From the NCBI GenBank assembly GCA_963826525.1, contig CAWGXH010000003.1:320001-384000 (forward strand): 64,000 bases of DNA, written 5' to 3'. Every line of letters begins with the position of its first letter. The first letter of the stretch is position 1. Below, in pieces: positions 1-64,000 of this stretch. Under the pieces are notes generated by a model. The model was not told the origin of the DNA. It saw only the letters and a list, made by a program, of their open reading frames with translations, and made no database searches. Made by a program: the position numbers and the translations under genes. Origin of the DNA: an uncultured Methanomicrobiaceae archaeon. Lineage in GTDB: Archaea > Halobacteriota > Methanomicrobia > Methanomicrobiales > Methanoculleaceae.

Positions 1-222
1 TCTGGTGCTGCCGTCGATCCGTAGGATCGCCTTGCCGGTATCCTGGGGGAAGCCCGGCCAGACGAGTGTCGCCGCTTTTGCTCGACCCTCGATCTCGATC
101 ACATCGCCGCTGACAAGATTGAGGGTCTTCATCATGTCGATACTTAAACGGGCAATACCCCGGCCGGCGTCTTCGTGAGCCGCCTCTTTTACGGTTACCT
201 CAACATAACTGGTATCTACCAT
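1..222 (-). CDS. cdc48: CDC48/VCP-family AAA+ ATPase, N-terminus (runs off window)
   Basis: Manual translation MVDTSYVEVTVKEAAHEDAGRGIARLSIDMMKTLNLVSGDVIEIEG...ILRIDGSTR matches the CDC48 N-domain; GAGGAGGT RBS upstream. Confidence 0.9.
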   Translation of the reverse strand, partial: MVDTSYVEVTVKEAAHEDAGRGIARLSIDMMKTLNLVSGDVIEIEGRAKAATLVWPGFPQDTGKAILRIDGSTR

Positions 223-245
223 ATGACTGACCTCCTCATGGTATG

Positions 246-275
246 TTTACCATAGGTAAATCCCAATAGTATAAA
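246..275 (-). promoter_or_regulatory. cdc48 promoter: TATA box plus palindromic operator TTTACC-ATA-GGTAAA
   Basis: TTTATA on minus strand at 270-275; perfect palindrome at 246-260 near the expected transcription start. Confidence 0.55.
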
Positions 276-296
276 AAAGTATCTCTTAAGTGAGTG

Positions 297-860
297 TTAC
301 CGGCAGGTGATGATGCCCTTTTCCGTGACGATATACTCCATGGCGATGTCATCCGGCTCGAATGGGAGGCGATCCACCTCCTGGCAGGAGTATGCTATCC
401 CGATCCTGACCGGGTGCGGGCAGCGTTCGAGGAACCGATCGTAGTACCCGGCACCATACCCGAGGCGGTTCCCCTGCCGGTCGAAGGCGAGCATCGGGAT
501 GACGACGACCTCGACATCCGCCGGATCCGCGGGGATCTCGTGGCCCAGGGGCTCGGGAACGTTAAAGGTGCCGGGGGCGAGGACCGAGAGTTCGTTGATG
601 TACGAGAGCCGGAGACTGCAGGTCTCCCGCTCGATGATCGGAACGACGACGCGCTTTCCTCCGGCGAGGAGACTCGCGATCAGCTCCTGCGTCTCGACCT
701 CCGGGGCTTTTGCGGCATAGACCATGATCGTCGTGTAGCGATCGAGCAGGGGTGCCAGCCTCTCCCGGATGGCGCTGCTCATCCGGGTGACGGCGTCACT
801 GGAGAGCTCGTTCCGCACGGCCTTTACGTGCTCGCGGATCTGCTGTTTTGTCCGGCTCAT
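297..860 (-). CDS. 5-formyltetrahydrofolate cyclo-ligase family protein
   Basis: MSRTKQQIR start; EP, AFDRQGNRLGYGAGYYDRFL and D..M..IVTE motifs. Confidence 0.9.
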   Translation of the reverse strand: MSRTKQQIREHVKAVRNELSSDAVTRMSSAIRERLAPLLDRYTTIMVYAAKAPEVETQELIASLLAGGKRVVVPIIERETCSLRLSYINELSVLAPGTFNVPEPLGHEIPADPADVEVVVIPMLAFDRQGNRLGYGAGYYDRFLERCPHPVRIGIAYSCQEVDRLPFEPDDIAMEYIVTEKGIITCR

Positions 861-945
861 CTGTACCCTTGAGTTCGACCGGAATCCAGATAAGGTTTGC
901 AGCCCGTCCGCCCGGACGGCCAACCAAAAAAAAGTGTCGGGGATA

Positions 946-2221
946 TCAGAAGGAGAAGTGCCGGGAGACGATCTTGAGTGCGCAGAAGTCGCCGCACATC
1001 GTGCACGCATCGGTATCGGCGGGCGAGCGCTCGTCGCGGATGGCACGGGCACGCTCCGGGTTGATGGCGACGGCATACTGGCGCTCCCAGTCGAGGTCGC
1101 GGCGTGCGTGTCCCATCTCGAGGTCGGCGTCGCGCTTCTTGAGCTTGATCATATCGCCGACGTGGGCGGCGATACGCGAGCTGATCACGCCTTCGTAGAC
1201 CTCTTCGGCGTTCGGGAGCGCCAGGTGCTCGGCAGGGGTGACGTAGCAGATGAAGTCCGCGCCGTGCGACGAGGCGATCGCGGCGCCGATGGCGGCGACC
1301 CGGTCGTCGTAGCCGGGGGCGATATCGGTGACGAGCGGGCCGAGCATGTAGAACGGCTTACGGTTCGTGACCCTCTTCTGGAGGACGACGTTCGTCTCGA
1401 TCTCGTCGAGCGGGATGTGCCCGGGCCCTTCGACGATCGCCTGCACGCCGAAGTTGTGCGCCTTGTCGGCGAGTTCCGCGTTGATTAAGAGCTCCTGGAT
1501 CTGGGCGCGGTCGGTCGCGTCGTGGACGGCGCCGGCACGCATCCCGTTCCCGAAGGAGAGCGTCACTTCGTGCTCTTTCAGGATCTCGAGGAGGTAATCG
1601 AACTCGGCGTAGAGCGGGTTCTCTTTCTCGTTGTGCAGCATCCACGCGGTCATGAATGCTCCGCCCCGGGAGACCAGGCCGCCGTGGCGCCCCTGGTTCT
1701 GCAGGCGCTTCATCGTCTCATAGTTGATGCCGGTGTGGATCGCCATGAAGTTCGTACCGAGCTTCGCCTGCTCCTCGGTCGCCTTGAAGATGGCGTCTTC
1801 CTCCATGTGGATGACGGCGCCGAACTTCCGTGCGGCCTCGATGAATGCCTGGTAGAGCGGCACGGACCCGACGGAGAGATCGGTGGCCTCGACGACCCGG
1901 CGCCGGATCTCGAGGAAGTCGCCGCCCGTGGAGAGCTCCATCAGAGAATCGGCACCGGCCACGCTTTGCCTGCCGCGCCTTCTCGACCTCGTTGTCGATA
2001 TCGATGATATCCGAGGAGGTCCCGATGCTTGCGTTGACCTTGGTCCTGAGGCCTTCGCCGATACCGCAGAGCGCAACGTCACGGTAGGGGGAGACCGGGA
2101 TGACGATATGCCCACCGGCGATGCCGCGCCTGACAAAATCTTCGGGGACGCCCTCCTGCCGGGCGACGATCTTCATCTCTTCGGTAATGATGCCCTTCTT
2201 TGCATCCTCTATGAGACCCAT
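946..2221 (-). CDS. thiC: Phosphomethylpyrimidine synthase ThiC (frameshift near 1965)
   Basis: [33 protein letters not shown] and CTMCGDFC motifs split over two frames. Confidence 0.93.
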
Positions 2222-2398
2222 ACTACTATCGTTGGAAGAAAGAGTAATTAAAGGCTCTTTTTTGGGAATCGGGAGGAAATTGTGCTTGTTCTCTTCGCAA
2301 GTAAATTTGTTTACTATTAGTCAGGTACAGTTGCATTGCACGGATGCGAACTTATTCAAGAAAACCGAGCCAATTATGCTGTTATGAGGGTAGATGGC

Positions 2399-3107
2399 GT
2401 GAAGGTGAATTTCGGAGGCCTTGTCCCGATCAGCACCGTCGACTGGCGTGGACGCGCCGTCTGCACGGTATTCTTCCGCGGGTGCTCCGCGGACTGCTAC
2501 TACTGCCACAACCGTGCCATCAGGAGCGGCGAAGACCGGCGCGATCTCGATGAGATCGTCGCACTGATCGGCGAGTCCCGTCTCCTCATAAGCGGCGTGG
2601 TCTTCTCCGGCGGCGAGGCGACGATGCAGCCGCAGGCTCTCGTCCGTCTTGCCGAAGAGTGCAGAAATCTCGGGCTCCTCGTCGGACTGCATACGAACGG
2701 CGTCTATCCGGAAACGCTCGCGGAGCCTATCGACCGGCACCTCGTGGATATGGTCGCGCTCGACATCAAGACCACGCTTCGAGCACTACGACGATCTGCT
2801 CGGCCTCGCCTGCACGGAGCAGGTGAAGCAGTCGCTCGCCCTCTGCAAAGAAGCCTATCTGCGAGGCGATCTCGAGTCGTTCGAGGTTGTGGTGACCATG
2901 TTCCGTGGACGGGAGGACGATGTCCGGTATATCGCCCCGCTCGTGGAGGAGGTGCCCCTGGTACTCCAGCAGGGAGTCTTCGCCGCCGCATCTCCACTGA
3001 CCCGGAGCGATCTCGAGACGCTCGCCGCCCCACTCCGCCGGCAGGTGAGGATCCGCACCCGCGAGGAGGGGGAGGTCACGTTCGGGGCGGGCTCCCGGGA
3101 CGAGTGA
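2399..3107 (+). CDS. nrdG: Anaerobic ribonucleotide reductase activating radical SAM protein (frameshift near 2778)
   Basis: ISTVDW, CSADCYYCHN (CxxxCxxC), FSGGE, HTNG and LDIK motifs. Confidence 0.8.
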
Positions 3108-3330
3108 GCGTGTCCGTGCGGATTCACGATCGGTCGTTAAGCATAATATACTCAGGAACGCACCTTACTGAACGGAACCATTCGTCGCGTGCTCCGCCTG
3201 CGGGCAGCGACTACTCTCTGCACGAGCCGGAAAAAAGCATCCGGTCGATACGGTATACCGGTGTGCAGGATTTCCCGAAAACCCGGGAGAACGGAAGTTT
3301 TTTGAATGGAGTAGAGGGAGATTTGCGTTG

Positions 3331-3879
3331 ATGAGGGTCATAGGTGTTGTAGGACTGCCGGGGAGCGGTAAAGGGGAAGTATCCCGGATTGCCCGGGAGA
3401 ATGGTATCCCCGTCGTGGTGATGGGCGACGCCATACGGAGGCGCGTGACGGAGGCGGGAATGCCCACGACCGACAAAAACCTCGGCGAGATGTCGCGGCG
3501 TCTCCGCGAAGAGATCGGGATGGACGCCATCGCCAGGCTCAGCATACCGGTGATCGAGAGCCGGTCGTCCCCCGTCGTGCTGGTGGACGGGATCAGGGGA
3601 GACTACGAGGTGGAGACGTTCCGGCGGCAATTCCCGGACTTTCTGCTGATCGGCATTCGCGCATCCTTCGCAACCCGCCTCGCCCGCCTCGTACAGAGGG
3701 GGCGTTCCGACGATACATCCGCTGCTGCAGATCTGCAGTGCCGGGACGAGCGCGAACTCGGCTGGGGGCTCGGCCGGGCGCTCGAGCAGGCCGACACCGT
3801 GATCGAGAACGACGGAACGGTGGGCGACCTCGCCATACAGGTGCGCGAACTCCTTCGGCAGGCAGGGAGTCTGCCATGA
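3331..3879 (+). CDS. Archaeal dephospho-CoA kinase-like P-loop protein (UPF0200)
   Basis: GLPGSGKG Walker A; MGD, DGIR, RGRSDD and RDERELGWG motifs. Confidence 0.8.
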   Translation: MRVIGVVGLPGSGKGEVSRIARENGIPVVVMGDAIRRRVTEAGMPTTDKNLGEMSRRLREEIGMDAIARLSIPVIESRSSPVVLVDGIRGDYEVETFRRQFPDFLLIGIRASFATRLARLVQRGRSDDTSAAADLQCRDERELGWGLGRALEQADTVIENDGTVGDLAIQVRELLRQAGSLP

Positions 3880-4650
3880 CCTTAAAGCCCTACTTCTCCT
3901 CGTCGTCGAAGGTCTGGGAGCCCCGGAACTGGATCTACGGGATCGAAGAGGCAGGGTATGCCGGGTGGGAGATCGTCGCGGACGGCAGGTACCGGTTCGA
4001 TAATCCCGGGACGTTCCGGGAGATCCGGGAGGAACTTTCGAGCACCGGCCTTGCCGCATCGGTGCATGCACCCTACAGCGACCTGAATCTCGCCTCGGTG
4101 AACTATCCCATCTGGCGGGAGTCGGTCGGACAGATCTGCACCTGCATCGAGTATGCGGCGGAACTGACCGACCGGGTGATGCGTCCATCCCGGTTTCGCC
4201 TCGCCCGTCGGGAAACTGGTGCCCGAGAAGATGTGGGAGATGCAGAAGAACGCGCTCGTCGAGATTGGACGCTTTGCCGCCGACCGGGGCGTCCTTGCAT
4301 GCCTTGAGAATATGATCAGCATCCGGGAGTTCCTCTGCCGGTATCCGGAGGAGATCCTCGGCATGACCGAAGACATCGAGGGCGTCGGCGTTACGTTCGA
4401 CGTGGGGCACGCGAACACGAACGGTGCCGTCGGATCGTTCCTCCCGTACCTGAACCGGATAAACCACGTCCACGTCCACGACAACCACGGAAAGCAGGAC
4501 GAGCACCTGCCGCTCGGGGACGGGACGGTCGACTGGGAGAGCGTCGGGCGAGCCGTCGCCGCCGAATACTCCGGGATAGTCGTCGTTGAGGGGCGGACGC
4601 TCGACGAAGCGAAACGGAGTCTTGCAGCTTTCGGGAAGTGGTTCGTATAG
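3876..4650 (+). CDS. Sugar phosphate isomerase/epimerase TIM-barrel protein (frameshift near 4190)
   Basis: SVHAPYSDLN, LEN, FDVGHA and HVHDNHGKQDEHLPLGDG motifs. Confidence 0.85.
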
Positions 4651-5594
4651 CCGGCGAGACGCTCCACGTCCACTTCCTCGGCACCGCCGGGGCGCTCCCC
4701 GCTCCGCAGAGGAACCCCTCCTGCATCATGATCCGGCGGGGCTCGGACGCAATCCTCTTCGACTGCGGCGAGGGTGCGCAGCAGCAGATGATGCGTGCAC
4801 GGACGGGTTTTGGCGTCGACGCGATCTTCGTCACCCACTGGCACGCCGATCACTTCCTCGGCATCTTCGGCCTCGTGGAGTCGCTCTCCTTCATGGGGAG
4901 GACGGACGAACCCCTCCACATCTACGGCCCTGACTGGGTGCACGAGTTCATCAGTGTCCTCCGAACGGTCGCCCGGCATAACGTTCGGTTCCCCGTCCAC
5001 GGGCATACCCTCGGGCACGGGGACGTCGTACCGTTTCCGGGGTTCACGGTCAGGGCGTTTGCCACGCGCCACGGCATCACGAGTCTCGGCTACGTCCTCG
5101 AAGAGGATGAGCGCCCCGGGAAATTCGACAGAGAGCGGGCGATCGCGCTCGGCGTCCCGCCGGGCCCGCTCTTCGGAAGGCTGCAGCGCGGCGAGACCGT
5201 CAGGATAGTGCGGGACGGCAGTGATGTCGAGATCCGGCCCTCCGATGTCATGGGCGAGCTGCGGCCCGGGCGGAAGGTCGTCTATACCGGGGATACCCGG
5301 CCGATGCAGCAGGAGAGCGGGGTAGCGGGGATGATGCAGGATGCGGATCTCCTGATCCACGATGCGACCTTCGACGATGAGGATGCCGCGAGAGCGGCCG
5401 AGGTTCTCCACTCCACGGCGGGGGAGGCCGGGGAGGCGGCGGAAGCGCTCAATGCCCGGATGCTGGCTCTCGTTCACGTAAGTTCCCGCTATACGAGCAC
5501 GGCAAACCATATACGCGATGCAAAGAAACGATATACGGGAGAAATCATCGCACCGGCCGATCTCTCGGTGCTTGAAATAACCTACAGGAGCTGA
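4638..5594 (+). CDS. rnz: Ribonuclease Z
   Basis: FLGTAG, FDCGEG, THWHADH, exosite GVPPGP, YTGDT, HDATF and HST motifs. Confidence 0.95.
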   Translation: MVRIAGETLHVHFLGTAGALPAPQRNPSCIMIRRGSDAILFDCGEGAQQQMMRARTGFGVDAIFVTHWHADHFLGIFGLVESLSFMGRTDEPLHIYGPDWVHEFISVLRTVARHNVRFPVHGHTLGHGDVVPFPGFTVRAFATRHGITSLGYVLEEDERPGKFDRERAIALGVPPGPLFGRLQRGETVRIVRDGSDVEIRPSDVMGELRPGRKVVYTGDTRPMQQESGVAGMMQDADLLIHDATFDDEDAARAAEVLHSTAGEAGEAAEALNARMLALVHVSSRYTSTANHIRDAKKRYTGEIIAPADLSVLEITYRS

Positions 5595-5607
5595 GTGACG
5601 GTGGACG

Positions 5608-6814
5608 GTGATACCGATGGTGCAGGGCATAGCGAGCCGGTACCGCCTCATTCTGACCGGTCTTCTTGCCCTGCTCGTCACCACTGCAGCGGGTAGCATC
5701 GCCGGGATCTATCTCGGATCGGCAGCCGACGTGCTCGCACTGATACCCGGCCTGATGGTTCTCCTGCCGGCCTCGATCGACATGCGGGGGAACATCTCCG
5801 GCGTCTTTGCATCCAGGCTCTCGAGCCTCGATGCACCTCGGCGAGTTCGAGGTGGCCTTCGATGAGGGCTCCGTCCTCGGCGACAACCTTCGTGCTTCCC
5901 TGATAATCTCCGTCCTGACGGCATTCTTCCTCGGCATCGTTGCGAACGCCGTCGGCATCGCCTTCGGTATCGAGGTCCTCGGCGTACTCGATCTCGTCCT
6001 GATCTCGCTTCTCTCCGGGGTGCTCTCGAGCATCGTCATCCTCCTGTTCACCATTCTCCTCTCGATCGCAAGTTACCGCTACGGGCTCGACCTCGATATG
6101 GTCGGTGCACCGGCCGTGACGACCGCCGGGGATATCGTCACCATTCCGGTACTCATCGCGTCCGCCGTTCTGGTTATGGTACTTCCGCCGGAGGTCAGAA
6201 CCGTGCTTGCTCTCGCTGCAGTCGTGACCGTCGCCGCCGCCCTCGTCTACACCCGGGCCGCGAGCGCGTCCGTGAGAAGGCTCGTCACCGAGCGGACACT
6301 CCTTCTTCTCCCGCTCTCGCTTCTCGGGATTCTGGCGGGAGCGACCTACGAGGCCGGGCTTGACGAGCTCGTCGCCTTCGCTGCATTTCTGATCCTCATA
6401 CCGCCGTACATGGGAGGGCTCGGTTCCATTGGCGGCATCCTCGCATCCCGCCTCGCAACCGAGATGCATATGGGAACGATATCGCCTGCGCTTCTCCCCG
6501 GGCGCGAAGCGGCGCATCACTTTATTATCACCTACTTCTATACGTTGATACTGCTTCCTCTAATAGCGGTAATCGCCCATGCGGCCGCGGTTCTGCTGGG
6601 GCTCGCAAGCCCCGGCCTCGGGGTGATGGTGGCGATCAGTCTGCTCGCAGGGCTCCTGATCGTAACGCTGGTGAATGCCGTGGCCTACGTCACTGCCAGC
6701 GTCTCGTTCCGTTACGGGCTCGATCCGGATAATTTCGGTATCCCGGTGATCACGAGCATCATCGACCTGATCGGCGCGACCGCGCTTATTGCCGTGATAA
6801 ATATCGTGCTATAG
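5608..6814 (+). CDS. MgtE-type integral membrane divalent cation transporter (frameshift near 5830)
   Basis: Duplicated MgtE membrane domains: GNISGVFASRL, GLDLD..., GLDPDNFGIPVITSIID. Confidence 0.85.
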
Positions 6815-6824
6815 TGAAAGATAT

Positions 6825-8048
6825 ATGAAAAGAACGCTAATGAGACCTATGATGGAACGTGACTATCAGCCGGTCAGCTTCAAGGATGTCCTGATAGAGA
6901 TGAAGGATATCTCCGAGCTGATGGTTGACCTCTCATATTCCGCCATACTCTTCGACAGTAAAGAGATTGCACTTGAAGTGATCAATCTCGAAGAGAGCAT
7001 GAATAAACTGGTCTACCAGGCCAGAATTCAGAGCGTGCTCGGAGCAAGACGGCTCGAAGAGGCGGAAGCGATGAGCGGGATGCTCCAGGTGGCCGAGGCC
7101 GCAGAGAAGATCGCAAACTCCGCCTCGGACGTCGCCAAGCTCATCTTAAAGGAGGTCCGGTTTCCGGCGGAACTCAAGAGGGTTCTTCCCGAGGCCGAAG
7201 AGGTCGTGGCACGCGTTGTGGTCGACGCCGGAAGCGACCTTGACGGACGGACGCTCGGCGGCCTGAAGCTGCAGAGCACGAGCGGTATGCAGGTGATCGC
7301 CATCCGCCGGGGCAGGGGATGGATCTATGATCCGGGCAGGGAGACCGGGATCGCGGCCGGAGACATTCTGCTCGCGAAGGGTCCTGAAGGGGGCGCCGAA
7401 CTCCTCTCCCGGATGGCGGGCGCCGGGGAGTATCCCCGCCGGGAACCGCGGACCACCGGCATCCCCGATGACCTCGACCGGGTCGTCAAGCTCATCATCG
7501 AGATGAAGAACATCAGCGAGCTCACCGTCGGGCTTGCCTACACGTCCCTGCTCTTCAACAACAAGGAGGTCGCTCACGAGGTGGTCGTCCTCGATGCGGC
7601 GATGGACGACATGCGCTACGACCTCGATCTCTGGATCCTCGAAGCGGCGAAGAAGATCGACGACGTGAAGGAGCTTCGGGGACTGCTCTATATGTCGTCG
7701 TTCGCCGAGGCGATCAGCAATGCGGCCCGTGCCGTCGTCGATGTCCTCCTTCGCGACATCGAGATCCCGCCGGTCTTCAAGAAGATCGTCCGCGAGTCGG
7801 ACGAGATCATCACCCGGGTACCGGTGGGCGCATCCTCTCCCCTCGTGGGACGAACGCTCAAAGAGGCCACCCTCGGGACGGTCACGGGGATGGTGGTGCT
7901 CGCGATAAAGAGCCGTGACCGGTGGATATACCGGCCCGGAAAGAACGTCTGCCTCCGGAGCGGTGATATTATCATTGCGAAAGGCAGAAGAGATGGTGAA
8001 TGCAGGCTCTACGAGCTTGCCGGGTTCACGCGTGAAGAATCAGAATAA
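6825..8048 (+). CDS. PhoU/TrkA-C domain protein
   Basis: Two EMKDISELMVDLSYSA-type PhoU repeats, each followed by TrkA-C (VIAIRRG..WIY.P); adjacent to mgtE. Confidence 0.85.
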   Translation: MKRTLMRPMMERDYQPVSFKDVLIEMKDISELMVDLSYSAILFDSKEIALEVINLEESMNKLVYQARIQSVLGARRLEEAEAMSGMLQVAEAAEKIANSASDVAKLILKEVRFPAELKRVLPEAEEVVARVVVDAGSDLDGRTLGGLKLQSTSGMQVIAIRRGRGWIYDPGRETGIAAGDILLAKGPEGGAELLSRMAGAGEYPRREPRTTGIPDDLDRVVKLIIEMKNISELTVGLAYTSLLFNNKEVAHEVVVLDAAMDDMRYDLDLWILEAAKKIDDVKELRGLLYMSSFAEAISNAARAVVDVLLRDIEIPPVFKKIVRESDEIITRVPVGASSPLVGRTLKEATLGTVTGMVVLAIKSRDRWIYRPGKNVCLRSGDIIIAKGRRDGECRLYELAGFTREESE

Positions 8049-8062
8049 TTGGGAGAATCACA

Positions 8063-9898
8063 ATGGCAGATACGACAGATACGATCGTTTACCGGCTCAG
8101 CGCGAACTGTGACCTCGACGAGGTCGAGGAAGGAAAGATGTACCTCGGGCGGGTCCAGGGCTTTGCTACTTTCGGTGTCTTTGTTCAGTTAAACGACCGG
8201 ATAAAAGGACTTGTTCATAAAAGCAATATTAAATCGGAGCATAGTGAGCGCGATCCGATCATCGTCGAGGTGCTGCAGATCAGGAAGAACGGCAATATCG
8301 ACCTTGAAGAAGTGACGCCGCAGGTCTACCAGACCGAGACCGTGACGAAGGCGATGCCGACGATCCGCCTCTCCGACCTCGGGCGTAAGATCGGCAGGAC
8401 GGTGATGATCGAGGCCGAGGTGGCGCAGATCAAGCAGACCTCAGGGCCGACCATCTTCACGCTCGTGGACGAGTCCGCCACCGAGAACGCCGCTGCGTTC
8501 ATCGAGGCGGGAGTCCGGGCATACCCCGAAGCGCAGCTCGGCGACATCGTCGGCGTCGTCGGCGAGGTGATGCAGCGGAATAATCAGCTCCAGATCGAGG
8601 TATCCTCGCTCTCCGTCCTCGAACCCGAGGATGCAGACCGGGTGCGAGCCCGGATCGATAAGGCGCTCGACGAGCGGGCGGAGCCTGAAGATATGCCGTT
8701 CCTGATCGAGAGCGACGTCTTCGAGCGGCTGAAACCGGCGATGCGGAACGTGGCGAAGCAGATTCGAAAGGCGGTCTTTACCGCGCAGCCGATCGTTCTC
8801 CGGCACCACGCCGATGCAGACGGGATCTGCGCCGCCGTTGCGGTCGAGACTGCCGTCACCGCCCTTCTCCGGGAGAGCGGCGGGGACTTCGACGCCGAGT
8901 ACTTCCTCTTCAAGAGGGCTCCGTCGAAGGCTCCGTTCTACGAGATAGAGGATATTACCCGGGACCTTGATTTTGCCCTGAAGGACAACATCCGGTACGG
9001 TCAGAAGATACCGATGATCCTCCTGATGGACAACGGATCGACGGAAGAGGATGTGCCGGCGATGAAGGTTACCCAGATCTACGGGTTCCCGGTCGTCGTC
9101 GTCGACCACCACCACCCGGACGAGATCGTGGATCAGTACCTGGTCGGTCACGTCAACCCCTACCACGTCGGCGGCGACTTCGGGATCACCGCAGGCATGC
9201 TCGGCACCGAGATCGCCCGCATGATCAATCCGGCGGTGGAGGAGCAGATCAAGCACCTGCCGGCGATCGCCGCTGTCGGCGACCGGAGCGAGGCTCCGGA
9301 GCGGGCACGCTACCTGGATCTCGCCTCGCCCGCCTACTCCGAGCAGCACTGCAAGGATATCGCGCTTGCTCTCGATTATGAGCAGTTCTGGCTCAGGTTT
9401 AACGACGGACGTGAGATCGTCAAGGATATCGTCAATTTGAGCGGCAACACCGAGCGGCATATGAAGTTCGTCGACCTGCTCACGACCGAGGCGAACTCTG
9501 CTATCGAAGAGCAGATGGAAGCGATCATGCCGCATGTGGTCTCGCGGGTTCTGCCGAATGGAGCGAACCTCTTCATGCTGGACGTCGAGATGTACGCTCA
9601 TCGGTTCACATTCCCGCCGCCCGGTAAGACCTCGGGCGAGGTTCACGACCGCCTGGTCCGGCAGCATCCCGGCGAGCCGGTGGTGACGCTCGGGTTTGGG
9701 CCCGACTTCGCCGTGCTGCGCTCGAAGGGCGTCATGATGAACATCCCCCGGATGGTCCGGGAACTGCGGCAGGAGATCATCGGCGGCGGCGTCAACGGCG
9801 GCGGACATCTGGTGGTCGGGAGCATCAAGTTCGTCGAAGGGATGCGGGATGCCGTGCTCGAAGACCTGATCGAGAAGATCGGCCAGGCACCTATCTGA
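8063..9898 (+). CDS. Archaeal RecJ-like DHH phosphoesterase with S1/OB domains
   Basis: S1 (FGVFVQL), OB fold (QTSGPTIF), HHADADG, DNGS, VDHH and GGGH motifs. Confidence 0.9.
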   Translation: MADTTDTIVYRLSANCDLDEVEEGKMYLGRVQGFATFGVFVQLNDRIKGLVHKSNIKSEHSERDPIIVEVLQIRKNGNIDLEEVTPQVYQTETVTKAMPTIRLSDLGRKIGRTVMIEAEVAQIKQTSGPTIFTLVDESATENAAAFIEAGVRAYPEAQLGDIVGVVGEVMQRNNQLQIEVSSLSVLEPEDADRVRARIDKALDERAEPEDMPFLIESDVFERLKPAMRNVAKQIRKAVFTAQPIVLRHHADADGICAAVAVETAVTALLRESGGDFDAEYFLFKRAPSKAPFYEIEDITRDLDFALKDNIRYGQKIPMILLMDNGSTEEDVPAMKVTQIYGFPVVVVDHHHPDEIVDQYLVGHVNPYHVGGDFGITAGMLGTEIARMINPAVEEQIKHLPAIAAVGDRSEAPERARYLDLASPAYSEQHCKDIALALDYEQFWLRFNDGREIVKDIVNLSGNTERHMKFVDLLTTEANSAIEEQMEAIMPHVVSRVLPNGANLFMLDVEMYAHRFTFPPPGKTSGEVHDRLVRQHPGEPVVTLGFGPDFAVLRSKGVMMNIPRMVRELRQEIIGGGVNGGGHLVVGSIKFVEGMRDAVLEDLIEKIGQAPI

Positions 9899-9945
9899 CC
9901 CGCGTCCCCGGGAAATCTCCCGTTACACTTCTCTCCGGTACGATC

Positions 9946-9990
9946 CGAAGCGGGCCCCTTGCGGCCGCTTCGTGTTTCCGCTCTCTTTTC
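9946..9990 (+). terminator. Hairpin followed by pyrimidine tract after the recJ-like gene
   Basis: CGAAGCGG (9946-9953) pairs with CCGCTTCG (9965-9972), then T/C-rich sequence. Confidence 0.35.
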
Positions 9991-10162
9991 GGGCTCTCCG
10001 GGGCTTTTTCAAGAGCCTCGTACAAAGAAGTCTCTGCTATTCCAACCTCACGGGATAGCCCATCGCCACCTCGTCTCTGGGGAAAACTTCCGGCCGACGC
10101 CTCCCCTGCATTGTATTTCGACCGAAATATAAATATGCAATTATCGTTCAGAGGGTCTCCTT

Positions 10163-11057
10163 ATGTCAGTCAACAGACGAGCGCTTACAGGCCTCCTGAT
10201 GGCCCTGCTGGTGGTGGGATGCATCATCGCCACACCGGCAGCGGCCGGGGTCGTGAGCCCGACAGAGGCACCGACCGAGATCCCGCTCGGTGAAATAACC
10301 GTGAATGAAACGGTGGCGACCGAAACTCCTTCTGCCACGGAGACCTCGATCAGCGGACAGGCCGTGACGGAGACGGAGACCGTTACCGAGACCGTGACTG
10401 AAACCGTTACCGAGACGGTAACCGAAACGCCTACCGAGACGGAGACCGTTACCGAGAGCGTTACCGAGGAGCCCATAGCCGCAGAGGCAGCTGAACCTGA
10501 GCAGTACAGTGATCCAGGTCGAGCCGGGAGAGACGATCACGGTAGGCAGCGATCCGCAGTCTTTCGACCTCACCGGGCTTCGGAACACGACGGGCGGTGA
10601 AGACCTGCCCATCACCGAGCTGCGTGCGTACGACAACGATAATCCCGAGACAGGCACCCTTGTAAATACCGTCGACGTCGGTTCCGACGACTCGGACGTC
10701 GAGCTTTCGGCATCCGACTTCGGCAACACCTTCGGCATGTACTACCCCTACGACGGGCAGAATGTTGTCGACAACCCGATCGATGTCACGGAGGAGAGCG
10801 GTAGTGTCGTAGATAATCAAACGGCCAACGAGACGACGACCACCGAGGTGACGGAAACACCCAACGAGACGGTGACAACCGAGACGACGACCGAGGAAGT
10901 GACGACGGAGATGACGGCACAGCCGACGTTCACGACGATGCAGGAGGAGACGACGCCCTCACCGACAACGACGGCTACTCCGGTCTCGATTCCGATCGTC
11001 CTCGGGGCTCTTGGCATATTCGGCCTTCTGATCGCCGTGAGGAGGAACAAGAGATAA
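10163..11057 (+). CDS. Thr/Glu-rich cell-surface glycoprotein with signal peptide and C-terminal anchor (frameshift near 10500)
   Basis: Signal peptide, TETV repeats, N-x-T sequons, C-terminal TPVSIP + TM helix + RRNKR. Confidence 0.8.
10365..10470 (+). repeat. Imperfect 12-bp tandem repeat encoding (TETV)n
   Basis: Repeated ACCGAGACSGTN units. Confidence 0.7.
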
Positions 11058-11318
11058 ATCTCCGCTCCATTTTTCCCGCCGGAACGACTATCATTCTTCT
11101 CAGCATACACCGATCTACAGGAGCGTAACCTCCGCTCTCTTCCTTGCGGAGAGGTGTACGCGTCTACATCCCGGTTCTCCCTTCGAGTACGGTAACAACC
11201 TCTCAAAGACAACCGGAATATCAATAATCCGTTAAGCTCCGGTGCAATCGGGGTTAACAAATAGGTAAATATATATACTGTGCTGGATAAAATGGAGCTG
11301 CTCACGAGGGAAGAGTTA

Positions 11319-11570
11319 ATGTCTACAAAGGACCGTATTCGGGAGAAGTACAACGAAACCCAGCGTAAAATCCTGTATCATCTGAAATCCGGTATGAAAA
11401 CGGGGAAGTCGTACTTCAAGTCCAAATATATCGCGAAAGATCTCGGTCTTTCGCCAAAAGAAGTCGGCATCAACCTTGCGATCCTCTCGGAGATCTGTGA
11501 TGAGCTCGATATCACGCGCTGGAGTTACTCAAACAGCACCACGTGGCGGGTGACCTCCCGGGCATCATAA
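11319..11570 (+). CDS. Conserved archaeal small winged-HTH protein (DUF7123-like)
   Basis: YFKSKYIAKDLGLSPKEVG...WSYSNSTTWRV; AT-rich promoter upstream. Confidence 0.75.
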   Translation: MSTKDRIREKYNETQRKILYHLKSGMKTGKSYFKSKYIAKDLGLSPKEVGINLAILSEICDELDITRWSYSNSTTWRVTSRAS

Positions 11571-11600
11571 TATTAATGGCATAAGTTCCTATTTTTCTCC

Positions 11601-11786
11601 ATGAAAGTTGTCGACTTTGTAGCACCGGTTGAGTTTGTTGCAGACATCAACGAAGAGAAAGACTGCCTCATGTCCCAGGACAAGATAAGCGGCGGCCAGA
11701 ATGATCTCTGGTTCAACATCGACGTCCCGAAAGGCCACGGAGTGAAGGCGGGAGACCGCGTCCGCATCACCATCGAGAAGGTCTGA
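11601..11786 (+). CDS. Small hypothetical beta-rich protein
   Basis: 61-aa ORF with host codon usage, ending GDRVRITIEKV. Confidence 0.65.
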   Translation: MKVVDFVAPVEFVADINEEKDCLMSQDKISGGQNDLWFNIDVPKGHGVKAGDRVRITIEKV

Positions 11787-11862
11787 TCCCAAAACCGGGC
11801 AGACCTAAAATCGGCCTGCCTTCCTCGCTCATGCTCCGCGATCTGCGCCTGCCGGGAGTGTC

Positions 11863-12431
11863 TCAAGGCTGATGACATACCGGTCTACGTTCTCGCACCC
11901 GACGATCAGGTAGTAGGTGCCGTCGCTGGTCTGGACGTTCTTTATGATCGTGCCCGGGTAACGAAGACTCGGCTCCTTCGACGATGCCGCCCGTCTCCGC
12001 ATCGATGAGAGCCATCCGGAACAGCGCAGCCTGCGGCCGTATATCGGCAGAGACCGTGCAGTTCATCCGCCATACGGGGGATGGTACCGAGAACACTTCT
12101 GTCACGCCGCCGTCCGATCCCTCGACGTAGGCGAAGGGAACCGTGCGGTTTGTCTTCCAGGGGATATCGGAACCGCCGAACGAACTCAGGTTGGACGGAA
12201 GGTAGTACCGGGGTACTTGCGATAGTCGGCCTCATACGCGATTCTCTGCGGCCCAGGGGCGGTGGTCGCCATGGGCGTTATGCCGGGATTGCCGGGGGTG
12301 GGTGTCGGGCCAGAGATCACTGCAGGTTCGGTCTGGTCTGCCGGGATATCGGATGCCTGGCCGAAGACAACCGCTACGACGGCGACGACCGCCAGTGCCG
12401 CGAGAATACTAAAGAGATCCCACTTATCCAC
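11863..12431 (-). CDS. Membrane-anchored hypothetical protein (several frameshifts)
   Basis: N-terminal TM helix (MDKWDLFSILAALAVVAVV) and Pro/Thr linker; continues into the 11863-12105 ORF. Confidence 0.5.
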
Positions 12432-12599
12432 TAAATATGAATAATCCGGGCATTTTGAAATAGGTTTCGCATCGTGAGCGATTAACGCCGTCCGTGCATC
12501 CGAAGCACCGATTGCATAGCCGCGTATCTGTTTCCCGGGAATAAGCGGGCAGAAAAGAATTGTTTATATACGGCCAACTGGATACTGTCCTGATAGACT

Positions 12600-12860
12600 A
12601 TGGATATGCCGGAGGTACGCACATGGGTGATCTTTTACCTTCTCTCATTTGTCGTACTGCTGGTGGCACTCTTCCTCACGACCCAGGAGAGCGGGCAGCT
12701 CTGGATCAGCCTTACGCTCATCATCATCGTCGTCGGGATCAACTTCACGATGCTCTTTTCGGAACTGAAGCGGCAGAAGGAGAGGAGAGAACTCATGAAG
12801 AAACTATCCGGAACTGAAGGCACCCCATCGTGTATCGATGCCACCGGGCGCAGGTGGTGA
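12600..12860 (+). CDS. Small two-TM membrane protein
   Basis: Two hydrophobic helices followed by a basic tail. Confidence 0.65.
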   Translation: MDMPEVRTWVIFYLLSFVVLLVALFLTTQESGQLWISLTLIIIVVGINFTMLFSELKRQKERRELMKKLSGTEGTPSCIDATGRRW

Positions 12861-13456
12861 GACGTCTGGTCGACGATTCCCTCCTCCCGCCGCATGTCCG
12901 TGAACGGGAGTACTGGAGACAGTACCGGGCAATGCGCACGATGATCGTGCGTCTCACCTCGCAGCACGAACTGGTGCGGCAGATCAGGGGAGAGCCGGCG
13001 ATCCCGGCGCAGGTGCAGGAGACTGCGGTGAAAGCGCTCTCTGCCGATATCGAAGAGACCCGGCATATCTTCGGTGAGGTGCTCGAAACGCTCATCACGA
13101 CCGGCATGCAGACCGCACACGCCCTCGACATCGAGACCGCGGTGACGATACCCCCCGACTCCGATCTCATCGAGGTGCTCGAGTGCCTGCTCTGGGTAGA
13201 CGGCACACCGGAGCGGATTGTACCGGAGATCGGCAGTGCTCTCGTCGCTTTCGGGATACGGCAGGGTCACGGCACTCCTATGCGAGCGCTCCTTGAATTT
13301 TACCAGACCGAAGAGGTCCGGTACGACAGGCTCCTCGAAGGCTCTCTTGAACGCTGTTCTCTGCAGATCATGCAGGAGATCTATCCCGCAAAGCAGTATC
13401 GCATCCGGATGAGACTGCCGGCGGAGGCCCTGATCGGGCGCGGCATCCTCTCGTAG
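12857..13456 (+). CDS. Hypothetical protein
   Basis: GTGA overlap with the upstream stop; host-like codon usage. Confidence 0.6.
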   Translation: MRRLVDDSLLPPHVREREYWRQYRAMRTMIVRLTSQHELVRQIRGEPAIPAQVQETAVKALSADIEETRHIFGEVLETLITTGMQTAHALDIETAVTIPPDSDLIEVLECLLWVDGTPERIVPEIGSALVAFGIRQGHGTPMRALLEFYQTEEVRYDRLLEGSLERCSLQIMQEIYPAKQYRIRMRLPAEALIGRGILS

Positions 13457-13514
13457 ACCGGATCAGGTTCTTCGGAAAGTATCGGGATGCTGGCTGCCAT
13501 GGAAAAGGAGGGGT

Positions 13515-14333
13515 CTAAGATACCTTTTTGGTCAGGATCTTCTGCGTACTGTTGTAGGGGGAGAAGAGGTGCTCGACCTCCCGGCCTAGATACTCCGTCT
13601 TTCCCATGATGTAGTATCCGTCGGATAGCAGGGCACTGTGGAACATACGGGCAAGGTCGTTCTTCTGCTTCTCCGAGAAGTATATCGTGACGTTTCTGCA
13701 GCTGATGACGTCGACGTAGCGGATGGCGGGTATATCGCTCATCAGATCGTGGTGCCTGAACTTGACGAGGTCTTTGATATGCGGCTTGACCTCGAACATG
13801 CCGTCGTCCCGGGCGATAAAGTGCTTGCGAAGTTCCCGTTCGCCGACGTGTTCGACGGCCCTTCGGTCGTACACGCCCCCCGCCGCTTTTTTGAGCACTT
13901 CCCGATCGATATCCGTCGCGTAGATCGTGACGCCGGCACCCGGCCGCGCTGCGAGGAGGTCGTGTGCGAGTATGGCAAACGAGTACGGCTCTTCTCCCGT
14001 TGCACACCCGGCGCACCATATCCTGATGGTGCCCTTCTTCTGGAGGAGCGAGGAGAGGATCTCCTGACGGAGAACCGCATACACCTCCGGGTCGCGGAAG
14101 AACCTCGTGACGTTTATGGTGAGAGCGTTCCTGAGCAGGTCGACCTCCTGCGGGGTCGCCAGAAGATACTTGTGGTATTCTTCATAACTCTCGTTCTTCG
14201 TGAGGCGCATCCGGGAGAGAATTCGCCGTTTGATATAGTCTTCCTTGTAGCTTGAGCACCGGATCTGAACCAGTTTCTCAATACTTCGCTGGAGCGATGA
14301 AAATGCATCCATGTGCTGTCTGTCGTCCCCCAT
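13515..14333 (-). CDS. cheR: Chemotaxis methyltransferase CheR
   Basis: LTINVTRFFRD, WCAGCATGEEPYS, ATDID, CRNV.IYF and GKTE motifs. Confidence 0.95.
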   Translation of the reverse strand: MGDDRQHMDAFSSLQRSIEKLVQIRCSSYKEDYIKRRILSRMRLTKNESYEEYHKYLLATPQEVDLLRNALTINVTRFFRDPEVYAVLRQEILSSLLQKKGTIRIWCAGCATGEEPYSFAILAHDLLAARPGAGVTIYATDIDREVLKKAAGGVYDRRAVEHVGERELRKHFIARDDGMFEVKPHIKDLVKFRHHDLMSDIPAIRYVDVISCRNVTIYFSEKQKNDLARMFHSALLSDGYYIMGKTEYLGREVEHLFSPYNSTQKILTKKVS

Positions 14334-14376
14334 CGTGGCGCACTGTACGGTGTGTTGGAAAATCCCTGCAGAGTGG

Positions 14377-14853
14377 TTACGTGTTCCGGTATCCGTCAAC
14401 GCTGCTGATGACTTTTAAGATGTCTACCCAGATAACGAGACCTTTTCCCTTCTCCGAATCATCAGTCCCGCTCTTGATGATGCCCTTCACGAACGAACCG
14501 ATGTTCGACGATATGCCGTCGCTCATCTTCTCGACGTCCTTGTCCTGGATCTGGATCACACTGTGAACGTCGTCGACGATGATGCCGACGTTCGCTCCGC
14601 CGGTTGCTTCGGGGATCAGGACGACTATCTTCTGGCTCTCGGCGATCTGGCTGTCCGCAAGCCCGAGGAGGTTCTTCAGGTTGATGATATTCGTGATCTC
14701 GCCCCGGAGGTTGATGATGCCGGCGAGGTAGTGAGGGGCGCGGGGAAGGGGAGTGATCGGCATCATCTCCACGATCTCCCGGGCTATCTGGATGTCGAGG
14801 GCGTAGTGTTCCGCCCCCAGTTGAAATTCTACCACATCGATGGTGTTTGTCAT
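14377..14853 (-). CDS. cheW: Chemotaxis coupling protein CheW
   Basis: VREIV-type motif, ITPLPRAP..GIINLRGEI, GIIVDDV. Confidence 0.95.
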   Translation of the reverse strand: MTNTIDVVEFQLGAEHYALDIQIAREIVEMMPITPLPRAPHYLAGIINLRGEITNIINLKNLLGLADSQIAESQKIVVLIPEATGGANVGIIVDDVHSVIQIQDKDVEKMSDGISSNIGSFVKGIIKSGTDDSEKGKGLVIWVDILKVISSVDGYRNT

Positions 14854-14863
14854 GGTAGATACC

Positions 14864-17800
14864 TCAGTTCAGACTGAACCGTTCCATCATCTTCTTGAGT
14901 TGTTCCGCCATCACTGCAAGTTCGTGCGATGCGCTGCCGACCTCCTGCGTCGACGCACTGACCTCTTCGGCAAGGGCGGCCATATCCTCGGTCCTTCCCA
15001 TATTCTCCTTGTTCATGTGGGTCGAGTCTTCCATATTCTGCATGACGTGGTTGGTGGAGTTTGCCTGGTCCTCGGCAGCTTTCGTGATCTCCGTGATACC
15101 GTGGGCAACCACTTCCGCCTCGTCGATGATCCGGTTCAGGGCATCGATCGCCTTATTGACGCTCTCGATACCCGCCTGGATCTCGTTGTGCGACGACCGC
15201 ATCGACCCTGCCGTCTTGTCGCTGCTGGCCTGGATCGACAGGATCATATTCGCGATATCCTGGCTTGCACCTTTTGACTCTCCTGCAAGGTTTCTGATCT
15301 CTCCGGCAACCACCGCAAAGCCCCGGCCGTGTTCGCCGGCCCTCGCGGCCTCGATGGCGGCGTTCAGTGCGAGCAGGTTCGTCTGGTTGGCGATATCGGT
15401 GATCAGTTTGACGATGTTGTTGATCTCCCGCATCTGCACATTCAGATCGGTGATCTCCTTCACGCTCTGCTCTGAGATCTCCTCCACATACTGCATCTTC
15501 TTCGTGGCGATCTGTCCGAGGGCGGCAGCATCGTTCCCTTCCTTTGCGGCCTTCGATGCGTGGTCCATGACCTCCTGGGAGGTGCTTGCGATCTCTTCGA
15601 TGGATGCCGAGAGGTCGGTGATCTCCTGGCCTATCTCCTCGATCTTCTCGAGCTGCCGCCGGGCGTCCTCGCTCGACTGCTGCGTGGAGAGTGCCACCTG
15701 CTCGGTTGCCCGGATGATCTCGTCCGAGCTCCTGCTCACCTCCTTTGTGGTCTGCTCGACCTGCTCGGCGGCCTTGACCACTTCCTTGAGGAGTGCCCGG
15801 ATGGCGGTGGCGGATGCGTTATAGTCCTCCTTCACCCTCTTGAGCGGGTCGTTCGCCCCAACCGTGACGGATGCGGTCAGGTTTCCCTGGGCCATCGCAC
15901 TCAGCGCCTCGCCGAGTTCTTCCGCACTCCGGGCGAGGACTGCATTCTCCTCCTGTGCAGTCTCCATAAGCTGCCGGATCTGCTGCTCTTTCTCCCGCTG
16001 CTCCGTGATATCGAGGTAGATGTAGAAGGCGACGTCGATCTTTCCGTATTTATCGAAGATCGGGATTCCGTAGAGGATAAGGAACTTCTTCACGCCGTCC
16101 GGCCAGGTGACCAGCATCTCCGATACGGATAGTTTTCCCTTCTCATAGCAGGCGTAGAAGTCGTCGCCGGAGAGCACCTTGATGTTAAAGTCGGAGAGCT
16201 TCTTGGCCATCAGCTCGTCCCGGGTGCCTCGCCATACCTGCTCGTACGTCTTGTTGATGTCGATCCGCTTCTTCTCCTTATCGAGCACGGCGATGGCGAG
16301 CGGGTTATTCTTGATCATCGTCTCGACGCGGTGCTGTGCGGCCTGGGACTCGTCCATCTTCTCGTGGAGATCCGTCCAGTCGTTCCAGACGTAGAAGGCC
16401 ATCTCTATCTCGCCGTTCCTGTCGAGGATCGGGATGGCGTTCAGGGTCAGGTACTTCCGCACACCGTCGGGCCACTTGACGCGGACATTCGTCGTCGCCC
16501 GCTTCTTCGTCTCGTAGCAGGCGTAGAAGTGGTCGCCGTCGAGAACCTCGATGTCGTAGTCGTAGAGTTTCTTTGCAATCGTCTCTTCGCGGGTTCCGCG
16601 CCACATCCGGGCATACTCGTCGTTGATGTCGATCCGGCTCTTGTCGGCGCGCAGAACGGCGATCGCAAGCGGGTTTTCCTTGATCATCGTGTCGTTCCGC
16701 TGCTGTACCTTCTTGACCTCCTCCATCTTCTCGTGAAGATCCGTCGTGTCGTTCCAGACGTAGAAGGCCATCTCTATCTCGCCGTTCTTATCGAGGATGG
16801 GGATGGCGTTCAGGGTCAGGTACTTCCGGACGCCGTCGGGCCACTTGACGCGGACGTTCGTGGTCGCCCGCTTCTTCGTCTCGTAGCAGGCGTAGAAGTG
16901 GTCGCCGCTGAGAACCTCGATGTCGTAGTCGTAGAGTTTCTTTGCAATCGTCTCTTCGCGGGTTCCGCGCCACATCCGTGAGTACTCGTCGTTGATGTCA
17001 ATCCTGCTCTTGTCTGCCCGCAGGACCGCGATGGCGAGCGGGTTTTCCTTGATCATCGTGTCGACGCGGTGCTGTACGGCTGTGGTCTCGTTCATCTTCT
17101 CGTGAAGATCCGTCGTGTCGTTCCAGACGTAGAAGGCCATCTCTATCTCGCCGTTCGTATCGAGGATGGGGATGGCGTTCAGGGTCAGGTACTTCCGCAC
17201 ACCGTCGGGCCACTTGACGCGGACGTTCGTGGTCGCCCGCTTCTTCGTCTCGTAACAGGCGTAGAAGTGGTCGCCGCTGAGAACTCTCGATGTCGTAGTC
17301 GTAGAGCTTCTTTCGCAATCGTCTCTTCGCGGGTTCCGCGCCACATCCGTGAATACTCGTCGTTGATATCGATCCTGCTCTTGTCTGCCCGAGGACGGCG
17401 ATCGCGAGCGGGTTCTCCTTGATCATCGTGTCGACGCGGTGCTGCATCCGCCTGATCTCTTCCTCCTCTTTGCGGAGGCTCGGTGATGTCGTTGTAGACG
17501 TTCAGGAGAGCGCTGAGTTCGCCCTTCTCGTTCAGGATGGGAATGCCGTGCTGCTCGAGGGTGATAGGTTCCGGCCGGAAACTCGACGACGATCTCTCCA
17601 AGCGAGCGCTGTTTCTGGACGATGGCCTTCTTGATGCCGTCACCGCTTCTTCGACAGAATCTTGAAATCCCGAAGAGACATCGCCATTATCCGTTCGCGT
17701 GGAATACCGCTGAGTTTGACGAAGGCTTCATTGGTGATCGTCACGCCGAACTCTTTATCGACGACGAGCATCGGCATCGGGTTCTGCTCGATGAGCACCT

Positions 17801-18470
17801 CCGTCTGTTTCTGAAGGCCGGTGATCTCGGCCATCTGCGCCTTCAGTTCCTCTTCTTCCTCCCGCAGTTTCGTCACGTCGTTGTAGACGATCATGATCCG
17901 GTCAAGCTCGCCCTTCTCGTCGAGGATGGGGATGCCGTACTGCTCGAGGGTGAACGTGCCGGACGGGAACTCGACGACGACCTCGCCGAACGCTTTCTTC
18001 TTCTCGGCGATCACCCTTTTGATCCCGTCGCCCTTCTGCGAGACGATAGTAAAGTCCCGGAGCGCCATCTGCATGACCCGCTCGCGCGGAATACCGGTGA
18101 GTTTGACGAAGGCCTCGTTCGTGACCGAGACGCGGTACTGCTGGTCGACGACGAGCATCGGCATCGGGTTCTGCTGGATGATCTCATCCGAGCTCTTCCG
18201 GAGATTCTCGATCGTCTGCATGCCGTGCTGTATCTCTTCCTCCTCTTCCGCCACCTTCTCGAGGAGCGCGTTGACGGAGGCTGCGAACGGCTTATAGAAC
18301 TCCGGAATGCCCGAGAGATCGATTCGCGCGGAGAAGTCTCCGTCGATTGCCGCCTGTAAGGCCGTCTCGACGACCGGAGGGATCTCCGCGGGCGATCCTG
18401 CCTTCGGCATTCCGTTCGCGCCGGAAACGGCTCCGGTGAACAGCGCTTTTCTTCCTGGTTTGTCAGTCAT
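14864..18470 (-). CDS. Soluble methyl-accepting chemotaxis protein with six PAS domains (frameshifts 17280-17650)
   Basis: [37 protein letters not shown] signalling tip; repeated NP(L/M)-starting PAS units; no TM helix. Confidence 0.9.
16340..17440 (-). repeat. Three near-identical 369-bp tandem PAS-coding repeats
   Basis: TTCCAGACGTAGAAGGCCATCTCTATCTCGCCG occurs at 16383, 16752 and 17121 (period 369). Confidence 0.9.
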
Positions 18471-18491
18471 ACTCTTTCATCCTCTGTGGTA

Positions 18492-19350
18492 TCAGTCCCA
18501 ACTCTTTATGGCGGACGCAATGGTGCGGTACGTTTCCGCGGCGTCGCTATCGGGTGCATAGTGCGATATGGGGAGTCCCCGCTGCTGCGTCTCGTAGATC
18601 CGCGGCGAGTACGGGACGGTGAAGACCTGTTTGAACTGCTTCTTGACTTCATTCTCAAGGGCAATCAGCCGTTTCCGCTCTTTTTCGTCGTCGGGGGATG
18701 ACCGGGGCCCGAAGAGACGCTTGATAAAGAGAGCAAGCCCTCCGGCGGCGGGCTCTTCCCTGCCCGACTCTGTCCAGCGTGTCAGGATTGCAACGTCGGT
18801 CTCGATTCTGGCGCCGAGGAGGTCTCCCATGTCTTCGAAGATCGTGGAGAGTGTCCCTATTCCCTTGAGCGCGAATGTGCCGGGATCGAGCGTTACGATG
18901 GTGTGATCCGCAGCAACGAGCCCGTTGATGACGAACTGGCCCATACTCGGCGGCGTATCGATCAGAATATAGTCGTACGCGGGCACGACCGCAGCCAGCA
19001 GTTCCTTAAGGATGCCGGCACGGTCCTCGATGTTGTAGAGATACGGTTCGACCCCGACGAGATCCAGCGTTGCGGGTGCGAGATCGATACCTGCCTCCGT
19101 CGTGACGATGATATCCGGGACGGTAACGTCCGGAAAACCCTCGAAGACTCCCATGAAGGCGTCATACATACTCCGTTCAAGAGAGTCGGGATCGATGCCG
19201 AGGCCTACCGTGGCGTTTGCCTGCGGATCGCAGTCGACGACGAGTACTTTCTTCCCGTCCTGCTGAAGAAACCCTGCAATGTTAATGCACGATGTCGTTT
19301 TGCCAGTCCCACCTTTATGATGGGCGAACGCTACAATGGTAATGCTAGCA
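18492..19350 (-). CDS. ParA/Soj-family ATPase (start uncertain)
   Basis: HHKGGTGKTT deviant Walker A, VDCDPQANAT, YILIDTPPS. Confidence 0.88.
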
Positions 19351-19593
19351 CCCCTGCTACGTCTATTTGCAATATGTATTCTTAAATCTATTTTTTTAGA
19401 CCGCACCCCTGCGCTGCCGAATTTTGGATTTCCGTATACCAGACCTCCAGAATCATCCGAAATATCTCTGCGGGAGGTTCCCGGCGGGATGACGCGACCG
19501 GTTCACGGGTCAGTCCGGGATTCATCGTATCGATCTCCCGCCGCCGAATCTATTTAGTAAGGAATAACTGGCTCTCTGGTATACACTCAACTA

Positions 19594-19944
19594 ATGTCCC
19601 ACAAAACTACGGTCTTCTGCATCCTGCTCCTCTTCGCAGTCATCGGAGTTGCCGGATGCCTCGGCACCGGTTTCGGTGACCTGACCTACGACGGCGAGGC
19701 GCTCCATGTTCAGGTCGAGAGCTCCCGTAACGCGACCGACGCCGTTCTTCAGGTCACCCTGACCGAGATCGACGGGTTTGAACAGCGGCAGATCTTCTCG
19801 GAGGCCACGTATGTCGATCTCGCGGCGGGAACGAACGAGTATACTGTCCCCGTCGAGCTCGCGCCGGGAACCTATCGGGTCTACCTCTACCTCTTCATCG
19901 GCGACGAGCGTGGAGCCTCCGTGATCCGCGACCTGCAGGTGTGA
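19594..19944 (+). CDS. Putative lipoprotein with Ig-like fold
   Basis: Hydrophobic N-terminus with VAGC lipobox; LAPGTYRVY. Confidence 0.7.
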   Translation: MSHKTTVFCILLLFAVIGVAGCLGTGFGDLTYDGEALHVQVESSRNATDAVLQVTLTEIDGFEQRQIFSEATYVDLAAGTNEYTVPVELAPGTYRVYLYLFIGDERGASVIRDLQV

Positions 19945-19950
19945 TCCGGC

Positions 19951-21607
19951 GTGCGCCGTGAAGGATTATCAGTAGCCCGTGGGCTTTTGCCCGCGGACAC
20001 GGTTTTTACGAACTGCGAGATCTACAACCCTTTTGCGTGTGGCTTTGAGTCTACCTCGCTTGCGGTACAGGACGGGCTCGTCGCAGGGCTTGGCGACTAC
20101 GCCGGACGCGAGGAGATCGATCTCGGCGGCTCACTGGTCGTCCCCGGGCTGATCGATGCCCACGTTCACATCGAGAGTTCGCTGCTGACGCCGGCAGAGT
20201 TCGCCCGGCTCGTCCTCCGCCACGGGACGACGACGGTGGTGACCGATCCGCACGAGATCGCAAACGTCTGCGGGGCGGCGGGGATCGAGTATATCCTCCG
20301 GGAGAGCGCCGAAACGTCCCTTGACGTCCTGGTGATGCTCCCGTCCTGCGTCCCCGCAACACCGTTCGATATGGGCGGGGCGAGCCTCTCGGCGGACGAT
20401 CTCCGCGAGTTCTGCGGCCAGGGCCGCGTCATCGGCCTTGCGGAGATGATGAATGTTCCCGGCGTTCTCGCGGCCGATCCGGAGATCGAGCGGAAACTCG
20501 ACCTCTGCGAGATCGTCGACGGGCATGCCCCGCTGCTCACCGGAAAGGACCTGAACGCCTACGTCTACGCAGGGATTACAAGCGATCACGAGTGCACGCT
20601 CCTTGCGGAAGCGCGGGAGAAACTCCGCCGGGGCATGTACATCATGCTGCGCGAAGGCTCGACGGAACGAAACCTGGCCGAGCTCCTGCCGGTCGTTACC
20701 GGCTGCACGTCATCGCGGTGCTGTTTTGCGACCGACGACCGGCATGCCGATATGCTGCTCGCCGCGGGGCATATCGACGACTGCATCAGGAAGGCCGTCG
20801 CGCAAGGGTGCGAGATTGAGATCGCGCTCCGGATGGCCACGCTCTCCGCCGCGGAACGTTTCGGGCTCCACGACCGGGGGGCTCTTGCTCCCGGCAGGCT
20901 TGCGGACTTCTGCGTCGTCGACGACCTCGCATCGTTCCGGGTGAGCCGGACGTTCAAACGGGGGATCGAGGTTATCGACCCGGGTTACCGGGTTCCCGCC
21001 GCGATTCGGCGCCCGCTGGTGGCAGTCCCGCCCGATGCCGATACGCTCCGGATATCCGGCAGCGGCAGCGCACGCGTTATCGGCCTCGTCGAAGGCCAGA
21101 TCATCACCGAGGATCTCCGCTTCGAGGTGAACGGCGATCTGATCCCCGATACCGACCGGGATATCCTGAAAGCCGTCGTCACCGACCGCTACCGCGGCAA
21201 GGGGTCGGGCGTCGGGCTCGTTCACGGCTTTTCTCTCACCGAGGGGGCGCTCGCAAGCAGCGTCTCGCACGATTCCCACAACATCGTTGCGGTCGGTGTC
21301 GACGACGCCGATATCATCGGAGCGATCGCGAGAGGTGATCCGGCTCGGCGGGGGAATGGCGGTGGTCGACGGCGAATCGGTCACGACGCTGCCGCTCGAA
21401 TGCGCGGGGCTGATCTCGACCCTCCCGTATACGGAGGTGGCGGAGAGGCTCGGGAAGCTCGAAGAGCACGCACGAAGCCTGAACGCGGTTCAGAGCCCGT
21501 TCATGTACCTCTCGTTCCTCGCGCTGACCGTGATCCCGCACCTGCGGGTGACGGAACGGGGCGTCTTCGACGTCGTGGCTTTCTCCGACGTCCCGCTCTT
21601 CGTCTGA
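19951..21607 (+). CDS. ade: Adenine deaminase (frameshift near 21330)
   Basis: DAHVHIESS, DPHEIANV, LAEMMN, DGHAP, SDHE, REGS, TDDRH and HDSHN motifs. Confidence 0.93.
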
Positions 21608-21664
21608 TCGGCTAAACCCCTCCCTCTTTTCAGAATACGGCGATTACCACCGCTCCGGCGGCCA

Positions 21665-21955
21665 TCAGAACAGCTCCCCCGCCCGGGTGCCGGCATCTCC
21701 CTCGCCGAAGAGGCGTCCGCCGATGACGACCGTGATAAGGATGCTCAGCCGTTTCATTGCGATCACGTAGGGCACGATCTGCACGGCGAGGGAGATATCC
21801 GTCGTCCGGAACGCCCGGTAGTAGAGGGCTGCTGCGACGGTATTCACCCCCGCCGCGAGAATGCCGGCATCGGTATCCCCGACGTACCGCTTCACGAGCA
21901 GGTAGTACGCCGCGTCGAGCAGCGCGCCTGCGAGGGCAAAGATGACCCAGTCCAT
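21665..21955 (-). pseudogene. Internally deleted EamA/DMT transporter remnant
   Basis: 96 aa joining the DMT N-terminus, a YYRA..TDISL segment and the C-terminal YVIAMKRLSIL...FGE. Confidence 0.55.
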
Positions 21956-21994
21956 CGCGGCCGCACTGAGCGGCCAACGGTATATACCTCTTCT

Positions 21995-22772
21995 TCACCG
22001 GCCGGGGCGCCTCATAATCTGAAGCCCGATCTGACCCGGGGCGATGAGAAAGATGCAGAGGAGGATTATCGGCTGGTGGAGGAAGTAGATGAGCGAGCGA
22101 GTGGCGGCCGAGGTATGCGAGCGGGCGTGCACCATACGGCTCCGCGAACTCTGCACGAAACCCTCGAACACCGCCCGGGTAGAACTTCTGCCCGAAGTAG
22201 AGCCCGAAGAGGACGAGGCCGAACCAGGGGAGGAGCGGGACGTAGTCGAGGCTGGTGAACGATGCGGGGTGTATGCCGAACCAGAGGAGCGGCCAGGGGC
22301 CCGTTATGCCGTTCGTGACGTATCCCGCGAGAAGAGCGGCAACGCCGAGGATGAGGTTCGCCGTCTCGAAACGCAGGAAGAAGGGGGCGAGCATGATGGC
22401 GATGCCGATGAAGTGAAGGATCCCAAAGACGATGTATCCCGACGGGAGGAAGAGCCAGGTTATCGCGGTGATGACAAGCCCGTAGCCGAAGATGGTAGCT
22501 CCCCGCCTGAGATACTTCCGGGTGAGCGCGGGTTCGTCGAGCCGCCTGCTCGTCCGGGCGTGGCTGATAGTGAGCGAGACGCCGACGAGGAAGACGAACG
22601 TCGATGCCGTGAGGTAGGCGACCATCCGCCAGAACCCGCTCGAGACGTTCACGGGAGCGACGCCGAAAAAGTTCAGATCGAAGACCGCGTGGAAGAGGAT
22701 CATCGCGACGACGGCGATGCCGCGGGCTGCGTCGATCTCCCAGTATCGCCCGGAAATCGGTGTCTCGGTCAT
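21995..22772 (-). CDS. DUF1624 (heparan-alpha-glucosaminide N-acetyltransferase-like) membrane protein (frameshift near 22095)
   Basis: EIDAARG.A...M..FH, FGILH, DYVPLLPW and GRHSL.IY..HQP motifs. Confidence 0.85.
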
Positions 22773-23029
22773 GGTTCCGTTAAAATGCGACCCGCCGTAT
22801 CTCGGCGCCGCATCGGGGGCACGATCGGAGTTCATCGATCTCCCGCACCTGCTCCTCGGTCGGCTGATTGTAGATCCGGGAGAATCCACAGGACTCGCTG
22901 CACTCGAGAACAATAAAGAGGCTGCATATTCTGCCCATATCCCGACACATCCTCGCCGCGAACGTTCCCCTGGTGTTCCGGCTAACCTATTCCGGTAGGC
23001 GTCCGGGGGTCATAAGCATAGTTGTGCTT

Positions 23030-23764
23030 TCACGGGCGCAGCACGTCCCGACGCCCCTGGTCCACGGCATGATCCGGGCGGAGGCCGAGGTGCCCGATAA
23101 GCGCCGAGAAACCGGTGAGCACATAGTCCGCGCCGGTGTTGCCTCTCTCCCCTGTGCGCCAGTCGCCGTAGCTCGCAAAGGCGGTCAGCATCCCGAGGTC
23201 CCTTCCCGGGGCGATGTCGCGATTCGGGCTGTCCCCGACCATCATCGCCTGGTGCGGCTCCGCCCCGAACCGGGCGAGGGCGTACAGGAACGAGTCCGGT
23301 GCCGGCTTTCGCTTCCCCGAGATATCGGGGGTGACGACCAGTTCGAAGAGATCCAAGAGTCCCGTGCGGGTGAGCCGCCGCGTCGCCTGGGCATATTCCG
23401 CATCCGTGACGACGGCAAGCGAAAGGCCGGCATCCCGGAGGCAGGAGAGCGTCGTCTCCACATCGGGATACGGGGTAATGCACTCGAGTTTCACGTCCTC
23501 GTAGATCCGGCAGCAGGCAGCGAACGTCTCCGGACAGACTACTGCGAGGGTATCGAGGTAGTCCCGGATATTTCCATGGTCTTCAAAGCCATGAACTCCC
23601 CGAAGGAAATAGCCGAAGAGCTCTTCTTCGTCCCCCGCCCCGACCTGCTCGACGATACGCCGGCAGGCCTCGCGTTTTGCAGACACGAAGTCGAAGAGCG
23701 TATTGTCCATATCGAATAAAATGGCGGTTATCTCTCGATCCCGAGCTCTGCAAGCCTTCTGCAT
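23030..23764 (-). CDS. HAD-superfamily hydrolase
   Basis: FDMDNTL, VVTD, KP and MVGDS..RDI motifs. Confidence 0.88.
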   Translation of the reverse strand: MQKACRARDREITAILFDMDNTLFDFVSAKREACRRIVEQVGAGDEEELFGYFLRGVHGFEDHGNIRDYLDTLAVVCPETFAACCRIYEDVKLECITPYPDVETTLSCLRDAGLSLAVVTDAEYAQATRRLTRTGLLDLFELVVTPDISGKRKPAPDSFLYALARFGAEPHQAMMVGDSPNRDIAPGRDLGMLTAFASYGDWRTGERGNTGADYVLTGFSALIGHLGLRPDHAVDQGRRDVLRP

Positions 23765-24739
23765 AGTGTTAGTTCCCCCAAAAATTTCCGGTAGAGTCCG
23801 TCGTCCGAGAAGCGGAGTTTCACCTCGTCGAGAGCGTTTCCTTTCCCCCCGTACTCCCCGAAGATGACGACGCCGCTACAGTCGATGAACCCGAATGCCG
23901 CGGAAAGCGTGAAGAGATACTCGAGAAATGCTCCCGCGGTGCAGGATGCCGCCCGAACCCGATAGGGCCGCTCGAAGAAGAAGTACTCGAATCCCCTCGG
24001 CGTCGCAGATATCGGCCATATAGATATCCGCCGTCAGCAGGACGGGAAGGGCGTATCGCTCCTCCTCGAACCGCCGCATTGCCTGGGCGATCTTCCGATC
24101 GTTCTCGCTGTTCCGGTGCGAATGCTGCCCGGGCGACGCTATCTCGGTCGCCCGGTCGCGGATGCTCCGGTACTCCCTGAGGGCCAGGTATGCGGCTTTC
24201 CGGGATTTCTTGGTGCGTTTGTTCTCGAGTTCGGCGATGAGCGATGCATGTTCCGGTGCATACCCGGCAAACTCGGCGATCCTGCCGGTGCTGTACTTGT
24301 GGTTGATGGCAAACGTGATCTCGTCCCGGACCGTATCGACGATGAGGTACTTATGAGGAGCGATGGCAGGATTGACGGACGCAAAGCGCTGGTAGAAAAG
24401 GTTGGTATCGAGCCCGAAGAAGACGTCCTTCTTCAGCCGGTGGTAGGCGGAGAGCATCCCGTCGAAGGTCTCCTGGTTGTCGTACCTGATGATGCCGCTC
24501 GCAAGCGCGCACTCAAGAATGTCCGAGTAGGACGGAAGTTCATTCGCGACGGAGCCGAAACGCTCCTGCGAGGTCCGGATATCGTCGCTGTCGGCACGGA
24601 GGTCGAGTTCGTAGCCGGTGCCCTTCGGCCGTGCCGTCAGCAGGTCGTGGTCGTAGAGGGGATAGGAGATGCTGATCTCCCCGTCCATCAGGTTGAGGAG
24701 GATCTGCAGTTCGCCCGCGACGATGGTGATATCGCTCAT
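23728..24739 (-). CDS. PIN-domain protein (frameshift near 23990)
   Basis: LDTN, V.DE, ND..I and LLTAD acidic tetrad; corrected frame ends ...LAELGIER* at 23728. Confidence 0.8.
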
Positions 24740-25233
24740 GGGGAGTTCCTCCGCCCGGCCTCTTCTGAAAAGTCCCTGATCTCCTGTATCCGGAGAGGAA
24801 TCATCATATACGGCTTTGCAATATCCTCGACGCTCTTCATTGCCAGGTAGTATATGTGCCGGATCTCCGTCCCACCCGCAGCAACGGCTGCGAGGGCTCC
24901 TGCAATCGTGGCTTTCCTTCCCGAGGTGATGTCGAGTGCGATGAGGAACCCTTCACCTGAAAGCCGCTCGACGAGGGAGCCGACCGTCCGCCCGGCACCG
25001 ACAAAATCCGCCTCCTCCACAAGCTCGAGGAAGATCTCCGGGTCTGCCCCATAGGCCTCCGAGATGATCCCGATCGCCGCCTTTGCCGTTTCTGCGTTCT
25101 CTGCATACGGCCGTTCCGCAATAATATAGACCCGCTCGGGGCGAAGGCCCCGCTCCCGGAGGACGGCATAGTAGGTGTTGACGAGAGCCCACGTCGACCG
25201 CCCGAGAGGAGTTATATAGGCATCCTGTGGCAT
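24736..25233 (-). CDS. Stand-alone CARF-like Rossmann domain protein
   Basis: N-terminal strand YITPLGRS and the hallmark LDITSGRK (DxTxGxK) followed by IYYL; ATGA overlap with the PIN gene. Confidence 0.7.
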   Translation of the reverse strand: MPQDAYITPLGRSTWALVNTYYAVLRERGLRPERVYIIAERPYAENAETAKAAIGIISEAYGADPEIFLELVEEADFVGAGRTVGSLVERLSGEGFLIALDITSGRKATIAGALAAVAAGGTEIRHIYYLAMKSVEDIAKPYMMIPLRIQEIRDFSEEAGRRNSP

Positions 25234-25573
25234 CGGCATCTCCAAAGAGATTCTGGTCTTCCTTCTTCAAAACTCTCTCCCGGATCTATATAGTTTTTTT
25301 CCGGTGGGATCGCCGTCGCCCGTGGGGCGTTTTGCCGGCTCGAAAACCGTTTTTCTGTTCTTCTTCGATCTGCTTACGGCGGTTTTTCAAAGAGATTGTC
25401 TTTTTGGGAAACGGCTTAATCTGGTTCTGATTTCACATCTGAGATTTAATAGGGGCTTATAGGGGAAACAAACCCCTCAGAAAAAGAATAAAATTTGGTA
25501 AGAATTTTATGATAAGTCCGCTAAAAGGGGTACTTGAGCGCTACGCTTCAGAGATCCGTGAAGGGAACGAGCG

Positions 25574-26185
25574 ATGACGAGAGATGCAGGACCAGGAACG
25601 CCTGAAGAGATCTGGGGTCTCGTCGACCCCGACCAGACGAGAAAGATGCGCCGGGACGCGATCGAGGACGGCGAGCTTATCGAGATAACCCGGATGGGAA
25701 AAGACATCGGCATACGCTACCCCCTTGCCGTATCGGCACGGGCGGCGGAGCGTCTGGTGCCGTTCCCGAACATCCCCCAGGATACCGTCACGGAGAACCT
25801 GTGGGATACGCTCCATGCATTCCGGGAGAAGGCATCGAGCACCCCCGAAGCGGAGTTTATCTTCTCGGTGAGCCTCTACCTGAACGGTCTGGTGCCGACG
25901 CTGACGTTCAAAGCGACGGTCTCGGCGGGGGACGAGGGCGAGCCGGTCATCACCATAATGACCCCCGAGGAAGACTGGGAGAGTGTCGGCGGCGGCGTCC
26001 CGTCTTCCGATAGCCCTGCCGGGCCCGCGCTCTTTACCGTCGATGATGTTGCGCGCCTGCTGAAGTTCTCCCCCTGCCGTATCCGGGCCTTCATCCGGGA
26101 CGAGAAGATTCCCGCCGTCAAGTGCGGAGGGTCGTGGCGTATCAGGCGGTCGGATATCGAGCGCATCATCACCGACGGGTTCTGA
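25574..26185 (+). CDS. DUF6573-like domain fused to an excisionase-type HTH
   Basis: RRDAIEDGELIEIT...YPLAVS...LWD...GDEGEPVITIMTPEED, then FTVDDVARLL...IPAVKCGGSWRIRRSDI. Confidence 0.75.
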   Translation: MTRDAGPGTPEEIWGLVDPDQTRKMRRDAIEDGELIEITRMGKDIGIRYPLAVSARAAERLVPFPNIPQDTVTENLWDTLHAFREKASSTPEAEFIFSVSLYLNGLVPTLTFKATVSAGDEGEPVITIMTPEEDWESVGGGVPSSDSPAGPALFTVDDVARLLKFSPCRIRAFIRDEKIPAVKCGGSWRIRRSDIERIITDGF

Positions 26186-26317
26186 GAACCGATCCGCTCC
26201 CCTCCCGCGGAAAGATTCTGTCTTCGGACCAACCCCCTATTTTTAGTTTGCGATTCTGGATTCGCCATATGAGGAAACGTATATCCTTTTTATACGTGCT
26301 AATGTAGATATTAGTGC

Positions 26318-29300
26318 ATGCGGACGAGTGGCATGCCCTTTTGTCGGATCTGCACCGGTACATCGGGCGCCGGGCTCTCCGACGGCATGACGAGCAGCGC
26401 TGCCTGTTACGGGAGAGGTTACCTGCCGTACGGCACCGGGTGCGCGGGCATGCTTGCACTCGTCGCTCTCCTCTGCACCCTCGCTCTCTTTGCCTCCCCG
26501 TCTCTCTCCTTCGATACCGTTCCGGTCTCCCCCGATATGCCTCTCGTGGCAGTGGCCGGACTCTTTGGCGAGAGGGGCCGTTCCCTGCTCGGCAGGTTAT
26601 GGCGTACCGGGGAGCCGAAGGAGACTGCCGATGAACCGGGTTCTGCGGAGAGGAAGATCGTTCCCGCAGAAGACGAACCACGTCCACCGGCTATTCCTAG
26701 AGGAGAGATGCCCCTCGCGATCCCGGCCGCCGCCGACGATCCATCCACAATCATCGAACGTCTTGATGCCATCCCCGTCATTGCGGAACAGGTACTCGGC
26801 GTTTGCCGCGCTCGATGCCGCCGAGTTTAAAAGCCGCATGAGTGATTCGGCAGCCGCTCTTCTGGAGGATGACGAATTCGCCGGGAGTTTTTTAGAACCG
26901 CACCGCTCCGAAGAGACGGATCCCTTCGAAGAGGAGGCGGCTTGCGGGGGGAACGAACCTGTTCTTGACCCGGCTCCGCCCGAGGATCTTGCGGCCCTTC
27001 CGGCCGAAGAGTCCGGGATGCTGGAGGATGCTCTCTCCGAACTCGAAGCGATCGATCTGCCGGAGAGCGACCCGGCGTTCCCGGATCTCGCGATCGATGA
27101 GTGCGAGCCGGAGACGGACGAACCCGAATACGGTGCTCTCTCTCCCGACGAACTCGTTACACGCCTCGGGAGCGATGATGCGGACGAGCGTCGGCGTGCG
27201 GTACAGGCGCTCGGAGCGATCGGTGCCGAGGCGGTCGGGCCGCTCATCGGCGTGCTCGGCGATGCGGGCGATCAGGTCAGGTGGGCTTCCGCGGATGCTC
27301 TCCGGATCATCGGCACTCCTGCTATTCCGTCCCTGATCCGTTCTCTCAAGGACCCCGCCCTGCAGCTCGGCGCCGCGACGGCACTCGTGAAGATGGGCGA
27401 ACCCGCGGTGCCGCACCTCATCGAGGCGCTCATCGACGGAGACCGCGATATCCTTATCGGAGCAGTGTACGCCCTCGAGGAGATTGGCAAACCGGCGATA
27501 CCCTACCTTGTCCCGGCGCTCACGCGTCCCGAAGAGGGGCTCTCGAGGAAGGCTGCCGAACTCCTCGGAGAACTTGGATGGAAGCCGGAAGACGACGACG
27601 GGCGGATCGGCTACCTGATCGCCCGGGAAGAATGGATTGCTATCGCAGAACTCGGCGAACCCGCGGTCGACCCGCTTATCGAACTGCTCGCATCCTCCGA
27701 CCCGGGTGTCCGGCGGAGTGCGGCGCGGACGCTCGGCGCGATGGGGGAGATTGCCGTGGACCGACTGGCCGCGGTTCTCAGGGAAGGTGACCTGCAATCG
27801 CAGAAACTGGCCGGGCTTGCTCTCGCAGATATCGGCACGCCCGCGGTCGGGCCGCTTTTCGGGATGCTCCGGATTCCGGAGATCCGGACGACGGCCGGCG
27901 CGGCGCTCGCCAGGATCGGCGAGCCGGCGGTGCAGCCTCTTCTATCGGCGTTGCAGGGCGCGGAGGATGATTGCCGAGAGACCCTGCAGGGCATTCTCGT
28001 CGGCATCGGCGAGCCGGCGGAGACCGCGCTCATCCAGGTGTTGATGACGGGCGGCACGGATGAAGGCCGGGTCGCGGCACCGGTTCTCGAGAGGATGGGC
28101 TGGGAGCCGTGGAACGATCACGAGCGGGCTCACTATCTGGTTGCAAAGGAGCAGTGGACCGAGCTTGCGCTGCTCGGTCAGGCGGCGCTCGCTCCGCTTA
28201 TCCGGGCAGTCGCGAGCGACGACCCGTCTATCCGGCGTGAAGCAGCGGAGACGCTCGGTCAGCTCGGCGATGCACAGGCCGTCCTGCCTCTCGTGCGTGC
28301 CCTCGACGACGAGTTCATCCGCATCGAGGCCGCAGAGGCACTTTTCAGAATCGGCAATCCCGCCGTCGCCCCCCTCCTGCAGGTGCTCGAACAGGGCGAC
28401 GGGGAGGCGCGAAGGCTTGCAGCCGAGATCCTCGGACGTATTGGCCGTGCAGAAGCGACCGGGGGGCTTATCCGGGCTCTGTATGCCGGAGACGACCGCC
28501 TGCGGAGAGTGGCGGTGGACTCCCTTGCGGCGATCGGCGAGCCTGCGGTGGCTCCGCTGATTGCAACCCTCGGCGAGGATGACGACCTGCAGATGAGCGG
28601 GATCCTCGCGCTTGCACGGATTGGGGCGAGCAGTCTCGACCCGCTCCGGAGTGCTCTTGCTTCCCGGAGCCCCCGGGTTCGGGCGGGAGCTGCAGAGGCG
28701 CTGGAGCGGCTCGGCTGGTCTCCCCGGGATGATACGGACCGGGCACGGTATCTGGTCGCACGGGAGCGGTGGGTGGATGCTGCAGCCCTCGGGGAGCCGG
28801 CAGTGGCTCCGCTCATCGATGCGTTCCGTGACCCGGACGGAGCAGCCCGGGCCGGTGCCGGGGAAGCGCTTCTACGCATCGGGGCAGGTGCGGTGCCGTC
28901 GCTCATCGGTCTTTTTGACGACGATTCGTCCCGTGAGGCGGCGGCGGGGCTGCTTGAACGGATAGGCGTTCCTGCGCTCGACCCGCTTCTCCGGGTGCTC
29001 GGCGATGAGCGAACCGGCAGAATTGCGGCGGATATTCTGGTGCGGATCGGCGAGCCGGCCGGCCGCGCGCTGGTGCCCGCTCTCACCAGTCCGGACGTTC
29101 TGCCCGAAGCGAGATACGCACTGACCGCCATGGGTATCCGCGCCGTCGAACCGCTCGTCGATGCGCTCCGCGACGATCGCCTTCGACGGGAGGCTGCCGA
29201 TATCCTGCTCGCGATCGGGAGCGATGCCTATGCTCCGCTCATTCGCGCGCTCTCCGATCCCGATGAGGATATCCGGCTCGGCGTTGCTGCGGTCCTTACC

Positions 29301-30569
29301 CGTGTGGGAACGGCTGCGGCGGACGATCTCGTCGATGCCCTCGGATCGGATGATTTCAGGGTGCGCCTCGGTGCTGCGGAGGTCCTCGGGCGGATCGGGT
29401 GGCGGCCTCGGAGCGAGGCGGAGGCTATCCACTACCTTCTCGCGAAGGAGCAGTGGACGGAACTTGCGCGCCTCGGCGCTCCGGCGGTGGCTCCGCTCAT
29501 CCTCGCCCTCAGCGACCCCGACGGGGACGTGCAGATGGGGGCGGCTTCGGCACTCGGTATGATAGGGAGGCCCGCCGTAGCGCCCCTTATCCTCGCGCTC
29601 CGTGACGAAGATGCGGTCGAGAGCGAAAAGGCGATCGAAGCGCTGCGGAAGATCGGGGAGCCTGCCATAGATGCGCTGATCCAGGCATTCCGGGACGAGG
29701 ACTGGCAGATCCGTCTCGGAGCGGCGCGGGCGCTCGTCAGGATAGGAACTCCGTCGGTCGACCCGCTTATCCAGGCGCTACACCTCGGGTCGCCTTCGAT
29801 CACGATGGGTGCCGCAGCCGCGCTCGGCAAGATAGGCGATCCGAGAGCCGTCGACTCCCTGGTGCTGGTGCTCCTGCAGGAGGACTGGCATATCGGCAGG
29901 CTCGCAGTGCATGCTCTCGGGATGCTCGGCGAGCCCGCTATCGATCCGCTGACGCGGGTGCTCAAAGACGGGAGCGAGACGGCCTGGAAGGGTGCCGTGG
30001 CTGCTATCGTGACGATCGGCGAGCCCGCAAAGCCGCGGCTCTGCGAACTGCTCGCGGACGATCATTTCCGGGTTCGGGCAGGGGCTGCGGAGGCGCTGGA
30101 TCGCCTGCACTGGAAGCCGGCCGATACGGTTGCCCGCGCCCACTACCTGATCGCAAAAGAGCAGTGGGTCGATCTGGTGCACCTCGGCGGAACTGCCGTC
30201 GAACCGCTCATCGGGGTGCTCCGTGACGGTGATGACAGTATCAGACGGCGGGCTGCCGGGCTCCTCGGGGAGATCGGGGACGCTCGCGCCGCAGAGCCGC
30301 TTCTTTGCCTGCTCTCCGACGACTACCACAGTATCCGCCGGGAGGCTGCAGCCGCGCTCGTCAAGATAGGAGAGCCGTCGGTCGGACCGCTCATCCGTGC
30401 TCTTGCGAGCGGTGACGAAGACGTCCGGCGGCGGGCTTGTGGAGCACTCGGGGATATCGCGAGCGTCGAGGCGGCAGAGCCCCTCCGTCAGGCGCTTACC
30501 GATGCGAGCTGGCACGTGCAGCAGGCCGCACGCGATGCACTTTTGAAGATCCGGCAGCGGCGCGGGTAA
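26318..30569 (+). CDS. Very large HEAT/PBS-lyase repeat protein with hydrophobic N-terminus and acidic linker (frameshift near 26800; start uncertain)
   Basis: Dozens of AA.AL..IG.PAV.PLI.AL.D repeats in the 1371-aa ORF. Confidence 0.85.
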
Positions 30570-30894
30570 GCGGCCCGTACAGGTGCCGGACGCTTAATCG
30601 CGAACGGAGAGTTCCCGTCATAACTGATAGTCCGGAGCAGGAGGGGGCTCTGCCCCCTCCCGCACCCTCCCCCGCGATGCGATAGGTGGGATTGGCCGTG
30701 TCCCCGGTCCGACATGTATTGCCGTTTTTTGTTGATCGACTCCGGAAGATTACTCCAATCAGAATTGATCTTTTCATTCCCGGACACTTCTCCGACCGGC
30801 TACAATGCAGCGGGGCGACGCAGAATTTCTGCAGGAGAATGGAGCGCGTATGCTCGATGCGCGTAACAATAACAGAATCGGAACAAAACTGTGA

Positions 30895-30979
30895 TGCGAG
30901 GGGAGCGATTTGAACGCTCGGACCCCTTCGAGACTAGGCCCTCAACCTAGCGCCTTTGACCTGGCTCGGCAACCCTCGC
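30895..30979 (-). tRNA. tRNA-Leu(GAG)
   Basis: Reverse complement GCGAGGG...CTAGG-TTGAGGG-CCTAG...GTTCAAATC...CCCTCGCA; long variable arm; 85 nt; CCA not encoded. Confidence 0.95.
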
Positions 30980-31194
30980 ACGTGTCCTCTATATAGAATG
31001 CTGTGCCCCCTAAAATAGATTGCTCTTCGTTCCCGGGGTGGCGGCCTGCGGGGAAGGACTCATTCCCCTCATCCACCCGATCTGCATCCTGTTTTTTCCT
31101 TGGATACTGCGGCCGCCGTGGTGAACGGCGGGGCGCCAACGCCCACCAACCGGCATCGGTGTATATTTATCCGCATCGCTCCAATCTCTGACGC

Positions 31195-31696
31195 ATGTGG
31201 GCTGAGATCCTGCGGGAGTTCTCCGACTCGCCGTCCCAGTGCAGAGTGGTGCGTTTTCTGCTGGAAAACGGTTTCGGCGTCAACGAAGACGGCAGAATCG
31301 TATGCAACGGAGTCGAGATTCCGGCGACGCATATCGGAAAGGCGATCGACACGGACCGGCGCGTCGTGGACGCCACCGCCCGCCGCATCCTCGCCATCCC
31401 CGCTCTCAGAGATGTCTTCACGCATATGCGGGCGTCTCCCGATCTCTCCCGGGTCGCCGAGGCGCTGGGTCTTTCCGTGATCACGCTCATCCCGAAGAAT
31501 GCGCAGCAGAAAGGCATCGTCGGTGCGGCGGTGGCGGTGCTCGTGAACCACCAGCTCGCGATTAGGCAGATCTTCGTGACCGACCCCTACTTCGCCGAAG
31601 AGCCGAAGCTCGTCATGATCCTCGACGAAAAAGTGCCTTCCGTGGTCTTCGAGGAGCTCCCGGGCGCTTCCGCAGGTAAAACAACTGATTATCTGA
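31195..31696 (+). CDS. ACT-domain-containing archaeal regulator (frameshift near 31660)
   Basis: LLENGF.V, IGKAIDTDRRVVDAT and IRQIFVTDP motifs. Confidence 0.8.
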
Positions 31697-32162
31697 AGAG
31701 TTCCATCTCCAGATACAACCGGTACATCCGTCTTCTCATCTTTCGCGGGAGATCGATCGAGCGGAGGAGCCGCTCCTCGATGGTGATCACCCGCGTCCCT
31801 TTCACCAGATTATCCGCATGGGCGACGATCTTCTCCTCGATGGTGCGGGGCAGCGCGTCGCGGGGCAGCAGGCCGAGCAGGGATGCTTCGTCCGCCGTCA
31901 GCCCGGCGCCGATATGCCGCTCGACGATGGAGATTACCGGCGCGGGAAGGCCGAGCGAGCGGCATACCTCCCCTCCCGCCTCCGCATGATCGAGCCCGTG
32001 CGTCCGCCCCCGTCCGATATCGTGGAGGAGCGCGCCTGATTCCACGAGGTCGGCCCGCACCGTCGGATCGGCGGCAAACGTCAGTGCTACGTCGCGCACC
32101 GCCCTGCAGTGCGCGATGACGCCGGGGCTGCACCCGGCGCGTTCGAGGTAGTGCTCACTCAA
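31689..32162 (-). CDS. HDIG metal-dependent phosphohydrolase (TIGR00295-like)
   Basis: VIAHC, LLHDIGR, ERHIGAG and [11 protein letters not shown] motifs. Confidence 0.88.
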
Positions 32163-32676
32163 CGCCGAGACTCTCTTTGATCTTCTGGACGCGCTTGTGC
32201 AGTGCGGTGACGAGGAGTTCGTTGTCGAAGTGGTCGAGCATCGTCTCGCAGTTCGGGCATTCGAAGTTCCAGTTCGCGGCATCGGTGAAGGTATAGATGA
32301 CGCCGCAGTCCTTGCACATGTAAAAGTCGTTGCGCTCCTCGAAGTCGAGCCGGGCGTCCAGGTGCTCGATGACGTCTCTGATATTCTCCTCGATGACATC
32401 GTGGATGCGATCGATCCGGAGGTGCCAGAGGTAGGTCAGCCAGCCCGTCTCGTTGTTCTTCAGCCTGCGGTACTCGGCGAGGCGTTTTTCATAGAGCGTA
32501 TACAGCGTATGTCGAACGGTGTTGAGGTTGATGCCGGTCTTCTCGGCAAGTTCCTCGTCGCTGTACTCTCCCTCTTCTGGAAACCGCCGGATGAGTTCTA
32601 TTCCGTTGTCACCGATCATGCGGTGAATATATGCAGTGACGGCGGGTTCGCTCAGCAGATCAGCAACGCTAGCCAT
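32155..32676 (-). CDS. tfe: Transcription factor E
   Basis: [28 protein letters not shown] winged helix; C..C...F.CP.C zinc ribbon. Confidence 0.95.
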
Positions 32677-33755
32677 GCTCCATATATCTGCGGACGGTTG
32701 TAATATGTGTATCTAGCATCCGAAGAGCGTCTTCGCGACTGCTCCCCCATCCGTAGACGCTCACGATCGCCTGCCCCTCCTCCGCCTCCGTTCCCGGCCA
32801 GGGGATATCCGCGACGGCGGGGGCAAGACCCGCAAGATCGGCGCGGATCACAGAGTCCCGCTCGGCGAAGAGGATGCGCCGGACACAGACGCGTTTCTGT
32901 TCCGGCATCCGTTCGGGAAGCCGTCCGCGGCAGGCGTCGACGTGCAGGCCGAAAGACGCTCATGCCGGTCGCCATCTCGACGGTGTCGAGCGTCGCCTGA
33001 AACCGGGGATTGATCTCGATAGCCCACGCATCGCTCCCGAGCATGAAGTCGACGCCGACCGATCCGAGGCAGCCGCTCGCGGCGACGATCTCCTCGGCAA
33101 TCCTCGCCATCCGATCGGCGAGCGGGTGGCCGGCCGGCGTGATCGAGCCGGCAAAACCGTGCGCGTATGCGCTCTTCCCGCGGAGGAGCTGCTCGTTCGT
33201 CGCGATCGCGAGGGCTCTCGTTCCGTCGGCGATGCAGGAGACGCTTGCCGGCATGCCGTCGACGACCTGCTGGGCGATATAGGGTGCATCCGGGAAGGCC
33301 TCCTCCCAGCGCCGGCGCTCCTCCCCGGAGCGGACGACGGCGTTCCGCCAGCCTCCGGCGCCGCGCCGGGGTTTGAGCATGGCCGGATACGCACCCTCCG
33401 CGGCGAGCGGCGGCACCGGAACCTTCAGTTCCTCGAAGAACCGCTGGATCTCCATCTTGTCGAGGTAGCGCTCGACCTTCGCCGGCGGCGTCCCGCAGAG
33501 GGGTATCGTCGTGCCGATCGTCTCGGCACCGCTCGTCACCACCAGCATATCGACGGAGTGGCGGTCGGCCATATCGATCACCCGGTCGTAGAGCTCGGCG
33601 AGCTCGTCGAACGTGCAGCAGTCCTTCGTATACCACCGGAGATCCTGGTCGCAGAAGTGATCGACCGCATAGACCTCGTATCCGGCACGGTGCGCGGACT
33701 GTGCCACGTGGCGCGTGGCAAACCCGGCAACGAGCACCCGTTCCTTCACGGTCAC
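32669..33755 (-). CDS. ATP-grasp domain protein (frameshift near 32950)
   Basis: [21 protein letters not shown] and IEINPRFQ motifs. Confidence 0.85.
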
Positions 33756-33759
33756 CCTC

Positions 33760-34284
33760 TCACTTCTCTACCGTCTTCTTCCCGATCTTGGACGGTTCGA
33801 TCCTGATGGCGGCGTCGGGATATTCGCGGTTCAACTCCGATCCCTCGAAGAGGTGGTCGAGGAAGAGAGCGAGGCTCGAGATCTCCGAGTGCGGCTGCGT
33901 GGTGACCGAGACGTTGTAGTCGGCCATCGCGTAGACATCTCCCGGAACCTTCTCGGCCCCGACGACGACGAGCACTTTCTCGGCACTCCGAATCTCGCCG
34001 ATCACGTCGGTCATCCGGAGCCCGTACATGGTGAGGTGCACGACGGTGCCGCCGCCCGCCTTCCAGTCCTCGATGCACCCTTTCCACGCCACCTTATCTT
34101 CCGCAAAAAAGTCTCCCCCCCAGCGGTCGACCACATCACGGATGCTTTTCACGACGCCGGAGTCGTTCGCGGCGAGGTACATGCCGCGTGCCCCGAGCGC
34201 CCGGGCCGCAAGCCCGACGTGGGTCGTGACGCGCTGATCGCGTTCCGGCCGGTGCCCGACGCGGAGAATAGCAACTTCCGGCAT
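33760..34284 (-). CDS. trm56: tRNA (cytidine56-2'-O)-methyltransferase
   Basis: [29 protein letters not shown] and QPHSE motifs. Confidence 0.95.
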
Positions 34285-34562
34285 TATCGATCGTTCCTGG
34301 CTTTGATGACCCCGTTCTCGATGACGAACGGGAGGTCGTCCATGGCATTCTTCAGTCTGCACGACATCAGCGAGTCCTGAATGGAGAGCACCTGCAGGTG
34401 CTCCCCGCTCCTCCCGATGAGGTGATACCGCTCGAGCCGCTCGACCGAGGATGAAACGATCGAAAGGTCATGCCCGGTGCCGGCGGCGAGTTCGTCCGGC
34501 GTGATGCCGTTCTGCCCGGCGATCCGGTGATAGAGTAACCAGTCCAGGTCTTCTTCGCGCAC
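34284..34562 (-). CDS. Small winged-HTH (MarR-like) protein
   Basis: DWLLYHRI...ELAAGTG...[11 protein letters not shown]. Confidence 0.7.
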
Positions 34563-34682
34563 ATATAGTCTTTCTTTTACGGGTGCGATATAGTTTGTTC
34601 ATATGCGTCTCCGGAAGGCTTTTTCCGGCCGGAGTTCGTATGGAAAAGAGACGGAAACTTTCTGCAGGCACCGGGGATAAGG

Positions 34683-35078
34683 ATGACGACGGATTACTAT
34701 GAACTGGCGGCTCTTGCCGATAGCCTCTTTACGATCAGCGATGAAGACGAAGAGAAACTGGCCGGACTGCTCGACGAGCTCGACCCCGGCGTGCGCAGGG
34801 AACTGCTCTCCTCCGACCTCTTAAACGCATATCAGGTCTTTTACTACTACTTCCGCGAGACGCCGGACGAGCTCGTGCAGGACCGCCTGCTGCTGCACGC
34901 CGCATCCGATCTTGGAGGAGGTCTCCTCATCGAGGAGTACGATATCTACGAGGTCATCCTCGCCGTGAAGGACGAACTGCCGGTGATCGTCGTCACCGAC
35001 GGCGATGAGGAGACGGCACGGTTCTCCGGCCGCTCGGCATATCGCGAGATGATGGCGTACCTGAGCACGGGGCCGTGA
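34683..35078 (+). CDS. Acidic hypothetical protein
   Basis: 131-aa ORF with host codon usage. Confidence 0.7.
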   Translation: MTTDYYELAALADSLFTISDEDEEKLAGLLDELDPGVRRELLSSDLLNAYQVFYYYFRETPDELVQDRLLLHAASDLGGGLLIEEYDIYEVILAVKDELPVIVVTDGDEETARFSGRSAYREMMAYLSTGP

Positions 35079-35081
35079 CGG

Positions 35082-35798
35082 TCACAGAATCCCTCTCCCC
35101 GACGTGATCAGCCGGTCGCTGACGTCCGCCTGGATGATCTCGGGGAGAGAGCCCCACCGCATGACCTGCTCGCCGAGGATCGCGAGCACCCCGGTTACTG
35201 CCGATCCGGGGAGCGCGGCGAAGGCCTGGTCGTCGTCGGCGCCTATCCTGTTGCAGAGCCCGGTCGCCCAGGCGTCCGCCGCCGCAACGTCGGGTGAGAA
35301 GACGATGACGGCATCGGCGACGCCGAAACTGACGGACGGGCCGACGGTTGCGGACGACGTGCAGATTCCGAGGATCCCGTTCGGGGGCGGGACGACGAAG
35401 GCGAAACGGCTTGAGAGGGGCGAGTCTCCCGCGTAGATGCCGACCCGAACCGGGCGGTCGGCCATGAGCGCGATATCGCCGCCGTTGTCGACGATACCGA
35501 ACGCTGCCCCCGCTTCCTGCATCGCCTCGACCCCGGCCCACGCTATCGTCCCGGCGACCGCGGCCATCGGGCCGACGCCGGCGGCATACCCGGCACGCGC
35601 CATCCGGGTAACCGTCCTGGCTTCGGATGCCGGCAGGTAAGGCTCGAAGGTGGCGGCAAAAAAGGGATCGACGGTGATATGCCGCTCAAGCTCCTGCCGT
35701 GCGGCGAGCATCCCCTCTTTTGCAGCCTCAATATGAGGTTGCTTATCTCCGAGGATGGTCGCTATCGTCTCGCGAAACTGGAAATGTTCGCGGATCAT
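35082..35798 (-). CDS. UPF0280 / ApbE-like protein (COG2122)
   Basis: VGPMAAVAG, VDNGGDIA and CTSSATVGPSVSFG.AD motifs. Confidence 0.9.
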   Translation of the reverse strand: MIREHFQFRETIATILGDKQPHIEAAKEGMLAARQELERHITVDPFFAATFEPYLPASEARTVTRMARAGYAAGVGPMAAVAGTIAWAGVEAMQEAGAAFGIVDNGGDIALMADRPVRVGIYAGDSPLSSRFAFVVPPPNGILGICTSSATVGPSVSFGVADAVIVFSPDVAAADAWATGLCNRIGADDDQAFAALPGSAVTGVLAILGEQVMRWGSLPEIIQADVSDRLITSGRGIL

Positions 35799-36193
35799 TG
35801 CTGCTGGGAGAGCGCCTGGTGCGGGCATGCCCTGATGCACTTCCCGCAGAGGACGCAGAGCCCTTCCCGGAGGTGTATCCGCCATTCTTCATCGAAGTAG
35901 AAGACCTTCTGGGGGCAGATACCGATGCAGACGCCGCAGTCGATGCACTCCGCCTCGTCCCTGACGATGGCGTCCTCAAGCGAGCGGACGGTGATCCCCA
36001 TCTCTTCCATGCGCCGCCGGATGAGGTCTGCGTCGGCGTCCGGCACGTCGATTAAGACCTCGCCTGCCGTCGAGTTGATGTTGGCCTTCTCGACGTTGAT
36101 CAGAACGCCGGTCTCCTTGACGAGGCTCGCGATAACCGGTTGCCGGCCCGGGTCTTTCTCGCTCCTCCTGCAGAAGGTCAGCAGGAGTTTCAT
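35795..36193 (-). CDS. NIL-domain 2x[4Fe-4S] ferredoxin (homocysteine synthase partner)
   Basis: NIL-like N-terminus; CIDCGVCIGICP and CVLCGKCIRACP. Confidence 0.9.
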   Translation of the reverse strand: MKLLLTFCRRSEKDPGRQPVIASLVKETGVLINVEKANINSTAGEVLIDVPDADADLIRRRMEEMGITVRSLEDAIVRDEAECIDCGVCIGICPQKVFYFDEEWRIHLREGLCVLCGKCIRACPHQALSQQQ

Positions 36194-37700
36194 CGCTGCC
36201 ACCTCCCGCCGAAGAGCTTCCCGAGATCGATCGCCGAGAGGATGCCGACGACCCGGTTCTCCGTATCCACGACCGGGAGTGCGCTGATATTATTCTTCTC
36301 GAGTTTCTGCGCTGCGATATCCACGGGCTCCTCCGGGGTGGCCTTGATCACCCGCTTCGTCATGATATCCCGGACCAGACGGTGTTTGCCGTCGCCGACG
36401 ACGGCCTTCGAGACGTCGTAGGTCGTCACGATCCCGACCAGCACGCCGCTTTTGTCGAGAACGGGCAGGTGGTTCGTCTCCCCTTTGAGCAGTTTCCGCG
36501 CGGCCGTCCGTATCTCCTCGTCTTCGGTGATGCTGACGACCTTCTTGTTCATGATCTCCCTGAACGCGGGGTGCCCGTGCGGTCTCCCGCATCGGATGCG
36601 CTTTTCTGGTCGGGCTGATCCGCCGGGTGGGGAGCGCGAGCTCCATGCTCCCTGCCTCGATCCATCGTTTCAGTTCGGCCGCAACCTCCCGGGCTTTCCG
36701 GTAGCTCGAGAGCGACGAGGTCTGTATCGTCTCGCCTCCTATCTCGATGCTGCCGCTCTTCGAGCTCCGCATAACTGACTGTTTTGAGCGACGGGCGGTC
36801 GCGCCTCGGCACACTGTAGTCGATGACGTCGGTCAGGATATCCTCGTCCCGGACCGCCGTGCTCCTGACGGTTTCGATGTCGATGACCGGGATGGGGACG
36901 CCGACGCCCACGTAGAGGGTCACGCCGTATCCGTTCATCACCGCGGCACGCAGGTACTCCTGGCGCATCTGTTTCATATCCCCCGTCACCATCAGCGTCC
37001 CGAACCCGGCTCCGGCGGAGTGCTGCGTGCCTTCGCCGATAACCATCCCCTGCGCTCCACCGAGGAAGATCGGCACGCCGCTGCCGATGAGGCGGAACTG
37101 CGGGTCGTTCGGAAGCGGGGAGAGAGCCCCGGCGCCCGAGTAGGTGATGTTGCCGCACTTCGGGAGCAGCGTTCCCATGTAGGTTGAGAGGGTGCGGTCG
37201 GTCGTGTTTATCGCGGCGTTGTAGCGCTGGTAGGAGTTTCGGGGGTTGACCATGATCGCCTGGTTCAGCTCCTCGAGGAGGAGCTCGGTGGTGATCGTGC
37301 GCCGCGGGTAGCAGTCGGTCCCATGTGACGTCGCCCGGAGTTCGACGGTGTTCCCGGCAACCAGATCCTCAAGGACATGGGCGCCGCCGTACGTATCGCC
37401 GAGGCTCGCAGAACCCTGTGTCGCTCCCAGGTATGCATCGACCGCGGCTATCCCGCCGTAGGCCTCCACGTCGTTGAGCCAGACCCGCTGCATCCGTATC
37501 GGGGGATCGGCGTGCCCAAAGTTGAAGAACGCGCCTGACGAGCACATTGCCCCGAATGTTCCTGTCGTGACGACATCGACCTCGTTAAGCGCTCCCTCCT
37601 CCCCGAGTTCGTCGACGATGGCGGGCATCTCTTCGGCCGTGACGACCCGGACATTGCCATCGCGAATTCGGGAATTGATGATCTCGAGGGACTTTTCCAT
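36190..37700 (-). CDS. DUF39-CBS homocysteine biosynthesis protein (frameshifts near 36770 and 36560)
   Basis: VDVVTTGTFGAMCSSGA, PRNSYQ.Y and GEGTQH motifs; C-terminal CBS pair. Confidence 0.9.
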
Positions 37701-37792
37701 GCGTATATGTCCTCTCAAGAATATTTATAGGTGTTGGCTATTACTTTGGGTAATATGACGTCTTTTATCCCATGATTGCACAGGAGTACGTA

Positions 37793-38503
37793 ATGGAGAT
37801 TGGCAGGTTTATTCAGGAGATGGAACGAGTTGCCCCCCCGGGCCTCGCCGAGGAGTTCGATACGGGGCGGATCGGGCTCATCGTCGAGGGGAAACCGGAG
37901 ATCGAGACGGTCGCTACCGCTCTCGACGCCACGCCGGCCGTCGTCGACCGGGCCATCGCTCTCGGGGCGGATATGCTGGTCGTGCACCACACCCCCCTCT
38001 GGCAGCCGGTCAACGCTGTCAGGGGCGGGACGATGCGTCTCCTCCGCCGGATCCTCGGTGCCGACCTGAACGTCTACGTCATGCACACGAACTTCGACCG
38101 TGCCCCGGGCGGGGTCAACGATACGCTCGCCTCGATCCTCGGGCTCGAGAATGTCGCTCCCCTCTCGCTCGGACTCGTCGGGGATACGCACCTTTCTCTC
38201 GAGGAACTGGCACGGCGGCTTTCGCCCGGGGGCTTGCGGGTCTTCGGCGAAGCAGGCCTCCCGGGCAGGCTCGCCGTCGTCGGCGGAAGCGGGTTTGATC
38301 CGGTGATCATCGACGAGGCGGCGGCCCACGGAGCGGACGCATTCCTCTCCGCCGAGCTGAAGCACAGCGTCGCCCGTAGCGCCCCTATCCCCTGCATCGA
38401 GGCGACGCACTACGCCCTCGAGGCGCCGGCGATGGAGGCACTTGCATCCCGCATGAGCTGGCATTTTATCCCCGATCCGCCAAACGTGGTACTGCTGCCA
38501 TGA
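37793..38503 (+). CDS. Nif3-like dinuclear metal-centre protein
   Basis: ALDAT, VVHHT, MHTNFD, GGSG and THYALE motifs. Confidence 0.9.
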   Translation: MEIGRFIQEMERVAPPGLAEEFDTGRIGLIVEGKPEIETVATALDATPAVVDRAIALGADMLVVHHTPLWQPVNAVRGGTMRLLRRILGADLNVYVMHTNFDRAPGGVNDTLASILGLENVAPLSLGLVGDTHLSLEELARRLSPGGLRVFGEAGLPGRLAVVGGSGFDPVIIDEAAAHGADAFLSAELKHSVARSAPIPCIEATHYALEAPAMEALASRMSWHFIPDPPNVVLLP

Positions 38504-38817
38504 ACGAACTATGGCCGGGTCTCGACCGGGAGTGCATTCTCGATGCGGAGTATCGCGACCGGATCGTCCGGGAATACAAAGAGCGCGGGCGAAAAGCGCT
38601 CCGGGCGGTGGAAGAAGGAAGGGTGAAACGCTACCTCGACTTCTTCGTCGTCGTCGGGCGAAGCGACGAATACGTCGTGGAGAGCGACTTCTGCACCTGC
38701 AGTGATTTCGTCTTTCGCGGCTGCGAGTGCTGGCACATTCTCGCGGTGCGGATAGCGGAAGAGACGGGGCTCTATGAGTCCTTCGACCTCTGGTATCAGG
38801 ACACATGGAAGCCGTAA
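38500..38817 (+). CDS. SWIM zinc-finger protein
   Basis: FCTCSDF...CWHILAV. Confidence 0.85.
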   Translation: MNELWPGLDRECILDAEYRDRIVREYKERGRKALRAVEEGRVKRYLDFFVVVGRSDEYVVESDFCTCSDFVFRGCECWHILAVRIAEETGLYESFDLWYQDTWKP

Positions 38818-38879
38818 TCGGCCGAGTCCAAACACATTTATCGTTCGCAGAAGAATAGATTATTAATACGTGATTCTCA

Positions 38880-41622
38880 ATGCTCGAAGAAGAATATACG
38901 CTTGACTATTTTAAATCCCAGGGCCTTGAGCGGAAGGTATGCAAAAGGTGCGGGGCGGCGTTCTGGACTCGGGACCCGGAACGGGAGTTCTGCGGAGACG
39001 CTCCTTGCGTACACTACGACTTCATCGGCAGCCCGGTCTTCACCCCCCACACCGTCGACGAGATGCGCGAAGCATTTCTCTCCTTCTTTGAGCGCCACGG
39101 CCACACCCGGCTCGAGCGCTATCCGGTGGCCGCCCGGTGGAGAGACGATATCTACCTGACGATCGCGTCCATCGCAGACTTCCAGCCCTATGTGACGAGC
39201 GGCGTCGTCCCGCCGCCGGCAAACCCGCTGACCATCTCGCAGCCCTGTATCCGGCTCAACGACCTCGACTCGGTGGGCAGGTCCGGCCGCCACCTGACGC
39301 AGTTCGAGATGATGGCGCACCACGCCTTCAACACCAAAAACGAGGAGATATACTGGAAGGACGAGACGGTCGCTCTCTGCGAGGAGTTCATCGCATCTAT
39401 CGGCGGCGATCTCGACGCCGTCACCTATAAAGAGCACCCGTGGATGGGCGGCGGGAACGCAGGGCCTTCCGTCGAGGTGCTCATCGGCGGGCTCGAGGTC
39501 GCGACGCTCGTCTTCATGAACCTCGGGCGGCAGAAGACCGCTCACCCGCCGGTCGAACTCGGAGGAGTTCCCTACTATCCGATGGATCTCCGTATCGTCG
39601 ATACCGGATACGGGCTCGAACGGTTCGTCTGGGCGTCCCGCGGTTCGCCGACGATCTACGATGCGGTCTTCCCCGAGATGGTGAGCCGCCTGATGCACTC
39701 CGCCAACCTCGAACACCTGCTCGATAACGACGAGTTCACGACGATCCTCGGGATGAACGCCCGGTTCGCCGGCGTCATGGATATCTCCGGGCCGAACCTG
39801 GCCATCCTTCGAAGGAGGGTGGCGGAGGCGATCGACGTTCCGATCGAGAAGCTCGAACGGATGATCGGCCCGATCGAGAAGGTCTACGCCATCGCCGACC
39901 ATACCCGGTGCCTCGCCTATATGCTCGGCGACTGCATCGTCCCGTCGAACGTCCGCGAGGGATACCTCGCCCGCCTGGTGCTCCGCCGGACGCTCCGGAT
40001 GATGAACGATCTTTCGATGGAGGAGGATATCGCCGACCTCATCGAGCAGCAGATGCGGACCGTGGGGATGGATGCCTTCGAGCAGGACCTCGACGTTGTC
40101 CGGGAGATCGTTGCGAACGAGGTCGGCAAATACGCGACCACGCTCGAACGCGGAACCCGTACCGTCCAGAAGCTCGCGAAGACCTACACGCAGAAGCACG
40201 AGCCCGTCCCTCTCGCCGAGGTGATCACCCTCTACGATTCTCACGGCATACCGCCCGAGACGGTCAGAGAGGTCGCCGCGGCCGAGGGAGCCGTCGTCGA
40301 GGTGCCCGACAATTTCTACTCCCTGATCGCCGATCTCCACTCCGAGTCGCAGAAGGAGGTAGGAGCGGATCCGCTCGCCGCGTACCGTGAGCGGGTAGAT
40401 TCACTCCCGCCGACGAAGAAACTCTTCTACGACCAGACGGCGGATATCGAGTTCGAGGCGATGGTTCTCGACTACTTCGACGGCTACATTGTTCTGGACC
40501 AGACCCTCTTCTACCCGGAAGGCGGCGGTCAGCCGTCCGATACCGGCACCCTCGTCACCTCGGACAGCATGGTCCGGATCGACGAGGCGATCAAGGTCGG
40601 CGAGGTTATCCTGCACCGCACGAGAGGCGGGGTCCTGAAACGGGGAGAGCGGGTCAAGGGCATGGTCGACGAGGAGCGGCGCTGGTCGCTGATGCGGCAC
40701 CACACGGCGACGCACGTCCTGCTCCACGCCGCGAAGGAGGTGCTCGGAGCACACATCCACCAGGCCGGTGCCCAGAAGGGAAGCGAGACCTCACGGCTTG
40801 ATATCAGGCACTACCGCCACATCACCCCCGAGGAACTGAAGAGGATCGAGGTCCAGGCGAACCGTATGGTCATGGCCGACCTTCCGATCTATATCCGCAC
40901 CGAGGAGCGCACCCGGGCGGAGCAGAAGTACGGGTTTACCCTCTACCAGGGAGGCGTGCCTCCCGGACGGGAGATCAGGACGGTGCAGGTCGGCGGAGAC
41001 GTCCAGGCATGTGCGGGGACGCACTGCCGCACGACCGGCGAGGTCGGGCCCATCAAGATCGTCACCGTCGAGCATATCCAGGACGGTGTCGAGCGGATCG
41101 TCTTTGCTGCGGGTGTGGCAGCGATCCACTATATGCAGCACGTTGACGCTCTCCTCAGCAGCGCCGCCGACGTGGTGAGCGTGCAGCCGGAGTATCTCCC
41201 GGCGACCGTGACCCGGTTCTTCTCGGAGTGGAAGGAGCAGAAGAAGGAGATCGAGCGGCTGGCGCAGAAGGTCGTCGAGCTCGAGAAGCAGAATCTCGAA
41301 GGGGAGGTCGTCGGCGGCGTGCAGATCGTGGTCAAACGGATCGATGCGGCCGCCAAAGAGCTCGTCGCGCTTGCGGGCAGCATCTCGGATGCGGGCGGGG
41401 TCGCCCTCCTCGTCGGCGTGAACGAGAAAGCGACCGTCGTTGCGACGTCCGGGAACCCGGCCGTCAACGCGGCGGATATCGTCAGGGAAGTCTCGGGGAT
41501 CCTCGGCGGCCGGGGCGGCGGGAAACCGAACCTCGCACAGGGCGCCGGGCCCGATACTTCCCGCGTCGAGCAGGCGCTCGAGGCTCGGGCGAAAGCAGAT
41601 CATCGAAGCACTCCATGGCTGA
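38880..41622 (+). CDS. alaS: Alanyl-tRNA synthetase (frameshift near 41585)
   Basis: TIASIADFQP, QPCIR, FEMMAHH, DTGYGLER, HHTATH, CAGTH and GGG..AQG motifs. Confidence 0.97.
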
Positions 41623-42292
41623 AGACGTTGTTGTACTCCAATCCGGCGACGAGCGGGCGCAGAGGATCGCCAAAGCCATGGCGAGCCAGACCGCCAACGA
41701 TATGATCCAGGCGTTCGGCGGCAGATCGATGACCTCGACGGAGGTCGCCGGACACCTCAATATCCCGGTGACCACCGCGACCTACCATATCGAGAACCTG
41801 CTCGACGCCGGGATCCTCGAGGTGGCCGATACCCGCTGGAGCAAGAAGGGGCGCGAGGTCAAGATCTACGGCCTCACGAACCAGGTGCTGATCATCGCTC
41901 CGCCGGTGAGCGATCTCCGGTCGGTCCTGCAGAAGTACACGGCGCTTTTCGGTGTCTTTCTCATTATGAGCATGGCGCTTTTCGGCGTCCTCCCCGTCCT
42001 GCTGCCGGACATCGGCGTGCCGGACGACGGCGGCATGCTCTCGACCCGGGGGTCGTACGCGCCGTCTATCGCAGGCGCCGGGGAGAATGCGGAAAAGGTC
42101 GTCAGTACGCCGGCGCCCGTCGACCAGGCGTCCATCGTCCCGCCGGTTCCCTTCGCATCCCTGACGATCCACGATCTCGTGATGGCGTTCTTCTTCGGCG
42201 GGTGCCTGGTGCTGTTTGCCCTGATGCTCTACGAGCTCCACTACTGGTGGCGCTCGTCACCCGGCTACGCCCTCAGGAGAAAAGACGAGTAA
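41615..42292 (+). CDS. ArsR-type HTH regulator with two C-terminal TM helices
   Basis: IAKAMASQTA...YHIENLLDAGI...WSKKGREVKIY; two hydrophobic segments. Confidence 0.85.
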   Translation: MAEDVVVLQSGDERAQRIAKAMASQTANDMIQAFGGRSMTSTEVAGHLNIPVTTATYHIENLLDAGILEVADTRWSKKGREVKIYGLTNQVLIIAPPVSDLRSVLQKYTALFGVFLIMSMALFGVLPVLLPDIGVPDDGGMLSTRGSYAPSIAGAGENAEKVVSTPAPVDQASIVPPVPFASLTIHDLVMAFFFGGCLVLFALMLYELHYWWRSSPGYALRRKDE

Positions 42293-42459
42293 TACTTTTT
42301 TCAGGCTACCGTCGCTCGTTTCCGCTCCCTGACGGGAGATCCGCCCTCTCACGACAGCCCTGATGCGGGTGCTCCAGCCGGCATTGCCCTTCACATTCCG
42401 CAGGTCTCCAGTCAGATATAGTCCAGGAGTTACGCAGTTGGTGCCGTGTTGCATAGAGC

Positions 42460-42491
42460 CCATCAAATCATGACCCTCTCTGATTTGATGG
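42460..42491. repeat. Perfect 11-bp inverted repeat
   Basis: CCATCAAATCA-N10-TGATTTGATGG. Confidence 0.8.
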
Positions 42492-42516
42492 TCCTTCTTC
42501 TCTTCCACGGGTACCC

Positions 42517-44217
42517 TCCGGCAGCGCCTTCATATCTTCAATTCCGAGTCCCTCTTTAATCTATATCGACGGCGTCTACCGCGGTAAGCGCACGCGCCTC
42601 TCGTTCTCAACAACATCCTCGCAGGGAACCACACGATTGAAGCAAGGAAAGATGGGTACACTCCCGCTACCCAGAATCTACGGATCTTTGCCGGGAGTAC
42701 GTCATATGCTCGCTTATATCCGGTTTACGCTGGTGAAAGCGGCACAATTATTGTAAACTCCTCACCCCCCCGGCGCAACCGTATCCGTCGACTGCATACC
42801 GGTCGGATTTACATCAGAGGAGACCGGCATCTTTACTCGAAACTACGTCACCGTCGGATCGCACCTCGTCGACGTGGCAAAAGAAAATTATAGCGCATAT
42901 AACGAACTCGTTTACGTTGCAAACGGCACAACGGTCGTCGTAAATGCGTCTCTCGATCTGGCGGACGACGGCGACGGTCTCAACTTCACCTGATGAAAAT
43001 GGCTTTAGAGACGGCTTCGGCAACTGGCACGTCACCGATCCGAACCTCATCGACACCGACGGCGACGGCCTCTCCGACGGCTACGAGGCGGGATATCTCA
43101 TCACCGTGGGCGGAAAGGATACCACAAGCAGCGGAGCGACCCGAACCTGGTGGATACCGACGACGACGGGCTCGACGATTTCATGGAGGATTACCTGCGC
43201 ACCGACCCGTATGATCCCGAAACCGATCACGATCTCATCAAAGACGGGGAAGACGACGAACCTCTTGTCCCCATATATCTCCGGTATGCAACGGATCGGA
43301 TTCGTGACGAGATTGCGCTCCGGCTCGGTGCCGTCTTCGGAGAAACCGGCCTGAAGGGCGAAGCATGTAACGGATTGATTGGCGGAGACGTTTTTGCATC
43401 CACGCCGGCGTACGTTGCCGGCTGGATCATTTCAGGCCTCGCGGCAATTGGAGACGTCCGTGATTTCCTGTATGCGGCATCGCAATTCGATACTATCGGG
43501 GCAACACTCACCGGGCTGGGTATTGTCCCATACTTCGGCGATTGCGAAAAGACTGCCGCCGATATCGCAAAATGGATCGGAAAATATCCTGAAGGCATAC
43601 GTCCTCTGGCGAAATTGTTGGTCGAACAGAGAATCATTGATATTTTCGACGAGAGTGACCGGCTGAAGATCATCGACGACTTCTTCCCGGCGCGGGCGGA
43701 CGGCGTGAAGGTCGGGACGTATCTGAACACGAGAGTGATGACCTCGGTGTGGACGACCTTGCGAAGATGATGGGCCGCGGCGCCGATCTCTCCGACGTTG
43801 TTCATGTTATCAAGGTTGGAGATGATGCGATACCGCTTACGGCGACGAGGGAAGGCCATTATGTCGCTCGTCACGTTACCGGAACGGAAGGCGTTGATGA
43901 CCCCACCTCGTTTTTCCCGACGACAGAACGCGTCATTAGAAATGGCGAGCCGAACCCGGGTACTTCGTCAATGACGCCGGAGGCTATGCAAGCACAAATC
44001 ATCGACTGGATCAAGGAAGCACTACCTCGGGATCCAACTCTAACTGAGTGGCCAAAACAAAAGAAAATCGTAACTTTGGATCTTGAACCTGAAGTTGCGG
44101 GAGTTGGACGAATACAAATAGTTGTTCAAGGAGATACTGGAGTACATACAGTCATTCCAATACATGGCTCTCAGGTTTATAAGGTACGCTAACGGCCAAT
44201 GGTACCCAACACGGTAG
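42517..44217 (+). pseudogene. Polymorphic toxin gene, 5'-truncated and frameshifted: 2x PEGA, DxDxDG repeats, pre-toxin region, putative RNase C-terminal domain
   Basis: Stitched frames read SSIPSPSLIYIDGVYRG..., VNSSPPGATVSVD..., DTDGDGLSDGYE, DTDDDGLDD, IGDVRD...LGIVPYFGD, GHYVARH..TSFFP, IQIVVQGDTGVHTVIP. Confidence 0.7.
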
Positions 44218-44226
44218 GAGATAACA

Positions 44227-45276
44227 ATGTTCAGAATCGTCTGGGATAAAGAGGATGTCGAGCGGGGAATCAAATCCGGAACCGGCGAAGCCGGCCCCCT
44301 CGGTTTTTTAACGCCTATACAGGTTTACGCGAACGGCGTTGATATGTCGGGGCTTGAAGCAGCTCCAAAAGGAAACATTACCCATTTTGATGGTCTCTTC
44401 TTAGAATTCTTCTACATATTCCATTCCATAGACCCGGAGAACCTGCAGGAAGAGAAGTTCCACATGAGTTCAAGCGTGAAAAACCGTGTTGATGGTGGGA
44501 GTTTCAATCTCTACGTCTATCATGATAAAGAATCTGACATCCTGACTTTGAAATACCGCAACTTCATGCATCCCGAATACCGTATACTGGAGATCCCGTT
44601 GAAAGATTTCACGGAAGGAATCCTTCAATCGGCAACCGAAATGCTTGAAGGGGTATTACGGGTCGCTCCGGAATTTGAGGGTGATGTTAACTATATTGTG
44701 CTAAAAGAGGATATGGAACTCATTCGAAACTGGTATCAGGAGCGGTACGGAACAGCGACCGTTCCACGTCCTCTTATTAAGAGAGGATCTTCCACGAAGA
44801 CGAAAGAGGGGCGCATCCGCTGGATCGGCGTTGAGGATGCTGCCGACCCGGGGATGATCGACTGCGTGCAGAAGATCCTCGACATCACGTATCCCGACGA
44901 TTACCTGGCGTGCGTACAAAAATACTCTCTGGGGTTCCCCTACCCGTACAACATCATCGTCAATGAAAGGCTCAAGGGGGGGAGGAGCCAGTTTGTCCGC
45001 CTCCGTGGTTTTGATCCGGAGAAACCGATGTCGTACGTATTAACCCTCTACTACGCCTTAAATTGCCCGGCACCGGGCATCAATGCTTATCTGCCGGACA
45101 ACGTTGTCCCCTTTGCCGATGCTTTCGGTGACGACAGACTCTGTTTCGATTACCGGGAAGGTTTCCCTCCGAAAGTGGTGGACCGGAAATCTCACGAACT
45201 GGACCCAGATAGATCGGTGATACTTCTCTGCAACTCATTTACGGAGTTGTTTGAGATCATGGAACGGTGCGAGTGA
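44227..45276 (+). CDS. Immunity protein: unknown N-domain fused to SMI1/KNR4 (SUKH) domain
   Basis: GGAG RBS; YPDDY, VVPFADAFGDDRLCFDY and LCNSFTELF motifs; directly downstream of the toxin tip. Confidence 0.8.
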   Translation: MFRIVWDKEDVERGIKSGTGEAGPLGFLTPIQVYANGVDMSGLEAAPKGNITHFDGLFLEFFYIFHSIDPENLQEEKFHMSSSVKNRVDGGSFNLYVYHDKESDILTLKYRNFMHPEYRILEIPLKDFTEGILQSATEMLEGVLRVAPEFEGDVNYIVLKEDMELIRNWYQERYGTATVPRPLIKRGSSTKTKEGRIRWIGVEDAADPGMIDCVQKILDITYPDDYLACVQKYSLGFPYPYNIIVNERLKGGRSQFVRLRGFDPEKPMSYVLTLYYALNCPAPGINAYLPDNVVPFADAFGDDRLCFDYREGFPPKVVDRKSHELDPDRSVILLCNSFTELFEIMERCE

Positions 45277-45284
45277 ATGGCTGA

Positions 45285-45745
45285 ATGACTGGAAGAATGA
45301 GGTGTACCGTGAAAGATATTCAGTGGAGCAATACTGAGGAGAGACGGAACGACTTTGATGAACTGATTCCCTGCATCGAGAAAGCATTTCGTCTGACCCT
45401 GCCGGACGATTTTAAACTCTGTGCGATCGAAAACGGTGGAGGGAGCCCTGTTCCGTGTCGCTTCGACGTCGGGGACGAGAAAGGGAAGACGCTCGTGAGA
45501 CTGTTGAGTCTCGACCCGAGATCGAAGGACTTTTTCTGGAAGCATTATGCAGCCGTGGGATGGTATCCGCGAGGTTATGGCCGGGATCGTACCCGATCGC
45601 GCAGGAGCGGGAAGGCAACTACATTAGCCTGGATTACGAGAAGGGTTTCCCGCCGAGGATCGCGTATGTGATCGGAAGTGTGAGACCCCGGCGGAAAGTT
45701 GTCATATCGGACTCCTTTACGGCGTTTCTGGAGACGCTTTACTGA
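45285..45745 (+). CDS. SMI1/KNR4 (SUKH) immunity protein (frameshift near 45570)
   Basis: IEKAFRLTLPDDF...NGG, YPIAQEREGNYISLDY and ISDSFTAFLETL motifs. Confidence 0.8.
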
Positions 45746-45769
45746 AGCGGAACCCGACGGTGTAGGTGA

Positions 45770-45901
45770 GAGAGGAGAATCCCCACTGGACTGTATTATC
45801 GTGAGATGGTTCCGCCAAACGGTCAGTATATCAGGGTTGCAACGAATCCCGATGGGAGGATCTTATCGGCATACATGGTCAAAAAACTGCCAACGGTGTG
45901 A
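45770..45901 (+). pseudogene. Orphan toxin C-terminal tip fragment
   Basis: Frame with no N-terminus: ...NGQYIRVATNPDGRILSAYMVKKLPTV*, ending 5 nt before the next ATG. Confidence 0.5.
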
Positions 45902-45906
45902 TTCCT

Positions 45907-46374
45907 ATGGAGACTGAAAAAATTAATTTTTGGATCAAGCAGGGATATTTCCACCTCTCATACGGTGAAGTATCTCTCACGCGGAGTAAAAGTGGAAACG
46001 ATCGGATCATGGATTTTTGCGACTATCTGATGGAGGCAATCCACGATGATTGCATCCCACTCCTCCTTCGCGGAGAGACCTGCAGGATCATGCTCCTTGA
46101 CGATCCGCATGTCCTGTTTTTTGTCCCGAAAGGGGATATGGTCACTATCATCCTCGAGTCCGAAGTTACGGAATGGTTTGAACCCAGGAGCGAGTTTACG
46201 GCCCCCATGAAAGAATGGTTCAGGGCGGTACAGCAGGTAACTCTCGACCTGATTCAGGAGATGCAGGATTTTCCGGGGAAATACTATAAACTCGTGCCGG
46301 TTTCATCAATCATCGAGAAATATCATATCACCGAGAAGGTGCTTCGGGAAGCGGGATACCTGAAGGAGGGATAG
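45907..46374 (+). CDS. Putative immunity protein
   Basis: AT-richer ~155-aa ORF right after the orphan tip; FTAPMKEW..AV resembles LEIPLKDF..GI in the 44227 protein. Confidence 0.6.
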   Translation: METEKINFWIKQGYFHLSYGEVSLTRSKSGNDRIMDFCDYLMEAIHDDCIPLLLRGETCRIMLLDDPHVLFFVPKGDMVTIILESEVTEWFEPRSEFTAPMKEWFRAVQQVTLDLIQEMQDFPGKYYKLVPVSSIIEKYHITEKVLREAGYLKEG

Positions 46375-46489
46375 AATTTTTACATCTGCCCGGCAGGACA
46401 CCGGATTGAGCGGACAGCGGAAAGGAGTATGGGAACAGTTCAATTTCCTCCCTGTAAACGAATAACAAACCTCCAAGGATAGGCATCGC

Positions 46490-47272
46490 ATGAAACCGAA
46501 TGCACCAGAGCGCCGGACTCAATCCGGCACCGACAAAAAACCGGGAAGCCATGGGAATCACTGGGGATGCGTCACGCAGTCCACGGACGAGATCATCCAA
46601 TCGGTGGAGTGGGCGTTGAAGGAGGCGGAAACCGCCGACGTCCGTGAACGGAACGGTCGCGAGATCGCCGCGTACATCCCGGAGTCCCGTTCTCTCACGA
46701 CGTGTGCCATAACCCTCGATCGATCGGTCTCTACCGGCTACCCGGTCGCCGTGGACGGCGTCGTCCACGAGGTGACGGTACAGCGCGTCGAAGAGTGGGC
46801 GAACGAACTCGAAGGACAGGTGGTCGGCTCGATCGGCGACGCTGCCCTGGCTTTCTTCGACACCCGGTACTACCGGAACGGCGATCGTTACCGGGAGGGG
46901 GACAGGCATCTCTTCGCCCTCGCTGCCTTTGCCTACGTGCTGCAGAAGGCCGAACCCCGCACGATCACGGATGCGGAAGGGAAGGAGCACTCGACCCGGA
47001 ACATGGCTGCATACCGCCCGTTCCCGCAGGGCGACGTCGACGACTTCGCGTATCAGTCGCTGGTAAAGAGCGTCGAAACCGTTTCGTTCTGCGGAAAGAC
47101 CGTCTACCGACTCACGGTCACGCTTTTTCGGCTGCCGGATGAGGGCGGCGATTACCGCGATGTCGACATCACGCTGTATGCCGCTGAACATGTGACCGGG
47201 GGCTACGCTCCCCGCGTGGGTGACGATATCATGGGAATTCTCTGGCTGCAGGGCTCCCTTTCTCCCGGATAA
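46490..47272 (+). CDS. Hypothetical protein in the immunity cluster
   Basis: 260-aa ORF with GNHWGC near the N-terminus and P.VGDDI.GILWLQG at the C-terminus. Confidence 0.75.
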   Translation: MKPNAPERRTQSGTDKKPGSHGNHWGCVTQSTDEIIQSVEWALKEAETADVRERNGREIAAYIPESRSLTTCAITLDRSVSTGYPVAVDGVVHEVTVQRVEEWANELEGQVVGSIGDAALAFFDTRYYRNGDRYREGDRHLFALAAFAYVLQKAEPRTITDAEGKEHSTRNMAAYRPFPQGDVDDFAYQSLVKSVETVSFCGKTVYRLTVTLFRLPDEGGDYRDVDITLYAAEHVTGGYAPRVGDDIMGILWLQGSLSPG

Positions 47273-47300
47273 CTGAAGAGCAGCGCAGGGGTCTCCTCTC

Positions 47301-47410
47301 GACGACACGTATCGGGATACCGACGACCCCGATCCGCTGACCCGTGCAGCAACCGACGAGATCAACCTCGCCAGGATCGCGCGCGAGATCCTGGCCGGGG
47401 CGACCTATAG
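47301..47410 (+). pseudogene. Fragment of a second toxin gene (repeat/pre-toxin junction)
   Basis: DDTYRDTDDPDPL...IAREILAGATY resembles DHDLIKDGEDDEPL...IRDEIALRLGAVF in the main toxin. Confidence 0.4.
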
Positions 47411-47431
47411 GCTGCCCGACGGCTCCTTCTC

Positions 47432-47762
47432 CTGGCTGGTGACCGTTTCGCCAGATTGTTCCAGTTCCCTCCTCAACCGAAACTCGGTCATAGAATAGAT
47501 GAAGAGGCAGAGCACCATGATCATCGCTAGCGCCTGGATGCGTTAAAAAATCGGGGAACAGATAGAGACGCCGTTCGATGAACCCGAGGCCGTTGAGCAC
47601 CAGTGCTTTGGCAACCTGAGTATGAGTGAGGTGGTGACGGGTTTTGAAGATCGCGCAATTGATAACCCCGGCAATACCGAGGGAATCGTAGGCATCGGCG
47701 ACGATGCCGAGGTGACCGGCAGAGAGGATCGATTCGTCATCGAAACCGCCGATCAGGGGCAT
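47432..47762 (-). pseudogene. IS1634-family transposase remnant with a large internal deletion
   Basis: DUF4277-type N-terminus (GHLGIVA...LVLNGLGFIERRLYLFPDF) joined at ~47545 to the C-terminal RIQALAMIMVLCLFIYSMTEFRLRRELEQSGETVTSQ. Confidence 0.88.
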
Positions 47763-47913
47763 ACCGATTGATTTCGGCTAAAAGTACAAGGATCGTGCGG
47801 TTTTCAATTATTCAAAGGAAGGATTCGGTTACTGCGGATGATGGGTTACCCGGTAGCGGACGTGATTATGCCCGCCGTCACGGCAGAACGTGAAAAAAGA
47901 AGAGGTTGTTCGT

Positions 47914-49209
47914 TTACATCCTTTTGCGGACGACGAAGATCAGCCCGAAGACTGCAAGAGCACCGAGTGCCGCGAAGGGCAGTGCACCGGACTGGGTCGG
48001 GTTCGCGATCGGGTTTAAGGATGCCGAGACGTAACTGGTGCTGCCGGCATTCACCTGCACGCTGTCCGACCAGTCCTGGTACCCGGAGACCTGCACTTTT
48101 ACCGTGTGCGATCCGGGGGAGACATCGGTCAGGGTCAGGGGGGTAATGCCCTTGTAGGCGTTGTCAAGGTAGATGTCCGCACCTGCAGGCGAGGACGAGA
48201 CCGATATCGAACCGGTTGGGCCAGGCGGGAGCGGGGTCATCGCCGCGGAGACGGGGGTGGTCGTGCTGGACTGGACAGCAACGGACGTCGAGTAGTCCTG
48301 GTACCCGGAGAGCGACAGCGCCACGGTGTGGGTTCCCGGGGTGACGCCGCTGACGACGAGCGCCTGGGTAGCGGAGGTCTGTCCCTGGTAGACACCGTCG
48401 ACGGAGACGCTTGCACCGGTGGGTGACGAGCTGACGGAGATATAACCTGGGTTCTGATCGGGAATCGGGCTCATCTGCGCGTTCACGTACGAGGTGACGC
48501 CGGGGGAGACCGTAACGGTCGACTTCCAGTCATAGAAGCCGCTCAGGTCGAGCTCGATGACGTGGCTCTTTGCGGAGACGCTCGAGAGGGTCAGGGGAGT
48601 CTTACCCTTGTAAGCGGCATCCATATAGACGTAGGCACCCGACGGGTTCGAGGAGACGACGACCGCCCCCGGCTGCGCGATGGCCTGCAGCGGGAAGAGG
48701 ATGGTCGACGTCTGGCCTGCACTCACCGAGACGGTCGTCGAGTAGGGCTGGTAGCCGGGCAGGTCCGCTTCGATCTGGTAGGTGCCGGGGGTGATGCTGC
48801 TGATCGTCAGCGGGGTGACGCCGCGGTAGTTGCCGTTCAGGTAGATGGCAGCTCCCGAAGGCGTCGAGGTTGCATAGATCGAACCGCTGGTTGCCGTCGG
48901 GTTGAGCGTGACGTAGACGTCGACGGTCTCTCCTGCTGCCGGTTCGCCCGGAAGGCTTCCGGCTGCCGATTTGTAGCCCGACATCTCGAGCCGGTAGGTC
49001 TGGTAGGGGCTTCCCGTCGTGTAGACCGGTACCGAGAGGACACCCTGCGCGATCTGGCCCTTGTAGCCGCCGTCGAAGTAGACGGATGCACCGTCCACGT
49101 TACAGTGAACGGTGTACCAGCCTTCGCTCCCGCCGATACTCGCTGCCGAGGCACCGGCACAGAGGACGAGCAGGGCGAGTCCGAGAATTATAGATCTGGT
49201 TGTTTTCAT
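47914..49209 (-). CDS. Multi-PEGA-domain cell-surface protein
   Basis: Signal peptide; five S.P.GA..Y.DG.Y.G.TP-type repeats; C-terminal QSGALP + TM helix + RKR. Confidence 0.92.
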   Translation of the reverse strand: MKTTRSIILGLALLVLCAGASAASIGGSEGWYTVHCNVDGASVYFDGGYKGQIAQGVLSVPVYTTGSPYQTYRLEMSGYKSAAGSLPGEPAAGETVDVYVTLNPTATSGSIYATSTPSGAAIYLNGNYRGVTPLTISSITPGTYQIEADLPGYQPYSTTVSVSAGQTSTILFPLQAIAQPGAVVVSSNPSGAYVYMDAAYKGKTPLTLSSVSAKSHVIELDLSGFYDWKSTVTVSPGVTSYVNAQMSPIPDQNPGYISVSSSPTGASVSVDGVYQGQTSATQALVVSGVTPGTHTVALSLSGYQDYSTSVAVQSSTTTPVSAAMTPLPPGPTGSISVSSSPAGADIYLDNAYKGITPLTLTDVSPGSHTVKVQVSGYQDWSDSVQVNAGSTSYVSASLNPIANPTQSGALPFAALGALAVFGLIFVVRKRM

Positions 49210-49382
49210 GCTTCTCTCTCCGAAAAATACAATTATGAGGTATCGTTTTTGCTCTATTATTCCTTTCTATTAATTCTCTTGCAAATTCGTGCTTAATACC
49301 GGATATTGAGGGATTTGCTCGCAGATCTGAGGCAACCCGGGTATTGTATCCGCCCCCGCTCTTGCATCGGCTATATGGGCAT

Positions 49383-49423
49383 GTGGTGCAGGAACAAATG
49401 AAAACAGTAATTATCTGCACCAC
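49383..49423 (+). promoter_or_regulatory. 9-bp inverted repeat enclosing a BRE/TATA-like element upstream of the RHH-acyl-CoA synthetase
   Basis: GTGGTGCAG (49383-49391), 23-nt spacer containing GAAAACAGTAATTAT, CTGCACCAC (49415-49423). Confidence 0.55.
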
Positions 49424-49436
49424 TGACCTGTTCTGC

Positions 49437-51288
49437 ATGGTGCGATATTCGGTCACTATGCACGATGCCCTCGCCGGGAGGATCGATGAGGCGCGTGAAA
49501 CCCGCGGTCTCTCCCGTTCGGAGTGGATCAACGAGGTCTGCAGATCCTTCCTCGACGGTGCACCCACCTTCGGCGACCAGCGAGCGATCGCGGCCCCACC
49601 CGGCAACGGGGGTTCGACTCCTCCGCAGAAGCATGCCATGGGCGATTACGATGAGACCTGTGCGAACTTCTCGATCCACGTCCCGAAGTTCTTCAACTTC
49701 GGGTTCGACGTCATCGACCGGTGGGCTGAGACCGACCGGAACAAACTCGCCATGATCTGGGTGAACCAGGAGGGAGAGGAGAAGAAGTACTCCTTCCGGG
49801 ATTTGAAGAACCTCTCGAACGGAGCGGCAAATATTCTGCTCAAGTACGGGATCATGAAGGGCGACCGCGTCATGCTTATGCTCCCCCGGGTGCCGGAGTG
49901 GTGGATATTCGTCCTCGCCCTTACGAAGCTCGGTGCGGTCTTCTGCCCCTGCCCGACGATGCTGACGCCGAAAGACATCAAGTACCGGGTCAATGCCGGG
50001 AAGTTCAAGATGGTCATCACGAACAGCGAGAACGCGGAGAAGGTCGATGCGATCTGCGACGAGTGCCCGACCCTGACGAAGCGGTTCATGGTGGACGGTG
50101 CACGGCAGGGCTGGGCGAGCTACCCGCACGAGATCGACTATCCCGCCCGGGTATCGCACCACTCGGTGAGCATGCCCGTCGAGAGGAAGACGAAGGCCAC
50201 CGATCCGATGCTGATCTACTTCACCTCGGGGACGACCGGGCAGGCGAAGATGGTGCTGCACGATCAGAGCTACCCGCTCGGCCATATCGTGACCGCCGGA
50301 CTCTGGCAGGACGTCAACGAACACGATCTCCACTTCACCTTCTCGGACACCGGGTGGGCAAAGTGTGCGTGGGGCAAGATCTTCGGACAGTGGATCCAGG
50401 GTGCCTGCCTCTTCATCTATGATATCAAGGGACGGTTCGAGGCGACGGAGCTCCTCCCCCTCATCGAGAAGTATGAGGTCACCACCCTCTGCTGCCCCCC
50501 GACGGTCTACCGGATGCTGATCCTCGCCGACCTCGACAAGTTCGATTTCCGCGACCTGCGCCACTGCTGCAGTGCGGGCGAGCCGTTAAACCCCGAGGTG
50601 ATCCGGGTCTGGAAGGAGGGCACGGGCCTGACTATCTACGAGGGCTACGGGCAGACCGAGACGGCCTGCTGTGTCGCGACGTTCCCGTGCATGAAGAATA
50701 AGCCGGGCTCGATGGGAAAACCGTCCCCGGGATGGGATGTCGAACTCCACGACGACGACGGCACCCCGGTCGGTGTGCACAAGGAAGGAAGGATCGCGGT
50801 CAAGCTCAATCCCCGGCCGCCGGGGCTCTTCGTCGAGTACCCTGGACAACCCCGAGGCGAACCGGGAGTCGTTCGTGAACGGCTACTACTATACGGGCGA
50901 TAAAGCCTACATGGACGAGGACGGCTACTTCTGGTTCGTCGGCCGTGACGACGATGTGATCAAGTCGTCCGGGTACCGGATAGGCCCCTTCGAGGTCGAG
51001 AGCGCACTCCTCGAGCACCCGGCGGTGCAGGAGTCTGCCGTCGTCGGGTCGCCCGATCTCCTCCGCGGGATGATCGTCAAGGCGTTCGTCGTCTTAAACT
51101 CGGGATTCGAGCCCTCCGAGTCGCTGGTGAAGGAGCTGCAGGGGTACGTGCGTCGCACGACCGCCCCGTACAAGTATCCCCGGTCGATCGAGTTCGTGAC
51201 GGAACTGCCAAAGACCCTCTCCGGCAAGATCCAGCGGAACGTCCTCCGGGAGCGGGAACTGCAGAGAAGCGCGAACAACCAGGAATAA
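49437..51288 (+). CDS. AMP-forming acyl-CoA synthetase with N-terminal ribbon-helix-helix domain (frameshift near 50840)
   Basis: [32 protein letters not shown], then [42 protein letters not shown] and PKTLSGKI. Confidence 0.9.
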
Positions 51289-51325
51289 CTCTTTTTTCCG
51301 GGAAAAAAGGATATGATCGGCTGCT

Positions 51326-51934
51326 CTAACAGATCGAGCTCGATGAAGTTCTCGAAGAAGCCGCAGCCCCACGGCGCCGCTCTTTTCGGGGTGGAACTGC
51401 ACGCCGTAGGTGGTGCCGCTCCTGATGGACGAGGCGAAGGGGCGGATGTACTCGGTCGAGGTCAGCATGTATGCGGGGGTGGTCGAGGCGTAGAAGGAGT
51501 GGACGAAGTAGACGTAACTCTCGCTTTTGACCCCCTCGAAGAGCGGGTCGGCCGCTTCGATCCGGATGGTGTTCCAGCCCATGTGGGGCACTTTCATGCC
51601 GGGTACGACCGGGAACCGTTTCACCTCGCCCGGCACCAGCGCAAGGCCGCGGTGGATGCCGTGCTCCTCGCTCGAGTCCATGAGCATCTGCATCCCGAGG
51701 CAGATCCCGAGGAGCGGCACCTCGCGGCTCGCGGCGAGCACCGTGCCTTTGAGGTCGCCGAGCATCTCCATCCCTTCGCGGAAGGCGCCGACCCCGGGGA
51801 GGACGATACCGTCTGCTGAAGCGATGACCTCCGGGTCGGCGGTGATGGTCGCGTCCGCTCCCGCCCGCTCAAGCCCCCGGAAGACGCTTCTGAGGTTTCC
51901 GACACCGTAATCAATTATAGCCTATCTTCTTCAT
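51326..51934 (-). CDS. hisH: Imidazole glycerol phosphate synthase glutaminase HisH (frameshifts at both ends)
   Basis: IDYGVGNL, LPGVGAF, GICLGMQ, PHMGWN, YFVHS and QFHPEKSG motifs. Confidence 0.93.
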
Positions 51935-53321
51935 CCTGACCGCCTCTCCTGCGCCAGAGCCCGTCGTCCACCCACGCGGCGGAGAGCTCCCGGCGCTCCT
52001 GCCATCCGCGCAGGCGCTCCGTCCAGCCCGCCCAGAGATCGGGGCAGGCCTCCTCGATCATCCGCAGTGTTGCCATGTCGCTCGAGGGGCACATAAAGCA
52101 GCCGATCCTATCAAGCCCCTGCGCGTAGAGCCGGTTGTAGGGCGCCTGTTTTTGGAAGATGTAGAGCCAGACGTGCATCGCCGTCCACGCCTGGATCGGC
52201 GCTGCGGAGAGCTGGTTTCTGACGTGGCTGTTCCTCCAGACCCTTCTGCTCTGCATCCTTTTGACCGACTCGTACTTCCGCTGGCCGATGAACGAGAGGC
52301 ATTCGCCCCAGTGCTCCTCGATGAGGTGGCCGACGGGGTGGAGTTTGCAGACCTTGCAGCACCACCGGAAGTCGACGGCCGGGGGCCCCTGCTCGTCGAA
52401 GGTCTTCCAGAAGTTATCGGACTCGTTGATGCGGATGACCGAAAGGTCGTAGCGCTCCGCGACGTCGTCGATGTTCTCGTAGGTCTCGGGGAACTCAAGC
52501 CCCGTGTCGGCGAAGATCAGGGGCACCTTGCCGATCGCCTCGAGGACGACGAGCAGCGTTGCGAGGCTGTCTTTCCCGCCCGAGGACGAGACGGTCGGCT
52601 GGATCCCGGGATTCTTACCGATGACGTCCCGGACGAACTCGACGGCCGACGTCTCGAATTTTGCGAGGATATCGGCGTTGGCGGCGACGGCCGCATCCCA
52701 GGTAGCCGCCCCGGGGACGCAGGTCGCCGGGAAGTTCTTGCGCGTCCGGATGACCGTTCCGCGCTCCATTCCTTCGGTATCCGCGGCGCTGACCTTCGCC
52801 CGCCCGACACCGATGCACTCGCCGCTCCGCGTGAGGATGAATACTTCGTCGCCGACCGCGATCGCCGGGTCGATGGCGACGAGGCCGGGGGCGAGGAGGC
52901 TTGCCCCTTCGTCGCGGATAGAGGGGACGGCACCGTCGTCGGCGATGACGTAGCGCTTCGTCGGCGTCATGTAGGCGGCGGCATGCGGCCGGGGCAGCGG
53001 TTCCCAGCGCTCTTCGGCGGGGAGGTAGCGCACGGCGCCGACGACCGCACCGCCTATGACGATCTCGTCCATGCGGTCCTCCGCGGGCACCTTGTTCAGC
53101 AGCACCAGGTGCCCCTCGGGGATGAGGGGAGACCCGAAGTACTCCCGGTAGATCCGGTTGATCCGATCGATATCGTCCGGGAAGGCCGGGCGGGCATCCC
53201 CGGGGGGCGTTACGGAGACCGGCCGTGTCGCGGCGCCGCAGGCGCAGGTCTCCGCCATCACCGGTGCGTGGCAGGAGTCGCACCATCGAAGGAGGATCTT
53301 CCCTAAGTAAATGCGGGGCAT
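51915..53321 (-). CDS. PAPS-reductase-family protein with PUA domain
   Basis: LAPG PUA motif; SGGKDS, DTGLEFPET, RWCCKVCK and RIGCFMCP motifs. Confidence 0.9.
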   Translation of the reverse strand: MPRIYLGKILLRWCDSCHAPVMAETCACGAATRPVSVTPPGDARPAFPDDIDRINRIYREYFGSPLIPEGHLVLLNKVPAEDRMDEIVIGGAVVGAVRYLPAEERWEPLPRPHAAAYMTPTKRYVIADDGAVPSIRDEGASLLAPGLVAIDPAIAVGDEVFILTRSGECIGVGRAKVSAADTEGMERGTVIRTRKNFPATCVPGAATWDAAVAANADILAKFETSAVEFVRDVIGKNPGIQPTVSSSGGKDSLATLLVVLEAIGKVPLIFADTGLEFPETYENIDDVAERYDLSVIRINESDNFWKTFDEQGPPAVDFRWCCKVCKLHPVGHLIEEHWGECLSFIGQRKYESVKRMQSRRVWRNSHVRNQLSAAPIQAWTAMHVWLYIFQKQAPYNRLYAQGLDRIGCFMCPSSDMATLRMIEEACPDLWAGWTERLRGWQERRELSAAWVDDGLWRRRGGQDEEDRL

Positions 53322-53443
53322 ATGTCCTTTGATCTTTGGTTTCGCCGGAGATAAGTATTGGCGACTGCCCTTCTGCCCGTGGCTTGGTGCACGGGCGGCA
53401 CCGGATCGACTGGTTGAAGCACCCGGCCCTCTAAAACCGGTGT

Positions 53444-53899
53444 ATGGATCCGGGGTTCTGCCGCCATTACCGCGGGGACGGCATGCCGCCGTCGAACCGC
53501 TTCTGCAGGTCGTGCCCTCACGCGGCGATCGCCTGCGATCGGCTGTGGCGGCGCGTCGTCGACCTGGCAGGATCAGCAGGCGGCCTGCCTGTGCCGCTGC
53601 CCGGAACGCGTGCGGTGCTCTTCCAAAGCCCGAACAACACTCATTTCGTCCGCCTGCAGGTCAACGTCCGGTGGAACCTCACGAAAGAGGATTTTCTGCA
53701 TTTCATCGCCACCGGGCATGCGAGGATGGGCCGAAAGGAGCAGCGGCGCGACCCGTTCGTATCCCCGAGCCTCACGCGCCAGGAGCCGTACGTAGAGGCT
53801 ATTGTCGCGCTGCTCGGCGGGCGGGACATTCCGGAGATTGCCGCGGTGCGGGCGGTGCAGAAGGGTTGCAGGGATGCAAACCCGTATATGGCCGGATAG
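53444..53899 (+). CDS. Hypothetical protein with Cys-rich N-terminus
   Basis: C..CP....C cluster; host codon usage. Confidence 0.55.
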   Translation: MDPGFCRHYRGDGMPPSNRFCRSCPHAAIACDRLWRRVVDLAGSAGGLPVPLPGTRAVLFQSPNNTHFVRLQVNVRWNLTKEDFLHFIATGHARMGRKEQRRDPFVSPSLTRQEPYVEAIVALLGGRDIPEIAAVRAVQKGCRDANPYMAG

Positions 53900-53914
53900 A
53901 GGTACGGTGTACCG

Positions 53915-54865
53915 TTGTCGTCCGCCGCGAATCCCAGTACGTCGAAAGCCATTGAAGTGCACGATCTGCGCAAGGCCTACAACGGCCGCGTCGCCGTCGA
54001 CGGTATATCGTTCGACGTTCATACCGGCGAGGTCTTCGGATTTTTAGGGCCGAACGGCGCAGGCAAGACCACGACCGTGCGGATGCTCACCGGTATCATC
54101 GCACCCGACGGGGGGAGCGCGACGATTCTGGGTCATGATGTCGTCAGGGAGCCGGTGCGGAGCAAACAGGTGATCGGCGTCGTCCCGGAGACGGCAAACG
54201 CCTACGCCGACCTGACGGCGTGGCAGAACCTGATGCTGATGGCGGATCTCTACGGGTTCCGGCGCTCCGCCGCCCGGCTGCCCGCAACCGATCTGCTGGA
54301 GGAGCTCGGGCTCTCCGACCGGCGGGACCAGAAAGTCGCGGGCTTTTCCAAGGGGATGCGGCAGCGGCTGATCCTCGCGATGGCGCTCCTGCACGACCCG
54401 CCGCTGCTCTTCCTCGACGAGCCGACGAGCGGCCTCGACGTGCAGAGCACGCACCTGATGCTGGAGATCCTCAGCGAGAGGAACCGGGCGGGCACGACGA
54501 TCTTCCTGACCACGCATAACATGGATGAGGCCAACCGGCTCTGCGACCGGGTGGGGTTCATCCGGGCCGGGAAGATTGCGGCGATCGATTCGCCGGAGCG
54601 GCTGAAGCAGGCGATCAACCGGCTGCACGTGATCGAGGTCGGGTTCGACCGTCCGGTTGAGGCGTCCGTCCTCGCCGGTCTTCCCGGGATCGACCGTGTC
54701 TTGAAGATCGGCGATACCTGCCGGCTCGAGACCGCCGATACCGATGCCGCGATCGCCTCGGTGGTTGCGGCCGCCCGGTCGTCCGGTGCCCGGATCCTCT
54801 CGCTCTCCACGCTTTCGCCGACGCTCGACGAGGTCTATCTCAGGCTCACCGGAGGGGAAGAATGA
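53915..54865 (+). CDS. ABC exporter ATP-binding subunit
   Basis: GPNGAGKTT, FSKGM, FLDEPTSGLD and TTH motifs. Confidence 0.95.
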   Translation: MSSAANPSTSKAIEVHDLRKAYNGRVAVDGISFDVHTGEVFGFLGPNGAGKTTTVRMLTGIIAPDGGSATILGHDVVREPVRSKQVIGVVPETANAYADLTAWQNLMLMADLYGFRRSAARLPATDLLEELGLSDRRDQKVAGFSKGMRQRLILAMALLHDPPLLFLDEPTSGLDVQSTHLMLEILSERNRAGTTIFLTTHNMDEANRLCDRVGFIRAGKIAAIDSPERLKQAINRLHVIEVGFDRPVEASVLAGLPGIDRVLKIGDTCRLETADTDAAIASVVAAARSSGARILSLSTLSPTLDEVYLRLTGGEE

Positions 54866-55620
54866 TCCGATTCGGCGAGATCGGCGAGCAGCTGCGGCGA
54901 TCGCTCGCCGTCGCCCGGAAGGATATCAGGATCTACTACGTCAAAGGCCCGGTCGTCATCTTCGGCCTCCTGATTCCGCTCTTCCTCTTCCTGGCCTTCT
55001 CGCTCGGCAACCGGTTCGCGTCGATCCCGTTCCTCATCTCCGGGCTGCTCGCGATGACCGTCTTCTTCACCGCAACGGCGGTCTCGCCGGTGATCTTTCC
55101 GTGGGAGACCCAGGCGCGGACGCTCGAACGGCTCGCCGCCGCCCCGATCACGGTCCCGGCACTGGTCTTCGGGGATATGCTGGCGTCGTTCCTCTTCGGG
55201 GCGCTGATCGCCCTCGTCCCGGTGGGCATCGGGATCGCGCTCGGCGTGACGATCACCTCTCCGGCGGCCCTGCTCGCCGGCATTCTGCTCGGGGCACTCT
55301 GCTTCGCTTCGCTCGGCGTCCTCCTTGCCGTCCCACCGGCGAGAGCGCCGCAGAACATCATGATGCTCTCTTCGCTCATCAAATTCCCCCTGATCTTCAT
55401 CTCCGGCATCTTCATCCCGGTCGAGTCCCTGCCGTTCTGGGGGCGGGTGCTCGCCGCGGTCTCGCCGCTGACCTACTTCACCGACATCGCCCGCTATGCG
55501 ATGGGTGAGGCGAACGTCTCCCCGGTCGCCCTCGACCTCGTCGTTCTCGCCGGGTTCTCCCTCCTCTTCCTCGGGGCGGCGATGGTCCTGCACGGACGGA
55601 CGCTTCCGAGAAGGCTCTGA
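54862..55620 (+). CDS. ABC-2 type permease
   Basis: Six TM helices; FISGIF.P...LP.W....SPLTY. Confidence 0.92.
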   Translation: MIRFGEIGEQLRRSLAVARKDIRIYYVKGPVVIFGLLIPLFLFLAFSLGNRFASIPFLISGLLAMTVFFTATAVSPVIFPWETQARTLERLAAAPITVPALVFGDMLASFLFGALIALVPVGIGIALGVTITSPAALLAGILLGALCFASLGVLLAVPPARAPQNIMMLSSLIKFPLIFISGIFIPVESLPFWGRVLAAVSPLTYFTDIARYAMGEANVSPVALDLVVLAGFSLLFLGAAMVLHGRTLPRRL

Positions 55621-55947
55621 CGGCTCCGGGGGGTTTCCCGGAGCGACCCTGCCCCGCCCGGCGCAGTAATACTGCAATGCTCATTCATAGCACTTAGTAA
55701 ACATTTATATATTGTAACGTTTTACTGAAAGTGTGGTTCTGGCACGCCACGGAGAGATCGGTTGCCACAACCCTCCAGCTACGGGATCAGGCGCATCCGA
55801 ATGCACGGAACACCTCATTCCATCACCGACCTTTTTCCGGGAGCGTATTGCCGGCGCTCCCTTCGGGTCTGCCGCCCCGCACCCGGGCACTTCCGGCTGA
55901 GCCGTTCCTGAGACCCACAGGTTAATCTCTCTGCGATTCGACGTACC

Positions 55948-56399
55948 ATGATGAATCTCTCTCCGATGCTGGTTCTCGCCGCTCTCGCGGTCCTTGCCGG
56001 GGTCTCTGTCTGCGGCTGCACGAGCCAGGAGACATTGGTCGTCCGATGAGGAGCGGGCATCCGTGCTCGTGTATGCGGAGCCGATCGCCGACAACCTCCT
56101 GCAGGGGTTCAACGAGAACAACTACACGATGTACTCCCGGGATTTCGGCGATGAGATGAAGGCAAGCCTGGACGAGGCTGCGTTCGAGGAGAATCGCGAG
56201 TTTGTCACATCCCGGATCGGGCTCTACGAATCCAGAATGAACCGCCGTCGTTACGGAGGTGGACGAGTATATCGCCGTTAACTACCCGGCGACGTTCGAG
56301 CGGGAGGACGGCGTGAATGTCCGGTTCGTCTTCCGGAAGGGCGACGAGTCGCACCGGCTTTATGGGCTCTGGTTCAACTCGCCGACGCTCGCGAGTTAA
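55948..56399 (+). CDS. DUF3887-like lipoprotein (frameshifted)
   Basis: Signal peptide with CGC lipobox; YSRDFGDEMK..L, Y.ATFERE and GLWFNSP motifs. Confidence 0.65.
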
Positions 56400-57301
56400 A
56401 ACGGACTACCGGGGCGGGAGACCGACGGGGAGCAGGCACCGGCTCGGGCAGGATGTGGTTCTGCGGATGAGGTTTTTCCCCCCGTATCCGCCGCCGGGTT
56501 GGGCAACGCTTATAGTTCGGATTTCCGGCCGGATCTGCTGGAATAAACACCTTCACAGAAGCCCATAGACGGCCGATCTCGAAGCATGGCAGGGTATCCA
56601 TCCTCCGGAAATTACTGCCGCTCATATGGTCGTTATATCTCGAATATTCTCATCTCTTTTCGGTATCAGGCGGGAAATAATGGGTTTTCGGAACGCTGCC
56701 CCCGCATCCCCGGAAAACAGGGGAAAATACGCGATATCCGGGCTTATTTTGGAGTGAGAATGGGGCACCGGAGGCGTGAAGAGTCGGCAGAGGTGATCGT
56801 CCCGCTGGTTGCTGCAGTTGCTCATCCGGGATACGTTTCGTGCGCCGGAACACCGCCGGGTGCACCTCGAGCGCTCCGGGAGTGAGTCTGCCCGGCACCT
56901 CGAAGGAACCCCGACCCTTCCGGCAATCGCGCGTTGCAGCGGTCAGGCGCTCCTGAATCTCGCGGCGATCGCGCTGCTCACCATCCTGAAGCGGCGGCAG
57001 CGTGATGGAACTCCTAGGCCAGAGTGCCGCCGGAGGGTGTCGCGATCGCCGTGCCGTCGCACCACCGGTGTGCCGGAGCGCCTCTTTGGCAGCAGGGCTT
57101 CGAGACAGCCCAGCATTTCCCGGCATCTCCGGGTGAATACGCGCTCCATTGCCTACATTTAAATATCCCCCGCACGAAACGCTATTGTCATAATAAATCA
57201 TGTAAAATTCCCGGATCGGGGCAGTGACTCTGTGCCGGTTCCGGAACATTCTCCATGCCTCCAGATCAAACAGAGATGAACAGTATGTATCGGGTGATAT
57301 C

Positions 57302-57829
57302 GTGATTCCGTTTCTGCTCACCGCCGTCTTCGCATTTATTATCTATCTGCTCCTGACGGCAGGGAGCGGCAGCCTGGGTGTCTGGTCGCCGGCAGAACTC
57401 GTGATGGGTGCTTTTATCGCCCTGATCGTTGCCGCGATCTCGAGGAACTTCTTCTGCAAAAACCACGACTTCCGGATGGCAAACCCCCTCCGGTGGGTCA
57501 TTCTTGCGGTCTATGCAGTCGTGCCGTTCTTTCTTGAGATGGCAAAGGCGAACGTCGACGTCGCATACCGGGTTATCACCGGGAAGATCCGCCCCGGGAT
57601 CGTCAGGATTCAGCCGGGGCTAAAGACCGATCTCGGCGTCCTGCTGCTTGCGAATTCCATCACGCTGACGCCGGGCACGCTCACCGTCGGTATCGACGAG
57701 GAGACGAACGACCTCTTCGTCCACGTGATAAACATCAAACCGGGAACCGAAAAGAAGCCGACCCTCGACGCGAGGGAGATCACGGCCTGGTTCGACTTCC
57801 CCGCATGGATCAGGAGAATTGCGGAATGA
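57302..57829 (+). CDS. mbhA: Mbh hydrogenase antiporter subunit (MnhE-like)
   Basis: AKANVDVA, PGIV and LANSITLTPGTLT motifs; GGTGA RBS. Confidence 0.9.
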   Translation: MIPFLLTAVFAFIIYLLLTAGSGSLGVWSPAELVMGAFIALIVAAISRNFFCKNHDFRMANPLRWVILAVYAVVPFFLEMAKANVDVAYRVITGKIRPGIVRIQPGLKTDLGVLLLANSITLTPGTLTVGIDEETNDLFVHVINIKPGTEKKPTLDAREITAWFDFPAWIRRIAE

Positions 57830-58083
57830 CGGACGCGATGCTCATCTCGGTTCTGGTGCTCGCCGCACTGATCGTCATCGCGATGGTCCGGCTCTTCATC
57901 GGCCCCACCGCCCCCGACCGGGTCGTCGCGCTCGATGCGGTCAACACGCTGACCATCGCCGCGATGATCCTGCTCGGCGTCGTCTACCAGCAGATCATCT
58001 TCATCGACGTCGCCATCGTCTACGCGCTCCTCTCGTTCGTCGGAACGCTCTACATCGCCAAATACCTCGGAGGTGAGATGTAA
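57826..58083 (+). CDS. mbhB: Mbh subunit (MnhF-like)
   Basis: GPTAPDRVVALD and DVAIVYALLSF motifs. Confidence 0.9.
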   Translation: MTDAMLISVLVLAALIVIAMVRLFIGPTAPDRVVALDAVNTLTIAAMILLGVVYQQIIFIDVAIVYALLSFVGTLYIAKYLGGEM

Positions 58084-58085
58084 CC

Positions 58086-58442
58086 ATGATCGTCGACACA
58101 ATCATCATAATCTGCCTCGCCATCGGCCTCTTCTTCAACATCCTCGGCGTCATCGGCATCCTGCGGTTCCCCGACGTCTACACGCGGCTGCACGCGGAGA
58201 CGAAGACCACGACCTTCGGCACGATCTTCATCGGCCTCGCCGTGGTGATCTACGCACTTGCCGCACTCGCAGAGACCGGCGACGGCCAGTACATCACCCT
58301 CTCCCTGCACACGATCATCGCCGTGATCGCGCTCGCGTTCACCAACGCCACCGGGGCGCATGCCATCGCCCGGGCAGCCTACCGGAGCGGCTACAAACCG
58401 GCGGCAGCGGTCGTCGACAGAATGGCGGAGGCGAAACAATGA
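58086..58442 (+). CDS. mbhC: Mbh subunit (MnhG-like)
   Basis: RFPDVYTRLHA.TK..T.G and AHAIARA motifs. Confidence 0.9.
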   Translation: MIVDTIIIICLAIGLFFNILGVIGILRFPDVYTRLHAETKTTTFGTIFIGLAVVIYALAALAETGDGQYITLSLHTIIAVIALAFTNATGAHAIARAAYRSGYKPAAAVVDRMAEAKQ

Positions 58443-58693
58443 TCGAGATTATTGCGCACGCGCTGGTGCTCGCGGGCCTCGTCATCGCCGCCGTGCTGGT
58501 CGTGTACTTCCGCGACCTGCTCTCCGCGGCGATCGCCTTCGGCGTCTTCAGTTTCCTGCTCTCCCTTGAGTTCTACATCCTGCAGGCGCCCGACGTCGCT
58601 ATCGCCGAGGCAGGCATCGGTGCGGGACTGACGACGGCGATCTACATCGTGGCCGTCAGGGGAACAAAGCGGATGGAGGAGGTGGAGGAATGA
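58439..58693 (+). CDS. mbhD: Mbh subunit (DUF4040)
   Basis: [13 protein letters not shown] motif. Confidence 0.88.
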
Positions 58694-58974
58694 AGCAGTA
58701 CGTCAAGGGAGCGGTCCTGCTCGTCATGCTGGCAGCCTTCCTGGTGCCGGTGCTGACGCTCGAGTTCGGCAGCCCCGCCGCTACGGAGATGGACGACTAC
58801 TTCATCGGGCACGGTCAGGAGCAGACCGGCGGCAACAACATCGTCACGGACGTCCTGATGGACTACAGAGGGTTCGATACCCTCGGCGAAGCGACGGTGC
58901 TCTTAACGGCGGTGCTCGCCGTCGGCCTCGTCTTCCGGCGGCTCTTCGGAGGTGAAGAGCATGACTATGAGTAA
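58690..58974 (+). CDS. mbhE: Mbh subunit E
   Basis: [18 protein letters not shown] motif. Confidence 0.88.
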
Positions 58975-59425
58975 GATCGTCAGAACGGCTGCCGACATCC
59001 TCTTCGTCTTCATCCTCGCCTTCGGGTTCTACGTCGTGGCGCACGGCCACCTGACCCCCGGCGGAGGATTCCAGGGCGGTGCGGTGCTCGCCACAGGGTT
59101 CGTCCTCGTCATCGCGGCCTACGGCTACCGTGCGATCGCCGCCCGGTTTTCCAAAGATTCGCTCAGAAACAGCGAGACGCTCGGCCTGCTCATCTTCATC
59201 GGCACGGCATTCGTCGCCCTGCTCTTCGGCGCGACGTTCTTCTACAACTGGCTCGCCGGCGCGGGATCGATCTTCGGGACGGCCGTAGCATTCGGCCCGA
59301 ACCCCGGCGACCTGAACACCGCCGGCGTCATCCCGATCATGAATATCGCCGTCGGCATCGAGGTCTTCGGAGGGCTCAGCCTGATCGTCCTCTACATGCT
59401 GTCGGGCACAGAGGAGGGAGCATAA
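58961..59425 (+). CDS. mbhF: Mbh subunit (MnhB-like)
   Basis: [12 protein letters not shown] motif. Confidence 0.9.
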
Positions 59426-59770
59426 ATGTACTACAATCTACCGTTCATCATTGCAGCAGTCATCGCGGTCATCGGCATCGCGGCGATGCTCTTCCGGCGA
59501 AACCTCGTCAAGGTGATCATGGGCCTCTCGCTCGTTGAGTCCGGCATCAACCTCTTCCTGGTGGCGCTCGGCTACCGGACGGACGCGATCGCCCCGATCT
59601 TCACGAACGCCCCCTCCACCGACATGGTGCTGCCGACGGTGCAGGCGATGACCCTGACGAACATCGTCATCGGTATCGCGACCACGGCGATGCTGCTCTC
59701 GTTCACGATGATCATCTACAAGAAGTACGGCTCGCTGAACACCGACACCGTGAGGAAGCTGAGAGGATGA
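59426..59770 (+). CDS. mbhG: Mbh subunit (MnhC-like)
   Basis: NLVKVIMG and QAMTLTNIVIG motifs. Confidence 0.9.
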   Translation: MYYNLPFIIAAVIAVIGIAAMLFRRNLVKVIMGLSLVESGINLFLVALGYRTDAIAPIFTNAPSTDMVLPTVQAMTLTNIVIGIATTAMLLSFTMIIYKKYGSLNTDTVRKLRG

Positions 59771-61341
59771 CCGGCGACTTCATACTCGATAACGCCCCGG
59801 CACTCCTCCTTGCGGTGCCGCTGCTCGCCGCCTTCGCGACCCCGCTCATCGGGCGCTACAGCAACGTCGCCCGGAACGTCTGGGTGATCGCGGCGATGAC
59901 CCTGACGTCCGTCATCGGTTTCATCCTCGCCTACGACGTCTTCACGGCAGGAACCGTGATCTATACCTTCGGTGTCCTCGACCCTGCGAGTGCCATCCCC
60001 CTCGACTCCGGCGGTATCCCGATACGGATCGTCTTCACCGTCGACGCCATGAGCGCCTTCATGGTGATCATCGCCGCCATCTCCGGGTTCGCGGTCATGC
60101 TCTACACCATGGCGAGCGAGTCGAAATCGAGCGGGAAAGACGGGTTCTACGCGCTCTTCCTGCTCCTGATCGTCGGCATCATGGGCATGGTCTGCACCGG
60201 CGATATCTTCAACTTCTTCGTCTTCCTCGAGATCAACTCCCTCGCGGGCGCCGCGCTCGTCGCCTACCGCATCGATAAAGGCGTCGCCGTCGAGGCGGGG
60301 CTGAAGTACGCGATGATCAGCACGATCGGCGGACTCTTCGTCCTCTTCTCGATCGCGCTCCTCTACGGGCAGTACGACGCCCTGAACATCGCCATGCTCG
60401 CGAGCAGCATCCAGTATACGGCGCTCGACAAGATCGCGCTCGTCCTCCTGCTCGCCGCCCTTGCCATGAAGGCCGGTGCGGTGCCGATGCACTTCTGGAC
60501 GCCCGACGCCTACTCGATGGCGCCCGGGTCGATCACCGCGCTCCTGGTGGTGGCGAGCCAGGCCTGCCTCTACGGTGTCTTCCGGGTCGTCTTCACCCTC
60601 TACAACGTCGTCCTCGACTACGTCACGATCGGGTGGATCATCATCATCCTCGGTGTCCTCTCCATGTTCATCGGCGTCACGATGGCGCTCGTCCAGAAGG
60701 ACGTGAAAAGGCTGATGGCCTACCACGCCGTCTCGCAGACCGGCTACATGCTCCTCGGCCTCGGGGTCGGCCTTGCCGTCCTCGGCCAGCAGACGGCGCT
60801 CGACACCTACGGAATCGTCGCGATGGAGGGCGGGATCTTCCACATCATCAACCACGCGATGTATAAGGGTCTCCTCTTCCTGACGGCAGGGGCCATCATT
60901 TATCGTACCGGAACACGAAGTTTAAACAAACTTGGTGGTCTCGGCCACTCGATGAAATGGACAATGATCTTTTTCATAATCGGCGCTCTCGCGATCGCCG
61001 GAATACCGCCGTTCAGCGGATTTGCGTCTAAAATCCTGATATACGAATCGGTATTCCTCTTCAACCCCGTGCTCTCGATCATAGCGATGGTGGTCAGTAT
61101 CCTGACGCTCGCGTCCTTCGTGAAGGTCTTCCACTCGATCTTCATGGGACCCGAGCTCCCTGAGTTTTCCGGCGTGAAGGAAGCGCCCCTCCCGATGCTC
61201 GTCGGCATGGGCATCCTCGCCGCCATCACGATCGCGTTCGGCATCGCACCGGAGCTCGTGGTCGATACCATCGTCACGCCGGCCGCGCACGCACTCGTCG
61301 ACCAGGGCGGGTACATCGCCTCGGTGCTCGGAGGTGTCTGA
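59767..61341 (+). CDS. mbhH: Mbh ion-translocating subunit (MnhD/NuoN-like)
   Basis: GDIFNFFVFLE, KAGAVPMHFW.PDAY, KRLMAY, NHAMYKGLLF and GIPPFSGF.SK motifs. Confidence 0.92.
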   Translation: MTGDFILDNAPALLLAVPLLAAFATPLIGRYSNVARNVWVIAAMTLTSVIGFILAYDVFTAGTVIYTFGVLDPASAIPLDSGGIPIRIVFTVDAMSAFMVIIAAISGFAVMLYTMASESKSSGKDGFYALFLLLIVGIMGMVCTGDIFNFFVFLEINSLAGAALVAYRIDKGVAVEAGLKYAMISTIGGLFVLFSIALLYGQYDALNIAMLASSIQYTALDKIALVLLLAALAMKAGAVPMHFWTPDAYSMAPGSITALLVVASQACLYGVFRVVFTLYNVVLDYVTIGWIIIILGVLSMFIGVTMALVQKDVKRLMAYHAVSQTGYMLLGLGVGLAVLGQQTALDTYGIVAMEGGIFHIINHAMYKGLLFLTAGAIIYRTGTRSLNKLGGLGHSMKWTMIFFIIGALAIAGIPPFSGFASKILIYESVFLFNPVLSIIAMVVSILTLASFVKVFHSIFMGPELPEFSGVKEAPLPMLVGMGILAAITIAFGIAPELVVDTIVTPAAHALVDQGGYIASVLGGV

Positions 61342-61343
61342 TC

Positions 61344-61691
61344 ATGGATATAGGAGCAACACTCACGACCGGGTACGGGTTCTGGAACCCGCTCATCTGG
61401 CTCGGCGTCCTCGCGGTCGCACTCGTCATCGCCTATCTCATCTGGGCATACGGCGAGAGCAGCTACAAACCCGGCACCGAGCAGACCAAACCCTACCTCT
61501 CCGGAAACCCGGAACCTGCAGCCAAGCGCGACGTCCACCTCGGCGGCGGGCACCTCTACTGGGGGTTCACCGAAGCACTCAGCGGCTACTACGACCGTAT
61601 CGTCCCGCTTCACACCGGCGTGCTGACCGACTACCTCCTGTGGTTCTTCGGAATTGCAGCGGCTCTCATTATCATCGTAGGTCTGATCTGA
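61344..61691 (+). CDS. mbhI: Mbh subunit I
   Basis: PYLSGN and HTGVLTDY motifs; operon position. Confidence 0.8.
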   Translation: MDIGATLTTGYGFWNPLIWLGVLAVALVIAYLIWAYGESSYKPGTEQTKPYLSGNPEPAAKRDVHLGGGHLYWGFTEALSGYYDRIVPLHTGVLTDYLLWFFGIAAALIIIVGLI

Positions 61692-62125
61692 TGAAACTCA
61701 CAAAATCATTCAACCGCTCGCTCTGGGCGTTCCACTTCAACTCGGGCTCCTGCAACGGCTGCGAGATCGAGATCGTCGCGGCCATCACCCCGCGTTACGA
61801 CCCGGAGCGGTTCGGGATCAAACTCGTCGGCAGCCCGCGGCACGCCGACGTTCTCCTCGTAACCGGCCCGGTCGTCAAAAAGATGCGCGACCGGCTGGAG
61901 CGGGTCTACCAGCAGATGGCCGACCCGAAGGTCGTGATGTGCATCGGCGTCTGCGGTTCGTCGGGCGGTCCGTTCTACGACTCCTACAACCTCGACGGGC
62001 CCGTCGACGACGTCATCCCGGTCGACGTCTACGTGCCGGGGTGCCCGCCCCGGCCGGAAGCGATCATCTACGGCGTCGTCAAGGCACAGGAGAAACTCGA
62101 ACGGCTGGAGGGTGAGAAGGCATGA
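61691..62125 (+). CDS. mbhJ: Mbh small Fe-S subunit (NuoB-like)
   Basis: GSCNGCEIE, SPRHAD and PGCPPRP motifs. Confidence 0.92.
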   Translation: MKLTKSFNRSLWAFHFNSGSCNGCEIEIVAAITPRYDPERFGIKLVGSPRHADVLLVTGPVVKKMRDRLERVYQQMADPKVVMCIGVCGSSGGPFYDSYNLDGPVDDVIPVDVYVPGCPPRPEAIIYGVVKAQEKLERLEGEKA

Positions 62126-62793
62126 AGACAACCCCTGACAGGATACTGAGCCCCGACGAGGTCGTCGCGGTCTTCTCCCGGAAGTTTGGAAGCGGCGTCC
62201 GGGAGAGCCGGGTCACCGAGCGGCGCGAAGGTTCGGCGAAGAACCCGAGCTACGACATCTGGCTCGACCTCGACCGCGACCTGCTCCACGCCGCGGTCGA
62301 AGAACTGATGCTGCTCCACTTCCCGCACCTTGCCGTCATCTCCGGCACCGATATCGGGGACGTGATCGAGATGAACTACCACTTCTCGATCTACTACGGG
62401 ACGAAGCACGGCGAGTATATGGTCACCCTGACCGTCGCCCTGCCGAAGGACGACCTCCGGGTGCCGACGATCGCCGATCTCATCCCCGGTGCCGTCTTCT
62501 CCGAGCGCGAAAAGCAGGAGATGCTCGGCGTCGAGGTCGTCGGCATCCCGGACGGCCGCCGGCTCTTCCTCCCCGAAGAGTTCCCCGAGGGTGTCTACCC
62601 CTGGCGAAAGGACGAGACCGGCATCCGGAACGAGATGGTCAAGGACCTCTGGGCGGTCGGCCGTCCGGCGAACCGTCCTGCACGCCCGGAGATACCGCCG
62701 GAGGAGCAGGGCGAAGTGCAGGCCGCGGAAGTTGCGGAAGCGAAAGTAACGGCGAGAGAGCCGGCACCGTCGGAGGAGGAGCGACATGAGTGA
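62122..62793 (+). CDS. mbhK: Mbh subunit K (NuoC-like)
   Basis: EREKQEMLGV...G.PD.RRLFLP...YPWRKD. Confidence 0.9.
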   Translation: MKTTPDRILSPDEVVAVFSRKFGSGVRESRVTERREGSAKNPSYDIWLDLDRDLLHAAVEELMLLHFPHLAVISGTDIGDVIEMNYHFSIYYGTKHGEYMVTLTVALPKDDLRVPTIADLIPGAVFSEREKQEMLGVEVVGIPDGRRLFLPEEFPEGVYPWRKDETGIRNEMVKDLWAVGRPANRPARPEIPPEEQGEVQAAEVAEAKVTAREPAPSEEERHE

Positions 62794-64000
62794 CGACGCG
62801 AAGAAGAAGATGACCCCCTATACCATTCCGATAGGCCCGACCCATCCGGCACTGAAAGAGCCGGTGATGTTCACCTTCGAGATGAGCGGCGAGAAGATCC
62901 TCAAAGCGGACTTCGCGCCCGGCCAGACGCACCGCGGGATCGAGTGGATGGGCATGCGCAGAAACCCCATCCAGATCGTGCACCTGACGGACCGCATCTG
63001 CGGTATCTGCGGTGTCTCGCACTCCCTGGCGTTCGCCCGGGCGGTGGAGCAGATCATGGAGATCGAGGTGCCGGAACGGGCGGACTACATCCGCGCCATC
63101 ATCGCCGAGTTCGAGCGTATCCAGTCGCACCTGCTCTGGGCGGGCGTCGCCGCCCACGAGCTCGGGTACGATACGCTCCTCCACCTCACCTGGCGGGTCC
63201 GCGAGCGCGCGATGGACACCATCGAGCTTTTGACCGGCAACCGGGTCAACTACGGCATCGTCCAGATCGGCGGCGTGCGGCGGGACTTCACGCCCGACCA
63301 GTACCCCGCGATCGAGGAGTGCCTCCAGTACTACACCGATCTGAAAGGCCAGCTGCTGCGGATCTTCCTCGAGGATAAGACGATCCAGATGCGCTGCCGT
63401 GACTGCGGCGTCCTCACTTACGAGGATGCGCTGAAACTCTGCACCGTCGGCCCCACCGCCCGTGCATCGGGCGTCAACATGGACGTCCGGGTCGACTACC
63501 CCTTCGCGGCTTACGGCGACCTTGCGATCGAGCCGATACTCCCCGACGCCCTCATGGGGGAGACACGCGGCGATGTCTTCGACCGGATCGTCGTCCGCCT
63601 CCTCGAGGTGGAGCAGTCGATCGATATCATCCGGCAGTGCCTCGACCGGATGCCGGCAGGCGAGATCGTCTGGGAGGCGAAGCTCGCGAAGATCTTAAAC
63701 CAGTTCAAGAAGGCGCACGGCGAGGCTATCGGCAGGCACGAGGCCCCCCGCGGGGAGGTTTTCCACTACGTCCGCATGGACGGCAAGGAGCACCCGACCG
63801 CCTGGAAGGTGAAGGCTTCGTCCTACAGCAACCTGATGAGCTGGATCCCGATGCTCGAGGGCGAGCAGATCGCGGATATCCCGATCATCGTCGCTTCGGT
63901 CGACCCCTGCCTCTCCTGCACCGACCGGGTGGCGTTCGTCCGGAACAGTGAGCGGGGTGTCATGACCAAGGAGGACCTCCACCGTCTCTCGGTCGAGAAG
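62786..64000 (+). CDS. mbhL: Group 4 [NiFe]-hydrogenase large subunit (runs off window)
   Basis: Manual translation: GPTHPALKEP, RICGIC, EAPRGE, DPCLSCTDR followed by a C-terminal extension. Confidence 0.92.
   Translation, partial: MSDDAKKKMTPYTIPIGPTHPALKEPVMFTFEMSGEKILKADFAPGQTHRGIEWMGMRRNPIQIVHLTDRICGICGVSHSLAFARAVEQIMEIEVPERADYIRAIIAEFERIQSHLLWAGVAAHELGYDTLLHLTWRVRERAMDTIELLTGNRVNYGIVQIGGVRRDFTPDQYPAIEECLQYYTDLKGQLLRIFLEDKTIQMRCRDCGVLTYEDALKLCTVGPTARASGVNMDVRVDYPFAAYGDLAIEPILPDALMGETRGDVFDRIVVRLLEVEQSIDIIRQCLDRMPAGEIVWEAKLAKILNQFKKAHGEAIGRHEAPRGEVFHYVRMDGKEHPTAWKVKASSYSNLMSWIPMLEGEQIADIPIIVASVDPCLSCTDRVAFVRNSERGVMTKEDLHRLSVEK

Follow-up and report, generated by a model that had tools for sequence, protein, structure and literature searches.

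The window analysed here, a 64,000-nucleotide stretch of a draft genome of an uncultured Methanomicrobiaceae archaeon (GenBank GCA_963826525.1, contig CAWGXH010000003.1, positions 320,001 to 384,000), contains a unit of 5,456 bp end to end, in which only ~456 bp of IS1634-family sequence, split between the two sides, enclose ~5 kb of low-GC DNA. Reading the sequence places the strings TTCACATTCCGCAG and CTGCGGATGATGGG exactly at 42390-42403 and 47832-47845, with the hexamers TTGCCC (42384-42389) and TTACCC (47846-47851) immediately outside them, as the original prediction had reported. The two 14-mers are complementary at 9/14 positions, including all of the inner seven, a level of agreement that by itself is within chance expectation. 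The enclosed DNA has a GC content of 0.45-0.56 against 0.61-0.68 in the flanks, and a step from 0.64 to 0.53 coincides with the left IS terminus.

We aligned the window with the only full-length IS copy found in this genome (C4:1640911-1642629, 1,719 bp) and with ten further copies from relatives, giving 11 non-window copies. The left end (42390-42422, minus strand) is a 33-bp terminus, distal to the transposase start, whose closest match is the C4 copy: 29/32 bases are identical between window 42391-42422 and C4:1642629-1642598 (E 3e-5 against the 3.06-Mb genome), with similarity ending after ...ATAGT. Its outer edge at 42390 is the conserved terminus CCCACATTCCGCA, present in 10/11 non-window copies and missing from L021. 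On the right, two minus-strand pieces are joined across a 1,106-bp deletion. The inner piece (47422-47543) corresponds to IS positions ~190-310 from the distal end, encodes ...AMIMVLCLFIYSMTEFRLRRELEQSGETVTSQ, and is 81-87% identical to copies in relatives and 84% identical, over 47432-47543, to C4:1642432-1642321. The outer piece (47545-47845) holds the transposase N-terminus (DUF4277, 55.9 bits), the upstream region and the transposase-proximal terminus; its identity is 74-76% to copies from another genus and 70% to C4:1641214-1640911 (window 47545-47848). Position 47845 is where similarity to 9/11 copies stops, the other two differing there or being cut by contig ends, and a nested copy in genome G096 has exactly the same proximal terminus. 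Colinear and all on one strand, the three matches to the C4 copy keep the orientation seen in intact copies; the right-hand pieces are at most 76% and at most 87% identical to anything in 401 class-level genomes. Both ends of the window element are real, because comparison with intact elements, the C4 copy as well as those of relatives, matches the two 14-mers from which the prediction had started; we therefore confirm 42390-42422 and 47422-47845 as genuine ends and remnant of an IS1634-family element.

The transposase remnant has indeed lost its middle, the 1,106 bp missing relative to intact copies, and its two pieces are out of frame with each other. Alone it scores 16.4 bits on NF033559, below the cut-off of 100, yet it is homologous at the DNA level to intact copies; the intact relatives L014 and L022 reach 408 and 411 bits and carry DUF4277 and DDE_Tnp_1, in line with the family model of a DDE transposase that has a long spacer and DUF4277 at its N-terminus. 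We had to abandon the earlier reading of ETCGM* at the left end as the end of the protein, since the 33 bp at 42390 are non-coding and lie beyond the true end of the transposase, which in intact copies reads ...EKYYT*. No intact IS1634-family transposase was found in the 87.6%-complete assembly.

Members of the IS1634 family are described as 1,500-2,000 bp long, common in Euryarchaeota, flanked by AT-rich repeats of 5-6 bp and bounded by ends of the form C-----YT (PMC2266710). Intact relatives in our set measure 1,719-1,726 bp, and their target duplications agree with that description and with what the prediction had stated for the family: direct duplications were seen in L022 (TTTGAA, 6/6) and at both the outer (CGGTAT, 6/6) and the nested (ATATT, 5/5) IS of L041, and swapped duplications across the inverted pairs of G014 and G026. 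Those of the C4 copy (4/6), L016 (3/6) and L023 (ambiguous) are unclear. The putative duplication in the window, TTGCCC/TTACCC, falls exactly at the boundaries fixed by the alignment of IS copies; it is imperfect, matching at 5/6 bases, and more GC-rich than the AT-rich targets usual in the family. Empirically, a flank match of at least 5/6 arises by chance in 0.66% of cases with the boundaries fixed, and in 4.3% if each boundary may slip by one base. Terminal bases of relatives read CCCACATT. Compared with the family form C-----YT, the distal end of the window element, TTCACATT, has T at position 1, and its proximal end, read inward as CCCATCAT, has AT at positions 7-8.

Between the IS pieces lie a dead toxin module, three intact and one frameshifted immunity-type genes, and two orphan toxin fragments, all on the plus strand. 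Module A (42508-44192), delineated by tblastn with a 1429+294-aa protein of G047 and the intact module of L040, is a dead polymorphic-toxin module with two PEGA domains, TSP3 repeats (TSP3_bac), a conserved 'handle' and a C-terminal toxin domain, CT-A. It is without ~1,160 N-terminal residues of its full-length relatives, carries five frameshifts (near 42590, 42770, 42985, 43135 and 43735) and stops 8 codons early. CT-A is 41-43% identical to the intact domains of L040 and L028, and its fold gave only weak RNase-toxin leads (EndoU, E 0.012; Atlas scores of 0.84-0.86). Just 35 bp past CT-A begins immA1 (44227-45276), an intact 349-aa gene with a SUKH/SMI1-KNR4 domain (PF09346, 42.9 bits, cut-off 25.4), 66% aa identity to the gene that follows CT-A in L040 and L028, and a dN/dS of 0.2. 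It is followed by a second SUKH gene, immA2 (45285-45745), with one frameshift near 45580, recognised from two ORFs with half-domain SUKH matches and from a tblastn match to the intact 151-aa L040 homologue that runs through two frames.

Further along, 36 codons (45791-45900) form the orphan tail of a second toxin domain, CT-B; their translation matches the C-terminal 36 residues of the G047 toxin at 94% identity, and they are a leftover of cassette displacement. This tail overlaps the start of immB (45898-46374), an intact 158-aa gene and the presumed cognate immunity gene of CT-B, with 95% aa identity to a G047 gene whose start overlaps the toxin stop and with no family match in domain and family profile searches. 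Gene X (46490-47272; 260 aa, intact) is a conserved array member, with 84-87% aa identity in seven metagenome loci and G047, 66% and 28% in two more metagenome loci, and 85% nucleotide identity in G024; its dN/dS is 0.16, and it has no Pfam or NCBIfam match. The cargo closes with the start of an orphan toxin module C (47290-47440), a TSP3-like stretch and the handle ...PDGSFSWLV, which is cut off by the IS. Seven matches in G024 toxin loci to window 47313/47321-47440, five of 129-137 bases and two of 82-86, are 70.8-82.9% identical to it.

Polymorphic toxin systems are described as large surface proteins with a variable C-terminal toxin and an immunity gene directly after it, and as rare in archaea (PMC3482391). 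The window resembles them in its SUKH immunity gene directly downstream of the toxin, its orphan cassettes with displaced toxin tails, and its repeated handles. A multidomain surface protein with a variable C-terminal toxin is present in relatives, the full-length G047 protein combining DUF2341, TSP3, PEGA and a variable end, whereas the window gene is truncated at its 5' end, without those N-terminal residues, and frameshifted; here the delivery part is that of an archaeal surface protein and is composed of PEGA and TSP3 repeats. Toxin and immunity genes are present between the IS ends as originally proposed, in the form of a truncated, largely pseudogenised array slice and not of a complete cassette.

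Against G047, which belongs to another genus, the cargo reaches 85-90% identity and adjacent core genes 76-77%; together with the low GC content of the cargo, this supports a horizontal origin. Its collinearity with natural arrays (L040 4009-8511 and G047 locus L031) identifies it as one contiguous slice. In both same-genus genomes (2/2), the ArsR-type and PEGA genes that border the unit in the window are adjacent, separated by 264 and 862 bp that contain neither IS nor cargo, and neither genome has a cargo match at E<=1e-20. A cassette-free site had been anticipated in relatives, and these two loci provide it; the single TTRCCC expected there was not readable, as the intergenic DNA in these relatives has diverged too far: for the central spacer, no alignment with G001 was obtained, 224/300 shuffles scoring as well. 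The contrary arrangement, in which relatives carry the cassette at this locus without IS ends, was seen in neither genome. Searches for the same ends around other cargo, or for a second copy of the unit, found none: the left-junction 24-mer was absent as a second copy from the genome and metagenome contig collections, and 0/12 other fetched loci with the terminal 12-mer held cargo between ends, 5/12 being cut at <=1.9 kb by contig ends.

The left junction between cargo and IS lies in a unique 85-bp spacer (42423-42507) that folds into a strong hairpin at 42460-42491 (-28.2 kcal/mol, z -4.4); this spacer has no homologue in this genome or any fetched locus, and no recognisable homology or microhomology marks the junction. 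At the right one, aligning the window jointly with IS copies and with G024 handles revealed a 9-bp microhomology, CTGGCTGGT (47432-47440), common to the toxin handle and to the IS at ~position 190. Such a junction, lying within a toxin gene, means that either illegitimate recombination or a deletion joined cargo and IS.

As the array slice sits between two true ends of a broken IS, it probably arrived as one mobile unit. We favour a composite or cargo-loaded IS1634 transposon that inserted as a unit and then decayed, a model that we consider about evenly poised between right and wrong. A toxin/immunity array slice whose native setting is a neighbouring genus within the family would have become bracketed by IS1634-family sequence, either as a composite transposon with two IS copies flanking the slice or as one copy loaded with cargo. 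The whole unit would then have transposed, via its two outer IS termini, into the spacer between the genes for an ArsR-type regulator and a PEGA surface protein, duplicating a 6-bp target TT(G/A)CCC. Later deletions may have left only 33 bp of the distal terminus, run from the toxin handle into the IS through the 9-bp microhomology, and removed 1.1 kb of the transposase gene. The two termini and their colinear arrangement are shown, as are the deletions, a foreign source for the cargo and the lack of that cargo in sister genomes; what we infer is that both ends took part jointly in a single transposition. Had the cargo come independently, it is in our view highly improbable that it would have landed within a 1.7-kb IS in a genome of 3 Mb. 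The family does land beside such arrays, an IS copy in L041 lying 57 bp from an orphan toxin module. The proposal that the cassette moved as one unit withstands both the terminus comparison and the survey of relatives, and still rests on the 5/6 flank match and parsimony.

This model has a precedent in Tn6330 (ISApl1-mcr-1-ISApl1), in which loss of IS copies by deletion is described as leaving end remnants and immobilised cargo (PMC5821093). The unit shares cargo bracketed by IS ends, a putative duplication (5/6) around the whole and IS decay. It differs in keeping only one 33-bp end and one gutted copy, in having one junction formed by microhomology deletion and not by excision at an IS end, and in its IS1634 rather than IS30 element, archaeal host and toxin/immunity cargo. 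Two IS copies flanking the cargo, which define a composite transposon, are not present in the window, an earlier two-copy state being assumed, and no intact composite is known. Compared with ordinary IS1634 members, the unit exceeds the family size range, has no working transposase, carries 5 kb of unrelated genes and starts with T instead of C at one terminus.

An unlikely alternative, though one that deserves weight, is that an ordinary IS1634-family copy first inserted at TT(G/A)CCC and that a foreign array slice later replaced ~positions 34-190, through illegitimate recombination at microhomologies in which homology to the IS may have anchored one side. This sequence of events accounts for the 5/6 duplication as well and needs fewer steps than a composite origin, which requires about three later deletions; a junction of 9 bp shared by a toxin handle and internal IS sequence fits it as well as it fits insertion as a unit. 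The stretch just inside the terminus is also unstable in the family: the G011:C7 copy has a clean deletion of IS positions 29-222, and related ISs are nested at positions 71-91 once in L041 and twice in G096. On the other hand, a 5-kb insertion by two illegitimate joins is rare, a chance landing in a 1.7-kb IS is improbable unless homology-guided, the left junction has no recognisable homology or microhomology, and the 42423-42507 spacer has no homologue.

We regard it as rather improbable that the slice came by another route, that two separate IS copies then landed on its borders or close to them and decayed, and that the 5/6 flank match is a coincidence. Solo ends and internal IS fragments are common in this genome, with at least four other family scars (C4:492606-492665, C4:107572-107719, C4:88313-88416 and C4:1007766-1007963), and solo or truncated ends occur in the relatives L049 and L053. 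Similarity does not tie the two ends of the unit to one IS lineage, and the duplication is imperfect. This history nevertheless demands two same-orientation insertions that bracket foreign DNA exactly, outer ends outward, a flank match with a chance frequency of 0.7-4%, and a GC step that happens to coincide with the left terminus.

Transporter ISs and MITEs are classes in which IS ends enclose non-transposase DNA and transposase is needed in trans, and they are defined by repeated mobile copies. The window unit is similar in what its ends enclose and in that its movement would require transposase in trans; it differs in having been found as one copy, in an assembly with no intact family transposase. 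That it is a true non-autonomous, cargo-carrying IS1634 derivative, with IS positions ~30-220 just inside the distal terminus serving as a recurrent loading dock for foreign modules that transposase in trans could move and pass between methanogen genera, is doubtful in our view. The idea draws on the deletion of this stretch in one relative and the three nested-IS insertions in others.

Finally, a misjoin of DNA from a co-occurring organism of another genus is very improbable: the cargo does resemble another genus and differ in GC, the draft assembly (16 contigs, 87.6% complete) shows 5.3% contamination, and none of the reads or contigs compared bridges either junction, but synteny with one and the same locus resumes on either side of the insert, so that two matching misjoins would be needed, the IS pieces are unique in the assembly and only 70-84% identical to the other copy, which leaves no long repeat to mislead an assembler, the sequence shared at the junctions is <=9 bp, and run X1, which may be the source sample, holds error-free pieces of cargo and flank at similar low depth.

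The element is now dead, and any present benefit would be protection from neighbours' toxins, since its toxin module is dead and three immunity-type genes are intact. Elements of this kind are known; what is new here is the host and the cargo, and a single decayed example serves more to illustrate an established principle than to reveal another. Taken as a general one, the suggested mobile route for spreading conflict modules among methanogens rests on this one dead instance. The locus nonetheless offers a concrete, datable case in which an array slice with intact immunity genes crossed genera and now lies between IS ends, and it links an IS family of archaea with traffic in conflict genes. 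If the loading-dock reading were true, IS1634 elements would be a vehicle for immunity and toxin cassettes in archaea; if the favoured model of insertion as a unit is true, IS1634-family elements can mobilise several kb of cargo in methanogens, as composite transposons do for bacterial resistance genes.

The original prediction described two inverted 14-mers (window 42390–42403 and 47832–47845) flanked by the hexamers TTGCCC (42384–42389) and TTACCC (47846–47851), and all four strings are present at these positions. Because the 9/14 complementarity between the two 14-mers is weak on its own, we compared the ends with intact elements. A BLAST search of the window's own genome (3.06 Mb in 16 contigs, 87.6% complete) with the two ends returned a single full-length relative, a 1,719-bp copy on contig C4 (C4:1640911–1642629) that carries a frameshift; no intact transposase of the IS1634 kind was detected by tblastn in this 87.6% complete assembly. 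Three BLAST matches between the window and the C4 copy share a strand and are collinear: 42391–42422 agrees with the last 32 bp of the copy at 29/32 positions, 47432–47543 is 84% identical over 112 bp, 198 bp further in, and 47545–47848 matches the opposite end at 70%. Additionally, ten IS copies taken from other genomes of the same family and order were aligned; the fetched copies measure 1,719–1,726 bp, except for one that reaches 1,958 bp through additional internal sequence. Transposases from two intact relatives score 408 and 411 bits against the NCBIfam model NF033559, 'IS1634 family transposase' (cut-off 100), and a Pfam scan of one of them showed DUF4277 and DDE_Tnp_1 domains. In the alignment, the transposase-distal terminus reads CCCACATTCCGCA in 10 of the 11 copies outside the window and TTCACATTCCGCA in the window, which follows the copy consensus until 42422. 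At the other end, window similarity to 9 of the 11 copies stops exactly at 47845, and the inward terminus of a nested copy in genome G096 is the same as the window's proximal terminus. With these features the copies fit the description in PMC2266710 of the IS1634 family, which is frequent in Euryarchaeota and has a length of 1,500–2,000 bp, C-----YT ends and AT-rich duplications of 5–6 bp. The alignment with intact copies bears out that the insert has a genuine IS1634-family end on each side.

The transposase remnant has lost its middle, as had been proposed, through a 1,106-bp internal deletion situated at a short A-rich similarity; IS positions about 34–190 are also absent, and the two transposase pieces are mutually out of frame. 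The proposed reading of the sequence at 42390 on the transposase strand did not hold, since the 33 bp there fall beyond the true transposase stop. Among 401 class-level genomes, no closer relative of the remnant was found than those matching at 76% (proximal part) and 87% (middle part), and neither the length nor the similarity of the two ends suffices to assign them to one IS lineage or to separate ones.

Between the ends lies a slice of a toxin/immunity array, whose closest relatives belong to another genus of the same family. One of these, genome G047 (locus L031), matches window 43035–43814 at 85% and 45791–47316 at 90%, and a metagenomic locus, L040, is collinear with 42992–47316 at 74–89%. 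Another metagenomic locus, L039, shows the same three window matches as G047, with equal identities and lengths. The G047 toxin is a surface protein of 1,429+294 aa that carries DUF2341, TSP3 and PEGA domains and varies at its C-terminus, and its immunity gene follows immediately, with a start overlapping the toxin stop. The full-length toxin gene is split into these two frames (locus L031 on G047:C49, 9640–9713) at DHDLIRDG / EDDDDPLVP, a site through which the window copy reads straight; either a true frameshift or a mistake in the assembly could account for the split.

Using the G047 and L040 relatives as guides, we parsed the cargo as follows. A toxin module begins at 42508, the counterpart of residue 1162 in the G047 toxin, with five frameshifts and a premature stop that costs it eight codons. 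Two SUKH genes come next, downstream of a TSP3 repeat detected by Pfam: an intact one at 44227–45276 with a SUKH/SMI1-KNR4 immunity domain, and a second at 45285–45745 with one frameshift and such domains in both halves. Further along, another toxin domain, CT-B, is represented by its final 36 codons, 94% identical to those of G047, and is followed by the intact gene in its immunity position (45898–46374), by an intact conserved gene of no assigned family (46490–47272) and by the beginning of one more orphan module (47290–47440), whose handle, the conserved stretch before the toxin domain, matches seven places in the toxin loci of genome G024. Such an arrangement is typical of polymorphic-toxin arrays in which cassettes have been displaced (PMC3482391). 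Pairwise dN/dS values of 0.16–0.25 are consistent with purifying selection during most of the divergence. No significant match to a toxin fold was obtained in NCBIfam or Pfam, and a PDB sequence search with an alignment of the variable toxin domain CT-A gave nothing meaningful (best E 0.11); the only leads are a weak EndoU match of the G047 domain (E 0.012) and Atlas scores of 0.84–0.86 for RNase-type toxins. The window's own genome also has a second polymorphic-toxin locus (C4:1291000–1298000) with DUF2341, Big_2-like, PEGA and TSP3 domains and many broken frames, whose PEGA/TSP3 part shows 42–66% protein similarity to window 42757–43245.

The insert differs from its surroundings in composition and in ancestry. 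GC content is 0.45–0.56 over 42400–46400 against 0.61–0.68 in the flanks, with the step located at the left terminus. In adjacent core genes, identity is 89% and 82% to two genomes of the same genus but only 76–77% to G047, so that the 85–90% identity of the cargo to G047 exceeds the background. Cargo matches occur in 10 of 55 family genomes including the window's own, all the rest being in the other genus, and neither same-genus genome has a cargo match at E ≤ 1e-20. The chromosomal neighbours, an ArsR-type gene and a PEGA gene (47914–49209, with four PEGA domains by Pfam), are adjacent in both same-genus genomes, separated by spacers of 264 and 862 bp. Their gene order shows no insert; a single TT(G/A)CCC, the predicted mark of an empty site, is not readable in such diverged spacers. 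Local and global alignments of the flanks find homology to the spacer of G001, one of the two, only up to 42325 and again from 47881, and over the central 93 bp the alignment score does not exceed that of shuffled sequences. The 862-bp spacer of the other (G002:C3:299270–300110) contains many palindromic G-rich and C-rich runs, such as GGGGAGGGG...CCCCTCCCC, and has no similarity to the window or G001.

Direct target duplications are clear at locus L022 (TTTGAA), at the outer IS of the metagenomic locus L041 (CGGTAT) and at the IS nested within it (ATATT). Three copies show no clear duplication (C4, 4/6; L016, 3/6; L023, ambiguous). The window flanks, TTGCCC and TTACCC, agree at 5/6 positions, a level of at least 5/6 that random hexamer pairs of the same genome reach in 0.66% of trials, or 4.3% with a one-base slip per boundary. 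Inverted copy pairs with swapped flanks, the signature of inversions between copies, occur in G014 (CTATGC, AAAAC; C1 at about 1.37 and 2.54 Mb) and G026 (ATTAAC, ACGAA; C1 at about 0.20 and 0.76 Mb). In each pair the copies carry each other's target duplications, which implies large chromosomal inversions of about 1.2 Mb and 0.56 Mb, respectively.

The best-supported explanation is that the insert moved by unit transposition, as a composite or cargo-loaded IS1634 element, which explains why correctly oriented, outward-facing ends enclose the foreign DNA, and also accounts both for the 5/6 duplication where the alignment places the boundaries and for the change in GC at the terminus. The original claim that the cassette moved as one unit stands as the leading reading, yet an unproven one, which we hold to be about evenly balanced between true and false, and which comes at the cost of several later deletions.

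Fewer events would be needed if the cargo had instead been patched into a resident IS. The right junction is instructive. The toxin handle runs ...TCCTTCTCCTGGCTGGT and then CGGCGAGGAG in relatives, the IS runs ...TTCGTCTGGCTGGT and then CACCGTCTCGCC, and the two have CTGGCTGGT in common at window 47432–47440, exactly where the window switches over. Cargo and IS were thus joined by microhomology-mediated deletion or illegitimate recombination, within a toxin gene and not at an IS end. Such microhomology agrees with patching; however, a rare illegitimate insertion of 5 kb would have had to strike a 1.7-kb target, and we regard this course as unlikely. The left junction falls within an 85-bp stretch (42423–42507). 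DNA homologues of 42423–42991 were absent from the window's own genome and from every fetched locus, and its protein similarity is to PEGA domains only (34–46%). Just inside the left terminus, a perfect 11-bp inverted repeat (CCATCAAATCA ... TGATTTGATGG; 42460–42491) with a 10-nt loop is followed by a pyrimidine-rich run; its strong fold (−28.2 kcal/mol, z −4.4) could represent a terminator or derive from some other element.

The two ends might also be independent scars, as IS scars are abundant in this genome: four more lie at C4:492606–492665, C4:107572–107719, C4:88313–88416 and C4:1007766–1007963, namely solo ends of 60 bp (distal) and 150 bp (proximal) and two internal fragments. However, two insertions, each in the correct orientation, would have to have landed on the borders of the foreign DNA, and the flank match would have to be coincidental, which makes this reading less probable again than patching. 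Sequence immediately inside the distal terminus is unstable in relatives. An IS copy in G011 (C7:75956–76618) has a clean deletion of about positions 29–222, nearly the same stretch that is absent, and replaced by cargo, in the window, and a 22-bp solo end occurs in G006:C17. Related IS1634-family copies are nested 71–91 bp inside the distal end of another in three cases (L041 2041–5700, with a 5-bp duplication; G096:C17, locus L060, 1465–2123 and 4995–8001), which points to an insertion hot spot in the AT-rich stretch there.

Searches with the ends covered a wider set. The terminal 12-mer had 20 exact matches, spread over 11 of the 55 family genomes, compared with 7 for the reversed control, and none of 12 fetched loci, five of them ended early by contig ends, held cargo between two ends. 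A 19-mer of the terminus matched 7 bacterial records only, about the chance expectation; the left-junction 24-mer matched nothing in genome_contigs or metagenome_contigs; and all matches listed in a BLAST of the IS copies were to L041. Two soil-metagenome runs contained 6–8% of sampled words, in contigs covering scattered pieces. Misassembly is highly improbable, as synteny resumes on both sides and no long repeat lies at the joins, even though neither junction is bridged by read data.

In the open-access literature searched, we found neither IS1634-bounded cargo nor, for archaea, polymorphic-toxin cassettes borne on an IS, and a term search of a 2026 archaeal IS survey (PMC13343696) gave no mention of composite or passenger elements. 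The window element now differs from a composite transposon, defined by two IS copies, and from an IS, in its length and its lack of a working transposase. The nearest parallel is the life cycle of composite transposons of the Tn6330 type, which form, move with duplication and later lose IS copies (PMC5821093). At L041, an IS copy and an orphan toxin module are 57 bp apart; this IS family therefore does land beside toxin arrays. The window element may work, or may once have worked, like a composite transposon such as Tn6330.

Follow-up and report, generated by a model that had tools for sequence, protein, structure and literature searches.

A probable orphan cassette of a polymorphic-toxin family, with a putative BECR/EndoU-like RNase tip, in a methanogen of the order Methanomicrobiales

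Antagonism between archaea is, to our knowledge, almost unexplored by experiment, and Methanomicrobiales methanogens are central to anaerobic digesters and wetlands, where strain-level warfare could shape the persistence of strains. The window analysed here, 64,000 nucleotides from an uncultured Methanomicrobiaceae archaeon (genome assembly G000), contains a region of some 1.7 kb, 42514-44217, from which a first-pass annotation had stitched together a polymorphic toxin that the open reading frame track had missed. Does this region encode such a toxin, and is what remains of it a weapon, a relic or a product of assembly error? The evidence below makes it likely that the region is a 5'-truncated, frame-disrupted orphan cassette of a polymorphic-toxin family specific to Methanomicrobiales, with a putative BECR/EndoU-like RNase as its tip and a cognate immunity gene behind it (Table 1).

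Three-frame translation, together with a frameshift-aware alignment to P0005, an intact relative that served as our alignment reference, confirmed the stitched reading of two PEGA domains, thrombospondin-type Ca-binding repeats, a helical pre-toxin segment and a tip, and the end proposed earlier, 44217, agrees with the P0005 alignment. Six frame changes interrupt this reading, near 42598, 42774, 42982, 43118, 43738 and 44184. The second PEGA domain, which follows the change near 42774, passes the Pfam gathering cut-off (PF08308, E 5e-7, 30.0 bits versus 20.8, 42757-42990), and the first is split by the change near 42598 into two subthreshold halves of 16.5 and 18.4 bits that span profile positions 2-28 and 25-60; both domains claimed by the annotation are present. 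The "several" DxDxDG repeats that it listed are present as well, although their number was put slightly too generously, because the stitched reading holds two canonical and two degenerate DxDxDGxxD repeats. The TSP3_bac profile (PF18884) reaches 20.1 bits on this repeat region, under the cut-off of 25, and up to 80.7 bits on the equivalent region of relatives. NCBIfam returned weak matches of the stalks to CglD and MtsD.

The pre-toxin segment shares 85% nucleotide identity with locus L023 of genome G021, and its residues R69, D70 and G95 are invariant among 33 sequences. Neither Pfam (E ≤ 0.1) nor NCBIfam gave a family on 43009-43770, and the known pre-toxin families (PT-TG, PT-VENN, PT-HINT and similar) gave no match in six relatives at E ≤ 1. 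The AlphaFold model of the segment is all-helical with a pLDDT of 68.6, falling below 60 in the region of the conserved motifs. With no known family and so weak a model, a pre-toxin role is a guess. A clear transmembrane hairpin was also considered here and rejected, the maximum Kyte-Doolittle mean over 19 residues being just 1.39.

No start codon or signal peptide was found in the window copy, which accordingly departs from polymorphic toxins sensu Zhang et al. 2012 in having no N-terminal secretion or trafficking domain. In tblastn the copy aligns to the full-length relative P0003 from residue 1407 of 1944 onward, and about 1400 N-terminal codons of full-length relatives are absent. Since the alignment begins only at that residue, the 5' truncation suspected from the letters is real in the G000 assembly, and the alignment to P0005 agrees.

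Table 1. Positions in the window of the toxin remnant, its parts and the surrounding island
Feature	Position	Strand	Basis or remarks
Lower-GC island, strain-specific, 5.6 kb, containing the whole cassette	42302..47880		genome comparison and GC
Probable polymorphic-toxin gene remnant, 5'-truncated	42514..44217	+	frameshift-aware alignment to P0005; three-frame translation
Two PEGA domains	42514..42975	+	Pfam PF08308 and alignment to the PEGA domains of P0005
Thrombospondin-type-3 (DxDxDG) Ca-binding repeats	42976..43254	+	frame changes near 42982 and 43118
Conserved putative pre-toxin segment	43255..43737	+	moderately hydrophobic stretch, GDxRD motif, G-x-x-P-x-x-G-D motif
Linker and tip A, predicted BECR/EndoU-like RNase toxin domain	43738..44217	+	frame changes near 43738 and 44184
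Putative cognate immunity gene, intact, 349 aa	44227..45276	+	new N-terminal domain about 1-195, SUKH-1 206-343
Second SUKH-family immunity gene (putative)	45285..45745	+	one frame change between 45561 and 45590
3' stub of displaced tip B, last ~33 codons and stop	45791..45901	+	encoded residues match the C-terminal end of tip B in G021
Orphan immunity-type gene for tip B, intact, 158 aa	45898..46374	+	immunity function suggested by position
Conserved 260-aa gene closing these loci	46490..47272	+	83-87% identical copies at the distal end of L023 and L026
Transposase remnant at right island edge	47229..47762	-	Pfam DUF4277, E 6.3e-15

The relatives show what a complete member of the family looks like. 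Full-length proteins measure 1776-1975 aa (the longest is the open frame of L024), and those of P0003, P0007, P0008, P0010 and P0011 have signal-like hydrophobic N-termini ending in A-x-A, as read by eye without a predictor. Precomputed Pfam assignments gave PEGA, TSP3, PKD or beta-helix stalks. Among the genomes searched the family is confined to one order, with members in 22 of 400 other genomes of the class. In G039, G031, G021, G022 and G020 one full-length gene and orphan cassettes form an array, G039 alone having 15 matches; orphan cassettes in the sense of Zhang et al. 2012 are therefore a feature of the family, and the window copy is a further example. The annotation had advised a search of Methanomicrobiales for full-length homologues with different tips, and these exist: behind the common PEGA/TSP3/pre-toxin stalk there are at least five tip classes. 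We sorted by eye 34 segments past pre-toxin matches into tip A (4), the tip-B superfamily (14), C (7), E (2) and D (1), the other six being short or degenerate. The tip and the gene downstream of it move together between different stalks. An invariant C-terminus and a lack of adjacent immunity genes, which would have spoken against a polymorphic toxin, were looked for and not seen. G000 also carries a full-length paralogue on contig C4, the tip of which was at one point labelled a PD-(D/E)xK nuclease from an E-V-K motif; the label was dropped because Pfam gave no significant match (best Tox-MPTase5, E 0.018). Taken together, the relatives reveal a stock of swappable putative toxin tips that these archaea maintain and reshuffle, much like bacteria.

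Comparison with two genomes of the same genus delimited the cassette as part of a strain-specific island. Positions 34000-42301 and 47881-52000 of the window align to G052 at 89-90% identity as two blocks just 264 bp apart, the corresponding gap in G051 is 862 bp, and the island is missing from both. Its GC content is 0.44-0.57 versus 0.61-0.70 in the flanks; the values of 0.47-0.49 over 43850-44449 bear out the AT-richer DNA remarked on at the tip, and 0.44 is reached over 44300-44749. Contamination or mis-binning was discarded as a source, the island being flanked on both sides by conserved archaeal genes within a contig of 668 kb. Fragments related to the transposase remnant at its right edge occur on several G051 contigs.

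Within the island, nucleotide homology to G021 (L023) ends at 43814 and restarts at 45791, at the stub of a second tip, B. The orphan gene that follows this stub is 95% identical in amino acids to the gene that immediately succeeds tip B in G021, and the gene closing the locus has 86.5% amino-acid identity to its L023 counterpart; no Pfam or NCBIfam family was found for either. Identity to P0005, in turn, is mosaic, amounting to 39% in the PEGA domains, 71% in TSP3, 52.5% in the pre-toxin segment, 47% in the linker and 92.6% in the tip core. A module of tip A, its immunity gene and the second SUKH gene probably recombined in behind the pre-toxin segment and took the place of an older tip B, of which the 3' stub and the putative immunity gene are still there. 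The copy in the window is unable to make a secreted toxin. The toxin part is apparently decaying; of the five genes behind it, four are intact and the second SUKH gene has one frame break. The intact downstream genes fit either a protection kept against the toxins of neighbours or a silent reservoir of tips. On this history the window naturally preserves a clean trace of tip displacement, of retained orphan immunity and of probable toxin decay.

What, then, is the tip? Tip A is 157 residues long in the stitched reading (residue numbers are counted from 43749), and homologues were found in 16 clusters among 1.84 billion representatives, all of them behind the pre-toxin segment where the protein reaches that far, one hit being a C-terminal fragment. 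Across 19 tip-A sequences H37, R41, H42, G45, T53, F56 and P57 are at least 90% conserved, so the H-x3-R-H and T-x-x-F-P residues singled out in the first-pass annotation proved nearly invariant. The conserved H37, R41, H42 and T53 are polar residues fit for metal-independent acid-base catalysis and may form the active site. Curated families did not recognise the tip: Pfam gave no family on the window copy at E ≤ 0.1, none of the 19 members matched a Pfam toxin family, including EndoU_bacteria PF14436, PBECR3 PF18812 and RNAse_A_bac PF18431, in searches to E ≤ 10, NCBIfam gave no toxin family, and a sequence profile against the PDB reached E 0.13 at best. The feature-based Atlas offered leads that all lay below 0.9 (RNAse_A_bac 0.86, EndoU 0.85, Ntox35 0.84).

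Of the structural check proposed earlier, the modelling gave a confident result (AlphaFold pLDDT 94.9, pTM 0.89), whereas Foldseek against the PDB gave no match at E ≤ 0.001, the best E being 0.3. With VIA-align the best matches were 7m5f_C (Z 7.0, rmsd 3.6, 101 aligned residues, 18% identity), 5e3e_B (Z 5.8) and 9v8i_B (Z 5.2), modest values, to be read with the caveat that Z 7.0 is often reached by unmatched models and that Z below 8 can reflect a common arrangement. The best 20 rows were all entries of toxin-immunity or toxin-antitoxin systems, including CdiA-CT, colicin D, RelE, ParE and BrnT, which lends the BECR/EndoU-like guess some support at the level of fold. Furthermore, hhalign shows homology between tips A and B (96.7%, E 3.9e-10), the two histidines of one lining up with those of the other, and tip B has subthreshold matches to EndoU_bacteria (E 0.0022, 18.8 bits versus a cut-off of 25.3) and, in three of ten members, to PBECR3 (best E 0.0046). 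The model and these matches suggest that tip A is a new family, matching no curated one, with a BECR/EndoU-like fold, which most likely would cleave RNA without a metal. In such a reaction proton transfer would fall to H37 and H42, and stabilisation of the transition state to R41 together with T53.

The immunity-type genes that had been placed right after the tip are there. The first begins 9 nt past the tip A stop and contains a SMI1_KNR4/SUKH-1 domain (PF09346, E 8.8e-11, 42.9 bits versus a cut-off of 25.4, residues 206-343); SUKH-1 domains are characteristic immunity domains of polymorphic toxins. Its N-domain of 195 residues has no Pfam or NCBIfam family and falls with unnamed Atlas clusters at 0.90-0.94. 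In relatives, a homologue of this N-domain comes after each of the four complete copies of tip A, and a single truncated fragment of the tip lacks one. The predicted complex of tip A with the immunity protein scored an ipSAE of 0.87 (best of three controls 0.00), a mark attained by 58 of 80 solved complexes and 2 of 110 mismatched pairs, the calibration being only rough since the prediction used small custom alignments. Three runs share at least 86% of contacts, the partner pLDDT is at least 84, and the interface takes in tip residues 41-42 and 50-53. In the model the N-domain sits over R41/H42 and would block the active site, and we infer that the 44227 protein neutralises tip A. At 147 plus 195 residues, with a confident model and a confidently predicted interface, tip A and the N-domain are a small pair that may yield a new RNase-inhibitor structure. 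Both pieces of the second gene match SUKH_6 and SMI1_KNR4 in Pfam, and an intact homologue of 151 aa stands at the equivalent place in L024.

Two kinds of doubt bear on this reading, the reality of the frame breaks and the function of the tip. Programmed frameshifting does not account for the breaks, as the six shifts are of mixed sign and lie at unrelated sequences, and the relatives are open in one frame. They could instead be consensus errors of noisy long reads, in which case the cassette would be intact bar its 5' truncation, a clean silent orphan cassette ready to recombine and not a pseudogene. Conserved genes of G000 contain single-base insertions specific to this assembly, at 36561 and 36762 (versus both same-genus genomes) and at 41585 in the 3' end of alaS (versus G052), and because of these some or all of the toxin breaks could be errors; its completeness is just 87.6% despite 16 contigs, the full-length paralogue on C4 likewise has at least 10 frame changes, and the orphan cassettes of relatives are open without internal stops. 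Against error as the whole explanation, six of the eleven breaks counted fall in the 1704-nt toxin, and the remaining five are spread over 11,073 nt made up of flanking sequence and the island's other genes (binomial P 0.0014), a density about eightfold higher in 1.7 kb than in 11.1 kb. These other island genes have the local coverage of the toxin, and five of the six breaks lie outside long homopolymers. The public run X1, labelled a soil metagenome, was the sole run to share as much as 6% of the sampled words, and it covered 6 of 30 bins. Its contigs are identical to the window only at 42678-42815 and 45589-45782, the others being short TSP3-repeat matches from other organisms; the former contig spans the break near 42774, the one of six break sites that X1 covers, and is identical to the assembly there, though the run is possibly from the assembly's own sample. 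On balance we regard an error-only origin of the breaks as rather unlikely.

As to function, a tip with a BECR/RelE/ParE-like fold need not be a nuclease. ParE toxins appear among the structural matches (rows 7, 8, 11, 13 and 14 of VIA-align, Z 3.6-4.4), and no nuclease family was detected in tip A by sequence in Pfam or NCBIfam, so that the tip might instead poison gyrase in the manner of ParE or act as a binding module. We consider this improbable, since the top of the structural ranking is taken up by YxiD and by RNase toxins from CDI systems (Z 5.1-7.0), the near-invariant His-x3-Arg-His and Thr align with the invariant His pair of tip B, with its weak EndoU/PBECR3 hits, and the R-H-V-x-G-T and T-x-x-P motifs are like segments around His175 and Thr276/Tyr278 of a proven RNase, the CdiA-CT of Yersinia kristensenii (PMC5435912). 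More distant still, and very improbable in our view, is a variable surface adhesin or a self/non-self recognition system like VARTIG of Thermococcales, with the downstream genes as partners and not antidotes. Stalks of PEGA, PKD and TSP3 domains are what one expects of surface and adhesion proteins, the toxicity of the tips is a prediction, and VARTIG modules have a similar overall layout (PMC8416519). Nevertheless, the variable tips are small enzyme-like domains with toxins as structural neighbours, and a tip passes from stalk to stalk in company with its downstream gene; the Pfam match to SUKH-1 is to an immunity domain, and the interface as predicted lies over the conserved His/Arg site.

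Under the reading of a truncated toxin cassette, full-length members of the family would be exported via a Sec signal peptide and would carry a long surface stalk of beta-helix or PKD, PEGA and Ca-binding TSP3 repeats, the helical pre-toxin segment would be the boundary where recombination swaps the C-terminal tip, and the tip would be an exchangeable toxin. Surface display and entry into target cells are features that we infer for these full-length members. A bolder proposal, which we put forward tentatively and at somewhat less than an even chance, is that Methanomicrobiales have a class of contact-dependent inhibition of their own, in which a giant PEGA/TSP3 protein is Sec-exported and displayed on the envelope with no dedicated secretion machine, a lineage-specific helical pre-toxin segment releases small RNase tips and brings them into neighbouring archaeal cells, and modules are swapped between strains and genera. 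If true, the window records one module exchange, after which the weapon was lost and the antidotes were kept. The locus and its relatives are in any event a concrete, testable methanogen system with a stalk, a recombination boundary, uncurated small tips and matching immunity domains.

Among known systems, the CdiA-CT/CdiI pairs of bacteria resemble the locus in having an exchangeable C-terminal toxin past a conserved pre-toxin boundary, an immunity gene directly 3' and orphan cassettes. Unlike in CDI, the locus belongs to an archaeon, which lacks an outer membrane, CdiB two-partner secretion and FHA repeats, and the boundary has no VENN motif and is formed by the helical segment with GDxRD and GxxPxxGD. 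The best structural match to tip A is the CdiA-CT of Serratia marcescens BWH57 (PDB 7M5F), a BECR-fold domain whose proposed site includes H47, E51 and H52 (PMC8616854); these residues are spaced like H37, R41 and H42 of tip A. [quoted passage not shown]

The second-best match, over model residues 32-139 and chain residues 168-281, is the RNase A-like CdiA-CT of Yersinia kristensenii (PDB 5E3E, PF18431), the type that also headed the feature-based Atlas leads, where it counts as a lead only. Its R-H-V-G-K-T (His175) and T-G-Y-P (Thr276/Tyr278) motifs, taken from the mutagenic primers in PMC5435912, resemble R41-H42-V-T-G-T and T134-V-I-P137 of the tip, and its immunity protein, according to that paper, also binds over the active site. 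Tip A differs in having a second conserved His (H37) and I, F or Y at the position of Tyr278.

Our literature search, which had the catalogue of Makarova et al. 2019 outside its scope, yielded no paper joining polymorphic toxins with Methanoculleus. That study (mBio 10:e00715-19) is cited in PMC8416519 as predicting polymorphic toxin systems in many archaea, none characterised yet, and the systems so cited are likewise ones of predicted contact-dependent toxin delivery. In Methanosarcina acetivorans, classical stalked polymorphic toxins with cassettes are described by Zhang et al. 2012 (PMC3482391). The Rhs/WapA type, including that of M. acetivorans, shares with our loci a main gene with downstream orphan tip/immunity cassettes and tips displaced by recombination, and differs in its RHS/YD repeats and shell, in place of which the Methanomicrobiales proteins have a PEGA, TSP3, PKD or beta-helix stalk.

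A three-frame translation of 42300-44300 and a frameshift-aware protein-to-DNA alignment against P0005, an intact reference relative, gave a single continuous toxin reading that changes frame six times, near 42598, 42774, 42982, 43118, 43738 and 44184. The order of PEGA domains, DxDxDG repeats, pre-toxin segment and tip proposed in the first-pass annotation was borne out, as were its end coordinate and the immunity-type genes directly behind the tip, and the results support its overall interpretation. Of the four DxDxDG repeats in the stitched reading, two are canonical and two degenerate, and neither the pre-toxin segment nor the tip of this copy (tip A, residues numbered from 43749) matched a Pfam family. 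The GC content is 0.47-0.49 across the tip and 0.44 just downstream, compared with 0.61-0.70 in the flanks.

Features of the toxin island and its flanks (positions within the window)
Feature	Position	Strand	Evidence or remark
Conserved gene of left flank	36290-37718	-	
Toxin reading	42514-44217	+	six frame changes
First PEGA domain	split by break near 42598	+	two subthreshold Pfam halves
PEGA domain	42757-42990	+	Pfam E 5e-7, 30.0 bits, cut-off 20.8
TSP3_bac	toxin stalk	+	Pfam 20.1 bits, below cut-off 25
349-aa gene	directly downstream of tip		SUKH-1 at residues 206-343, Pfam E 8.8e-11
Second SUKH gene	downstream of 349-aa gene		split over two frames
Tip B remnant	45791-45901		last ~33 residues and stop
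158-aa gene	downstream of toxin		no family found
260-aa gene	46490-47272	+	no family found
Transposase remnant	right edge of island		DUF4277, E 6.3e-15
431-aa PEGA surface protein	47914-49209	-	
Acyl-CoA-synthetase-like gene	49344-51288	+	overlapping frames 49344-50903 and 50737-51288

The alignment to the full-length relative P0003 opens only at its residue 1407 of 1944, and neither a start codon nor a signal peptide is present in the window copy, in agreement with the suspected 5' truncation. Both flanks match two genomes of the same genus, G052 and G051, at 81-90% identity, while at 42302-47880 G052 has just 264 bp and G051 862 bp. The window copy is thus a truncated cassette inside a strain-specific island. 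Adjoining the right side of the island is a native surface protein that has several PEGA repeats, carries a signal peptide and is hydrophobically anchored at its C-terminus; it is part of the flank that is conserved in G052. In the window's genome, contig C4 (about 1290580-1297300, partly in extract L002) bears the one other toxin copy, a full-length paralogue that combines a signal-like start and a TSP3/PEGA stalk with the pre-toxin segment and an unclassified tip unlike tip A. This paralogue is broken too, with two in-frame stops and no fewer than 10 frame changes, so the genome seems to hold no intact toxin copy.

The frame breaks could reflect assembly error or decay. Comparison of the left flank (8.25 kb) with G052 revealed four single-base insertions in the window's genome, at 36561, 36762, 37792 and 41585, none of the four in a homopolymer. 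The former two are missing from both G052 and G051 and disrupt the conserved minus-strand gene, and the insertion at 41585 alters the last residues of alanyl-tRNA synthetase, at the 3' end of alaS. Such insertions in conserved genes indicate either that the assembly contains indel noise or that real lesions are numerous in the strain. The toxin itself holds 6 of the 11 counted breaks in 1704 of 12,777 nt (P 0.0014), and the immunity genes of the same island are intact, the second SUKH gene with its single break excepted. Around the break near 42774 the sequence agrees exactly with an outside contig, which may derive from the same sample. On balance, true decay of the toxin part is more probable than not. 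In the right flank, the two overlapping frames of the acyl-CoA-synthetase-like gene suggest that this conserved gene, too, has lost its frame.

With 43009-43770 as query, 3500 candidates were searched for longer proteins, and 12 matched at E <= 0.001, five of them 1120-1944 aa long with N-termini that looked signal-like by eye. According to precomputed Pfam data the stalks of the relatives comprise beta-helix, PKD, PEGA and TSP3 domains, and, as anticipated, full-length homologs with different C-termini were found behind one conserved segment, GDxRD ... GxxPxxGD. This pre-toxin segment is the signature of the family, with R69, D70 and G95 invariant in 33 sequences, and matched no curated family in Pfam or NCBIfam. 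The model obtained for it contains helices only and is of low confidence (pLDDT 68.6, motif region below 60), and the segment is moderately hydrophobic (maximum 1.39); by analogy with the pre-toxin and entry domains of CDI we would guess that it serves release or passage across the membrane. Pre-toxin matches were present in 16 of 54 other genomes of the window's taxonomic family, confined to one genus (16/48), and in 22 of 400 other genomes of a class-level sample, from four families of one order and 6 of 45 genera; source labels on relatives point to Methanoculleus and Methanofollis. Typically, one long open frame (1376-1975 aa) is followed by shorter cassettes of ~300-460 aa, and a single genome can hold as many as 15 matches. 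The 34 segments downstream of pre-toxin matches were sorted by eye into tip A (4), the tip-B superfamily (14), C (7), E (2), D (1) and short or degenerate segments (6); these counts are not independent, because related genomes contributed several nearly identical loci. No tip of any class matched a curated family. The full-length toxin of the relative genome G021 (locus L023, contig G021:C49) also changes frame once, about 7604-7710, in the acidic stretch right before the pre-toxin segment, where a 1431-aa frame gives way to a 309-aa frame. A cassette relative (P0001, 83% identity) and an immunity-gene relative (P0034, 72%) share an 8638-bp contig labelled at source as a Massilibacteroides MAG, probably mis-binned archaeal sequence rather than a bacterial occurrence.

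Nucleotide identity to L023 is 85% over 43035-43814 and 90% over 45791-47316. The tip A core, immunity gene and second SUKH gene lying between 43814 and 45791 have no counterpart there and stand in place of the tip B core of G021. The very end of tip B is still encoded in the window, and the next two genes share 95% and 86.5% amino-acid identity with those after tip B in G021. Against P0005 the pattern is opposite, with identities of 39% (PEGA), 71% (TSP3), 52.5% (pre-toxin) and 47% (linker) rising to 92.6% in the tip core. The related immunity protein P0029 shows 84% identity across the N-terminal immunity query, and as P0029 and P0005 are each listed with a longest contig of 57,605 bases, they probably share one contig. 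Tip and immunity gene therefore pass together from one stalk to another, the left junction lying in the conserved linker. Three toxin loci have the 260-aa protein at their distal end (the one in the window; L023, 9121-9900; L026 of the relative genome G039, 7713-8492; 83-87% identity). Its GC of about 0.62-0.65 is host-like, and it could mark the end of the locus or be an additional immunity gene.

Scanned in full, a set of 1.84 billion representatives yielded 16 tip-A relatives at E <= 0.001, all behind the pre-toxin segment where the protein reaches that far (P0017 is a C-terminal fragment only); conservation is 90% or more at H37, R41, H42, G45, T53, F56 and P57. In the AlphaFold-Foldseek check proposed earlier, AlphaFold2 with the family's own alignment gave a confident model (pLDDT 94.9, pTM 0.89) of an N-terminal beta-hairpin, a His-x3-Arg-His helix, another long helix and a C-terminal sheet of three strands, and Foldseek gave 0 matches at E <= 0.001. 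VIA-align against 48,161 chains returned three chains at Z >= 5, namely 7m5f_C (Z 7.0, rmsd 3.6, 101 aligned), 5e3e_B (Z 5.8) and 9v8i_B (Z 5.2). Common structural arrangements can produce Z below 8, hence the fold is assigned from the agreement across the list rather than from a single score; the top 20 rows are all toxin-immunity or toxin-antitoxin proteins (CdiA-CTs, YxiD, ParE, RelE, colicin D, MafB, BrnT). The depositors of 7m5f describe this CdiA-CT of Serratia BWH57 as having a BECR fold, with candidate active-site residues H47, E51, H52 and R89 (PMC8616854), its histidine spacing being that of H37/H42 in tip A. 5e3e is the Y. kristensenii CdiA-CT, a proven RNase needing His175, Arg186, Thr276 and Tyr278; the short surrounding motifs, taken from printed primers, are similar to R41-H42-V-T-G-T and T134-V-I-P137 in tip A (PMC5435912). 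Profile comparison (96.7%, E 3.9e-10, 137 columns) shows tip A to be homologous to the tip-B superfamily, with the two histidines aligned, although the shared linker contributes some of the score. Tip B in turn gave subthreshold matches to EndoU_bacteria (E 0.0022, 18.8 bits, cut-off 25.3) and, in 3 of 10 members, to PBECR3 (best E 0.0046). The fold list, conserved residues and these tip B matches support the original guess, and we infer that tip A most likely acts as a BECR/EndoU-type RNase that needs no metal.

In the 349-aa protein encoded from 44227, the first ~195 residues form an N-domain that matched no Pfam or NCBIfam family and belongs to a small family of 10 clusters. In relatives the domain lies about 45 nt behind each of the 4 complete copies of tip A and was not found after a truncated fifth fragment. 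There it can stand by itself, be joined to SUKH or occur as a tandem duplicate, so the immunity domain is itself modular; in L026 (G039:C2, 8520-9695, minus strand) the duplication lies within one 392-aa protein. The modelled complex with tip A reached an ipSAE of 0.87 (best of 3 controls 0.00), a mark attained by 58/80 solved complexes and 2/110 mismatched pairs, this calibration being only rough here given the custom alignments. Across three runs contacts agreed by at least 86%, with partner pLDDT at least 84. The confident predicted interface takes in tip residues 41-42 and 50-53 and would fit the expected mode of an immunity protein blocking the active site.

Judged by sequence, the tip and immunity domains appear to be new families. 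Archaeal polymorphic toxin systems are called rare, an RHS-type one in Methanosarcina being named, in Zhang et al. 2012 (PMC3482391). Further ones were reportedly predicted by Makarova et al. in 2019, and among the papers searched none mentions 'polymorphic toxin' together with 'Methanoculleus'. The family is predicted to work like the bacterial CDI, Rhs and WapA toxins, but their stalk repeats, secretion partners and boundary motifs are all missing from it.
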